Source: Takakia lepidozioides (taxonomy: Eukaryota; Plantae; Bryophyta). From it: a stretch of DNA of 64,000 nt. Below are positions 1 to 64,000 of the stretch, in pieces; positions within the stretch are counted from its first letter, which is position 1, and the number at the start of each line of letters is the position of its first letter. The notes beneath the pieces were generated by a model. The model was given only the letters and a program-made list of their open reading frames with translations, was not told where the DNA came from and searched no databases. Location: contig CM060732.1 of NCBI GenBank assembly GCA_030704615.1, positions 38,502,001 through 38,566,000 on the forward strand. The letters run 5' to 3'. A program made the position numbers and the translations under genes.

Positions 1-768
<768 letters not shown>

Positions 769-1718
769 GTCTTTCTTTCAATGTTGCACAACCTCAATTT
801 GAACTCAAGGGCGGTCTCTCACAGCTCCTTCACCTTTTAGTCTAGTGGGTTGCAGACCAGTGCAGGGCTTTTCCCCTATATGACAACCTTTCTATTGTTT
901 CCTCTTCCCAGTGGCTTTGTTTGTGAGTCAAGTAATTGATCCTGAGTAAGATGCTGAAAGTATCCAATTGGGGAGTAAGTATGCTGCTCATATGCTTTTG
1001 GAGAGTGGCTCCGTGACGAGTACGTTGATGGAGAGAGTGACGTTTTCTGTGAAATCTTCAAGGAAATATTGTGAGGTGACTAGTTGAGGTTTATGTGTGA
1101 CAGGTTGTGGTACTTTTGACGATTTATTGTAAAGCACTCGTACACTGATCACCAACTGATTAACCACCAACTAATTGATTAAAGCTGTCACAAGCAATGT
1201 CAAAAATCATATTTACTGCTAGGTGTTTGATGCTATTGTTGTTCCAGGAGCTGAATTGTATAGTAGTCGTTTTGCTATTCCCATGTGAATAGCATCAGGT
1301 CCCCAGGTTCCCCCAGAGATTGTTACATTCAGCCACGGCCCAACAGAGCGTGCTGCTCAACACAAGCCATGAGGGCCTTTTGGGTGAAGAGACACCATAA
1401 TTTACGCTTCCTTCGGGGGGATGTGTCAAATATTAAAAATATGAATTGGTTTTTACAGGAGGGACCAGCCTACTGAGCAGTAGTTGGATAATATGTATTT
1501 GATAAGCAATATATAGTACATCCGCAATATCAAAAATTATGTGCTTTGCACTAGTGATCCTCGGTGATTGGGTGTTCAGTTTACAGCTTGCCTATGATGG
1601 CTGGATTGGGGCTTTATCCCATCTTCCTGATGTATCCCTCATGGACCCCACATGGTTAAATTTTCCATGTTTTATTAAAATGATTTACAGGGCGGGCAGC
1701 TTCCTTCCCCTTTTTTAT

Positions 1719-1739
1719 TTTAGGGTTTAGGGTTTAGGG
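1719..1739 (+). repeat. Interstitial plant telomere-type repeat (TTTAGGG)3
   Basis: tttagggtttagggtttaggg read directly. Confidence 0.85.
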
Positions 1740-2815
1740 ACCCAAAACCTCGCGGACTCCATTCCTATCACCTTACCATCACACTCCCCACCTCAACTTA
1801 CAAGACATTTGGATTCATAAGTATTTAATAGTGAAACCCAGATAATACGGGGTGTGGAGGATTTGGCAGGAGCCTGCCAGAGGTTGCCGGAATCAAGCGA
1901 AAGTACTGTCAGATCGCGAGCGTCCATTAAGTTCTTACATTATTCCTATTATCTTCCGCCATAAAATCTAGAAAATTCCTTAAGTTGTGCTGGAAGTGTT
2001 TTGTTGTAAAGAAAATAAATATTTGGCGCTTCACTGCAGGATCAGCCTTCCCACTACCATATGTAATAACATGAGAAACAGGGTTGTGGCCTGTGGCTGT
2101 GTCCTGCCAGGAGTCCAGGACAGGACTGCCCAAGCCTGCGACTGTGTGCCATTTATCACCAACGTGCTTCCATCGATACCCTGTGGGCTCCACAGGTACG
2201 GAAGCCAAAAAGAGCCATTCTGGAAAAGATTGCAAAACACATTGTACTATGGACTTTAGACTAATATTTAATCTCCAGATAAGATTTTTTTTCAAAGACA
2301 TTATTAAGAGAATCGTTTTATCCTCAAGATAAGATTTTTTATGCTAGAGACAATATTCTCTTAGGCTTGACGTTCAACCTCAGGCCAAATATGTATAATA
2401 CCAAATATGATATGTAGAGCCCTTTCGTTCGGGACCTGATTGGAGAGAGTGGTCCAGAAATTACTGTGGTCCAGGAATTAGACATGTGTCTAAGGCCTTC
2501 TAGAAGGTCCCGGGTGGGCAGGCTTCTAGAAGGGTTTCACGCCGAGAGGGTATATAAGAGTGGGCCCCCTCTTTACTACCTACTACTTACTAAATTAGTA
2601 AATTGTGGGCTCTGCAAAGGTAAGGCCCCCCACAAAAAACAGCAAACATGAATCAATTAATTAATAGAAGCCACAATAAATAATAGATTATGGCAAAGAG
2701 TAAACAATTGTTAACAAATAAGACAACATTTGATAGTGTGCACACAAGTAAAGGAGTAAAATTATCTTAACATTTATGGCAGTTTAACGTTTATAGAAGT
2801 AACATTTATCCAACC

Positions 2816-3050
2816 TCAAAAAATAGAAAAGAATATTCCGTAACAAATTCCATGTTTTTTCATGGATGACATCTCCAAATTTCTCCAAAAACAATAATTA
2901 TTATGGATAAATTCGTCAGATGTTGATGATATGAATGGATGAGAGTCCGGATGTGGATGATTCTGTCCTATTTTGAATGGATGAACAGAATCTATGCCTA
3001 ATTTTGGCAAAACTCTGTAGCCACTCTTGCTATTTTCCGAATTCAAAAAA
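2816..3050 (+). mobile_element. Partial copy of the hAT-type MITE family
   Basis: CATGGATGA..CCAAA...GGATGAACAG...AAAACTCTGTAGCCACTC.TGCTATTTTCC matches the copies at 49250-49498 and 55337-55619. Confidence 0.7.
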
Positions 3051-3955
3051 AAGGCGTACTAAGGCGTACTAATCCGCGTCTACCCCTGCCCGAGTTCTGA
3101 TAATGCAACTAATATTTCAGTCGCGGACATATCGTCAGACGAGTCCCACAATTGCCGACATATCGATGCCGACCAGCATTGTCAGACTCGTTACTTCCAC
3201 AGTTCGCCTCTCCTCCGCTTTTCGAAGAGCCCAAGTTCGAGTTGCTCCAGGTGATGTTCCCATAGTCTCTTGCATTGCCCCCTTGCCCTTTTCTAATCTG
3301 GTTTTGATCATGTTGAGTCTGTGGAATTCCCTTAGTTGCTTTGCTTCCAGATTGCATGCATTGTGTGCATTATTCCAGTCCTGCGTTTACCACTGAGCAT
3401 GAGGTGCCAGTGAGCTTAATCCACTGTGTTTACCATACTGTCCCATGACTGAAGCTAACGTTGTACCTGTAGCTCCTTGGTTGCTTCACTTTTAAAATCC
3501 ACCATGTTCTACAGCATTGTTTCTTGTATGAATCTGAATACCTAGCCCTTTTGTCAGCTGCTAAATTGGCTCCTACCTCTCCTTGACTCCTTCTTCTCCT
3601 GTGTTTGCCAGTATATATTGAACAAGCCTTTGCAATCGTTCCTTCGAACATCACAGGGCGCTGTCTCGCCCATCCAAGGTATTGTATCCCTTCTGACCTC
3701 AGTTGGGCTTACTTCTGCCCTGATTTCACAAATCTGCACCATGTTGTTTCCTCCCTCCAGTGATTTGTGGCCGTGTGCGTAAGTTGTTCTGAACTAATCT
3801 CCGGCATCCGGTGTTTGTTGCTTGACGCAGTTCGTGTTTCAACCATTCGTGGATTGAAAAGCGCTAATGTTATAATATTGCAAGACCATCTTTCCAGGGG
3901 AAAACTTAACTATTGCTTGTGGTAGTAAAGGTTTTGCGAGAGTGTGCTGCTTAAT

Positions 3956-6509
3956 ATGGATCACTTCGCTCTGCCAGACGGCGTTCAACATATCCGTGTC
4001 CCAAATGCCACATCCCTTGAGTACAGTTCTGGAGAAGGCGGGTTCCTATGCTATCCGAGTCGGCGGAACTGGTCCAAAGAAGACCTGCGAGGTGAAAATT
4101 CGTTTGGCGGTAGATCCGCAGCTGAAGTGCAAGACTTTTTCCAAACTTGGCTCTACTTTGGGTGCGTGATCGATGTCCTCGCAGTGAACGGGGTCAAAGC
4201 GATCCCCGCCGAATTCCTAGATGAAAGCAAAAGGTACATTACAACCAAGTATCTGCCGTCCAAGATACGCAAATGGAGGCGAAAGGTCCAGAAAGCAAAG
4301 GATTGCAAACACAAGCGTTGTTTGGAAAGGTGTCTCATGGAGACGGAGACCATCCTGAGCGAGCTATCAAAGTACGTCAACTACTATTGCGCCACGCCCG
4401 GCCGTCCTCGTCTGGAGACGGAGATCGCGAAACCTGAGCACGCGAAATGGCCGCTCACCGAGGAGATCTCCATGTCCATCATCGCGCTCGGGTATACCCT
4501 CAAGCAAGCCATGCTGTCGTTCCACGACATTAGACGCACCGCGAGCAGGTGGGGGTATTCCATCCTTTTGAAGAATCGGATGCTGGCGCAAGGTTGGTGT
4601 CCGATGGATGTTCGGAGAAGTCTCTCGGATATGGGCATCGATGGGCATTACTATATCGCAGCGTTACCGAATCCGCAGGGGAAAGAGTTGCACGCGAGCA
4701 GGGGTTGCACGGAGGACATGTGTGTCGCGCAAAATATTGATGAGTCGACGTACCAGACGGCACATGCGGAAAACTGCGATGGCTGCGAAGATGTCTACGT
4801 CGATGTGAGTCGTGTCGTTGCAATCATGGACGCCAAAGGTACGCCGTCATCTCCTGGAGCGAAGCGGAACAGAAACTACAAGTTGCGACCTTTGATAAGG
4901 ACAAGTCGGATTCACCACAGTACATAGCAATCTCCCACGTGTAAGCTTCCTACCTAAGCAACCGATCGGATTGGCTATACTTAATTTGTGAAACTGACAA
5001 ACTTGTAAGAACAGGTGGGCCGATGGAATGGGCAATCCGACTCATAATTGTTTGCGGCGATGCCAAGTATCACAGATTCAAAAGATGGTGAACGCAGCTG
5101 CAGAATCTGGCAAGGCGAAGGGCAACCCAAGCCACTTTTGGATGGACACTCTCTGTATACCCGTCGCGAAAGATCTAGAGTCGCATCGACGGCTTGCCAT
5201 CCAGGGACTAAAAGGTACTTATAGATATGCGTCTGCGGTGCTCGTGCTATCGTCTGACATTCGAAGAGTGCCATCAACAGCGAACGACCTTCAGAAGAGT
5301 GTCTGTCTGTATTTCTGCAATTGGAACCATCGGTTGTGGACGTTCCAGGAGGGAATCCTCGCAAACGAGTTGCTTTTGCAGTTTAAAGATCAAGCACTAA
5401 GTTTTCGTGAAGATATCGCCTGGTTCGCCGACGGCAAGCATAAGTCGATCGAGGACGGGCACTGCATCACGTTCCCAAGTGAATCGACGGTGAAGAATAT
5501 GGGAGAGTTTGTCGTCCTCCATGACGCCCTGAAGGATGGACTTTTTAAGACCATCGACCAAGCATTGCCGACGATAGTCACGGCGCTCCAGTACCGCACG
5601 ACTTCAAAATTGGCTGATCAGACGCTGTGCATTTGCGGTTAATTGGGCCTAGATCCGAAAGATGTTCTAAATGCCGCTGGGGAGGGAAAAGAGCTTGAAG
5701 AGCAGCGTATGGTGATCTTCCTGTCCATGCTGAAGGAATATCCCTCCGACATCATCTTCAACACGCATGCCCGAGTACAAAAAGAAGGCTTCCGATGGGC
5801 GCCGGAATCTCTTTTGGGGATACCTAAGGACGGCTTCGTCAGGGTTGACGAAGGTCGGGCGACTCTAACCCAGCATGGATTATCCCTGAATTCGCCTGGA
5901 CTCTTCATCCCAAAACCTGTCACCGACCAAACAGCCTTCTCCACCCAATTCCCCGCCCATATCCCTCAAGCCGGTAGAGAGCCCCTCATCTTACAAATCA
6001 ATGTCATCATCCCAGACCGGGAAAAGCTGCAGCAACCTCTTTATTGGGCACAGGGAGAGGACTACGCGGTCATAATGAAGACGACGTTCGAGGACGAGCG
6101 ACGCGAGGAGGCTGAGGCCGCCTTGAGCTTTCCCATCGGAAAGGTGGAGATTGAAGATTTTCTGGAGAAACTCAATCACTTGCAAGCATCTTTAGGACGA
6201 CCCTCGTACGACGCCGTGATCGGGATTGTCCGGGAGGTGAAGCGGGATAGTGGAGATGGAGTTAACTACATACGCTTGTGCCATGAATGCCTCGCAAGCA
6301 TTGTGTTGATGAATCCTTCCGCCTTGCTCGACGACTCTTGGAAGGATGTCGAAGACGATGAATCGGTTGTCACTCGCGCTCTGGCGAAGGCTTCGGTTGG
6401 AGATGAAGGTGACAAGGCAGGTACAGATGGAGACGTGGGCAATGACGCCACTCATACTTCAATTCGGTGCGAATTTTTGCACGAGAATACGCAGTGGTAT
6501 CTTTTGTGA
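3956..6509 (+). pseudogene. Fungal-type HET-domain (heterokaryon incompatibility) protein, copy 1, disrupted
   Basis: Motifs FFQTWLYFG, YIAISHV/WADGMGNP (across intron 4941-5014, GTAAGC...CTGAC...CAG), FWMDTLCIPV and WNHRLWTFQEG. Relative to copy 2 it has a 1-nt deletion near 4847 and an in-frame TAA at 5640-5642. Confidence 0.88.
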
Positions 6510-6653
6510 AACTCGTGGAACTTGGCTATTACACAATACTTTTTCTTAGCTACAAGTATGGTATATTTGCAGCTTGAGACTTCTACAAGCCATACTTCGG
6601 AGGTATTATTTTTATATGTTTCATAGACATGACAACAATATTTATGGCGAGAG

Positions 6654-6852
6654 CATTTTTCTCATTTTTGGCGAATTTTTTTTTTTTTTACCTCTAAAAA
6701 TATAATATAATATTTTTGTCGTAAATTCATGTTTCTCCATGGATGATACCTCCAAAGTTGTCCAAATACAATGAACATAATGGATGAATGTGTCAAATAT
6801 GGATGACATGAATGGATGCTAGTACACAGAAGGATGATTCTATCCAAATTTT
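6654..6852 (+). mobile_element. Truncated hAT-type MITE (cut by a duplication breakpoint)
   Basis: It follows GGCGAGAG and matches 55337-55532, but lacks the right end. Confidence 0.75.
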
Positions 6853-6853
6853 G

Positions 6854-8340
6854 AAGTGCTTGTCCTGGATGCTGGTAAGTGCATAGACCTCCCAAGTGTT
6901 CTAATTGTCCATTCCTTTGGGAACCCTTCTGCCATGTATTATCATGTGTATTATCAAATGTTATCATATTGTCAACTGTGGAGTCCCCATTTGACAAGTC
7001 TGGTCTGCAACTGTGGTAGTCCAGTGGGCTTTGTTAGCCAAACATTGCATTGTACCTATCATTCTACAATAGTCACACAATCATCGCAACCCTTACCTCA
7101 TTGACATTGAATTCAATCAGCGCTTCCCATGGACAAGCAAGGTGGAAGAATATGACAGCCCTATGATTCTACAGTAGTCACACAATGACCGCAACCCTTA
7201 CCTCCTCTTGCTGTGACATTTTGGACTTAATCAGCGCTTCCCATGCACAAGCAAGGTGGAAAAGTATGACAACCCTACGACGCTTTTGGAGCAACCATCA
7301 TCTATGTTTGCCTCTTTGGTTCATGAGTACTCATCAAGGTCAAGTAGCACGACTAACTTCAGAGCAGTTGATAAACAACTTCCAGCACAAGTCGATTTGC
7401 TTGACGAATGAGTCTTCCTTTCAATGCTGCACAACCTCAATTTGAACTCAGGGGCGGTCTCTCACAGCTCCTTCACCTTTTAGTCTAGTGGGTTGCAGAC
7501 CAATGCACGGCTTTTCCCCTATTTGGCGACCTTTTCTCATTGTTTCATCTTCCCTAGTGGCTATCCCTTTGTTGAGTCAAGTAACTGACCCTGGAGTAAG
7601 ATGCTGAAAGTATCCAATTGGGGGAGTGCCTCGGTGGCGAGTACATTAATGGAGATAGTGACGTTTTCTGTGAAATCTTCAAGGAAATATTGTTGGGTGA
7701 CCAGTCGAGGTTCATGTGTGATAGGTTGTGGTACTTCTGACGATTTACTGTAAAGCATTCGTAAACTGATCACCAATTAAATAATCTCTAACTGACTAAC
7801 CACCAACTAACTGATTAGAGCTATCACAAGCAATGTCAAAAATCATATTTATTGCTAGGTGTTTGATGCTATTGTTGCTCCAGGAGCTGAATTGTATAGT
7901 AGTCGTTTTGCTATTCCCATGCGAACAGTATCAGGTCCCCCAGAGACTATCATATTCAGACTCCCGTATCAGCCACGGCCCAATAGAGCATACTGCTCAA
8001 CTCATGCCATCGAGGGCCTTCTGGTTGAAGAGACACCATAATTTACACTTCCTTCGGGGGATGCGTCAAATATTAAAAAATATAATTGGTTTTACAGGAG
8101 GGACCGTTCTACTGAGCAAAAAGTGGGATAATATGTACTTTGATAACCAATATATAGTACATCCGCAATTTCAAAAATTATGTGTTTTGCACAATTGATC
8201 CTCGGTGATTGGGTGTTCAGTTTACAGCTTGCCTATGATGGCTGGATTAGGGTGTTATCCCATCTTCCTGATGTATCCCTCATGGACCCCACATGCTTAA
8301 ATTTTCCATGTTTTATTAAAATGATTTACAGGGCAGCTTA
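6854..8340 (+). pseudogene. Duplicated 3' fragment of the ABCC gene plus downstream flank (copy of about 212-1700)
   Basis: It begins mid-exon at AAGTGCTTGTCCTGGATGCTGGTAAGT and is colinear with 212-1700. The final acceptor is mutated (TGCACAA at about 7250). Confidence 0.9.
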
Positions 8341-8668
8341 CTTCCTCTTTTCTATTTTAAGGAAAAAAATGATTGTTGCTTCATTAGCTATTCTGCTCAT
8401 GTAAATTTTGTGACACTGCACCTTTTGAGGAGTGCTTAACCCCTAAACGGCCACTAGGCCCATTTTGGGCCTTTGGGTTTGGCATTTTTTAATAACTTTT
8501 TAGTGCATGCATGGATTGAACTGAAATATATATATGTTGCTCCTGGGCACCTGGCGGACCTAAACTGGCCGCCCAATTGGACCCAATCTGAGTTAGGGTT
8601 TGGCAGTGACGTTTGACGCAGGAAGACTCCATCCCCAGCTACTCGAACCTTCCCAAACAGTCAAATCG

Positions 8669-8694
8669 CCCCCCCCCCCCCCCCCCCCCCCCCC
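8669..8694. repeat. Poly-C tract (26 nt)
   Basis: Homopolymer read directly. Confidence 0.9.
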
Positions 8695-9324
8695 ACCCAC
8701 CGGGTGGTATTTGTATCCAATTTCATCCATTGTTGTCTTTTTGGATGTTTCATCCCACGGGATGAAAGCCTCGAACTGACAAGGGAATTGGCCTTCATCG
8801 CATCTTCCAGAAAAGCAAAATGTATTTTTTCCCTTGCAAAGGGGTAAAAAAGCCTCTCATTTTAAGATAATAGGGTCTTCAATGGGCACGTGCGATGTGG
8901 CCGGTGGGCCCCGCGCACGGACACCCGGCTCCCAGCACCCCGCCTGCCCCGCCTGCCGTTGCGCGCGGTAGCCCAGCCGCGGGCGCGGCTGCAGCAACCG
9001 CGCCGCGCCCCTGTCCGCCACGCGGCCCCCGCCCATGAGTCCGCTGCCCTCCAGTCTGCCAGTCCGCCAGTCTGCCCGCCAGTCCACTGGCTAGTCCCCT
9101 GCCATCCAGTCCGCTGACGGCGCAGGATCGCCACCGTCCATTCCCATAACCCATCCGAGCCCTCCATTTTTTAGGGCTGCAATTCAAACCTTTATCCTTG
9201 CCGCCTGCCACTTGCCAGCAGCCGCGAACGTGCACACTGTTCTCCTGGCACGTTGTCGATCGTGTCCTGTACTGCGGCGCGTTTCTTGCATGTTCAGAAG
9301 CGTGTCCTTTGTACTGTATAGGGC

Positions 9325-9842
9325 ATGGACGTGGAAGCAAAACCCGATGATATACTGATCACGGAAAGCCCGCTTATACGGCCTCTTTGACAATGTTTGC
9401 AAACAGCAAAACCAGGACCCTTCAACATGAAGGATCTTCATTGGAAGAGTGAGACGCAATATGGGTTTATGGGTGTGTGAGTGAATGTTGAAAAGGCCTG
9501 CATACCTTGGGATAGAGTTGGTGACTTTGTCCTGGGAGAGGAGAGTTTGGAGAACTACCCCACTCAGTTTTGGATGAATGTCCATTCTAAAGTGGAACCC
9601 GGCTCGCGAAAAGCACCCAGAGCCAACACATTTCTGTCCAGTATTATGTGTGCACCATCCTCAGTCTTTTTGACATTTCATTGCATATTTGTTGTCATTT
9701 TTTGTTTCACGAGTTCTCTGATTTTATGCTTCCTCAAGTCGTTGGATATCGATTTTAGAATTTTCTGTCCATGTATCAATGCTGCTACGGTCCTGATGAC
9801 AAGCGTACCAACAAGGCAATAGTGGAGGATCCAAAACAGAAG
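9325..9842 (+). pseudogene. MULE-1 SWIM-type transposase, N-terminal exons
   Basis: ATG at 9325 with two in-frame TGA codons; reads ACIPWDRVGDFVLGEE...PTQF and, after an intron, CCYGPDD. This resembles the N-terminus of the plant SWIM zinc-finger/MULE-derived family (AT4G13970/AT1G60560-like, from memory). Confidence 0.75.
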
Positions 9843-10411
9843 TGTGGAGGACCTCTTGTGGGTGCTGGAAAAGCTGCCAGTAATCCCAAGTTTTTGGAGT
9901 CTCAGCCTGTTTTCGGACAACAACCATACAACACTGCTACTGTAAAGGTACAAACATTCTGACAGTGCTCCAGAGGCTACAATTTTGTGGGTTCATTCAT
10001 TGCATTGCTTTCCTGGATGCTTCTCCTCGGTTGCTTGATTAATGCTAGGTTTTCTTTGCAGCTTTTCATGTTGGCTTTTTTTGTTTGATTCATACTTGGA
10101 TTTTGTTTCTATTCACTATTCATGTTTGCTCATTGCTTTCCTGGTTGTTCTCTGGTATGTGACACAGGAACTTGTGACAAACAAAGGTGATATTGTCGAC
10201 AAGCCGGTACAGACGAGGGGCAAGAGTGTCGACCCGACGAGTAGCCCCCCAAAAGAGGTCTCACCACCACTGGAGACTGCAAATGGAGTAAGTCCAGGCC
10301 ATTGTCTTGTTTGTTTTTTTTTTTCCAACCTTGGGGCTCTCTTTAACTCGCAAATGTTGAGTGTCCTAGTCATGTGTATGTCATGGGTTTTCACATCGTG
10401 TTCTTTTTTGT

Positions 10412-10711
10412 GTGGAGTTTGGATCACAGTTCAGGGTGGGTGACGAGGTTCGGCTGTTGGATGTGAACTCCAAACACAAGAAATGTGGAGTAGGGCTGAT
10501 TGTTGCTCTTCAAGGTGCTGTGGTGGATTACGGGTACCCTGCTGTGCCCCTTGATTATGCATGTGTGTACATCAAAGAGGCATGTGTCAGTAACACCCCT
10601 CTACCATATGTGAATGGTGTTAGGAAACAGACCGAGTTGGGGCAGGTGGTTGGCCAGACAACACTTTGGAGTCTAAAGTTACTGAAATTTATGGAGCTGC
10701 GGAAGGGATAG
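10412..10711 (+). pseudogene. C-terminal exon of the CACTA TnpA/Tnp1-like accessory gene (on + because of the inversion)
   Basis: DEVRLLD...GVGLIV...VPLDYACVYIKEA...PLPY...LGQVVGQTTLW resembles the En/Spm Tnp1-associated C-terminal domain. Confidence 0.6.
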
Positions 10712-11875
10712 TCAATATTGCATTGTTTAACAGAGTTCTTGATTCTAATAGCACTAGAACATACTAGCTACAACAATTCAGCCCATGCGTGGGCTTGCTT
10801 GTTTTTGGCTGGGCCTTTTGAGGCATGGATTTTTTGATTGGCCCATTGGGACATTGGTCTCATTTGGATTTTTGTAATGTGATTTATAGGGCTTGTATTG
10901 CCCTGTAGTTGACTATTTTCATTCTCCTTGTGGTTGATAGTATGCAGGAGGGATCCATTCTCTTTTCATGTTGGAATTTCACCATGTAATGAAGATTTTA
11001 AATCATGTAATTCACTTTCATTTTAAATAATAATATTAAAAACAATACCATTAAAAAACAAAATCCAAGGCTGCAATCTCCCTGTTCTTTTAAATATTAA
11101 ATGAAAAATAAAAAATAAAATATGAACATTAAAAATATAAACTATTTCGGAAACAATATTGATGACACGTAGCATCACTCTTGCTCAAACCAGAACACGT
11201 GGCAGTATATGACACGACATTCTTTATCCATATTTTCACCACGTGTAAAAATCCGTAGTCATATATGCTAGTCATATATTTTGTCTGTGTGTCACATGTC
11301 ACATCTCAAGTGCAACTGGTGTCCCGCTAACAACTCTCCATGTAGACATCCCTATAAGTCATATGAGCGAGTCATGTAGTCACCACGTGTGAAATCTGCC
11401 ATAGCACACGTGTCTCGCTAGCGCCTCTCCATGTAGGCATCACTGTGCAGACATGTAGTCATATGATCATGGCAAGAAGTCGTGACATGTCAAATTCGCA
11501 GTGGCGCACGTGTCCATCCGTCGCCTCTCCATGTAGGCATCACTTTGCAGACATATAGTCATATGATCCCCTGACGAATGCATGACGTGTCGCTTGCGCA
11601 GTGGAGCACGTGTCCCGCTGAAGCCTCTCCATGTAGGCAGCGCTCAACAGACAATGTAGTCATATATTAGTCATATAGTTGTGACTGCAACCCTCTCTGC
11701 AGCAGGACTCCAGGTGCCACGCAAGCAGTCACGGATATGACTTGCAAAACGCAGTCCTAAAGACTAGTCGCTATGACAGGGCTTTTTTCACTACAGAGTG
11801 ATGTAGTCATGAACGCATATAAGACTGAAAAAATAGTCATATGTGAAGTCATAAAAACGCTAATCTGTTGTAGTG

Positions 11876-12944
11876 ATTTCTGCTTCGACATCGTCCACAA
11901 TGAAGGCATTGGGTCGCCAGCTCGGCAAATCTGCGAGGAGTGAATTGCGCAAGGCTCTCATCCACGGAACCAGGTCGGTTGTCCGATTCCTCGCGGATAG
12001 GATATAGGCAACTGGTATACCGTTCAACCACTCGTCGAAGGCCATCAACGTGTACAATGGGAACTGTTGGAATGCACAATGTAAGATGGTCAGAGCATGC
12101 AAATTCCGCTCAGTTCTGCACGAGAAGACTTCATAAGAGTGATGAGGTCTGCAGCGGTTCACAATGGGTCTGCCCCTCGGTCTTCCTCAACGTACACATG
12201 AAAACATACAGAAAGGGTCAGCACACCAATTTTTATGTGAATGTTGCATGGTACTATGCTATCATGCTCGTACAAGTCCATGGAATCGTTCGAATAGTAC
12301 CTTGTCATGATTTGTCCCAAATGTTGCATCACATGCAACGATACGGTCATGTCCTAGTTCCAGCATTCGTCGTTTCTGCCACGGAGTCTGTATGCCAATA
12401 GTGAATGTCAAATCTCCATCAAAATGCTCGAATGTTGGCTCTAATTTCTCCTCTTGATAGAAAAAACGGACGCAGGATTCTGGTCTCTCCACATGCGCAC
12501 ACTCTTCGCATCATCGGCGTGTTTTTTGAAGGTTTGTCACGCACGTTTCTCGGCAATGTTGCGAACATCTTGCTCCAACAAGAAATCATCGCGGGTCCAT
12601 GCATCGCCCAAGCCGGTGTTGTTCATCACGTGCTCTTTATTCTCCATCATGATTTGGGCAACCGACAGGCCTCGGCACAAACACTCAACGACCCAGGCTT
12701 TCAATTCCTCGCTAATGTGTGGTGCATAGGCGTGGCGGGTGTTCCTGAACTCTGCGGACTTCCCATGCGAGGGTTTCCCTTGCGCATCTATATGCTCCAT
12801 GTTGTTGTAGTATGTGAGGACACAGATGTCAGGGGCGAGATAGCATTGCCGGACCTTGAAACAACATTGGCAACCACGCTCGTAAGACTCTCCATACTCT
12901 GACTTCTTTCTCCTTGGGCCTTTATGAGGGCAAGATGTCGATGT
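11876..12944 (-). pseudogene. MULE-1 transposase middle part (inverted)
   Basis: RGCQCCF...GKPSHG...YAPHISEELK...RDDFL; FTIGIQTPWQ...DATFGTN; intron about 12300-12064; FPLYTLMAFDEWLNGIPVAYIL...WRPNAFIVDDVEAE. Contains a premature TGA at 12537 and a frameshift. Confidence 0.88.
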
Positions 12945-13511
12945 CTTCCACAATAAATGCCACAAACACTCTGTTAGATACTCATCAATTGGTGAATCTG
13001 GTTGCACCTTCCATGGCTCTGGAAAAATCCCACTGAAGGGAGGATTGTTTGCCGCCTTTCTTGGTGTGTCGTCAACAAGAACAGTGTCCTCATAAGTCCA
13101 TTCTGGCCAGTCTGCCCACACCGTAGACAAGTTCTTGAAATATAATGGCTTTGAATCAGACCCCTTACGGCATGAGAGGACTGGATCCTCGTCACAGTGA
13201 AGGGCATCCCACTGGAAAACCAAGTTAGTGTGGGCTGTAAAAATATAGTCCACCATTGGGAAGAAGTTGCGAGCTTGGCAACAAGACCACACCGCCACCT
13301 CAAAGTGTTCAAAACACTTTTGCAAAAAGTCATAACAGCGTGGTCTCAAAACTACCATCTTCTTGCCACACATCTTCCCCACAAAACCTTTGGGAAGGGA
13401 TGCAGTCCCATTAGCATAATGAAAAGATTCACATAACAGACCATTTAAGTCCAGAATTAGTAAATGCTTCCTCGTTGGTCCAGGAAGTAAACTGACATTT
13501 GGCTTCAACAT
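12537..13511 (-). CDS. Chimeric ORF: NIF/FCP1-like HAD phosphatase domain fused in frame to a MULE transposase fragment
   Basis: LLILDLNGLL, LRPRCYDFL...FEVAVWS, KPLYFKNL, TVLVDDTPRKA..NPP (NIF family). It switches at 12945 to transposase sequence RGCQCCF. Confidence 0.8.
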   Translation of the reverse strand: MLKPNVSLLPGPTRKHLLILDLNGLLCESFHYANGTASLPKGFVGKMCGKKMVVLRPRCYDFLQKCFEHFEVAVWSCCQARNFFPMVDYIFTAHTNLVFQWDALHCDEDPVLSCRKGSDSKPLYFKNLSTVWADWPEWTYEDTVLVDDTPRKAANNPPFSGIFPEPWKVQPDSPIDEYLTECLWHLLWKTSTSCPHKGPRRKKSEYGESYERGCQCCFKVRQCYLAPDICVLTYYNNMEHIDAQGKPSHGKSAEFRNTRHAYAPHISEELKAWVVECLCRGLSVAQIMMENKEHVMNNTGLGDAWTRDDFLLEQDVRNIAEKRA

Positions 13512-13690
13512 GTGAGCAGGAGAAATTAAAGCAACCTGCTTGTTTGTTTTGTCCCCGTCTGCATCTTCCTCCCCATTTAAACTCCCACATACCTACATAC
13601 CAGAATCCGGTGTGCCCGGCGGCTCTGTCCATTGCCCCCTAGACTGCTACTGCCTTTGTACGTGACAAGGGCTGAATTTCCACGTGTACC

Positions 13691-16323
13691 TCACAGCTGG
13701 CCTGTATCCTGCTGCTGCTCGGTCAAATTCAAAAGATCATCAGTGACAGGAAGACATAAGGGCTTAGAGTGAGCACCAGTTACCGTTTGAAATTGGGATT
13801 CCAAACATTTTGATGCTGTCACAGCAGACGTATCCATCGTAGATGTCACTGGTCCTGCGCCTGGTAGATTAATCCCCAATCTGGTCACAATGGCTTTCTG
13901 GTACTCAATCATACTCTGCATCTGTAATTTTAATTTGCCATGTCACGTCCTTGTGATTCCACCAGTTTGTCCAAGCCATCCATCCTGCCAACTACTGTAG
14001 AATATGCGAGACTTCCCTCCTGCCAATCCATGAAAACTTGCCCAAGTATGAATCAAACCAAAAAAACCTAGCATGAACAACCATTGGAAAGAAAACCCAG
14101 GCCAAAAGCCGTGAAAAAAACCCTAGCAACCTGATGCAGCAACCACTCTAGCAAACGTGGAAAACACACTTACCCGCCTGTCACTCCCAGCTGACAACCG
14201 TGACACTGAACCCTCTTGAATTTCATATAATGTAGGAGGGCACCCTGATAGTGTTTCCTACAATTAATCCATGCCACAAACAAACCCATGCCACAAGTCA
14301 GTAAGCAATGTGAGGCTAACTATATACACATAGCAATTCAATGAGGAACAAAATACAGAGTCGTGATGATGCCACTTACCAAGTGTGCTTCCACCATTGC
14401 CTTCCCACCACGGCCAGTCTTGGTAGGATTCAGAATTGCACCATTTGCCTTCTTCATGTTGCCCGACACTTTGTGGAACACCTCTGTCTGCCAGTAACTT
14501 ACAAGCTTGTTCCATACCTCGTCAGATACAGTATTGGGTTTCCCCTTACCACCCAACCACGTAGTGTGTGCTTCATAACGCTGGCTCTTCATTATTCTGC
14601 CAATTGTTTGTTTTAGGTGGAAGTCTTTAACTTGTGTGGCGTATATGAAAATAGCTTAGCCAGGTGATCTCTGATTTCGTATACAACTTCATCAGGTTGG
14701 TTGTTGATGGCAAGGGAACAATCTAGCTTGCGATAAGCCTGTCCTTTAAGGGCAGCGTGCCATACATTCCGGGTCTGACCATACGGGGCTCCTTTGAGGT
14801 TCGTCAAAATCACCGTGGGAGGAAGACCTGTAGCTATTCTCTCTTCCTTCACCTTGGCAGCTTCATTTTTGGCTGAGCTATTAGCCCTCCTTAAAGCATT
14901 GGTTCTATCATTCTTTGAAACGGCACCCTCCCCTCCTTCAAAGACCTCCGTGCGCTCAGGAGAATTCAAAGCAGGATCCTGCCAAGTAGGGACTGGTGGC
15001 CATGGCTGTTGGCCAGAAGGCCGAGGACCATACTGGCCATACTGTCCATAAGCAGGAGGATATTCCGGTGGCCTGCCACCCCATAGCTATTAGGGGGTGG
15101 CAAATATGGTGGAGGAGGATACTGGCCATACTGCCCATATGGAGGAGCACCATATTGACCCTGACCATACTGAGTGCCAGACTGTGGGTACTGAGGCATA
15201 CCATAATAAGGTGGAAGTACTGGTGGCACAGAACCCACAACGATGGGAGAGTTAGGGCCACCTCCTGCGTCCTTGTGGGCGCCATCTCCATTGCTAGCAG
15301 CAGGGATCGTGGATCCAGTGCGCTTGTGCTTGCCTGAAAAGAAATTCCCCCAGTACAATGTGGGTGATTACACATACATATAGGCAGCAAGCAGCAAATC
15401 CTTGAAATCAATATAACAAACTGGAAGCACATATCATTTGTAAATACAAGATTACCCAAAACTCAGTATGATCTTGGGCAGTAAATCTCCCAAATTTGAT
15501 TGGCCCCAATGATGTCCTCCCAGTACATTTTTGAGCCCTCTTAGGTATGGGGTGTTCCTGAAATCCATAGCAAGAAATTCAAATGGACAAACCTGATGGG
15601 TCCATGAGAAGTATCCCTCCAAGTTTTACTGATATTCTGGGTGCATAAGTAACCCAAGTATCTCTATAAGTAGCCATTGTAGCTTAGTACCAGGACGTTG
15701 GTTTCATGGGGCAAAGAATTTGAACATACCTGAAGTCTACATTGGCCTGACATCATGCCTTTGGCACTTCAACTTGTCTAGTGGAAATCATTTTGATTGT
15801 GCCTTGGCTGACCCCTGCATTGTCCAACTTCCCTGTCTTGACAGACATACCCTATCTCTTCATGATCTTACCATACCCTATCTCTTCGTGATTTTATCAA
15901 AAACATACATAATTTGAATCATGGTCATTGTGAAGAACTATAACTCACAGACGGAGAAGGTGTTCGTAGTGTAGATGATGGGCGTTTTTGTCCTGCGACA
16001 TGAGCATGGGCATGTTCTCCTCGGCTTGCCGTGGCATCCGCCGACGACGCACTCGCCTCGCACTGGCGTGGGAGGAGTGGATCGTCCTCATCGTCCTCAG
16101 AAGAGCCCTCATGCAGAATCGTAGTCTTCATCGTCTTCAGTCTGGCACTTTGCCTTGCAGGACCTTGATCCCTAGCTTTTTCCTTCGGAGCGCGTGGCTT
16201 GCGAGGGCGATTCGCTCCCGCAAGCCTGCACAAACACCTCCATGACCTCCCTCTCAAACAATCACAAACAAATGCAAGCATACATACCCTAATACTCTTA
16301 AGCCTACGCTGAACCAGCCGCAC
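13691..16323 (-). pseudogene. CACTA TnpA-like (Ptta/Transposase_24-like) multi-exon accessory gene
   Basis: KPNTVSDEVWNKLVSYWQTEVFHKVSGNMKKAN...TGRGG is typical of the Ptta/En-Spm domain. Preceded by Pro/Tyr/Gly-rich and acidic exons and divergent from the Tnp2 gene. Exon boundaries are not resolved. Confidence 0.62.
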
Positions 16324-19300
16324 CCTACCAGGACGTAATGGCTACCCACGAATGACGGCGGACATCTCCCGCCTAATGACACACCCTCCTCAAACCTAAT
16401 CGTCACTCACTGCATGTTGTTTGCCTCTCTATTTGTACAAGTCGCAGCTACTCGCCCCCATTTGTGCTATGAAGCTTATGATCGCTATAGGAAGGTTAGA
16501 GGATAAGGCGAATCGCAAGTTTAGTGGGTGGGTATCCAAAGTCAGGAACTAAACTCACCCATCTATCGACTGCTTGAACGTTGCTTCCACCTCCTTTATG
16601 GCAGCAATCCGGCGCTCTCGGAACTTCTCGTACTCAGTGAGAGGGACTGTCACTTCGAAGACCTTCCGCTTCACCATGGACACTCAGAAACGATACTTAT
16701 AGTATACTATAGATATAGAAATAGCACATTGGCAGCTGGTGCAAAACTAGAGACAATGCACTGTGCGTAGCATGCAAAGAGGGAAGGGGTGACGTTCAAA
16801 GCATGTACAGTGCAGGTGGCGAACGGATGCGTAGGCGTAGAATAGATGACCGTCTATGACGAATGGAAGAAGCTTATGCCACAAGGAATGGGCATACAAA
16901 AATGCTATGCAACTGCGATGAGTGTCATGGAGGAAAAGTACCGTTGTTGGAAACAGTGAGGAATCATTACATGATATACGGGAGGGATCCTCTTCTCCAA
17001 CGCTGTTCTCTTCCGGTAAGATCGTCACTTTCCCTTCAACACTTTAGTTTGAATTTTGAATGCAACGATCCTCTTCTCCACATGTCGACATTTCGTTGGG
17101 TGATTGTAGTCAAGAAGTCATAAGATACAGACGTGACTATAACTACGCCACTTCCGTTATCACTTTAATTAATGCACATGTCGTGTTTTCATTGGTCATG
17201 TGTAGTCATGTAGTCATATATGACTAAGTAAGTGACTGGAACTATGACTTCAATGGTTACAAATGTCGTGTTTTGATTGGGTGTATATTCATAAGATACA
17301 TACGTAAATATGACCGCATCACTGCAACGTCACCGTGCCTCCTATGTCATAATATGAACAAGTGTCACATCATTGTTGGTCCACTCACAAGATGACTATT
17401 GGGATGCAGGGATGTGAATATTTAGATGATGAAGACGAAGGCCCTGCGGCACAGCGGGAGCCCAATGTCACAGAGAACGCAGATGAGAGTGGTGGATTGG
17501 AGGTAGAAATGCAGCGTGCATTGTAGGAAGCGTTTCTCTTTGCAAATGCAAACAGAGAGGACCCCATTCATGGTGGAACCGATCACACATTTGCCGATCA
17601 TGACGATGATCTCGACGATTCCGGAGACAATGAATTTGATGAGAATGCTCATCTGCACGTTGATCCCGAGTATGATAAACTCTTCCGACAGTCGCAATGT
17701 CCACTTTTTGAAGGGTGCTCCATCAGCTGGCTGCAAGCAACTTTGACGTTGCTGAACGCATGCACTACCCACAAGTGCACCAATGCATTTGTGGATGAGC
17801 TTCTGGGATTGTTGCGTTAGAGTTTTTTGCCTAAAGATAATTCATTGCCGAAAACTCACTATGAAGCAAAAACCATGATTGCCAAGATGGGATTGCAGTA
17901 CACGATGATTCATGCCTGTGAGCGTGGTTGTGTACTCTTCCATGGGGAGTATGAGAATGTAGACATTTGCCCAATGTGCCGCAGTTCCCGTTACATTCCA
18001 GGTCGTGGAAGTGTGCCCAAGAAAGTATTGCGACACTTCCCTGTCATTCCAAGGTTGAAACGTATGTACCAATGTAAATCGATCGCTAACCTCATGACAT
18101 GGCACGACAGACATAAGAGCCAGGATGGGTTGGTTCAACATCCAGCTGATAGCAAAGCATGAAGACACATTGACACCACATTTGCGGATTTTGCTGCAGA
18201 GCCACGATCTCTGCAATTTGGATTGGCCTTAGACGGTGTAAATCCCCACGGAGCTCAATCCACAAGTTGGAGCACATGGCCCGTTCTCTTGGTCAATTAC
18301 AATCTGCCTCCGTGGTTAATGGCCAAAAAGTTCTTTGTCATGTTAGCGCTATTGATTCCTGGTAAGGAATCTGTTACCTCGGACAACGTAGATGTTTACC
18401 TGATGCCCCTAGTGGAAGAGCTACTGGAACTATGGAGAGGGATTGCAGCTCATGATGGTCGTGGTCAACGCGAATTCACACTGAGGGCAGTGTTGATGTG
18501 GTCAATCCATGACTACCCTGCATATGGCTTGCTCTCAGGTCAAGTGACGAAAGGTTATGCTGGTTGTCCAGCTTGTGGACCCGGGGTGACTTCACAGTAG
18601 TTACACACATGTGGAAAAATTGTTTTCCTAGGCCACCGAAGATTTTTGGCCTGCAATCATCCATATAGAAGGTCAAGAATGTTCAATGGCTGAGCATGGA
18701 ACTCCTCCAAAAACGCAGATTGGAACACAAATCAAGGACCTTGCAACAGCGCGCACTGCATGGGTGGAAAACGGAGGGACGCCAGATAGCAGGACAGACC
18801 CAGCAAAAACTCATGGAGTTAAACGATTGTCAATTTTATATGTCTTACCTTATTGGGAGGTAATTCTTTCATGGCCTTTAAATTGGCTGTGTACATTTTG
18901 CGTTTTCTGTTTAAATTGTGATGAGTAAATGCTCAATTGCTTATGTGTTCATTTTGTAGGGTCTCCTCATCCGCCACACGTTTGACGCAATGCATTGCGA
19001 GAAGAACTTGGCTGAAAATATTATTAAAAATATCTTTGGTGAGAAAGACACATTGAAAGTTCGCCGTGATTTCGAGCTACTTGGGATGCGGCCGGAATTG
19101 TGGCTACAATGTGATCCTGACAGAGCAGATACGTTAATTATGCCTCCTGCCCCTTATGTCCTCACTGAGGCTGAGTTACAAGTCTTTCTGGAGATTGTGC
19201 AGAACTTGAAAGTGCCAACAGGCTACGCATCACTTTCAAAAAGCATGTGGTGAAGAAGAAGTTGTCTGGCATGAAATCACATGACTATCATGTGCTCATG

Positions 19301-20005
19301 CAGCAAATTATACCGCTTGCTATCCGTGGGCTCATGCCAAGTGGTCCTCGAAGGGCCATTTTGCGAGTATGTCGTGTATTTAAGAAGTTGTGTGCAAAAG
19401 TGGTGAATCCTGTAGAGTATGAGGAATTGAGAACTGAAGCAGTTCTCACTCTGTGTCTTATAGAGAATGAGTTCACCATCATTTTTTGATGTGATGACAC
19501 ATCTGGTTGTTCACCTAGTGGATGAGTTGTACTTACTCAACGACGCAATGGCGTGAGCCTTGCGCGTGAGCGCGCGAGCGTACGCTCACGCCAGCTGATG
19601 TGGCGGCAAATGATGATGTAGCACTGCACCGTCATCAGCCACGTCAACACTAACATGCGCCGCCTATAACCGAGGATGGTCCTATGACCGTGGGATTAAT
19701 GCAGGGAATCCTTGGCTGAATACAATCAAGACTACCATGAGGCCTACAATTGTAGCATCCAACATTGTGCAATTACAAATGTTTCTTTCACTTTTACAAT
19801 TACGAGGACGAGAAAATATCCTCACAAAGTGTGCGCCATAGAGGCTGCCACGAGAAGACCAGAGTCCCTCCCCAAATAACAATGAGAGTTAGGATCATCT
19901 TCAAAAGATGATTGCAGTGTATAGCGACAGGAAGACATGTAGACTTCGAACGGTGCAATGATGCATGTGCTTATAAAAGTTGTCACTCAGAACTCACTCA
20001 GTATA

Positions 20006-23000
20006 CACTACAACAAATTGCGGCTTTTACGTCTCTGTGTTATGACTGCAAATGCAGTCATGGAAGCCATTTACGACTTCCTGACTCTGCAGACGTAAAG
20101 ACCTAGTCAGTTGTGACATGGCAGATATGACTCTCCAGGCTGGCTGTCACGTGGCGCCAGAGCAACTGTGGGGGTAGTCATACACGCTGGCATTTACTGA
20201 ATGACTGAACGGGTCCATGTCAGCCGCTGTGTAATAGAGACACGTGCTCTCTACAGAACACGCCACGTGTCAGACTGCGACGCCATCCGACTGCAGAGGA
20301 GGGAATCAGACGTCAGCATGTGTCGCATCGTGATTTTGACACGTGGTTCCTCATGTCAATTGACAAGCGTCGCTGTTGGGGGTTGTAGATTTACTTTATT
20401 GTTATTATAATTACTAAAATAATAATAATAATAATTTGTTATTATATTAATATTACTGACCAACATGGGACAGTGGCACATTATTAAATAACGAATTTTT
20501 GAAATTATATTCTTAGATAAAATATTTATTCACTCAGATACCAAAACACACCCTTACGGGGAAGGAGAGTTTGCCTTAGTGCCTGTGCTGAATTGCATCT
20601 GCTACTGTTACCTGTTTATGGATACTTTTTTATTGTCACTTTGGCAGTATCATATCAAAGTCACTCCAAACTATCTACCATCTACCCATGACCATCTACC
20701 CATGCAGGTTTCTTGTAGCTATCCTTCCACAGGGAATCATCGGTAATCTGGAGCTTGAAATCCGCTTTCTTGGATGATCTGGACCCACACTCTATCCCTG
20801 CTCCTTCAGCTATCCATGCCTCTGCATAGATCATGCATATTCCTTGCATTGCTGTTAGCAGCTGACAATGACAGCCTACATTTGTTCCAGCAAACACCCA
20901 ACTCAACTTACCACACTAGTTCCTATTCTCAATTGCATCTGTTACTCTCTGTAATCCAACAGGCATTTACCTTTTTGCCTCGGTTGTCCCACCATTGACT
21001 GGGGTCAGAAAAGTATTCATTCCACAGCTTCCCCTCATCTCCGTTAACTGTTTTTCGATACTTTCCTGTTGGCACATTGGCAATATCATGTCAAAGTCAC
21101 TCCAAACTAGATTCACTCAACCAGCTAACTTGCAGACATTGAAATTTAGGGCCGGTTCTGATAAGAGGGAAAAACAGGGTGAATGTGTGGAAGAAGGTGC
21201 CTTTATTAGCAGTGCTTGATTTTATCAATTGTGCCGCTACTCCTGCGGCTTCCAGTTCACCATCTACCCATGCAGGTTTCTTATAGCTAAATCCACAGGT
21301 AATCATAGGTAATCATGTGCTTGAAATCTGGCCCTCTTGGATGAATCTGGACCCATACTCTATCCCTGCTCTTTCAGCTATCACTGCTTCTGCACAAATC
21401 ATGCATACTTCCTTGCCTTGCAGCTGATAATGACAGCCTACATTTGTTCTAGGAAACCAACTCAGCTTATCACACTAGTTCCTATGCTGAATTGCGTCTG
21501 CCCTCTATAATCTAACAGGCATTAACCTTTTCCCTCGGTTGTCCCACCATTCCACAACTTCTCCTCGTCTCTGTGACCTGTTTCTGGATACTTTCATGTT
21601 GTCACATTGGCATCATGTCAAAGTTCAGATCGACATCTAGTACAATTCCACCACGAACCTCTTTGCTATTTTGCAGGGCTGCCAGGCTTGCACACATGTT
21701 GCAAATGTAACAAACGCGATGTGGTTGCGCTGCAGTATCCCTTCCCACACCACTTGCTCATAGACCTCTCCAAAGGGCCTCCATCCCGTGCCACTGTTGT
21801 GCATATCCTGGGATCATCATCCTCCATGCACCCCAATTTGGCATACAAGTCCACAAGGGCATAGTTCAGAACAAATTTGTTTATTTCCAGCTTGGACGAT
21901 CAACATCACAAACCCCGTCTTCACTCATTGCCTACTCTAGTAAGTGCAATTATGGGCTAGGCTGGTACCACATCTCATTCAGCCATATTATCAAAACAAC
22001 CATGTATCCTTGTAGTTGCACCCTGCAACCTTGGCATACATGTCCACTACGGCAACGTTCAGAATCACATCAAATACAATACCAGCTTTGACAATATCAC
22101 CGTGGACCTTTGTACCCTTTTTCAGGGCTGCCAGGCGTGCATTTGACATACATATCCACCAAGGCAGTGTTTAGAGTGACATCTAGTGGTACAATTCCAG
22201 ATTTGATAATGGACCTTTGCGTCCTTTCCAGGGCTACCAAGCTCGCATTTGACATACATGTACACCAGGGGAATGTTCAGAATGACATCAGGTACACATT
22301 CCAGCTTTGATGATGTCACCATGAACCTCTTGGCCCCTTCCCAGGGCTGCTAGGCTCGCATATGCATATTAACAAACACAAATGAACATGACCTGGTTTG
22401 GCTTCATCCTTTCCCACATCATTGTTCTTAGGTTTCCAAAGCCTTACTCCCACACCTATGCTACACACACCTTACAATCATGGCAGTCCACAACACCCAC
22501 ATCTCATTTAGCCATGTTGTCGAACTCTCCCTTTGCATCAGGCTTGCTGCACCCACATTTGGCATACATGTCCACTAGGGCAGTGGTCAGAATGACAACT
22601 AGTACAGTTTCAGCTTTGACGATGGCACATGGCCAAGAGATATCCCAATATCCCGCTACCAATGGGTTCAATGCATACTCTTGTCACATTGGCAGTATCA
22701 TGTCAAAGTCACTCCAACTAGATTCACTCAACCAGCTAACTTGCAGAATTGAACATGAAAATTTAGGGCCGATTCTGATAAGAGGGGAAAATAGGGTGAA
22801 ATGTGTTTCAGAAGGTGCCTTCATTAGCAGTGCTTGATTGTATCAATTGTGCTGCTGCTGCTGCGGCTTCCAATTGACCATCTACCCATGCAGGTTTCTT
22901 GTATCTATCCTTCCACAGGGAATCATAGATAATCTGGAGCTTGAAATCTGGCCCTCTTCCACACTCTATCCCTGCTCCTTCAGCTATCTATGCCTCTGCA

Positions 23001-24904
23001 AAATCATGCATACAACAATCATCCAGCAAACACCCCCAACCCTACTTATCAATGAGCAATGAGCTAACTTACATAATTCAATATGCATCTCAAGGCCGAG
23101 TCTGATGAGAGGGCAAAACAGGCTGAAATAGGTCGAAGAAGAACCCATAGAGGATTTGACCGACCATCAACCCAAAATGACCTTGTGTGTGCTGCTTGTG
23201 TCTTGTAGTCAGGTAATGTCGGATTGGTCTGTGAGAACCAGCACGGTGCAGATGAGCAGGCAGAGATTGAAACACGGCCTGCTAAGACCAAGCTGACTCT
23301 CCCAAGAACCTTGAAACAGGAAGAATACCAAATCATGGTACTAACAGGAGCCAACAGCCCACATTTGCAGGATGGACAAACTTCTTCACATCGTACATTA
23401 AGGAAAAGCACACCTTGCCATTGCGGTTGTCGCACCATCGTGAAGGATCTTTAAAAATCTCATGCCAACTCTGCTCCGTGCTGCAAATGAAGGGCCGAGT
23501 CTGATGAGAGGGCAAAACAGGCTGAAATAGGTCGAAGAAGAAGGTGCCCTCACCACATTGTCCTCGACCTTGTGTCATGGCCCATGGAGGATTTGACTGA
23601 CCATGAACCCAAGAGGACCTCTTCAGTGTGCTGCTTGTTTCTGTAGTCAGGTAATGTCGGATTGGTCAGTGAGAACCACCACGGTGCAGCTGAGTGGGCA
23701 GAGATTGAAACACGGCCTGCTAAGACCAAGCTAACTCTCCCAAGAACCTTGTAAACATCAGGAAGAATACCAAATCATGGTACTAACAGGAGCCAACAAC
23801 CCACATTTGCAGGATGGACAAACTTCTTCACATCGTACATTAAGAAAAAGCCACACCTTGCGATTGCGGTTGTCCCACCATCGTGAAGGATCTTTTAGAA
23901 ACTCATGCCAGCTCTGCTCCGTGCTGTAAAATCAGGGCCGAGCGGGTAGAGATTGAAACACGGCCTGCTAAGACGAAGCTGACTCTCCCAAGAACGGCGG
24001 GCTCCCAGCCGAAACCTCCTCGCACACATACCGTAGCGTTTCTAGGGTTGTTTGCTCCAAATGCGAAGGTTGATCCAACTGCGGGCCTCCCATGCATGTT
24101 TGCCTCTCTCCGCTCGCTCGCTCTAAGTCCCAACCTCTCTCTCTCTCCCCTCCGCTCGCTCTAAGTCTGTTCACGCTACCGTGATGGGCAACTTTTTAAG
24201 TTTTTTAACCTTTTTGTAAACCCTAAAAGCCCCTCTTTGATTTTTTTTCTTTTTTCTTTTCTTAAAGGAAACCACATGCCCTTGAGGAGGGGGGAAAATT
24301 CACCCGCCTTCATTTATGGGCCATAAGACGTACAGGACGATCAACGCCCAGACATACGTCACGAACAATCCCACACACGGGATAAGGCAGCGGGTTTGAA
24401 CCCAAACCACCAGGGCGACACACTGTGCACTTACCAGCCGATGTGTTTTTTTTTTTTTTTTTTAATTGTTTTTTTATAAAAAAAATTGATTCTAGTGGTC
24501 AGAGTCTCCGTTTTTTCAAAATATAAATACTCATATATTATATATATAACCAGAAAAGCATGTGTCGACATGTGCAGTCATGTAGTGATTCATCCATGTG
24601 ATGATATGGCAGAATGCATTAGAGTGAGAGTCATGAAGTCATATGTCTTTCTAGCAATATACACACGTCATTCTAGTGTAGCCATGACCGTGACTGGTAG
24701 TCATATCTGCCATGCCAATATTCGTGGTCAAACATGTTTGACCTGTGTTGCGCAGAGTCCGGAGCCATGCAGTCGCATATACGCCTTCCCCAGACCTGCA
24801 TTATGACTTCAAAAGCATTTTACGACTGCAAATGGCATTTCTGCCACAAATCTGTCATGACTGCGTACCCATGGGAGTCGTAAAAGCCGCAATCTGTTGT
24901 AGTG
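20006..24904. mobile_element. Non-autonomous Pack-CACTA element
   Basis: TIRs CACTACAACAAATTGCGGCTTTTACG and CGTAAAAGCCGCAATCTGTTGTAGTG. TSD ATA (20003-20005, 24905-24907). No transposase; interior is a mosaic of host-gene fragments. Confidence 0.95.
20680..23990 (-). pseudogene. Captured, reiterated fragments: OSB-type PDF motifs and PLS-class PPR repeats
   Basis: LWNEYFSDPSQWWDNR, WHEIFKDPSRWCDNRNGK, NPTLPDYK...FWVDGRSNPLWV and DFKLQITDDSLWKDSYKKPAWVD (PDF motif). VHGDIVKAGIVFDVILNVAVVDMYAK, TALVDMYAKCG and DVGVWTAMI (PPR). Confidence 0.72.
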
Positions 24905-25064
24905 ATAGTTGGAAGCATAATGGAGGGATAAGGGACGTCATATCATTGCACCGCCGACAATGTTGCAAACGAATTGATTTGAATTGAATTTCCATAACAA
25001 TGTTGCAAATTGGACATTTCATAGCATGGTCGTCCATATACCACATTGCATAGTTGACGCTACC

Positions 25065-26345
25065 TATGTGTTGTATCCCGCTGCAATAGAGTATCGACCT
25101 CGTTGAAACTTAGAGTGGCCTGGTGAACGAAGTTGTCACGTTTGGGATCGAAAACCATCCTCTTCAAAAATATGAAATACAAATGTTTGCAGGGTATGAA
25201 TTTACCTCTCTTGCCCAAACTGGTTGATAGCATATTCACAAAATCAGGACATGTGCAATTGGGGGGGAATTGGAAACCGTGATGTCGTAGGCCCTGTCAT
25301 GAACAGCAGATGTCGAAGTGATCATTGTGTACACCCGACCATATCTGGGATCGGGCACTTCCATGGTGTTTGCAACACGAACTTGGAGCATTCTTGCGGA
25401 GTCCACTTTGCCAAAGTGTTCAGCGGTTGGAGGGAAACGCCGAACGAGCTTTCCATCTCGTTTGGTTGGCCAAAAGTGAGGATTTGTCGGAGGTACCCGA
25501 GAGGACGCAGAAGTAGTAGCACATGCATGCAGTTGGGGTTGTCTCGCAAGGGAAAAGTCCGCCTCCTCCAACATTGCAATCTCCTGACTTGTGAGATGTG
25601 TTCCCACCTTGACGGGCCAAACGGTTGGAGGAGCTGGCTTCATCACCACGGAAGGACGCACAGTTTCATGCACACATCTGCCACAATCATCTGCGCAGAA
25701 CCAGAACTTGTGGTTCTTGGCTTCTGGTTGACCGTATGGACGCATCAAACCCGTGAAAGTCGGAGCAGGAGTCTGGGCACCACCTCTGGATATAGATGAA
25801 GTGCACTTCTCGAAATTAGTTGCCCTGATCGTTGTACATTTCACACGAGACCCTGCACTTGTGCGTTCTATGTGCCAAACGTGGTCCGGGCATGCGGACT
25901 CAAGCATATCAAGGGGGTTGTTGCTCTCCTGCATCATTTCAGTGGCACTGTTTGATGCTGGAGCCTGCCGTCGTGTTGGAGGTTCCTCCAGAATGGAAGT
26001 TCTGGATATGGATCTGTCATGTAGAGGAACACCAGGCTTCGAAGAAGTTATCACGGTCGGCCCTGTGCAAATCGGAATCCGAACCAGGTGGAGTATTCAA
26101 TTTCCTCTTATACGAGCCGAATCTCTCCTCCCCTCAGATTGGAAATCTTGAAACAATTCCCGGGATGTGGCTGGGCATACATGCTCACCGCCCGTGCTAT
26201 CTTGCTTGGATCCCCAGATCTGTTTGCAGCACGCAACATCAACTCCAATTTGTCCGGACCCTTGCCACCAACCCCACCTCGCAAGAAATCACGGTATCGG
26301 GTTTGTTGTTGCAAGGCACGTATCAAATCATGTGTACTGCTTTGT
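25065..26345 (-). pseudogene. SWIM zinc-finger-containing TE protein, C-terminal portion (frameshifted, 5'-truncated)
   Basis: DLIRALQQQTRYRDFLRGG.GGKGP; VWHIERT...PAPTF.G...FWFCADDCGRCV; YDITVSNSP/CTCPDFVNM...FIPCKHLYFIF (SWIM CxC...CxH). Confidence 0.7.
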
Positions 26346-26825
26346 ACTCCTCTGTTTATGGTTTTCCACACCAGCAGTTTGTGACTGGTGGTACCGCCAT
26401 TCACTATGAAGCCATGTTGATTTGCTTTGTACTCCTCTGTTTATGGTTTTCCACACCTGCAGTTTGTGACTGGTGGTACCGCCATTCACTATAAAGCCAT
26501 GTTGATTTGCTTTGTACTCCTCTGTTTATGGTTTTCCACACCTGCACTTTGTGACTGGTGGTACCACCATTCACTATGAAGCCATGTTGATTTGCTTTGT
26601 ACTCCTCTGTTTATGGTTTTCCACACCAGCAGTGTGTGACTGGTGGTACCGCCATTCACTATGAAGCCATGTTGATATCTTTGTACTCCTCTGTTTATGG
26701 TTTTCCACACCAGCAGTCTGTGACTGGTGGTACCGCCATTCACTATGAAGCCATGTTGATTTGCTTTGTACTCCTCTGTTTATGGTTTTCCACACCAGCA
26801 GTTTGTGACTGGCGGCCATTCACTG
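26339..26825. repeat. 85-bp tandem minisatellite, about 5.7 copies
   Basis: TTTGTACTCC recurs at 26341, 26426, 26511, 26596, 26680 and 26765. Each unit contains the near-palindrome GTGA.TGG(T/C)GGTACCGCCATTCAC. Confidence 0.95.
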
Positions 26826-29800
26826 TTCTTCAGATCGTAGAGTCAGTCTGATTGCCTTTCAAACACTCCTTCTCTTTCATTCTGTAGCAGGAACATGTGA
26901 TTGTCGGCATTTGATTCTAGTGTAGTGCGATTGTCGTTAACGCCATTCGATTCTCCTCATGAGCTTTATGTATCTGTGTGCGTGGAGGTAGAGTGATGGT
27001 CGGCATATTCAGTTAGTTAGTCTTGCATTGCATTTTCTATGTTTCAGGTTGAACAGATTAGGGAAGTGGAATGGCGGTACCGCCAATCACTTTTTTGGCG
27101 ACCATACTGTAGATTCATGTAGAGTATCGATTGGAAAGTACGTTCGAGACAGACAAGAAACAATGATTGTTTGTGACGATCATCACAATGGAGTCTCTCT
27201 GACTTATCTGCACTCAATTTCTGCCCTAAACTAGACTGAGTGTCGGTGCCGCCAATCACTTAGACATATATTTCATTGCACCAAACCGATCCAGCAGGTC
27301 CTTCAAATGCAATGTCAAATGCATTGTCGTTAACGCCGTTTGCTAATGCTTAGAACCTCAGTGTACATGTTTGCCCGGAAACATAGTGATTGTCGGTACC
27401 GACCATCACTATGTAGTCATATTGTTTTGGTTTGCATTCGTCTGGATCAGCTTTGGTTTTGTAGATTGTTGTGAATGTCGGTGCCGCCATTCACTGTGAT
27501 TTGAGAGGAGATAGAGTGATGGTCGGTACGGACGTTCACTATTTGCAGATTACTCACTGAAAGATGGCATCGTGCAGAAAACTGTGAAGTCCAAGCAGAC
27601 AAGAACAGAGGCAAAAGGTTCTGGAGATGGGGGCGAGTCAGGCAAGAGCTCTGAGAATAGCGATGAAGCAGATGAACTTGAAGTGCACTACCTTGACAAG
27701 GTGAAAGAACTCATGTCATTCCAGAAGGTAAACTCTCAGGAGGTTATTAGGGACATGCTCGTCTCTAGAGGGCGTCTGGACATCCCACTATGCCGGATGA
27801 TATCTATGCCTCGAAATTTATAGTAATAACTTTTTTCGGGCTGTGACTTGCAGGAAAGGCAGCGATGGATCTTCAGGAGATACCCCCATTTGTGACGAGT
27901 CTGTTTTCGACAGCCCCTTTCCAATTTTCTGCTTCCTGTGTATGCCGAAGCAATGGCACTTCATGCGCCCGAGTCTCTATCCCCTGACTTTTTATTGCCC
28001 GGCCGTAGGTGTAGCCAGCGTAGATCCGGAGTTCTTCAATACTTAGACTTAGATGCAGAGGACGCAGGGATACATTGTATTGACTCTGAGTCAGATTGAA
28101 CTTTGTTCTTTTAATGTTCTGTTTCATCCTCTTCGGAAAACATTGAATCCCCTTACTCCACTGTAGTTGTTCCGGCAGAAAAAAAAGAAAATCAAAGAAT
28201 CCGCTTTCATTAAAATGGCAATATGTATGAATCCATCCGACAAACCCCACTCACTCTTGTCATATCCATTGTGCATTCATGTACTGTGCATTCGTGCGTG
28301 CTCCATTCGTGAATTTTTCCTTTATTAAACATCAAGTATACATTCATCCACTGTACTCTGTAATCCACCCCACAAACCTATCACACTCATGTCATATACA
28401 TTGTGCATTCATCTACAGAGTATTCATGCATCCTCCAGTCATGAATGTTTTCCATTATTCCATCCATTATACATTCATCCATTTTACTATTACCCATCCC
28501 ACATTCATCCATCTACTTTCATTTTTCGCACTCATCCATCTGTTTATCATCCACTCTACATTCATCCATCCTTCATTCATCTGTTGCTTTCAGGTGGGAT
28601 TGACCACGTCCTTTTATTATGTCGTCCAGCTTGTTTCCACGGTGAAGGGTGCTCTTCCGCGGGAATACACTCCACTTCTTCCTTGGCGCGTGGTGACGGG
28701 GCCTTCAAGCGCAATGACGTGGAGTGAGCCCCGTGATGTGGCACTGCCGCAAGGTGACGTGGCGTGAGTGCAGTTGCGTTCACACGCTCACGCGACCAGG
28801 CTCACGTCGAGGCATCCCTGGTACTCATGCGGGCCCGTAACATCTCGTTGGATGTACCCCATGGAGCAGGCAATGAAAGATATGAAGGGCTACGTAAGAA
28901 ACATGGCAAGGCCCGAGGGGAGCATGGCAGAAGGATACCAATTTGAAGAAGCATTGGGTTTTTGCACAGAGTATATGGCAGGATTTGATGGAAGTGTACG
29001 AAGGGTGTGGGATGCAGATGAGGCAGAATCTGTGGAACGTGAAGTTGTGGAAGGAAGTTCTAAAGCCCAAAAATTGAATGACCTGTGTGATATTGTACAT
29101 GAGTACATCATCCAGAACCATCCTCGTCTATCAGTCATGTTGGGGTAAGAAATCTACTTCATTGACATTCAAATTTCCAAGTTTTAGTCATTTATCATTA
29201 GTTGGCATATGGCGTCTTTTCAAATCTCCCACGCCACCTCTGTCAATCTCCTGGCTGACCCTCGGATTGTGACAGGATATATGAAGCAGAGTCCACACGG
29301 ATAGAAGCCAGACGATGCTTGTTTCGTGAGGAGCAAGGGCTGGAAGGCATGAACAATCCCACGGCAATTCAGTACCCTCCTGATTTGCATCCTTGTCCTC
29401 CATTTGCTGGTTGGCTCCCTCAAGGTGTACGGGATCATCTCTCAATTCAATCAGATGGGCTTGATCCTACAACACGTGAGGAATTACTGGATCTTTCAAG
29501 GTCTCCATCATTTACTACCCTGTCATTCAAGAGTATGACAGCGTATGGTAACCATTACAAGGTTACATCCCCCGGCATGAACACAACAAGTATGGTGTCT
29601 TTTGATTGTGGAGTCTCATCTGTTTTCCAGCACCAGCCCATTACCAACAATTCAGGCAATGACATGGAGGAACCTACAAGATATGTGGGTCTTATAAGGG
29701 AGATTTTGCAAATTGACTATGGCCAAACACAGCCTATAGTGTTTTTGTGTTCGTGGGTACGGGCGAGTCGCGTGGGTTGTCAACCTATGTCAATGAAGCA

Positions 29801-30329
29801 GGATGATGCTGGCTTCACACTTGTCAATTTTAACCGTATGCTTCCATCTTCTGAGCAACCTTTTGTGTTTCTTGGCCAGGTTGATCAAGTATTTTTTTCT
29901 GATTGTGTGAAGGAGCCGGGGTGGAAAGTCGTCCTGGAGAAGAGCCCCCGAGCACGTAGAGTGGTCTGCGACATATCAATTGATAATGATGATGTGGCGG
30001 AAGTGGAAGGATTGTTAGCCCCACAAAGACTAGAGGAGACTCTGGTTACTGATGGCCCAACCTGCAGCCGAGCGGTACCGGTTACTCCAGAGCAGGTGGC
30101 CTCCTTGTACCTCCGAGCACCCTGTATATGTGGTGATGATGTTCAGCCAACCCTTGGACAAGATCAAGTCTGTGATGAAGACAGTGATACATGTAGTGAC
30201 CCAGACATAGATGAGGATGATGAAGATTAGATATGCGCGATTTGTGCACTCCAGTTATAGACCATGCATGATAGTTTAAGGTGGTAACACTCCCTTCGCA
30301 TTCCCATTAAGATATCATGCTTGGACACT

Positions 30330-31130
30330 GGATTTTATGATCAGCATATGGAGTGCTTTCCTTTCAGCACCCTTTATTCATTTGTTGTTGCAATTGGCTT
30401 TGGACCAACCCGTGCTGGTACCATTGCCATGGGTTCTGCCTGCAATGTTTTCTTGCCATGGATTCGGCACACGCCACGAAAGGCCATCCAGACCATCCTC
30501 TAGAAATGCTCCAATGTTGTTTCAAACATCTCCACATTGCAATGGATACAACACTGACATTAGATGAGTGAAAGTGAGACTAGACCTCCAGCCAGCCGGC
30601 TTTCCCACATCAAATTGAAGGGGATCTGTAGATTATAGATAACGGCTGTTGCCTTCTCAATGTCTTTTCCAATCACCTCTGCAATGAACTGGGGTATAAG
30701 ATCCTTCAAATCACAAGTTTGAGCATCACGCACAAGCCACTTACGGGGATAGAGTTTCCAATGCGAACCATTGGTCTTTTATTGATAGCATTGTTGTAAA
30801 ATACATGGACCAACATGGTCAATTTCGGGAATGACATATAGTACGCTTTCATGTACTATGTAAGCATGCAACTATGTACCAGTGACGTGGCTTGTTGCCA
30901 CTTAACCTGTTTGCCCATTCAGCCAGCTCCACATTGTCATGGATTTTGCATGCTGGATTGTGAGGCCATCCACACCGTCCTCTGGAAATGCTATCATGGG
31001 GTTTCAGCTATGTCCACATTTCCCTGGATTATGCCTGCACGAAGCAAGGCCAACTGCATTCAGCACCCTCCACTTTATTATAGTATTGCAGCAACATTCA
31101 AAGCACTTCAATTTGTATCCATCGAAAACA
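30330..31130 (-). pseudogene. Captured PPR E-domain-like fragments in CACTA-1
   Basis: VWMAFRGVCRIHGK (about 30455-30497) and VWMAS../ACKIHDNVELAEWA (about 30912-30975). Confidence 0.6.
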
Positions 31131-31452
31131 TCTAGGCTGGAAAAAGACATTGTTGCAGCCGAACTTAGGACAGTACTTCTCCCCTTCCACTACACACGTT
31201 CCATGAAAGAAGCCAACCAACAGCATACCAGCCAAGAAAATATGAAACCAGCCAAGAAAAGAGCCAATATATGCAGTGAAGGTCGACACTAAATGAAACT
31301 TATCCAACACTTACATTAGAGGAGGGAAGCTAAGTCTTACCTCCATAAGCTTGCCCACATCAAATTTGGGAGCTTTCAGAATTTTTCCTTTCCGGTTGAA
31401 TGAACTTGGCTACAAGATCCTTCAAATCACAAGTTTGAGCTTCACACACAAT
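30585..31452 (-). pseudogene. RPS3A: Two captured fragments of 40S ribosomal protein S3a (eS1) at about 30585-30733 and 31338-31452
   Basis: VRDAQTCDLKDLIPQFIAEVIGKDIEKATAVIY and EAQTCDLKDLVAKFI...ILKAPKFDVGKLME followed by a GTAAG donor. Confidence 0.82.
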
Positions 31453-32867
31453 GAACTTGCAGGGATTGAGCTTCCAATGCGAACTAGGAGTCTTATATTG
31501 ATAGCATTGTTGTAAAACACATGGACCAACAATGACAGTCTCTGGAATGACATATAGTACAGTAATGACATATAGTACAGCATGCCGCTTCCAGTTGACC
31601 ATCTACCCATGTAGGTTTCTTGTACCTATCCTTCCACAGGGAATCATAGGTAATGTGGAGCTTGAAATCCAGCCCTCTTGGATGAATTTGGACCCACACT
31701 CTATCCCTGCTCCTTCAGCTATCCATGCCTCTGACAGCCTACAATTCTACCAGCAAACACCCCAACCATACTGGTGTGGAGTTCTTCCCCAAAACACCCC
31801 AACCCTACTTATCACAATCTGAAATGCATCTGCTTCTCTCTGTAGTCCAACAGGCATTAGCCTTTTTGTCTCCATTGTCCCACCATTGGGGTCAGAAAGT
31901 GTTCACCCCAAAGCTTCTCCTCACCTCTATTATATGTTTTTGGATACTTCCCTGCTGCCACACTGGCAGTAACTTGCCAAAGTCACTCCAACCACCACAG
32001 ATCTACCCAACGACCTAACTTACAGAATTCAATATGCATCTTGTGGCCGAGTCTGATGAGAGGGCAACACAGGCTGAAATAGGTTGAAGAAGAAGGTGCC
32101 CTACCACATTGTCCTTGACCTGTCCTGACCCATGGGGGATTTGACCGATGACCTCTTGTGTGTGCTGCTTGTGTCTGTAGTCAGGTAATGTCGGATTGGT
32201 CTGTCAGATCGAACCACTACGGCGTAGATGAGTAGTCAGAGATTGAAACACGCTTGCTAAGACCAAGCTGACTCTCCCAAGAACGGAGAGCTCGCTTCTC
32301 CTCGTCTCGTCTCCTCCTCCTCTTCTCCTTCGTGCATCATTTGCTCAACGCCTCCATCCCACGCCCCTGCATATCCTGCTATCATCGTGTTCCATCCCTC
32401 AGCTATGTGGTGTGGCGCAGGAGACAAAAAGACGCCAAGTCCCAGCCCTCCTTTCTGTTCATGATTACACTAATGGGCAACCTTATTAGCAATTTTTTTA
32501 ACTTTTTAAAACCTAATGGGCAACCTTATTTGCATTATATGTGCCTTCAAAATGACACGTGTAGTGATGTAGTCGTATAAACAGAGCTCTGAAACCATCT
32601 TCAGTCATGGAGTCACAAGATTCCATGAAACGTCGTCCACATGTAGTCAAACATATCATACTAGTCATATAAACCATCCATGTCATCATGGTCAACAATG
32701 TTTGACCAATGCTCCCTAACTTTCCGGAGTCATGTAGTGATATCCATTACTACAAAATCATAAAACTAAAACTGTAATGCATTTCAGCGCTCTGTAGTCA
32801 TGTACCTAGTGCAGTTTTTATGACTCCGCCAAAGCTGTAGTCCTAAAAACGCTCATCTCTTGTAGTG

Positions 32868-34623
32868 AATCAACGCTATTCGGTAAGTCTGTTGGTCCAC
32901 AGCACCGGTCCATTGTCGAGGTCCACTGCAGCAGTCCATTGCTACATTCCACTGACAGACTCCTGTGGCGAAACCCGATGGCAGTTCGCTGGGCAAATCC
33001 ACAAGTAGTCCGCTGGCAAGTCCGCTGCTAGTCCCCGACAAGTCCGCTCGGCAGTCCGCTAGCAAGTCCACTCGGCAGTCCTTGGCAAATTTGCTGGCAA
33101 GTCCACTCGGCAGTCCCTGGCAAGTCCGCTTGGCAGTCCGCTGTGGCAGTCCGCTGCCCCAGTCCTAGCTAGGAGAAGTCCAATGGGGAAGTCCACTGGG
33201 TAGTCCAATGGGGTTATTCCAACACATCAACGTCATGGCATTGTACTGTCCACTGGGCGAGTCCAGTGGCTCTGCCCGCTGATACAGGTCGCTGTTACAG
33301 TCCACTCCGACAGTCCACCATTGCAGTCCGATCCCAAGACTCTAATGTGTACCATGTCTGTTGTGCAGAATTGTTTTTGAAGGAGTACTCATTTTCCTCT
33401 ACCTTTGGCATGTCCGTAAGGCATGGGTGAAGCAATCATGCAAGAAAACGAAGGATCCGGTGACCGTTGTAAACTTGTTGAAGGATATGGGAGACCTCAT
33501 GTACTGTAGAGGGGGACCACGCAACGAGAAAAGAGCGCTTCGGTGGGTTGTAAGGAGAATCCGTCGTATGAGGTCAAAATACCCGAAAGGACATGAATTT
33601 CTTGACTATATCGAACAGTACTGGAAGCCCAAAATAGCAATGTGGTGTATAGCAGCCCGCCATGTCCCTCATGCGAGCCAAGACACAAACGCAAGCATTG
33701 AGGCATACCATGGAAATCTGAAGGCAAGACTTGCCATGGGGAAAGGCAAGATGAGTGGTCGTAGAGTGGACTGGCTTATATGGGAACTCACTGGCCGTGT
33801 GCTAACTCACTACTGGTACGCAATCCATTTGAAGACCCACGGGTTCATAAGAAATGACAAACACGAAAAGTACATATCCAGTTCTATACTTGCGGCACGA
33901 GACATTCCTGCTGAGAGTGTTAGTCTTCCCTTGGGTCCTGGTGAACCAGCCTACGTTCTCAGCAGCAACCACCTCGACACAACATACATTGTTTACAATC
34001 CTGATTGCGATTGGGCTTGTTGCACGTGCCCATGGGCAATGAAGGGAAACTTATGCAAGCATCAGGTCCGTGTCTTGAAGATGCTTCACCCTGACCTGCA
34101 CGATGGCCTCCTTGTGCGCGCTTGTGGCACGGCACTGGGAACCATTCATGGAGGATTACCTAACTTGCTCTTGGGCAATGGTGCCGACGGCAACGACGAA
34201 TCCAATCAGTTCATGGAAAGACATCCTCCGTACGACTTCCCCTACGACGAGGCACCTCTAGAGGTCTCAGCCTCAATGGAACAAGAATTCGCGGACATAC
34301 TTCGCATTGTAGGTGATGACAAATACCTGGAGGCACATGCCCGATCTGCTCTTTGTATGTGCAGAGGGCAGCTCGTTGATATCCTGGCGAAAAGTGCGGC
34401 TGGAATGTTGCACCCTGCGGCAGCGAAGGCTTTCCGTTCTCTGAACAACAACAACAACATGTCTCTGAAAAGGAGACGAGATTTCGTGGAGGCCTGGAAA
34501 ACCCGGCCTAGGGTTTTGCGGAGAACCAGCAAGAGGGTGTCTGCACCTGCACCTGTAGCACATATATACTCAAAAATTCGCAAGGTTTCAAGTCGTGTAG
34601 GTGTCACGAAGAAGACAATATAA
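32868..34623 (+). pseudogene. MULE-1 transposase C-terminal part with SWIM finger
   Basis: Resumes after the TSD as (E)INAIR, intron GTAAGT at about 32883, then LYLWHVRKAW, FLDYIEQYW, ASQDTNASIEAYHGNLK, RRVDWL and CCTCPWAMKGNLCKH. Confidence 0.9.
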
Positions 34624-35371
34624 GTCTGCAATGCCTCGAAAAGAGACAAGGTTTCAGGTCGTGTAGGTGTCACGAAGAAGACAATATAAGTCTGCAATTT
34701 CTCTGGTAGCATTGTCCCTTTCTGAAATACAAGTCCGCAATGGACTCATGCACAGTCTCCCTACGGACTCCTCCAGTCTCCACAATCCCAGCACACTCCG
34801 GCACAAACTCCCATCAGACAGCTGCAGAGTCCCATAATGGACTCCTGCATAGTCTCCCAACGGACTCACGCACAGTCTCCCAACAGAGTCACAGTCGACA
34901 GACTGCGAACGCCAGTAAGCCAGTCTGCTACCCACTCCAAAAGTCTGCTCACCACACTTCCACCTCATCCCTGCAACTCTTCCAGCAAACTGCTGGACAG
35001 ACTAAGTCTCAAGCAGACTCATCCACAACAACAGACTCAAAATGGACAGGCTCCAGTGGACTATCTCCCTAACGACTCATGCCAATCCAGCGTCCCAACG
35101 GACTCATGGACATGGTGCCTACCAGACTAGGTACCAGACCCACCAGTCCTAGCCTCGGCAACGTACTGCTTGCACATTCAAGCTCAGCAGACTCGGGTGC
35201 ACAGTGCATGGAAAAATTGACACCATTGTGTCCATTGAGTTTAGTGACAACATTACAAAACATGCCAGCACCCACAGTACACAAAAGTGCTCATCACCAC
35301 TGGAATAGTAAGCGAAAAGACTCGCATTTTTTATTTCGGTACATAGACTTCACAGGACAAGTACATCATAC

Positions 35372-38300
35372 TCATGAGAGCAGTCTCTCTACATTGTCCA
35401 ACCCCCGCACAATATACTGGGCACACTGCATTCGCTGCCCAAGTGCAAACTTGAAAGTAAACCAGTCCTTCGTGAAAGGTGTTCCTCTCTCTGGCTTTGC
35501 AGTCTTGGAGACATTTCCTTTGACTTTTACCCACTCATAAAACACTTGAATGAATAACATGACGTAGAAGCCATACTCCCAGCTGAATGGTTGCTGGGGT
35601 ACATCAGGCATGGAACTGAAATGCTTGGACAATCTCATGCCACTCCGGTGAGTCCATCGAGTACCCTAAGCACTCAGCATGAAGCTTCCGAATCCACCCT
35701 AGAACAAAAGGACAACCATGCGAGTCCTTGATAGAGTTCAGGTGAGTGTAACAGCCCTTGCGGAGGTCGATGATACAAACACTCCAGTGCCCCCTGCAAT
35801 GGTATCAAACAACATGGCGTCATTGCACAATCATGATGGGGCAGACTCAGCAGACTGACACTCAGCATACCGACCACTCAACAGACTCAGCACTCAGCAG
35901 ACTCAATCTTCAAACCCAGTCCACTTCACAAATATAGAGGTCAACTTAATCGCTTGGAGTCAATACGACACTGTGAAACCAGACTATGACTCAGGAGACA
36001 GTCTCAGCAGACTCGGAAGAGTTCTTATTCGTCCCCAATTGGCACCAAAATGAAATCGCACTCTTTCAAGTCCTTGCCCAGTCGTTCAGTGCTGAGGCAA
36101 CCTTTCAAGACCTCCAGAAGGCTTTCACATTGCCCCACCCCCAATGACTTCAACACCGTCCACGTCGACGTTGGAAAAACAGCAATAGTGTTGGTGAACG
36201 CAACCTCAACCGACTTCTCATAGAATCGACACCACAGCTCCAGGAGTCTATCTGTGCACTCTTCAGGAGCGCCTTTATGTCATCTGGCGACAGTCCGCAT
36301 TCAAACCGTAGTGTAGTGTGAGTGCAGGGGGTAAAAATTCAAGTTTTTGTTTGGCATCAGGTTTCGGCACTACTACAAAGGGAGTGCCCTTCGTGCTAAT
36401 GAAGGGGAGGAATTGTCCATAACTTGAGGTAATTCCATGGAAAGACTATGATATTGATCTGCCAAAAACAAAATATGGCTAAGTAATGACATGCGCCTTT
36501 TCATCCCTAGGATGAATGATTTTCATCCATGATGTTGAACCCTAGAAGCAGGATGTGAAATTCGAAGGGGAAGAGTGCGTGTATCTTTTCGCAGCTGCTG
36601 CAGTGGTGTTGGCAGCACAAGATATCTGAGAAAGTTCCACCTACGCAAAGGGTATCAGCTTGCTTTTAAGAGAAATGTTAAGAGCTCCTGCTTGGCTTTC
36701 TGTGCAAGAAGAAGCGGTGCCGCCTTCTTCGTAAGCAATGATCAAACCAGAGGGATCAGGTTTGTGATAAGGGCGGTGCACCACTGCTGTCGCATTGTCT
36801 TGATGAGCACATTAATGAGGAGATGGAGCGGCTCAGCAGGTGTTGGGGGATGAGAAATGCAGGCTGGTGTGTATAGCGCCTCAGGTTGTCTGTGATCAAA
36901 TCTTGTAGCTGCTATCTGTTTTTGAGCTTTAGGACCAGATCACTTTGTAAGGGAATCAGCTTGCCTTAAAGAGCGACGTTAAGGGATCTGGCTTGGCATT
37001 CTGTGCAAGAGGAAGCGGTGCCGCCTTCTGGTGTGTATGGCGCTTAAGCTACCTATAATTAAGTTTTGTATCTGCTCTCTGTCTTAAAGGCTGTAGGACC
37101 AGATCACTTCATAGGGAAGAAATGCACATGTAGAAGGATAGGGTAGAGGTTGGCAGACACAAGGATGTGCCAGCAGCTGAAGCAGAGCCGTCATGCCTTG
37201 ATGAGGACTGGAATCACGATAAGAAGAGACGTCGGAAATGGCTGACGAGGGAGAGGACAAGGTGCTTTCGTGACAGGCAGACCCGCCGCTTCAATGAGTA
37301 TAAGACAGATAAGTTTGAAGAGTGGCTTTCTCTTTTTTTTGGGTGACTTAGAAATCGCTTTGTGAAGTTTGGACTGTCTCTTGTATGTAGTAAGAGACAC
37401 TGACATGTGAGGAAGAAAAAGAGCTTTGGAAATGGAATGAAGACACTGGACTTCAAACCAGGATGGACTGGAGATGGATGCACCTGCTGTTACATTGTAG
37501 AGTAGGAAAAATGAATGGAAACAGGTTGATTCGTTGCTGGGACAGAATGGTTGTGTTGTTGTATTCTTGTTTCTTGTTTCAGCGTCATGAGCTTGTACAA
37601 ACAATCTAGCCTGGGATGTTGACACATTGCAGTCAATGTGGAACTAGCTTAGTAGGTAGAGGAAACCAGTGAGAGTTAGATAGAACTGTTTGGAAACAAC
37701 AAGAAGGGATGATGTGGATGGGGCACAAAAACCAACATCTGTTTGGGTTTGGATCTGATTCTCAGGGTGCTCTCAGCATGTGAACCACTGAGGTTCACAG
37801 TTGATGGGAAAAAGAGAGCTGTCAGGGTGTGTAAATTGAGACCTGTAGAAGGGTTGAGAGCTGTCTTGGGCAAATGGCTACACCTGGGAAAAGTAGAGTG
37901 TGAAGCATCTGTCATTGGCAAGAGAGGGACTGATAAAAGGGCTGATTATATCTTGTGTGACCAAGGTTGATTTCAATGCTGGGTGCACTGGATGCTTGGC
38001 TGAATGCGCATTGCATTGCATCATAGACATGCTACAGTGGAAAGAGTGAGGAACCTACTCACCCTGAAGGAAAGAGAAAGGGAGAGAGAAAAGGACATAA
38101 GGGAGAGAGCTGACCAGCAAGAGGGGATGGAGAGGAATGGATGATTGGGGCGGTAAGATAAAGAAAGCATGAACCCATGAAGGGCCAAACTGGTGGGCCT
38201 GCAACTCATGGCAGATCTGAGTTGCCTCCTTCCAAATCGTGATCTTATTACAAAGGGGATTCCACTTGTTGCTGACCAAGGAGCTGCCACAAGGGCAGTG

Positions 38301-38700
38301 GTCATCACTGACGTAGGGCTGGTTGCATCACTGAAGACAGCATGGTAACAGGGCTGGTGCAGTGTACCAGGGAGAGGATGTTGGTAGAAGTAGAAACCAC
38401 GGTTAAAACAATACAGACTCCCCATCCATGTCTTCTCTTCCGCTGCGGCGTGGATGAGGATTGTGTGAACTCTGATCATGAAGGACCTGAGGGAAACCCA
38501 CACCGAGTGACGAGGGTTGGATCACCTGAGAGGACAGCTCCTTTCCTTCCCTCCAATTGACTTGGGGAGGAGCACAACTACACTTGCACAGAAGGGGATT
38601 CACGCCCCTTCTTTTCACACTACAGTGGGTCCCCTTCAAAAAACATCAGCATGGAATTACCCGCCTTGACGTGCAGAGCATGTGCTTTGCCAACCGAGCG
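35372..38700 (-). pseudogene. Ulp1-like (peptidase C48) protease cargo of MULE-1, interrupted; catalytic Cys lost
   Basis: GDPRFECGLSPDDIKAL, LLELWCRFYEK, GHWSVCIID and VPQQPFSWEYGFYV. Homologous to 61640-62862. Confidence 0.72.
36312..38624. mobile_element. 2.3-kb non-coding insertion with TGTAGTGTGA...TCACACTACA termini (solo LTR or Ginger-like non-autonomous element)
   Basis: Perfect 10-bp inverted termini and a 4-bp TSD GTAG/GTGG (1 mismatch). Excision restores the Ulp1-like frame GDPRFEC, matching GNPRYDC in MULE-2. Confidence 0.8.
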
Positions 38701-40901
38701 AGCACCCATCCTGCACAGAGCAGACCATCCTTCGGGAAGCCTCATGTACTGAACAGACTGACGTCAACATGGTACCCAAACACTCTACAGCTGAACAGTT
38801 CATCAGACTGACAAGACTAACCACAAAGACAATGATGAAACCACAGCAGACTGACCAGCGAGTAGACTGACCACAACAGAGCGCAAAGCACTTAACGACA
38901 AAGACAGACGAGGAGACTGAGCACAGTACTCACCTGTGCTACTCCAGGAAACGACCCACATCTTTGTCCATGTCCAAGGCAGCTTGCGGTTCTTGTTCAT
39001 AAAGACGCCGGACTTTTCTTCGCCGGTCTCTTGGTACTTGGACCCTCCTCGCCTCCTCAGCATGGTCCACGACAATCCGCTTCTTGGCTTTGCCTCTCCC
39101 CTGGGAAGCAGGGACAGCTGTAGGCGGGCTGGATAGAGCAGACAAACGCAGCGCTGCCGCCCTACTTTGCAACAGAGACTGGTCAGCAGGTTTGTTTACA
39201 CTTGTTGGACCTGTCTTTGCAGCTTCATGGGTCGCATGCATAGAAATGACCCGCGCATCGGGGGGCGTGCTCACCCCCACACCTTTCTTGGTTGTCGATC
39301 CACGTTGCAGCATGGGCGGCGGAAGATGCCATGTCCTTAGAAGTAGACAGTCTGCCGACGGAGGGACGAACATCCTGTGAGGATACCGAGCAAAATGACG
39401 AATTAGCCCAATTTCACAATGTGCTAAAACATAAACAACAGTGCTGAAAGAGGAAATGGCACAACCTGCCCAAGGGGTGAGGGAACAGACTCCATGTAAT
39501 CCAGCGCTATACCAGACGGTGTCTGCGCAGCATGTGGTTCCTTGTCAGTATGCCTGTCAGCATGTTTAGTCTGTTGCTCAATGTGGGCAGTCTTCGGTGC
39601 CGGTTCTTCGTCAGTCCTTTCGTCTGTGAACTGTGCAGTCTGTTGGCAACTCTGCGGTTCAGTCTCTTCCTCAATGTGGGCAGGTTGGTCGTCAGTCCTT
39701 CCCTCTGTGAAGTGTGAAGTATGCTGGTTAGGCCGTGCAGTCTGAACTGTGCAGTCAGAGCTGAGCTGTGCAGTCTGCCGCTCCGAGCCATCCTGGTCAG
39801 TCCTTCCATCTGTGATCTGTGCAGTCTGCTGGTAAGTCTGCGGTTCAGTCTGCTCATCAATGAAGACAATATGCTGCCCCGCCACATGTTGCTCGGCAGT
39901 CCTTCCATGTGTCGACTATTCAGTGTGCTGGTAAGTCTGGTGGACAGCCGGCTGGGTGTTCGGATCTCCATGGACTTGGGAAACATCAAGAACATGTATG
40001 GAAGACCTACCGGCAATTGCTTCCTCAAACTCTTATGTAAGATCTATGATACGGTTTTACGTTCCCAAATTGAGTTCCATCATCACGTAAGACTCATCTA
40101 TGGCTTTCGCCACTGAGCGCACGAAAACGGGACTAAGCTGGAAGGTCATAGAACGCAAGCCACGGGGAGCTGGATAAAAATGTTTTACCGGTGACCTGAT
40201 GACGTCGTCAGTGAATGTGCCTGGGGGAAAAGTGGACTCGGTCAAAACACTCATACTGGCAGATCCAAAAACATGTTGTTGGGAACTCAGAAGAAATTCG
40301 TCCACAGGGTCCCGGTGAGGCCAGTGCATCCGAGTCTGTTGCACAATCCAGGGAACAGACTGGCTGTTAGTCTCTTGGATAGTCTGCTCGGCCATCTGCT
40401 GAGTGGATTCGCCAGTGTGCTGCACAGTCTGTTGAGGGGCAATCTGCTGGCTGGATTCGACGGTCTACTGCACGGTCTGCTGCGCCGTCTGCTGAGGGGC
40501 AGTCTGGTGGCCATGTTCGCTGGTCTGCTGCACAGTCGGCTGAAGGGCAGTCTGTTGGCGGTCTGTTCTCCGATCTGCTGCAAAGTCTGCAAAGTTCGCT
40601 GCCCGCTCAGTACTGTTTGCACAATACTGAGTATGTGTGTGCGGGTAGTCTGCTGGGAGTGATCCGGCCTATTATCCGGGACGGTCTGGTGCACATGCTC
40701 GGTCTCCAGCACTTGGGCAGTCTGCCCACATGTCGTGAGGAATATGTTGTTGGACATTCTTGTGGCCAGTCTGCTGGACAGTCTCCTCCTTGTAAAGCCA
40801 GGACAAGGTCCCTTGCACCTCTGGCAAAAGAATCGAAAGCAGCACTGGCTTGTCTCCCAGATCAACTCGCCCTGCAACACATGTTTATGCAAATGTGAAC
40901 T

Positions 40902-41759
40902 TCAAAAAAAGTTGGCAAAAGAAATTGAGCTGAAACACGAAAGTTGCCTATAACATTTTACCTTCCAAGAGATTTCCGACGAGGCCAATGTCCTTGATTT
41001 GCCGGCACAGGCATGCTCCATCGAGATGAGCAATGGCGCCGATGCGGTCTTCAGTTGGGATCCCACACCACAGGACTTTGAAGACATTGGGATTTCAAAA
41101 ACAATGTCAAATACTGTTCGCTCCATCACCAATGCAAACCGGTGCAATGCGTCATCCACCACAAACTTCTGTGAATGGTCTGTTCCATGGAGTAAGTCCA
41201 TCCTCAAACTATGCAGATCCTTCATCAACTTGTTGTATGAGCGAAAATTGCCAAATTGCATCCATTTGTGTTGTAGGAATGAAGCTGTCATGTGCTCAAA
41301 GTCCTCCTCAGTCAATCCGAACAAGTGCTTTCTTCGCACCCCAAAGATTGGATGTGCCATAGGCATATGTCTGAGGTCTTCAGGTCGTGGGTCATCCATG
41401 AGAATCAGCTGCACAAGTAGAGGCGGCGCATTTTGGACGCTTGTGGCTTCAATGGCAACAACAGAGGCGGCTTCCAGAACATGGTTGGCTTCCTCAATAG
41501 AAAACTCCATGGAATAATGAAATGGTACAAATGACCACCGGCTGTCCGCAACAATCCAGTGGAGCTCATTATGCCAATCCAAATGGGGATTAATTTCTCC
41601 CACCCTAAGCCGGGGAAGTGTGAGGTTTTCAGCTCCCTGTCGAATTACCGGTGATGGCGATCGCCAAACTGCAAAAAACGCCGTGCTATGTGAGAGAAAG
41701 GCAGTCTGCTGGTCCGCAGTCTGTTGGATGACAGGACTTCCCATTGGCATGGGCAGCAT
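40902..41759 (-). CDS. Hypothetical protein or exon carried by MULE-1
   Basis: 285-codon open frame with globular-looking composition, preceded by Gln-rich repeats. No family recognised. Confidence 0.4.
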   Translation of the reverse strand: MLPMPMGSPVIQQTADQQTAFLSHSTAFFAVWRSPSPVIRQGAENLTLPRLRVGEINPHLDWHNELHWIVADSRWSFVPFHYSMEFSIEEANHVLEAASVVAIEATSVQNAPPLLVQLILMDDPRPEDLRHMPMAHPIFGVRRKHLFGLTEEDFEHMTASFLQHKWMQFGNFRSYNKLMKDLHSLRMDLLHGTDHSQKFVVDDALHRFALVMERTVFDIVFEIPMSSKSCGVGSQLKTASAPLLISMEHACAGKSRTLASSEISWKVKCYRQLSCFSSISFANFF

Positions 41760-41820
41760 GATGGGCTCCTGGAGAGGAGTCTGCAGGATGACAGGCTGTT
41801 CGTTGGGAGTCTGCTCCGTT

Positions 41821-41930
41821 GGAGTCTGCTGGATGACAGGCTGCTGAACGGGAGTCTGCTGGATGACAGACTGCTGAACGAGAGTCTACTGGATGACGGC
41901 CTGCTGAATGAGAGTCTGCTGGATGGCACA
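41821..41930. repeat. 30-bp tandem repeat (about 3.7 copies)
   Basis: (G/A)GAGTCT(G/A)CTGGATGAC(A/G)G.CTGCTGAA.G at 41821, 41851, 41881 and 41911. Encodes VIQQT-like repeats on the minus strand. Confidence 0.85.
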
Positions 41931-44900
41931 CTCGGCTGTCCCAGACGCATTCCCCCCCGACGCTTCTGAATATGTAATGCTGCTATAGCAGGCAGATGAC
42001 CCAAAATACTTCAATAATATGTACTCTCGCACGCGGTCCACTTCCGCACGCACTGTAGTCGCTTGTAAAGGAGCATCATTGCTAGGTATCCGCCAAGCCT
42101 GAATGGCCCTACGAATATAAACATGTTCATCGAACTTGGACGTCAGGAACATGGACGTGGACTCTATATTCACCTCATGCAGCGGTCTGGACTCACAGAC
42201 CAACAGACTGACAGATGTAACGTGCGTACGTAGGGTGGAGGCAACTAGTAGATTGTACCAGTGGACTGGACCAACGGACTGACAGACGTAACGTGCGTAC
42301 GTAGGGTGGAGTCAACTAGTAGATTGTACCAGTGGACTGGACCAACGGACTGACAACGGACTCAGTAAGTAATGCAGCGATATAAAACAGACTACCTGAC
42401 GAGCGGAGTGAGCCAGCGGACTGAGGAGAGAACGCAGCGGACTGATCAGACTGAATAGGCAACGTGACCCCGATGATGGACTCAAACAGCACAGAGAACA
42501 GACTGGGCGGTCAGACTGACCATTACCTCGTCTACTTCATCATCGTCATCTTCATCTTCAAAGCTGTTTAACCAGTTCTGTTCCGTATGTCGGATAAATG
42601 TGCGTAGTAGACCTGACTGGGTAACTCTATAGAAATAACGGAAGAAGTCTGGATCCCCAATTGGTGGTCACTCTGGTGGGAAAAGCCAAGTCAACGAGGC
42701 GCAATGTGGGCCAGGGTAGACTGGCCCTTCAGTGCTCTGTTGAGTTTTGGTTTTGACCCTAAACCTTGGCATGGGTCGCGATATTTGTGTGAGTTTGCTG
42801 TCGAGTCTTGTCAGACAAGTCCAATGGCCACTGAACTTGTCACCCCTTCCAGGCCTTCGAAGTCATCATTCCGGATAATGATTTGCCCGCCCTTAGTCAG
42901 ATTTACTTCAGTATCAGTACTGATGGGGTGGGTCTGCCGCCCAGGACGGGGGTTTCAGTCTGTTGCCTGGATTTTGCCCTGCCTCGCGAGCAACCTTGCA
43001 GCCTTCTCATTTTTTTGCCTTTTTTTTTTTGGGCCCATCACTCAGTTTACGTTTTCTGGCAGCGTTCTGGCGGTTCCCTGCACTTGCAACTCCTCCATTG
43101 ACGGGCCCCCAATGGACTCCATACCGTTCGCCACTTCGTTAATTTCCAAAGTTGCGGGGGTCAAGCCTGATCGCGCAAGCGCATTGTGGCCTCTTTGACA
43201 ATCGACATTTCCTTCAGTATCGGCCAAGGCTTGAAATCCCCGTGGAAATCAATTGCAACAGTCTCCTTGCAACCCATGTCAACACAATGTTGATTTAGTT
43301 GGATTTTTGTCCTTGATAACCTCTTCACAGAAGTACATAAGAACTTGTCCTTCTGTCAATTCGAATTTTTGGCTTCCGGGCGCGGAGGTCTACAAATGCT
43401 TCCACTATTTTATGATCAAACTTGTCTGGTGAGTACCATTACCTTCGCTCCTTCTTCAGTCTGGTTTGGTGCACAAAATCCACCCAGTCCGCTCCACCGT
43501 TTTCACAAGCATCCTCCATCACTGCAGAATGAAACGGGGTGCAAGGACATGAGCGACAGATAGAAGTCCTATGAAAAGACTCACCCTAAGCAAGAAGAGG
43601 ACACAGAATGGATGGAACACCGTACAACTGAGAACCTCACAGAGCCGATGAACTTCGGTTGTTACGAAGGTGAGCGTTTTTGCGACGCTTCGTGGCTCAC
43701 CACGACTCTCCACACATGGGGAAAACGCCGTCTTTCGTTACGGTGAATGGAAATGCAAAGAGGAAAACAAAACAGTGCGAAGAAACAGGCGCGAAGATAA
43801 TGGAGTCGACCGCACAGGGAACATGAGAAGAAAGTAGAAGTAGAAGGGGGAAAACGGGCATGGCACTGCAACGTGGCGCGATTTCATAGGCGCCAACAAT
43901 CCGCCGTCATCGCAATTGAATACGTCCACTGAACGAACGCATCAAGTACTAAATCATCCACGGTCCTCTCCCGTGCAGTAGACTCATTCCCATCGGGCCG
44001 AGAGTCCACGGACCACCAGTCCAGCGGACTATTCGCTTTCTGAGGCGAAGCGGCTTCAATTGGAGGCACTTCCCTGCCAGCGACACACTGAAAAGAGACT
44101 GGCAGCAAACAGACTGACAAAGTATCAGACGAACAGACTGATATCCATCGGGGAACGATTGTCGAGTATACTTCCAGTTCAGCAGACTGGTTTGCAAAGA
44201 AGCGGGTGGAATGAAGACAAAAGAGAGTAAGGGGAGAACAGGAAAGTCGAACAACCCATTGCGAACATGATTGCGGCACATAGACTGATGCATGCACAGT
44301 CCAACAGACTGATATCCATAGAGGAGAATGTCCAGCAGACGGACGTTTCGCCAGACTGGCGGGAGAACAAGCCAAAAGACTGACCGGAGGGGAAAATAAG
44401 AAGTCAAACAGACTTAGTGCAACAGACTTCCGACACAACAGACTGACAAATTCACAAGTGCGACAGACTGATATCCCAACAGACGGACTTCCAGCAGACC
44501 GCCTCCAAACGGAACTGTTATGCACGCGATAAGGGGAATATCCGGAGCACTTACGGGCCAGCGGATCCACTGTGAACAGACTCGCGACACAATGGACCTC
44601 AAACATCCACGCGCATTTGCAGAATGTGGAATTGTCTCAGTCTGGTCCGTCTCCTGGCAAATGCGAACAATCTGTACGATTCTGCACCTACTCCCGTCGT
44701 GGCTCAGACATCTGCATTCAGCAGGTGCGTGTGGATGTTTGAGGACCTAGGACTGGATGTGTTCCGTGACGACTCGAATTGTTTTTTGTGGTGCCATCCA
44801 TTATATAATACCATGTGGATCCATCACAAGCTGGGTTTCTTCAGATTCACCTTTTTTTTTCCACAATTATGCATGACGGATGCAAGCCGCTATACTTGGT

Positions 44901-46960
44901 CATATAAACAGTCCCATCGTCCGATACGAAATCTGCAATACACGCCCCCATGTGCATACGCTTCCGCCATTTCGCGCCATGTTACCCAGGGGTTCTTTAA
45001 CGAACTAAACTGTGAAGGCTCTCATGAGGGATGCAGTACGAAGGGGCTAAACGTATCATGACGGATCACAAGCAGAGGACGTTATCGACGACAGATGTCC
45101 ACATTTTCCATATTTATGACATAGAACCAAACCATAAAACGAAGGTTCCGAAAGCACAACAAGAAGGCAAAAAATAGTGGAAGCATATGTACGATGGTGG
45201 CTGTAGTGCCGAGACAGTCATCTCATGTTCAAGCACACGTTTCATCATCATCATGAACATCGCGCGCAAAAAAAGAACAGTCGCATGCATGGAAACGCCA
45301 ACCGCAACATCGGACAACAAACAGCCGTAAAAAGAGAGCGGCCGGGATTGGTGGCAAGATCATTGCCATTTTCGCAGCCCTCAAAATGAAGGGCTCGGAT
45401 GGGTTATGGGAATGGACGGTGGCGATCCTACGCCGTCAGCGGACAGGATGGCAGGGGAATGGCCAGCGGATTGGCGGGCATACTAACAGACTGACAGACT
45501 GCTGGGCAGCAGACTCATGGGCGGGGACTAGCCGCGCGGCGGACGGGGGCGCGGTTGCTGCAGCTGCGCTCGCGCGCAGCAGCGGGCAAGGTGCTGGGAG
45601 CAGGGCGTCCGTGCGCGGGGCCCACCGGCCACATCGCACGTGCCCATTGAAGACCCTATTATCTTAAAATGAGAGGCGGTAAAAAATGGGCCCACCCACT
45701 GCAGTGGGAGATTCATCTGCTGCAACATGTAGGTAAGTACCTTTTGTCCGTTCAGAATTTCCAGATTGTCATACCCGTTTTCTATCGCGGGGTCACTTTT
45801 TCCTACAAAGTCAAACTTACCCACTCGGCACCTAGGGGTTAGAAATACCACTACCTTTAGCACCATCTCAACTTCCATGGTGGCTTCAGTTGGTGACGGC
45901 CACACCATTCTCGAAACGAGGGTCGATCCCCAGCTTGGTACGACATGATGATCTCAGATCCTCCACCATGGACGAGTAGTGGGGGTAAACCCACAGCACG
46001 AAAGAAGCACCAGCTCTTTACCACTCTTTTCCTTGAGAGACGCATCCTGCTCAGCGGCTCCTCCACATTTTGGCATCTCCATACTTCACCATTCCGGTCT
46101 TATTCTGGAATCGCTCAGGGATAAAAGGTAGCGCCACTTCTAGGACAGAAACTCTTTCTTTTCCGCTATTATGCCCAATCAGCTTAGTAGTTTGGCCTGC
46201 CACTCCCTGAGCTCTGAATAAATTCCCCAGGCCGACCTATGGTGTGGAACCGTGACACAAGGTTGTTGTGATGGTAAATGGAAAGAAGAGAGAGTACAGA
46301 AGGTTTCCTCCTTGATCTTTGACTAGTGCTTGTGCGGGATAAAAGAAGGGCCATATTATCCACAGAGACGAGCAGGCACAAAAGGACTAGCATTCACCTC
46401 CAACCAACTTTACACTCGTGCCTCCCCCTCCTGGTCCCTAGACCAGACCCGCGCAAGGAAGCAGCAGGAAGGGCAGATATGATACCGACTTGACAATTGC
46501 AGAGGTCTTTTGAAAAAACTTCACACAGTCACACGTGGAGCTGAAACAGCAATTTGCCTTTGGAGGGACTGATTTTGTTACAATATACCAATTGATACTG
46601 CCACATGAGATCCTGATTGGTGCTGATAAAAATGTGCTAGTTGAGTCTCGCTCCCTTGAAACTCTCGCTTCCTGATGCAGTAATGCACGCAGGACTACAC
46701 ATCTGCATGTGAGCCAGGTTTCGATAAATAGTCAAGCAGCCTACAAGCGTCAGAGATGAAAGGTCTTCATGGTTACAGCTGGTGGTGCAATCCTTATGGT
46801 ACTTGACTGAGTTGAGCTCGTGAATACAAATCTTTGATAGAACTAACAAAACAACAACATGACTTTGACTAGTAGATAGGAAAAACAGAGGACACAAATA
46901 AAACTGTCTAGCAGGAAAAAATTTCATGACTTTCGATAATGATGCATAGGGAAAATTTCC

Positions 46961-48183
46961 CTATAGCTCAAACGCAAGTCTTATCTGATGAGACTGGAAT
47001 GCGAAAGGAGCACCATATCGCAAGCTCTCAGGCCTCTTCCTGCGCCTATCGTTCTCGTATGCTTGCTTGTTCGTGCCATCCCACCAGCTTTTTTCTGCAG
47101 GTCGTACGTTCCCATTAAAGAATTCCTTAAGCAGAGACCTCCCGACAGTTTCATGGTTTATTTCAAGATCCATCAATGCATCCAGGACCTTTGGTGCTCA
47201 AATGACTCAATTTTAGTCAAGTGAATGCCTGTTGTGCTTTGTCCCCGACTCGCCCCTGCAACCACCACATTTTGGATCATGCCGAGACCACCAACCGCAA
47301 GCAGGTACCATGTGTTCTGCTTCAGGCCCGCAACCGTGAGGAGAAATACAATCCACAGAGCTGCTAGCACCACACACATAACCTGGGTTATCCGGAACGA
47401 GGCAGGGACACTGCCAAGCATCAAAACTTCTTTGTCCTTCAGGTGTGCCCCATTTTCGTCACGCACACGCGTCGCCAGGCGGTAGCCCTGCTCGGATCGT
47501 CGCCTCATCATTGGGCTCTCCGCCGCTGCCAGATCCTCGAGATCCAGTCCTCTTCCATCGCCGAGGATGACCATCACATGCCTTGTGCCATTCCCGCCAG
47601 TCAGACATACCACCTTCTCGCTCTTTGTTCGACATGCCCACTTTTCAAACCGCCATTGCGGTACCGAGCCTGTAGTCAGAGCTAGCAGTGTTCCTGCAGC
47701 TGTCGCAAGGAGGATTCCCGGGTCACCGTACAATCCGCATGGGATAGCTGAAATTCCCAGCTGCAAAACTATGACCAGAACTCCCCCTACCCAACACCAG
47801 TCCTTGTCTGGACTACCTGCTTCCCTTTCTTCCGCTTTGAAGACAGTAATATGTAGGCCGATGTGGTCAGCAAGTGGAAACTCAAAGTCCCGGAGCAACC
47901 GGCTGAGTACCCAGGATCTGTTGGAGCGGATGTAGCCAGACTCGGCGTTGATGACCTTGGCGGGGTAGTCCGGCAGAGGCATTAGACGTCCATCTCCCAC
48001 GATTGCCATCAGGGTGCTGAACGAGTATGCTACCCATCCGAAACTGACAACGGGCACCAGACGATCTCCTGAGAGTTGAGCAAGAGCTTTCTGTACTACA
48101 TCACCGCCAATAATGAGTAAGACCGACAAGATGTCGGAGGGGCTCCGCCATTGCGCGGACAGCAGGGACACGGTGGAACTCAT
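46961..48183 (-). pseudogene. Fungal-type conserved multi-pass membrane protein, one frameshift near 47190
   Basis: QWRSPSDILSVLLIIGGDVVQKALAQLSG, SFGWVAY, GDGRLMP.PD, NRSWVLSRLLRDFE, QWRFEKW.CR, GNGTRHV, GLDLEDLA, GLKQNTWYLLAVGGLGMIQN and, after the shift, LMDLE...GRSLLKEFF...E..WW. I recall this motif series from ascomycete hypothetical proteins. A putative 48-nt 5'UTR intron GTAAGT..CAG lies at 48233-48186. Confidence 0.78.
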
Positions 48184-48720
48184 CACTGAGAGGTTGCAAA
48201 GGTAAGCAATGCTAACAATCTCTGCTAACTTACGTTACTGCTTATGGTTCGACCTTCTCAAGCAAGTGTTCCATACATTCGTGCGACCCACTGTCGTTTC
48301 TTGCGACTGTACTAACAAAGGAGATGACTGACGAACTCTTCTCTGGACTCTCGGTGGGACTCATCAGAGGTGAGAGCGGGAAGGTCAGGCAGGATTGTAC
48401 TGTATAAACGTCATAATCAACGAGTTTGTTTCTGGGTGTTTTGATCGGCAACGGATCATCCCACTGCAGTATGTAACTTAACCATTTGAAACCCCTAGTC
48501 TGGGATAGTTTTCCCTTGAATTTGCAGCGGCATACATGTCAACAGCTATTTGGATGGGAAATGGTGCCATTGATTCAAGGTGCACAGCCAGCTGCAGCCA
48601 GACTCCACCGACTTTTACCAAGTCAACGTCATTATATTCTCTGGGTGCAGTCGGTATCATGTTTTTACATGTGGCCCTCACAACATAATACTTATGTATC
48701 GCGTTCGATGCACTTGAGCA

Positions 48721-48790
48721 GGTAGCCCAGTGGTTGGGTGTTTGTGCCTCGCCTGTGCATAACCTAGGTGATCCTGGGTTCAATCCTTCA
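48721..48790 (+). other. tRNA-derived SINE-like head (Pol III A/B boxes)
   Basis: GGTAGCCCAGTGG ... GGGTTCAATCC. No complete cloverleaf. Confidence 0.45.
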
Positions 48791-49249
48791 ACATGTGCCT
48801 TCAGACCGTCCATTGGGGTCTCGATGGCCTGTGTGTTGAGCAGTAGGCTCTGTAAATTCACTGGACGTTAAAGAATCTTTATCTTTATCATTATGCTCAA
48901 GAGCATTGCAGACTCCAGAGTTTGGTGCCTGGCCAGTGGCAATCAGAGGTTCGGTTGTTCGGACAGGCTTCCACAGTTATTATTAAATCCCTTTTGACTA
49001 AGAAGTACAATGATCATACTGACAGCTTCATCTGGGGCAGTGGGGCCGCAGAATCACAATAGCAGTAATACCGTAACATAATATACTGCACGAATGCGGT
49101 GCTCGGTTTGGACTGTGGACTGATCGCCGTTGGGGCCCAGTGGACGACGCGTCTGCATCACGCTGTCTCAATGTGCTCTTGGGTTTCGATCCGAGCCCAC
49201 CGTTCTTTTCGGAAACGCTACATAAGCACACCATAACGCTGACCCCATG

Positions 49250-49498
49250 CAGCCATTCTCTTAGTGGCGAATAATCGCCAGATTTGGACCTCAAAAAATA
49301 AAATCGAATTTTCTGTCGCAAATCCACTGTTTTTTCATGGATGAAATCGCCAAATTTCTCCAAATAAAAAATAAAAAATGGATGAATTCGCCAAATATGG
49401 ATGATGGTACATAGGTGGATGAACAGAATAAATGGCTATATCCTGCAAAACTCTGTAGCCATTCGTGCTATTTTCCAAATTTCTTAAGAAAAACACTG
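49250..49498. mobile_element. hAT-type MITE
   Basis: Ends CAGCCATTCTCTTA and TAAGAAAAACACTG. 8-bp TSD ACCCCATG/ACCCCAGG. Confidence 0.8.
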
Positions 49499-49516
49499 AC
49501 CCCAGGTTGTGTGAAG

Positions 49517-50590
49517 GCCAGCGAATTTTCGGTAGCAACGTCGTAGCGACGGTGGCTCCCTAGTCTCCCTGCAGCGCACCTCCCGAGGCTTCGCACGCCT
49601 GGCCACACACGTGGGCCTGCCCCTCCATGTCTTCGTGTAGCTCGCCAATAGCTCGCCCGTGGCCCATAAACTTTTGCTTTACCCTTTGCCCTTCCCTGCT
49701 CGGACCTTGCACGCACTTCACCATTATGCAATTTGGGGGAATGATAAGAACAACCTTCCAGAGGGTACTCTAAAATTGTTAACTTTAACAAGGCTCATTT
49801 TAATATTGAATATAAACAAAAACAATATTGGTATACCAAACATATTGGTATACCCTCCGGAAGGTTGTTTCAATCATTTTTTAACTTACATAATGTCCAA
49901 ACAAATAGGTGTAATACCTTACGGAAGGTTGTTTTTGCCCTCAGGTCATCTCCAATGGTTACCTTTGGGAAGGTTGTGCATGTCAAGTTTAAAATTGCTT
50001 AATCCAAATAATGTTAGAGTACCCTCTGGAAGGTTGTTGTGACTCATTTTCAAACTTGCATAAATCCAAATAGATTTGCTTAATACCTTAAGGAAGGTTG
50101 TTTCTACCATTAGGTCATATGCATGAAAACCGGGCGGAGGGTTGTTCATCTCAATTTTAAAATTGCTCTATCCAAACGTATCGGTGTCCCCTCCGGAAGA
50201 TTCCGTGTCATTTTTTAACTTGCATAAAAATCGAAACAAATGTGTTTAATACCTTACTGATGGTTGTTCCTATCATTAGGTCATGCGAGATGGATACATT
50301 TTGGAAGGTTGTTCATATCAAGTTTAAAACTGCTTAATCCAAATAATATTAGAATACCCTCTGGAAGGTTGTTCTTATCATTCCCCCAGATTGCATAATG
50401 GGGACGTGCATGAGGTCGGGGCAGGGAAGGGCAAAGGGAAAAGGAAAAGTTTAGGGGCAATGGGCGAGCCAGTTTTGGCGAGCTACATGAAGACATGGAG
50501 GGGCGGGTCCACATGTGTGGCCAGGGGTGTGAAGCCTCCTCGGGAGGTGCGCTGCTTGGAGACCAGCGTCACTACAAAAAATTCGCGGGC
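49517..50590. mobile_element. Foldback/MITE-like element with about 250-bp TIRs and internal reiterated motif
   Basis: Ends GCCAGCGAATTTT and AAAATTCGCGGGC. 8-bp TSD GTGTGAAG (49509-49516, 50591-50598). GAAGGTTGTT-type motif repeats at about 60-bp spacing inside. Confidence 0.88.
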
Positions 50591-52637
50591 GTGTGAAGGT
50601 AAGAAAAAAACATCAATCTCAGATCAGCACGCACAGCTACACACAATGTACTTTCGAAACACTCTACCAGACCACTTCTCTCTTCGAGGTGAGGGATATA
50701 AACTTTGAGCCAGCGTCATTGGGGAGTTGGCACAAGTTACATAGCGATCTTTGAACTTCACAGGGAGCTGATTAAAATCCTGCAAAGCTTTATTTCCAAG
50801 CACATCACATGACACAGGACTACCTTACCAGTGTGCACATGTATAATACCTAGTTTACATTCTGGAATCCGATTGCTTGCAACTCCAGACCCTCACATTT
50901 ATGGATCATATTGAAACCACAGTTTCAACTTTCACGAGAGCCTCGAGGGAGCACAGAGATTGCAGCTACATATAGTGTGACCATCAATGCTGTCGCAACA
51001 AGTTAATAAAATGAGATTTTTTTCAAAGACATTATTAAGAGAATCGTTTTATCCTCAAGATAAGACTTTTTACAATATTCTCTTAGGCTTGACGTTCAAC
51101 CTCAGGCCAAAATACGTATAATACCAAATATGATATGTAGAGCCGTTTCATTGGGGACCTGATTGGAGAGAGTGGTCCAGAAATTACTATGGCCCAAGAA
51201 TTAGATATGGGGCGCTTATGTAGTAAGGTGTATTAGGGAATGAGATAGGGGGTCCAAAAAAAAAGGGAGGAATTGAGAATAGGGAATCTTGTAGGGTTAA
51301 CATGTGTCTAAGGCCTTCTAGAAGGTCCCCGGGTTTGGCGGGCTTCTAGAAGGGTTTCACGCCCAGAGGGTATATAAGGGTGGGCCCCCTCTTTACTACC
51401 TACTACTTACTAAATTAGTAAATTGTGGGCTCTGCAAAGGTAAGGCCCCCAAAAAAACAGCAAACATGAATCAATTAATTAATAGAAGCCACAATAAATA
51501 ATAGATTATGGCAAAGAGTAAACAATTGTTAACAAATAAGACAACATTTGATAGTGTGCACACAAGTAAAGGAGTAAAATTATCTTAACATTTATGGCAG
51601 TTTAACGTTTATAGAAGTAACATTTATCCAGGCAGACCAAGTCTCCCTGGATAAATGTTAACAGTCGGGAGTAGGGAAAAAAATAACATTTAGACAAGGT
51701 TAACACTTTTTCTTTTTTTGAAAGATAAAAGGAGACAGGCGGTGTTTTGTTTTTGGCGAATTTCTACCCCTACCCGAGTTTTGATAATGCAACTAATATT
51801 TCAGTTGCGGACATATCGTCAGACGAGTCCCACAATTGCCGACATATCGATGCCCACCAGCATTGTCAGACTCGTTACTTCCACAGTTCGCCTCTCCTCC
51901 GCCTCTCCTCCACTTTTCGAAGAGCCCAAGTTTCGAGTTGCTCCAGGTGATGTTCCCATAGTCTCTTGCATTGCCCCCTTGCCCCTTTCTAATCTGGTTT
52001 TGATCACGTTGAGTCTGTGGAATTCCCTTAGTTGCTTTGCTTTCAGATTGCATGCATTGTGTGCATTATTCCAGTCCTGCGTTTACCACTGAGCATGAGG
52101 TGCCAGTGTGTTTACCATACTGTCCCATGACTGAAGCTAACGTTGTACCTGTAGCTCCTTGGTTGCTTCACTTTTTAAATCCACCATGTTCTACAGCATT
52201 GTTTCTTGTATGAATCTGAATACCTAGCCCTTTTGTCAGCTGCTAAATTGGCTCCTACCTCTCCTTGACTCCTTCTTCTCCTGTGTTTGCCAGTATATAT
52301 TGAACAAGCCTTTGCAATCGTTCCTTCGACATCACAGGGCGCTGTTCTCGCCATCCAAGGTATTGTATCCCTTCTGACCTCAGTTAAGCTTACTTCTGCC
52401 CTGATTTCACAAATCTGCACCATGTTGTTTCCTCCCTCCAGTGATTTGTGGCCGTGTGCGTAAGTTGTTCTGAACTAATCTCCGGCATCCGGTGTTTGTT
52501 GCTTGACGCAGTTCGTGTTTCAACCATCGTGGATTGAAAAGCGCTAATGTTATAATATTACAAGTCCATCTTTCCAGGGGAAAATTTAACTATTGCTTGT
52601 GGTAGTAAAGGTTTTGGGAGATAGTGTGCTGCTTAAT

Positions 52638-55192
52638 ATGGATCACTTCGCTCTGCCAGACGGCGGTCACCATATCCGTGTCAAAAATGCCACATCCCTT
52701 GAGTACAGTTCTGGAGAAGGCGGGTTCCTATGCTATCCGAGTCGGCGGAACTGGTCCAAAGAAGACCTGCGAGGTGAAAATTCGTTTGGCGGTAGATCCG
52801 CAGCTGAAGTGCGAGACTTTTTCCAAACTTGGCTCTACTTTGGGTGCGTGATCGAAGTCCTCGCAGTGAACGGGGTCAAAGCGATCCCCGCCGAATTCCT
52901 AGATAAAAGCAAAAGGTACATTACAACCAAGTATCTGCCGTCCAAGATACGCAAATGGAGGCGAAAGGTCCAGAAAGCGAAGGACGGCCAACACGAGCGT
53001 TGTTTGGAAAGGTGTCTCACGGAGACGGAGACCATCCTGAGCGAGCTATCAAAGTACGTCAACTACTATTGCGCCACGCCCGGCCGTCCTCGTCTGGAGA
53101 CGGAGATCGCGAAACCTGAGCACGCGAAATGGCCGCTCACCGAGGAGATCTCCATGTCCATCATCGCGCTCGGGTATACCCTCAAGCAAGCCATGCTGTC
53201 GTTCCACGACATTAGACGCACCGGGAGCAGGTGGGGGTATTCCATCCTTTTGAAGAATCGGATGCTGGCGCAAGGTTGGTGTCCGATGGATGTTCGGAGA
53301 AGTCTCTCGGATATGGGCATCGATGGGCATTACTATATCGCAGCGTTACCGAATCCGGAGGGGAAAGAGTTGCACGCGAGCAGGGGTTGCACGGAGGACA
53401 TGTGTGTCGCGCAAAATATTAATGAGTCGACGTACCAGATGGCACATGCGGAAAACTGCGATGGCTGCGAAGATGTCTACGTCGATGTGAGTCGTGTCGT
53501 TGCAATCATGGACGCCAAAGGTACGCCAGTCATCTGCTGGAGCGAAGCGGAACAGAAACTACAAGTTGCGACCTTTGATAAGGACAAGTCGGATTCACCA
53601 CAGTACATAGCAATCTCCCACGTGTAAGCTTCCTACCTAAGCAATGGATCGGATTGGCTATACTTAATTTGTGAAACTGACAAACTTGTAAGAACAGGTG
53701 GTCCGATGGAATGGGCAATCCGACTCATAATTGTTTGCGGCGATGCCAAGTATCACAGATTCAAAAGATGGTGAACGCAGCTGCAAAATCTGGCAAGGCG
53801 AAGGGCAACCCAAGCCACTTTTGGATGGACACTCTCTGTATACCCGTCGCGAAAGATCTACAGTGGCATCGAAAGCTTGCCATCCAGGGACTAAAAGGTA
53901 CTTATAGATATGCGTCTGCGGTGCTCGTGCTATCGTCTGACATTCGAAGAGTGCCATCAACAGCGAACGACCTCCAGAAGAGTGTCTGTCTGTATTTCTG
54001 CAATTGGAACCATCGGTTGTGGACGTTCCAGGAGGGAATCCTCGCGAACGAGTTGCTTTTGCAGTTTAAAGATCAAGCACTAAGTTTTCGTAAGGATATC
54101 GCCGCGTTCGCCGACGGCATGCATAAGTCGACCGAGGACGGGCACTGCATCACGTTCCCAAATGCATCGTCGAGGAACAATATGGGAGAGTTTGACTTCC
54201 TCCATGAGTTCCTCAGGGATGGACTTTTTAAGCCTATCGACCACGCATTGCCATCGATAGTCACGGCGCTCCAGTACCGCACAACTTCAAAATTGGCTGA
54301 TCAGACGCTGTGCATTTGCGGTTTAATGGGCCTAGATCCAAAAGATGTTCTAAATGCCGCTGGGAAGGGAAAAGAGCTTGAAAAGCAGCGTATGGTGATC
54401 TTCCTGTCCATGCTGACGGAATATCCCTTCGACATCATCTTCAACATGCATGCCCGAGTACAAAGAGAAGGCTTCCGATGGGCGCCGGAATCTCTTTTGG
54501 GGATACCTAAGGACGGCTTCGTCAGGGATGACGAAGGTCGGGCAACTCTAACCCATAAGGGACTATCCCTGAATTCGCCTGGACTCTTCATCCCAAAACC
54601 TGTCACCGACCAAACAGCCTTCTCCACCCAATTCACCGCCCATATCCCTCGAGCCGGTAGGGAGCCCCTCATCTTACAAATCAATGTCATCATCCCAGAC
54701 CGGGAAAAGCTGCAGCAACCTCTTTATTGGGCACGGGGAGAGGACTACGCGGTCATAATGAAGACGACGTTCGAGGACGAGGGACGCCAGGAGGATGAGG
54801 CCACCTTGGGGTTTCCCAGCGGAACGGTGGAGATTGAAGATTTTCTACAGAAACTCAATTACTTGCAAGCATCTTTAGGACGACCCTCGCACGACGCCGT
54901 GATCGGAATTGTCCGGGAGGTGAAGCGGGATAGTGGAGATGGAGTTGAGTACATACGCTTGTGCCATGAATGCCTCGCAAGCATTGTGTTGATGAATCCT
55001 TCCGCCTTGCTCGACGGCTCTTGGAAGGATGTCGAAGACGATGAATCGGTTGTCACTAGCGCTCTGGCGAAGGCTTCGGTTGGAGATGAAGGAGACAAGG
55101 CGGGTACAGATGGAGACGTGGGCAACGACACCACTCATACTTCAATTCGGTGCGAATTTTTGCACGAGAATACGCAGTGGTATCTTTTGTGA
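52638..55192 (+). CDS. Fungal-type HET-domain protein, copy 2, intact (exons 52638-53623 and 53698-55192; 826 aa)
   Basis: Spliced frame is open. Motifs FFQTWLYFG, GWCP, YIAISHVWSDGMGNP, FWMDTLCIPV, WNHRLWTFQEGILA, ALQYRTTSK and GFRWAP. The 74-nt intron is GTAAGC...AACTGAC...ACAG. Confidence 0.92.
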
Positions 55193-55336
55193 AACTCGTG
55201 GAACTTGGCTATTACACAATACTTTTTCTTAGCTACAAGTATGGTATATTTGCAGCTTGAGACTTCTACAAGCCATACTTCGGAGGTATTATTTTTATAT
55301 GTTTCATAGACATGACAACAATATTTATGGTGAGAG

Positions 55337-55619
55337 CATTGTTCTCATTTTTGGCGATTTTTTATATTTTTTACCTCGAAAAATATAATATAATATTTTG
55401 TCGTAATTCATGTTTTTCCATGGATGATACCTCCAAACTTGTCCAAATACAATGAACATGATGGATGAATGTGTCGAATATGGATGATATGAATGGATGC
55501 TAGTGCACAGGAGGATGATTCTATCCAAATTTCAGTGGATGAACAGAGAATATGGCTATTTCCTACAAAACTCAGTAGCCACTCGTGCTATTTTCCAAAT
55601 TTCAAAAACAAATCGCCAG
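55337..55619. mobile_element. hAT-type MITE in the HET 3' flank
   Basis: Same family as 49250-49498. 8-bp TSD GG(T/C)GAGAG at 55329-55336 and 55620-55627; the paralogous flank at about 6646 reads GGCGAGAG. Confidence 0.78.
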
Positions 55620-58029
55620 GGCGAGAGCCACTCTATAATTAAATAATTGTAGGATTTTCGGTTTGTAGCTATCTACTACTTTTAGCGCTCCTACTTCAGA
55701 CTTCCCCCATTTTACATGCATCCTGCTCATCCCCACTGGAGCTTCCCTTAAACTAGTGTTCGCTATCGCCGCAGCAGCTATGGCCGCCACTTGTCTGTTG
55801 CCTCTTCTGCCTCTCGTTCTTGTGCACCACCTGTGGCTGCATCTTCCCTTCACAACTTTCCCCCCTTCTTATTCTTTTTAAGATCTCTCTTATATGATTT
55901 ACAAGGTACTTCTCCATGTTTTTGGCCTGTTAAAGAAATCGCGTTGCCGGAAAGTGTATGCTGCTCCCTTTCCTCCTTACGGTGCTACTCGCAAGCTTGT
56001 TCATGATCGCCCGCGTGCTTGGACAAGCCTTTCACTTGTCCTTTTGGTCTTCTCCGCTGGGGCCTTGGGTGCTGGCCGACCAAACGAGGGGGGGCAGATA
56101 CAATGCCTCCTGTTTCACAGAATAGACAGGAAATTGAAAGCAGATGATCTGAAACTTAGAACACGTGTATTTTACTTTTGAGCATGTTACGTTTCATCTT
56201 CTCCCTAGTGGGTTGAAACTCCATGGAACAAAGTAGACAGGAAAGTGATGAAGACATTGTCGATTTCTGAATATCTTGATCCCCCCATCACAATGTTGCG
56301 AGATTTTTGTATTATTACAATTCGAGAACATGGTCCCTTGGACTACACTGCAACATGATAATCCTGACTAGTACTGGTATTGGATTCAGAAAGATCTGAA
56401 TGTAGTAACATAAAATGAGTTTACCTAGCTGGTGACATAGATGTATTGTAATTTGTTTGGTCTTGTGGACGCATTTGTGTGTACAATTTGATGAAAATAC
56501 GCCATGGAGTCCTTTCTAAGACTTTTTTTCTTTTGTTTTTTTAGAAAAAAGGGGGCAGTGGCCCTGAAAACTTTATTGATAATTTTTTTTAAATGAAAAA
56601 AAAGAAAAAAGAAAAAAAGAAATGGTTTTAATGGGGCGGGAGCATGGAACGGGTGGGTTCCAAATCTGGAAGCACGGGGCAATAGGGAGATTCGTGGAAC
56701 ACAATCTTGTCCCTTGGATGAGACACCATCTAGGGTTGATGTGGAGCCAGGGTGGAACCACATTCCTCGGACTTCCCACGCTTAAACAGCAGAAAGTCCT
56801 CGCGCAGGAACTTTCCGTACCATGCAATGGTCCAGGCAGAGGGCATTCTGATGGCCGAAACAAATAGCGGGCAGCGAACTGGGCAGAATGTCCTCTGCCT
56901 GGACCATTCCATGGCATAGATAGCAAGTTCTGTCCGTGCCCTTTAAATTTGGGCAGCCCTTCAGTTTGGGCACCCTGTTCATGCATAAGAGGCAAGCACA
57001 TTCCACAGGCAGTTTCTGCCCAGTAAGATACCTAAAAGGCGGGCAGAACTTGCTACCTACTAATAGTTACGCTAGACGTAAGGATGAGTGGATGAATGAT
57101 TTTACGTACTCTAGGATGATTCTGTAGGGCCGACGAGATCTGTTCTTTCAATCTTGGTCTAGAAGATGCCTTACTGTAGTTGCACTAGGGGTCTCTCAAT
57201 TCCGATACGTGGAAACAGCGATACGTGTTACGAATGATGGCATGCAGCATATTGCGGAGAGTGTTCATGTGTCTTCCAAGAATGTCTTTGCACTTGTGAT
57301 CCCTTGTGATTGATGATTGTTGTGAGAAGCAGCAACAAGTTTGATGTTCTGCTTCACATGCTATATTACAAGATATTGCTCATATTTTCAACCTTCCGAC
57401 CATTTTCCTCATTCATGCAATGTGAGTCCATGTGTCTAATGTCATTGCGATTGGTGAGAACTTTGATTAACTTCTTGAAAGGTTCAATGACTTTAATGAA
57501 CTTCTTAATAACAACGGAGATGAGATTGTATCTCTTACCACTGACAAGTTCGTAGACATTCTCAAGAATGGCTTCAAAGCTCTTGATGAGCGTGAGGAAG
57601 CAATAGTCGATGAAGGCGGTGTTCGGAAATCAATAGCAAATGGATAACTATGTGCTGGTAATTGATTTAATGCTTGGAGGAGGGTTAACAACATGTCCAC
57701 TGAGTTTTCTATTGCATATCCATTTGAAGGCGATGTGAAGCAGCTTACTGAGCTTTTGAGCACGTTTTTCCTTCCAGGTGAGAAGAGAGACAACAACACC
57801 CTAGTGAAACGTAATCGCCAACTCGATGAATCATTTTGTGTGCTATCCTTGGTTTCTTGATGTAGTTCTCGTTTCTAATGGATTTTTCAATGATGCTGAT
57901 GATTTCGCCATTAAAGCTATCAATGATATGAGAGATTGGTGGAACCATGTTTCGAAGTATGATTCTTTCATTGAGACACCACTGAGTTACTCTACAAGCG
58001 ATATATTTGATACACTAAATACAATGGAT

Positions 58030-58550
58030 GTCAATACAAATATTTCATTTGACAAATTTATTGCGTTATTTAATTTGGAAATGGACACATAGATAAGAAT
58101 TTTACGGAGTCGATTGAAAAAACCAACAATATTTTTAAAAAGAGCATGTAAAGATATTCGTACAAATATTTTTAACAATCAGACGGGCAATCTTTGGCAA
58201 GCCAATACTAATACACAATTTATACTCAATCCATATGCTGCAGTTATTGTACGTCTTATCTAACAAAAGTGGATAAAACTATTACAAACGAATTTCAAAT
58301 TATTATAAATAAATTCGTCAATGATCAAGATGATGCTAATATAAGAATTCGTAAGATGGGTATTGTGTTTTTAAATGCTCAACAGATGTCAGCTCAATTA
58401 GCAGCATGCATCATGTTGTCAATACCCCTTTATCATGCATCTCGAACTTTTAGATTCATAGATACATCCCCATCACAAGAACGTGCATTTGTATTAAAAT
58501 CCGATAAACTACTACAAAAACTTCCACCCAATTCTACTGATATTAAATGT
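58030..58550 (+). pseudogene. Helitron/Helentron RepHel fragment, truncated by MULE-2
   Basis: KPTIFLKR..KDIRTN.FN...LWQANTNTQFILNPYAA/..SYLTKVDK...IRKMG..FLNAQQMSAQLA...LSIPLYHASR.F.FIDTSP..ERAFVLK..LP.NSTDI, the conserved linker between Rep and PIF1 domains. Confidence 0.8.
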
Positions 58551-58551
58551 G

Positions 58552-61500
58552 GCCTCTCATTTTACAATAATTGGGACGTATGGAGCACGCGCGAGCTGAC
58601 CAGTGGGCCCCGCGCACGGACGCCCGGCTTCCCCCCCGCCGCTACGCGCGGTCGCCCAGCCGCGCCCCCAGTCCGCTGCCCATGAGTCTGCTTCCCCTCA
58701 GTCCGTCAGACCGCCAGTCCGCTGTGCCAGTCCCCGCCAGTCCGCCCAATAGTCCGTTGTGCCCGTTTGTTGCCCCCCAGTTTGTCAGTCCGCGCCGGTC
58801 GAAGGATCTGGACCGTCCATTCTGAGAAACCCATCCGCGCTATCCATGTTTAGGGCATGAAAAATAGCAACATCCTGCCACTCATCCACTCGTTCTTGTT
58901 ATCTCGTTCTTGCGGCTCTTTGTTGTCCAATGTTGCGAAGCTGACTTTGCACGCATGCGACTGTTCTTCTTGTTTATGAAATTTTAATGACGATGAAGGG
59001 TATGCCCATGAGAGGGCTGGCGCGGCCGCATATGCTTCCACTATTTTTGCCTTCGTTTTGTGCTGACATGGTTATTTTCTAGGACGATATGTGGAAAATT
59101 TGCATGCATTTACGATTTGTGGTGTGTGTCCAAGTCCAAGCTCCTTTGTATGGAGCAAGAAATCATTGGTAACATGATAGCGGAAATCGCGGAAGCATAT
59201 GCACGTGGGGGCGTGTATACATTGCAGAATTTATGTCCACCAATGAGACTGTTCAGGGGAGGACGTCTCTGCCACCACATGTCTGGGAACTGCAGAGAGT
59301 GTGAACGGAACATGATCCAGTCCGAAGGTCCTCAAACATCCAGATGCACCTCCTGAATCATCATATCTCAACCACTACCGTCTCCTTGCAAATTGGACAA
59401 TGGGAAAAGAGACGTAGCCTGAGAGATGAGGATTCACGTTGCTTGTGGATGTTCGAGTCCTTACGACTATAAATGCGTGTATCATCAGGCTCTTCGACTG
59501 CGTTTTTGTCAGTACTTTCTCTAAGCAGTGTGTTGTGACATGTGTATGGGCATATGTAAGTCTACAGGATGGATGAAATGCAACCACGACATGATGACGA
59601 CGCCCAACACACAGACTCCATGAGACCGTTCAGCAGACTGCTGAAGACGGCATTGCTCAGTAGACTGACCCACTGCAACAGAAAGAGCATGGAGAGACTG
59701 TCCACACTATCCCAGCCAATGTTTAGGAGAGTGGGCGGACTACAAGCCACACCAAGAACGAGGAGACTCATGAGCAGACCGGCGAGCAGACTAAAGGACT
59801 GCCTCTGCACCAGCAGACTGATGACCTACCTCTGCAGCAAACCGTCCAGCATACCAGACCATGCAGCAAATCGTCCAACAACCAGACCGGGCAGCAGACG
59901 GATGACCTGGCTGTGCACCAGCAGACCGTGCAGCAAACCGTCCAACATACCAATGACCAGACCGTCCAGCAGACTAAAAGTAGTCACCACAATTAAAGTG
60001 CCCTGCAGACTGTCCAACACATTCACGACCACACTGACTCGGAGGACCCAACTACACTTCCAGTCCACCAGTCTAGATCCTAGCTCGTTGAGCAAACTCG
60101 GCTGCACTAGCCTCAACGGGACCCTATGTCTGAATTTCTGCGGAGTTCTATGAGTGCATTGATGGAGTCTTCTTTTCCCGCCGAGCCATCTTCACATATT
60201 GGCGCATTGTTTGAGGATATAAGCCGGTCACCGGTAAACCATTCTTCTATAGTGCCCATGGCCTGCCATCTATTTCCATTCAGCTCAGCCCGGTTTTGGT
60301 TTGTTCACTTGCGAAAACTTTAGATGATTCTTACGTGACCGACCGCAATTTGGGAACTCAACCCCGTATCATTGACCTCACTAAAGAACTTGAGGACGTA
60401 GTTGCCGCGGATAATTTAGATGTCGGCGGTAGTCAAGTTTTTTTTGCATCAGACCCTGAAGAGACAGTTGACTTGCAAGTTGATAGATTGATCCTCTCCC
60501 TGGAAGACCAGACCGCCTTTCTCTCCGCCCATAAGAGTGTCCACCAGACTGAACAGCAGACTGACTAGAGCAAGGAGCAGACTGAGGACACTGAGCAGTA
60601 TACTGACACTGAACATGGACAGACTGATGGCCAACATGCCGTGCACACAGAATCTGTCATAGTGCCCCTAGCTACAGCACGTCCGGACTTGGGCGTTCTC
60701 CCCGCCCACGAGAGTGTCCACCAGACTGAACAGCAAACTGACCAGAATAAGGAGCAGACTGAGCACCAGACTGACTAGACTGAGGACACTGAGCAACACA
60801 CTGACGCTGACATTGGACAGACTGAGGGCCAACATGTCGGGTACACACAGTCTGTTATAGTGCCCCTGGCTACAGCAGGTCTAGACTTGGGCGTTCAAGC
60901 AGGAAAGCAGTCTGCCCATGCGCTTCCTTCCTTGGTTGTGCCCTGCCGTCTTTCACCTCTGTGATTTCAGATTTATGTTCTATTTCCGTGAATTGACAGG
61001 ATCTGTTGTACCTACATGATGTTCACCCCACGGACCTGGGGACACCGTTTCCCTCCCAGGCAATTCCACAACCCGGCTCCACAACCAGAAAAGGTGGCTT
61101 ACTTACAACGCCACCAGATGCACGGATTAGTTCAATGCATGCGACCCGTGAGGCTACCAAGACAGGTCATGCAAGTGTGAACAAACCTGCAAACACGGTC
61201 GTGTTGCGAAGTAGGACCGCATCACTTTGTCAGTCTGCTGAATCCAATCCGACCGTGTAGTAGTCACTGAATCCCAGGGCACAAGTAGAGTGAAGAAGCG
61301 GACTATCGTAGAGCAGTCTCAGGAAGTTTGCGAGGATCATTTTGCGAAGAAACCTGCGAAGAAAGGCAAGTCCCCTGTGTTCATGAACAAAGACCACAAA
61401 ATGGCATTGGATACGGACAAGGAAGTGGTTTGTGAGTAATCCTCCCAGTCTGTTGAGTCTGGTCACTCCAGTCTGCTCAAAATTGTGAGTCTCCTCAGTC

Positions 61501-64000
61501 TGCTCAGTCTCCACAGTCTACTGAATGGAGTCAGTCCGTTCACACCGTTGCGACATGGGTTTTCAGACAAAGCCGTGTGCAGGTTGGGTTCTCATTTTGC
61601 CGCGGCCATGTGACGGCATGTGGCGGCCGGCCATGCCATGGTTAAGTTTAATTAAGGCAACCCCCGGTATGATTGCTCCATCGGGCCTTCGGACATGAAG
61701 CCACTTGAGACGGTGGAGTCAGAGTGCACATATAGAATGTTGGAGCTGTGGTGTCATTTCTATGAGAAGACGGTTGAGGAGAAGTACTCAAGTATTGTTG
61801 CTCTTCTGCCAGCCTCAAGGTGGTCTCTTATGATGACATATTGGGACGGGCCACGGGAAAGGCTAGTGGACAATCTGCATTCTTGCTGGAGCGTCCCTCG
61901 GCTCGGCAAAGACATAAAATACTGCCATCATATAATCGTTCCGATTGTGGAAGAGTAAGATCTCGCATACCCAGTCTATTCTATCATGCCAATCTACTTA
62001 GTCTTTTGAATGACGTTAGTCCGTTCATACCGGCCTCTTGCTAGTTGAGTCCGTTCAGTCTGCTCAGTCTGGCTAGTCTGCCCAATCTTTTGAATGAGGT
62101 GAGTCCGTTCTTACCGGCCTTTCGTGAGTAGTTCTCCTAGTCTGCTCAGTCTAGCAAGTCTACCCAGTCTTTTGAATGAGGTCAGACCGTTCTTACCAAC
62201 GTCTCTGAGTTCGGACAGTCTGCTTAGTCTGCCCACTCTCCTGAGTCTGCTGAATCTGCTCATTATGCCGAGTCTGCTAAGTCTACTGAGTTTTGAGTCT
62301 GATGAGTGTACTAGAACCAAGACCCAACCTACTTGCGAGTCTGTAGAGTCTGCTGGAGACTCAGTTGGACTGGTTTGCTGAGATGACTATGGGCTGAGAG
62401 TGTGTTGCGCCCTTGAGACTCATGAGAATCGTCTTGCAGGGGGCATTGGAGTGTTGTTGTCATCGACGTGCGGAAAGGCTGCTACACTCACATGAATTCC
62501 ATCGAGTCTTTGCATGGTTGCCCATATGTTTTGTCATGGATACGGAAGCTGCATGCAGAGTGTTTGGACTACAATGTTGATTCACCGGGTTGGGAGGAAG
62601 TTAGGGCATTCAGTTCAACCAGCCTGAAGTGCCCCAACAGTCATTCAGCTGGGACTGTGGGATTTACGTCATGTCATTCATCCAAGGATATTATGAATGG
62701 CTTCAAAGTGGGCATAGTCGAACTTCTTCTAAAAAGGCAGAGAGAGGAATACATTTCACGAAAAACTGGTTTACGTTCAAGTTTGCATTTGGCCAACGGA
62801 TGCAGTGTCTTAAGTACATCTTGAATGGTTTGGCCGCTGCTGAGAACGCAGTTTCCTGGTAGATAGGATGTATGGGCCCGAGATTAGAGGTGCACCATAG
62901 GACGCATTTGTCATGTACGCATGCTTTTCAGCATTTGCAACGAAATAAAAGATGACTATGCCTTTGCATACACATCCTATTGGTCGATGATGAGTGCAGT
63001 GTGGAGTCCTCGCTGTAGACTTGTGACAAATTCACTGCATGTTGTTAAGCGGACTTACCCCTGCACAGTGCAAGCACACACAATCATTCTGTTTAACATA
63101 CCAAGGAAGTCCACTGGTCAACAAACAGCCGAGAGTCAGCAGACTGCCAGAGTATGTGAAGAGAGTATGCCTAGGCTGGTGAGCAGACGTTATGAGATGG
63201 CAATGTCGGCAGACTGACGAGAGTCCGACAGACTGAGGAGATGGGACCAGTCTGGCAGACTGGCAGATGGGATTGGGAACCATGAGTCATAGTCTGAAGA
63301 GCATGTGTGCTGAGAGTCCAATGGTCAGCAGACTGTCGAAAGTCACCGGAGTGCTAGAGTACAGGCGGATGGCATTGGCCAGTAGTCTGCCAAGTCTGGT
63401 CAGCAGAGTAAGTGAGGGTCCAGCGTACTCAGAATGGTGAATCTGATGGGCAGACCGCATGAGGGTCACTAGTCAGCCAAGTGCATGCCAATTCAGAACC
63501 AGGAGAGTGGTTTGCTTAGGAGACTGTGTACTCCGCACCCTGCATATTTTATTTTCATGCTGATGGACAAGTCAGATTGTTTACAAGCCTATGAGCACAA
63601 TGGCTCGAAGACTGGCAGCAGACTGAGCAGAAGCCTGGTTCAGTAGACTGGTTCAGAAGACTGGTTAAAGATTGGTACAACAGATTGGTTCAGACGCCAC
63701 AAGACTGGTTGGCAGACAGGTTGAAAATCTTGTGCACATGCAATCGTACTACATAATTTTTATTTCATCGGGAGAATGATAGTGTAGCATTTCCTACATT
63801 TTTTACTCTACTTTACAACTGGTATACGGTCTGCAACCCTCCGGATTGTGGAGTATATGTGTGCTACAGGTGTTGGGTCACCAACTCTCTTCCCTATTTT
63901 GCGCAAGACTCTGGGTCCCGTTTTCCATGCCTCAACGAAATCCCGTTTTTTTTTCAGCGACATATTGTTGTTGTCATTTACAGAACGGGAACTCTTTGCT
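58552..64000 (-). mobile_element. Second related Mutator-like element MULE-2 (opposite orientation; other end outside the window)
   Basis: TIR GCCTCTCATTTTACAATAA...GTGGGCCCCGCGCACGGACGCCCGGCT resembles the MULE-1 TIR. Interior is homologous to the reverse complement of 35300-45300 (AEAYA.GGVY, TPPDAR..SMHAT.EA.KTG, Ulp1 exons). Confidence 0.85.
61640..62862 (+). pseudogene. Ulp1-like (peptidase C48) protease in MULE-2
   Basis: HIIVPIVEE, intron to CAG at about 62439, GHWSVVVID and PQQSFSWDCGIYV (His-Asp-Gln-Cys catalytic set). Frameshift and stop present. Confidence 0.78.

Follow-up and report, generated by a model that had tools for sequence, protein, structure and literature searches.

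Patchwise divergence between two copies of a fungal-type HET-domain gene in Takakia lepidozioides is consistent with mosaic evolution in an expressed, partly decayed family

We analyzed a 64,000-nucleotide stretch of the Takakia lepidozioides genome (GCA_030704615.1, contig CM060732.1, positions 38,502,001 to 38,566,000 of the forward strand), referred to here as the window and numbered from its first letter, which contains two copies of a HET-domain gene. Copy B lies on the plus strand at 52638-55192 and encodes an intact product of 826 amino acids in two exons. Exon 1 (52638..53623, plus strand), which begins with an ATG at 52638 and is followed by a GT donor at 53624, encodes an N-terminal domain and the first HET block. 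The intron (53624..53697, plus strand) is 74 nt long, has GT..AG borders, and is spliced in contigs of two sequencing runs, X5 and X6. Exon 2 (53698..55192, plus strand) encodes what remains of the HET domain, followed by a helical extension and a beta-rich domain at the C terminus, and closes with a TGA at 55190-55192. A probable 5'UTR intron of 152 nt with GT..AG borders (52358..52509, plus strand) is indicated by a single X6 contig in which 52357 is joined directly to 52510. Copy A has the same orientation and occupies 3956..6509 on the plus strand, with exon 1 at 3956-4940, an intron at 4941-5014, and exon 2 at 5015-6509. The spliced coding sequence was joined for codon counting only, while sequence searches and folding were done exon by exon.

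The two genes sit within larger direct copies of about 3.8 kb. In a self-BLAST of the window, block B (51763-55532, plus strand) and block A (3079-6851) are 95.9% identical over 3,789 alignment columns, and the self-BLAST and the identity profile extend the pairing upstream, where 51011-51630 on the block B side matches 2279-2812 on the block A side. Noncoding positions within the blocks differ at 34 of 1,275 aligned sites (0.027), which we use as the neutral background. No terminal inverted repeats were found at the edges of the duplicated blocks, and tblastn of both exons against the 64-kb window matched A and B only. Elsewhere in the window are the transposon domains DUF4216 and SWIM, an open reading frame (ORF) for a NIF phosphatase, and a second Ascomycota-like ORF (47173-48186, minus strand), a feature assigned with high confidence that resembles Ascomycota hypothetical proteins. 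The HET gene of copy B, a fungus-like ORF, and transposon domains are therefore found together inside plant DNA, the combination by which fungus-derived regions of the moss type are recognized. In the best explanation, A and B belong to a family of full-length, fungal-type HET-domain genes that has recently multiplied in a plant genome rich in transposons.

The Pfam HET model (PF06985) has a curated cut-off of 22.5 bits; with this model the exon 2 product of copy B scored 20.7 bits and the corresponding piece of copy A 23.6 bits. These scores are weak because the intron splits the domain and cuts off the first block, which lay outside both queries; full-length fungal homologues scored 36.7 bits (P0012) and 39.8 bits (P0016) against the same model. 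All three HET blocks can be read in copy B, as YIAISHVW (across the intron), FWMDTLCIPV, and WNHRLWTFQEG, and in an alignment of 64 sequences the residues W42, D44, T45, W103, R106, W108, T109, and E112 are invariant. Sequence searches returned a Hypoxylon protein, P0012, at an E value of 5.7e-59 and PF06985-bearing proteins of Mycena and Collybia at 1e-41 to 1e-49. The nearest database proteins, from metagenome or run assemblies, share 36-42% identity and are followed by named fungi, namely, Hypoxylon, Mycena, and Aspergillus. Homology to full-length fungal proteins extends over the N-terminal domain of copy B, for which P0012 and P0016 are examples, as well as over its HET domain and C-terminal region. 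Three homologue loci (L001, L002, and L003) repeat the layout of an ORF of 329-331 residues, a short gap, and an exon 2 ORF. Pfam searches of exon 1, the C-terminal 267 residues, and the patch segment described below gave no match even at E values up to 1, and a 100-residue query over patch 1 (54041-54340), used to look for fragment proteins of other copies, likewise gave none. A confident AlphaFold2 (AF2) model of exon 2 (pLDDT 84.6, pTM 0.85) has as its nearest Atlas folds Ascomycota HET proteins, some with a Het-6 barrel. Against solved structures it found no meaningful match, the best Foldseek E value being 0.03 and the best VIA-align Z score 4.7, to generic helical folds.

Differences between A and B are concentrated in short segments. 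Patch 1 (54091..54256 in copy B, plus strand, codons 461-515) lies directly after the HET core and corresponds to 5408..5573 (plus strand) in copy A; 24 of its 166 nt are substituted and 17 of its 55 residues are changed, 5 of them through two-base codon changes. Patch 2 (54780..54862 in copy B, plus strand, codons 691-717) corresponds to 6097..6179 (plus strand) in copy A and has 11 of 83 nt substituted and 9 of 27 residues changed. The alignment offset between the copies is 48683 within both patches. Permutation placed the density of patch 1 far outside chance, since 24 differences in a 166-nt window were reached in 0 of 20,000 permutations (p < 5e-5), and patch 2 stayed significant after patch 1 was removed (p = 0.005). 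Codons 129-240 in exon 1 show one residue change and no synonymous change, and 2 of the 74 intron positions differ. A first-pass annotation of this DNA had described two dense patches, multinucleotide codon changes, a near-invariant N-terminal stretch, and an almost identical intron, and all of these hold, as do the peptides that it quoted, which match the translations. Its coordinates for patch 1 are right for copy B and one base too high for copy A, where it had given 5409-5574. A third, small cluster in exon 1 of copy B (52979..52995, plus strand, codons 114-120), with 5 substitutions in 17 nt, had escaped it, as had the wider gene family.

Substitution spectra lend no support to a special mutation process in the patches: transitions and transversions number 13:22 in the patches and 31:25 in the remaining coding sequence (p = 0.13). 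General rate heterogeneity in the family was also considered as a sufficient cause and rejected, because in close fungal pairs the patch 1 segment exceeds its neighbors in variability by only 1-2.5 fold, against 4-8 fold between A and B. Residues 630-669 and 730-769, moreover, are equally variable across the family and show little difference between A and B. Compared with the family consensus, A and B each carry derived states at family-conserved positions of patch 1, and outside the patches derived residues number 9 in A and 9 in B. Across the wider family, patch 2 has an alignment gap fraction of 0.80, and it lies inside an insertion unique to the closest homologues.

We asked how silent and replacement divergence are distributed over the gene, using Nei-Gojobori (NG86) counts of pS, pN, and dN/dS, which here compare two sequences only, A and B, and so have low power. 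For the whole gene, pS was 0.034, pN 0.037, and dN/dS 1.08; the same three values were 0.118, 0.153, and 1.33 in patch 1, 0.087, 0.149, and 1.81 in patch 2, and 0.027, 0.024, and 0.89 in the gene outside the patches. Synonymous density in patch 1 exceeded that of the remaining gene (Fisher p = 0.022), and four-fold sites differed at 3 of 22 positions in the patches versus 9 of 325 elsewhere (p = 0.034). The silent-site counts are small (4 NG86 synonymous differences and 3 four-fold sites, with 2 of the 4 synonymous differences located in codons that have a second change), and the result is a lean rather than a proof: silent and replacement divergence rise in the patches about equally, by about 4-5 fold for silent sites.

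These counts bear on the possibility that diversifying selection has acted in place since the duplication, with no need of conversion. The patches would then be a surface for recognition, exposed next to the HET death domain, on which residues were driven to change above the neutral rate, much as in het alleles of fungi or immune receptors of plants; we regard this reading as possible but rather unlikely. In its favor, patch pN of about 0.15 is five times the neutral background of 0.027, many codons carry two changes, differences are spread evenly over codon positions (8:9:7 in patch 1), and both lineages altered residues of a family-conserved motif. Residue selection alone, however, does not predict the rise in silent divergence. 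Neither is the patch dN/dS distinguishable from 1 (p = 0.79 for patch 1 and p = 1.0 for patch 2), and a ratio of about 0.9 outside the patches means that the excess is not patch specific. Functional het loci are expected to have codons whose dN/dS clearly exceeds 1 where specificity lies; no significant excess of this kind was found in the patches of this pair (1.33 and 1.81; two sequences). The first-pass annotation had proposed either diversifying selection or a gene-conversion patchwork and had named equally raised silent divergence in the patches as evidence against selection; such a rise is what we observe, so that dN/dS does not bear out the selection half of the proposal, while the conversion half gains from the silent divergence and from the mosaic contigs described below.

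The same ratios would suit neutral decay, in which transferred or transposon-borne copies without function are decaying and the patches are local mutation clusters or old differences that have been retained. We consider this explanation unlikely, although several counts fit it: dN/dS is near 1 for the whole gene and 0.89 outside the patches, differences outside the patches split 21:17:17 over codon positions, derived residues there are about as frequent in one copy as in the other, and DUF4216 and SWIM lie nearby in a transposon-rich setting. The state of copy A also favors decay and argues against selection in place. In this assembly its frame lacks 1 nt after 4845 (codon 297) and contains a TAA stop at 5640-5642 (codon 538), so that there is one intact copy, B, and one apparently disabled copy, A. 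The deletion falls within a short G run, and short-read contigs have a G at 53528, the equivalent position, with the deletion unseen there; it may be private to copy A or an assembly error. The lesions of copy A are absent from the first-pass account.

Neutral decay does not, however, explain why copy B retains its 826-codon frame or why insertions and deletions are so unevenly distributed. Eight of the nine indel events separating A and B fall in 1,289 nt of flank and intron, and one, a deletion in A, falls in 2,481 nt of coding sequence, which makes up 66% of the length (binomial p = 0.0012). Such a nearly indel-free ORF counts against decay and in favor of selection in place.

The placement of the variable residues on the predicted structure points in a similar direction. 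Patch 1 maps to four predicted helices after the HET core (exon 2 residues 130-139, 141-146, 153-173, and 180-191), and patch 2 maps to a loop and the start of a predicted helix at exon 2 residues 376-391. On the long predicted helix, variable residues tend to lie along a single face (R = 0.45, p = 0.024, in a test chosen after seeing the data), and in two further post hoc tests, pairs at i/i+4 spacing numbered 8 against 4.3 expected (p = 0.013) and off-face spacings were depleted (p = 0.012). Neutral decay does not predict such periodicity, and the one-face and i/i+4 patterns favor selection in place, although the post hoc choice of the helix tests tells against giving them much weight there. 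The helix pattern is suggestive of variants having evolved in folded, working proteins, with an exposed face that was free or driven to change.

Sequencing runs offer a view of the gene that is independent of the assembly. Six runs from three studies match the stretch, and we compared the contigs of four (X1, X3, X5, and X6) over 52300-55500; contig depth in these data is not copy number, rare variants are lost from contigs, and a version seen in a contig has no assignable locus. In X5 and X6, contigs pass straight from 53623 to 53698, omitting the GT..AG intron, which is not the case in X1 and X3, the two DNA runs; X5 and X6 therefore behave as RNA. Transcription of a B-like copy and its splicing at the predicted intron are thus seen in these two RNA-like runs, an observation that favors selection in place, the runs being independent, and, as they come from two studies, weighs against neutral decay. 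The X5 contig covers 53225-54163 and departs from copy B at only four positions. The first-pass suggestion of a functional recognition system survives only in part: there is an intact B-like copy that is both transcribed and spliced, and coding indels are depleted, but copy A is disabled in the assembly.

The contigs also speak to whether A or B in the window is a chimera of paralogues, with the patches arising from misjoined reads. Several near-identical copies do exist, the deletion of copy A lies in a short G run and is unseen in short-read contigs, and the share of copy B's sampled words present in any run is only 0.57-0.73. Against this, the patch 1 version of copy B (54135-54313) recurs without any difference in each of the four runs compared, which span three studies, a degree of conservation that also tells against neutral decay. 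Contigs from X6 (54062-54313) and X5 (53225-54163) link B patch 1 to B-like flanks, and an X5 contig over 54732-54890 has 13 letters unlike B, exactly the number of A/B differences there, as expected of the A version of patch 2. Since patch versions are seen in independent runs, distinct versions exist in the organism whatever their linkage, and we regard an artefactual origin of the patches as very improbable.

Beyond A and B, the contigs reveal further members of the family. Over 3.2 kb, each DNA run yields 70-105 contigs; contig ends coincide with the patch borders in all four runs; and depth in X1, although no measure of copy number, is about 195 in the common parts versus 40-80 in patch-specific contigs, which suggests several copies. 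Letters matching neither A nor B occur at 54101, 54102, and 54112, and at least four distinct contigs per DNA run cross 54795. Taken over the three studies, the contigs show at least four or five patch versions in the species. Across 52300-53367, the main X1 contig carries A-like letters at 52666-52684, 52905, 53020, and 53224; it has only 12 differences from B in total and must therefore be B-like at most of 52813-52995, making it a mosaic. A version of the third cluster in X3 and X6 has 1-nt deletions at 52990, 52997, and 52999 that leave it net in frame. Frameshifted versions, found in the DNA runs only, have lost 1 nt at 54282, gained 1 nt at 54988, or lost 13 nt at 55018-55032, and they join the lesions of copy A as points in favor of decay. 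Altogether, this is a multicopy family of mutual mosaics, in which the greatest differences between members fall in the same patches and some members are broken.

The reading that we prefer, and that we hold to have about an even chance of being correct, is that ectopic gene conversion over short tracts has acted in a HET family that is expressed and under birth-and-death turnover, and would have placed older cassettes beside the HET core. The A and B blocks have separated to about 2.7% divergence at neutral sites, while both patches and the small third one, probably of deeper origin, stand at about 14%, silent and replacement sites alike; because silent and replacement divergence are both at this level, the patches appear to have an older genealogy than the remaining gene. 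Short-tract ectopic conversion or recombination among diverged family members would be the most likely source of such patches, and its outcome would be a mosaic in which a few cassettes adjoining the HET core exist in several versions each. The family itself would turn over by birth and death, with B-like copies remaining intact and A and some others acquiring frameshifts or stops. Two signs of a conversion mosaic, namely, segments in which silent divergence runs deeper and further copies that combine the states of A and B, were both found here, in small counts. The clustering of the differences, their even spread over codon positions in patch 1, the derived states of both copies there, and the modest excess of that segment in close fungal pairs also count in favor of this reading. 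No donor for either patch version was found in the 64-kb window, where a word search gave only chance 11- to 12-mers, and we therefore infer conversion rather than trace it; any role of the patches in specificity is likewise something that we infer. Weighing against conversion as a full account, the fivefold replacement density and the i/i+4 spacing would also fit selection on a surface.

Allorecognition genes of fungi are the closest functional parallel. In Neurospora crassa, het-6, pin-c, tol, and het-e fall into divergent haplogroups, with recombination within and between groups and positively selected codons (Zhao et al. 2015, PMC4540973). The genes in the window resemble them in belonging to the PF06985 family with all three conserved blocks and in having mosaic variable segments that recall the fungal pattern. 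They differ in that the variation lies between paralogues of a plant rather than between alleles of one locus and in that patch dN/dS is not distinguishable from 1 and one copy is broken.

HET families of fungal origin are already known in mosses. Physcomitrella patens has about 20 fungus-derived HET genes (Yue et al. 2012, PMC3493653), described as truncated (PMC11228847), and the moss regions FR1 and FR2 combine HET, HLP, and conserved-fungal genes with mobile elements (Sun et al. 2020, as reported in PMC7911284). The locus in Takakia is alike in having a fungal-type HET gene in plant DNA beside an Ascomycota-like ORF and transposon domains and in being multicopy and expressed. Unlike the P. 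patens genes, the copies here retain the complete domain layout of the fungal proteins, at 826 aa, with an intron at the same place as in the fungal genes, and no database protein exceeds 42% identity to them. Patchwise variation among paralogues goes unmentioned in the moss HET literature examined, in which Sun et al. 2020 is represented by the account in PMC7911284. If the variable helices were a real specificity surface, this family would make it practical to study how a plant turns a cell-death domain acquired by transfer into a system for recognition.

One could go further and suppose that a transferred fungal HET gene has become a multicopy, expressed, receptor-like plant family, in which the helix face would be a specificity surface selected to be diverse and shuffled by conversion and which, with the neighboring gene for a fungal-type membrane protein, would form a putative non-self or antifungal cell-death module resembling an NLR cluster. 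We consider this distinctly doubtful. Plant NLR clusters and the HNWD genes of Podospora undergo birth-and-death turnover, and ectopic conversion shuffles their short, hypervariable, exposed segments while the signaling domain is conserved; positive selection is well documented in both families. The family described here shares with them birth-and-death turnover and short variable segments that conversion may have shuffled. It differs in lacking a nucleotide-binding domain or repeat array, its variable segments being predicted helices by the HET core rather than LRR or WD repeats. The data as they stand describe a fast-turning, mosaic, and partly decayed family, a description that helps annotation and the choice of B as the copy to test.

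The closest homologues of copies A and B lie at three loci on metagenome or run contigs, L001 (4927-7500), L002 (586-3452) and L003 (3-2469), all with compact, fungus-like neighbours. A fungal likeness is also seen next to copy B, where a 337-codon ORF on the minus strand (47173-48186) stands head-to-head with the gene at a distance of 4.4 kb. A Pfam search assigned this ORF to no family, but it resembles hypothetical proteins from Ascomycota, at a feature score of 0.96.

We located repeats by comparing the window with itself. Copy A lies between direct repeats of 1.5 kb (212-1722 and 6854-8359) that are 89% identical, the downstream one beginning three bases beyond position 6851, where homology between A and B stops. 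On sequence grounds these look like long terminal repeats or one element present in two copies, and within the window no such 1.5-kb flank was found around copy B. A shorter repeat of ~120 to 240 nt occurs four times in the same orientation (2813-3052, 6690-6855, 49288-49405 and 55373-55612; 76 to 81% alike). Compared with B, A carries the unit at 2813-3052 as an insertion, and this repeat is therefore probably a small mobile element. Read contigs over 55403-55500 reach a depth about nine times as high as over the gene. Elsewhere in the window, several inverted matches at 74 to 75% identity link 34434-40196 with 63988-60226 and mark out two old copies of an element of ~5.7 kb in opposite orientations. 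This element may be MULE-like, given that its first copy (34434-40196) holds an ORF with a weak match to the SWIM zinc finger. At 26338-26812 lies a tandem array whose units repeat every ~85 nt and are 96% identical to one another.

Read contigs bear both on a B-like transcript and on patch 1, a variable segment of copy B. Upstream of the start codon, one contig from the RNA-like run X6 lacks a 152-nt segment bounded by GT..AG (52358-52509), which is probably a 5′ untranslated region intron of a B-like transcript. Within patch 1, contigs from all four runs match as far as 54163 and resume at 54255, at a joint whose ends are GC..AT. This joint reflects either a copy carrying an out-of-frame deletion of 91 nt or a form of patch 1 that has diverged beyond alignment.

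Two features of the gene are found in its fungal or fungal-type relatives as well. Immediately ahead of the HET domain, exon 1 of copy B contains a Cys/His-rich stretch (53380-53480; residues ~250 to 280). Our alignment shows this stretch to be kept in full-length fungal homologues, where the consensus reads H-x2-C-x4-C ... H-x3-C-x-C, and it is possibly a zinc-binding module. Furthermore, L001, L002 and L003 are all split in the manner of copy B, with an ORF of ~330 residues followed by ~65 to 78 nt and then the exon 2 ORF; the plant copies therefore appear to share their intron position with these relatives of fungal type.
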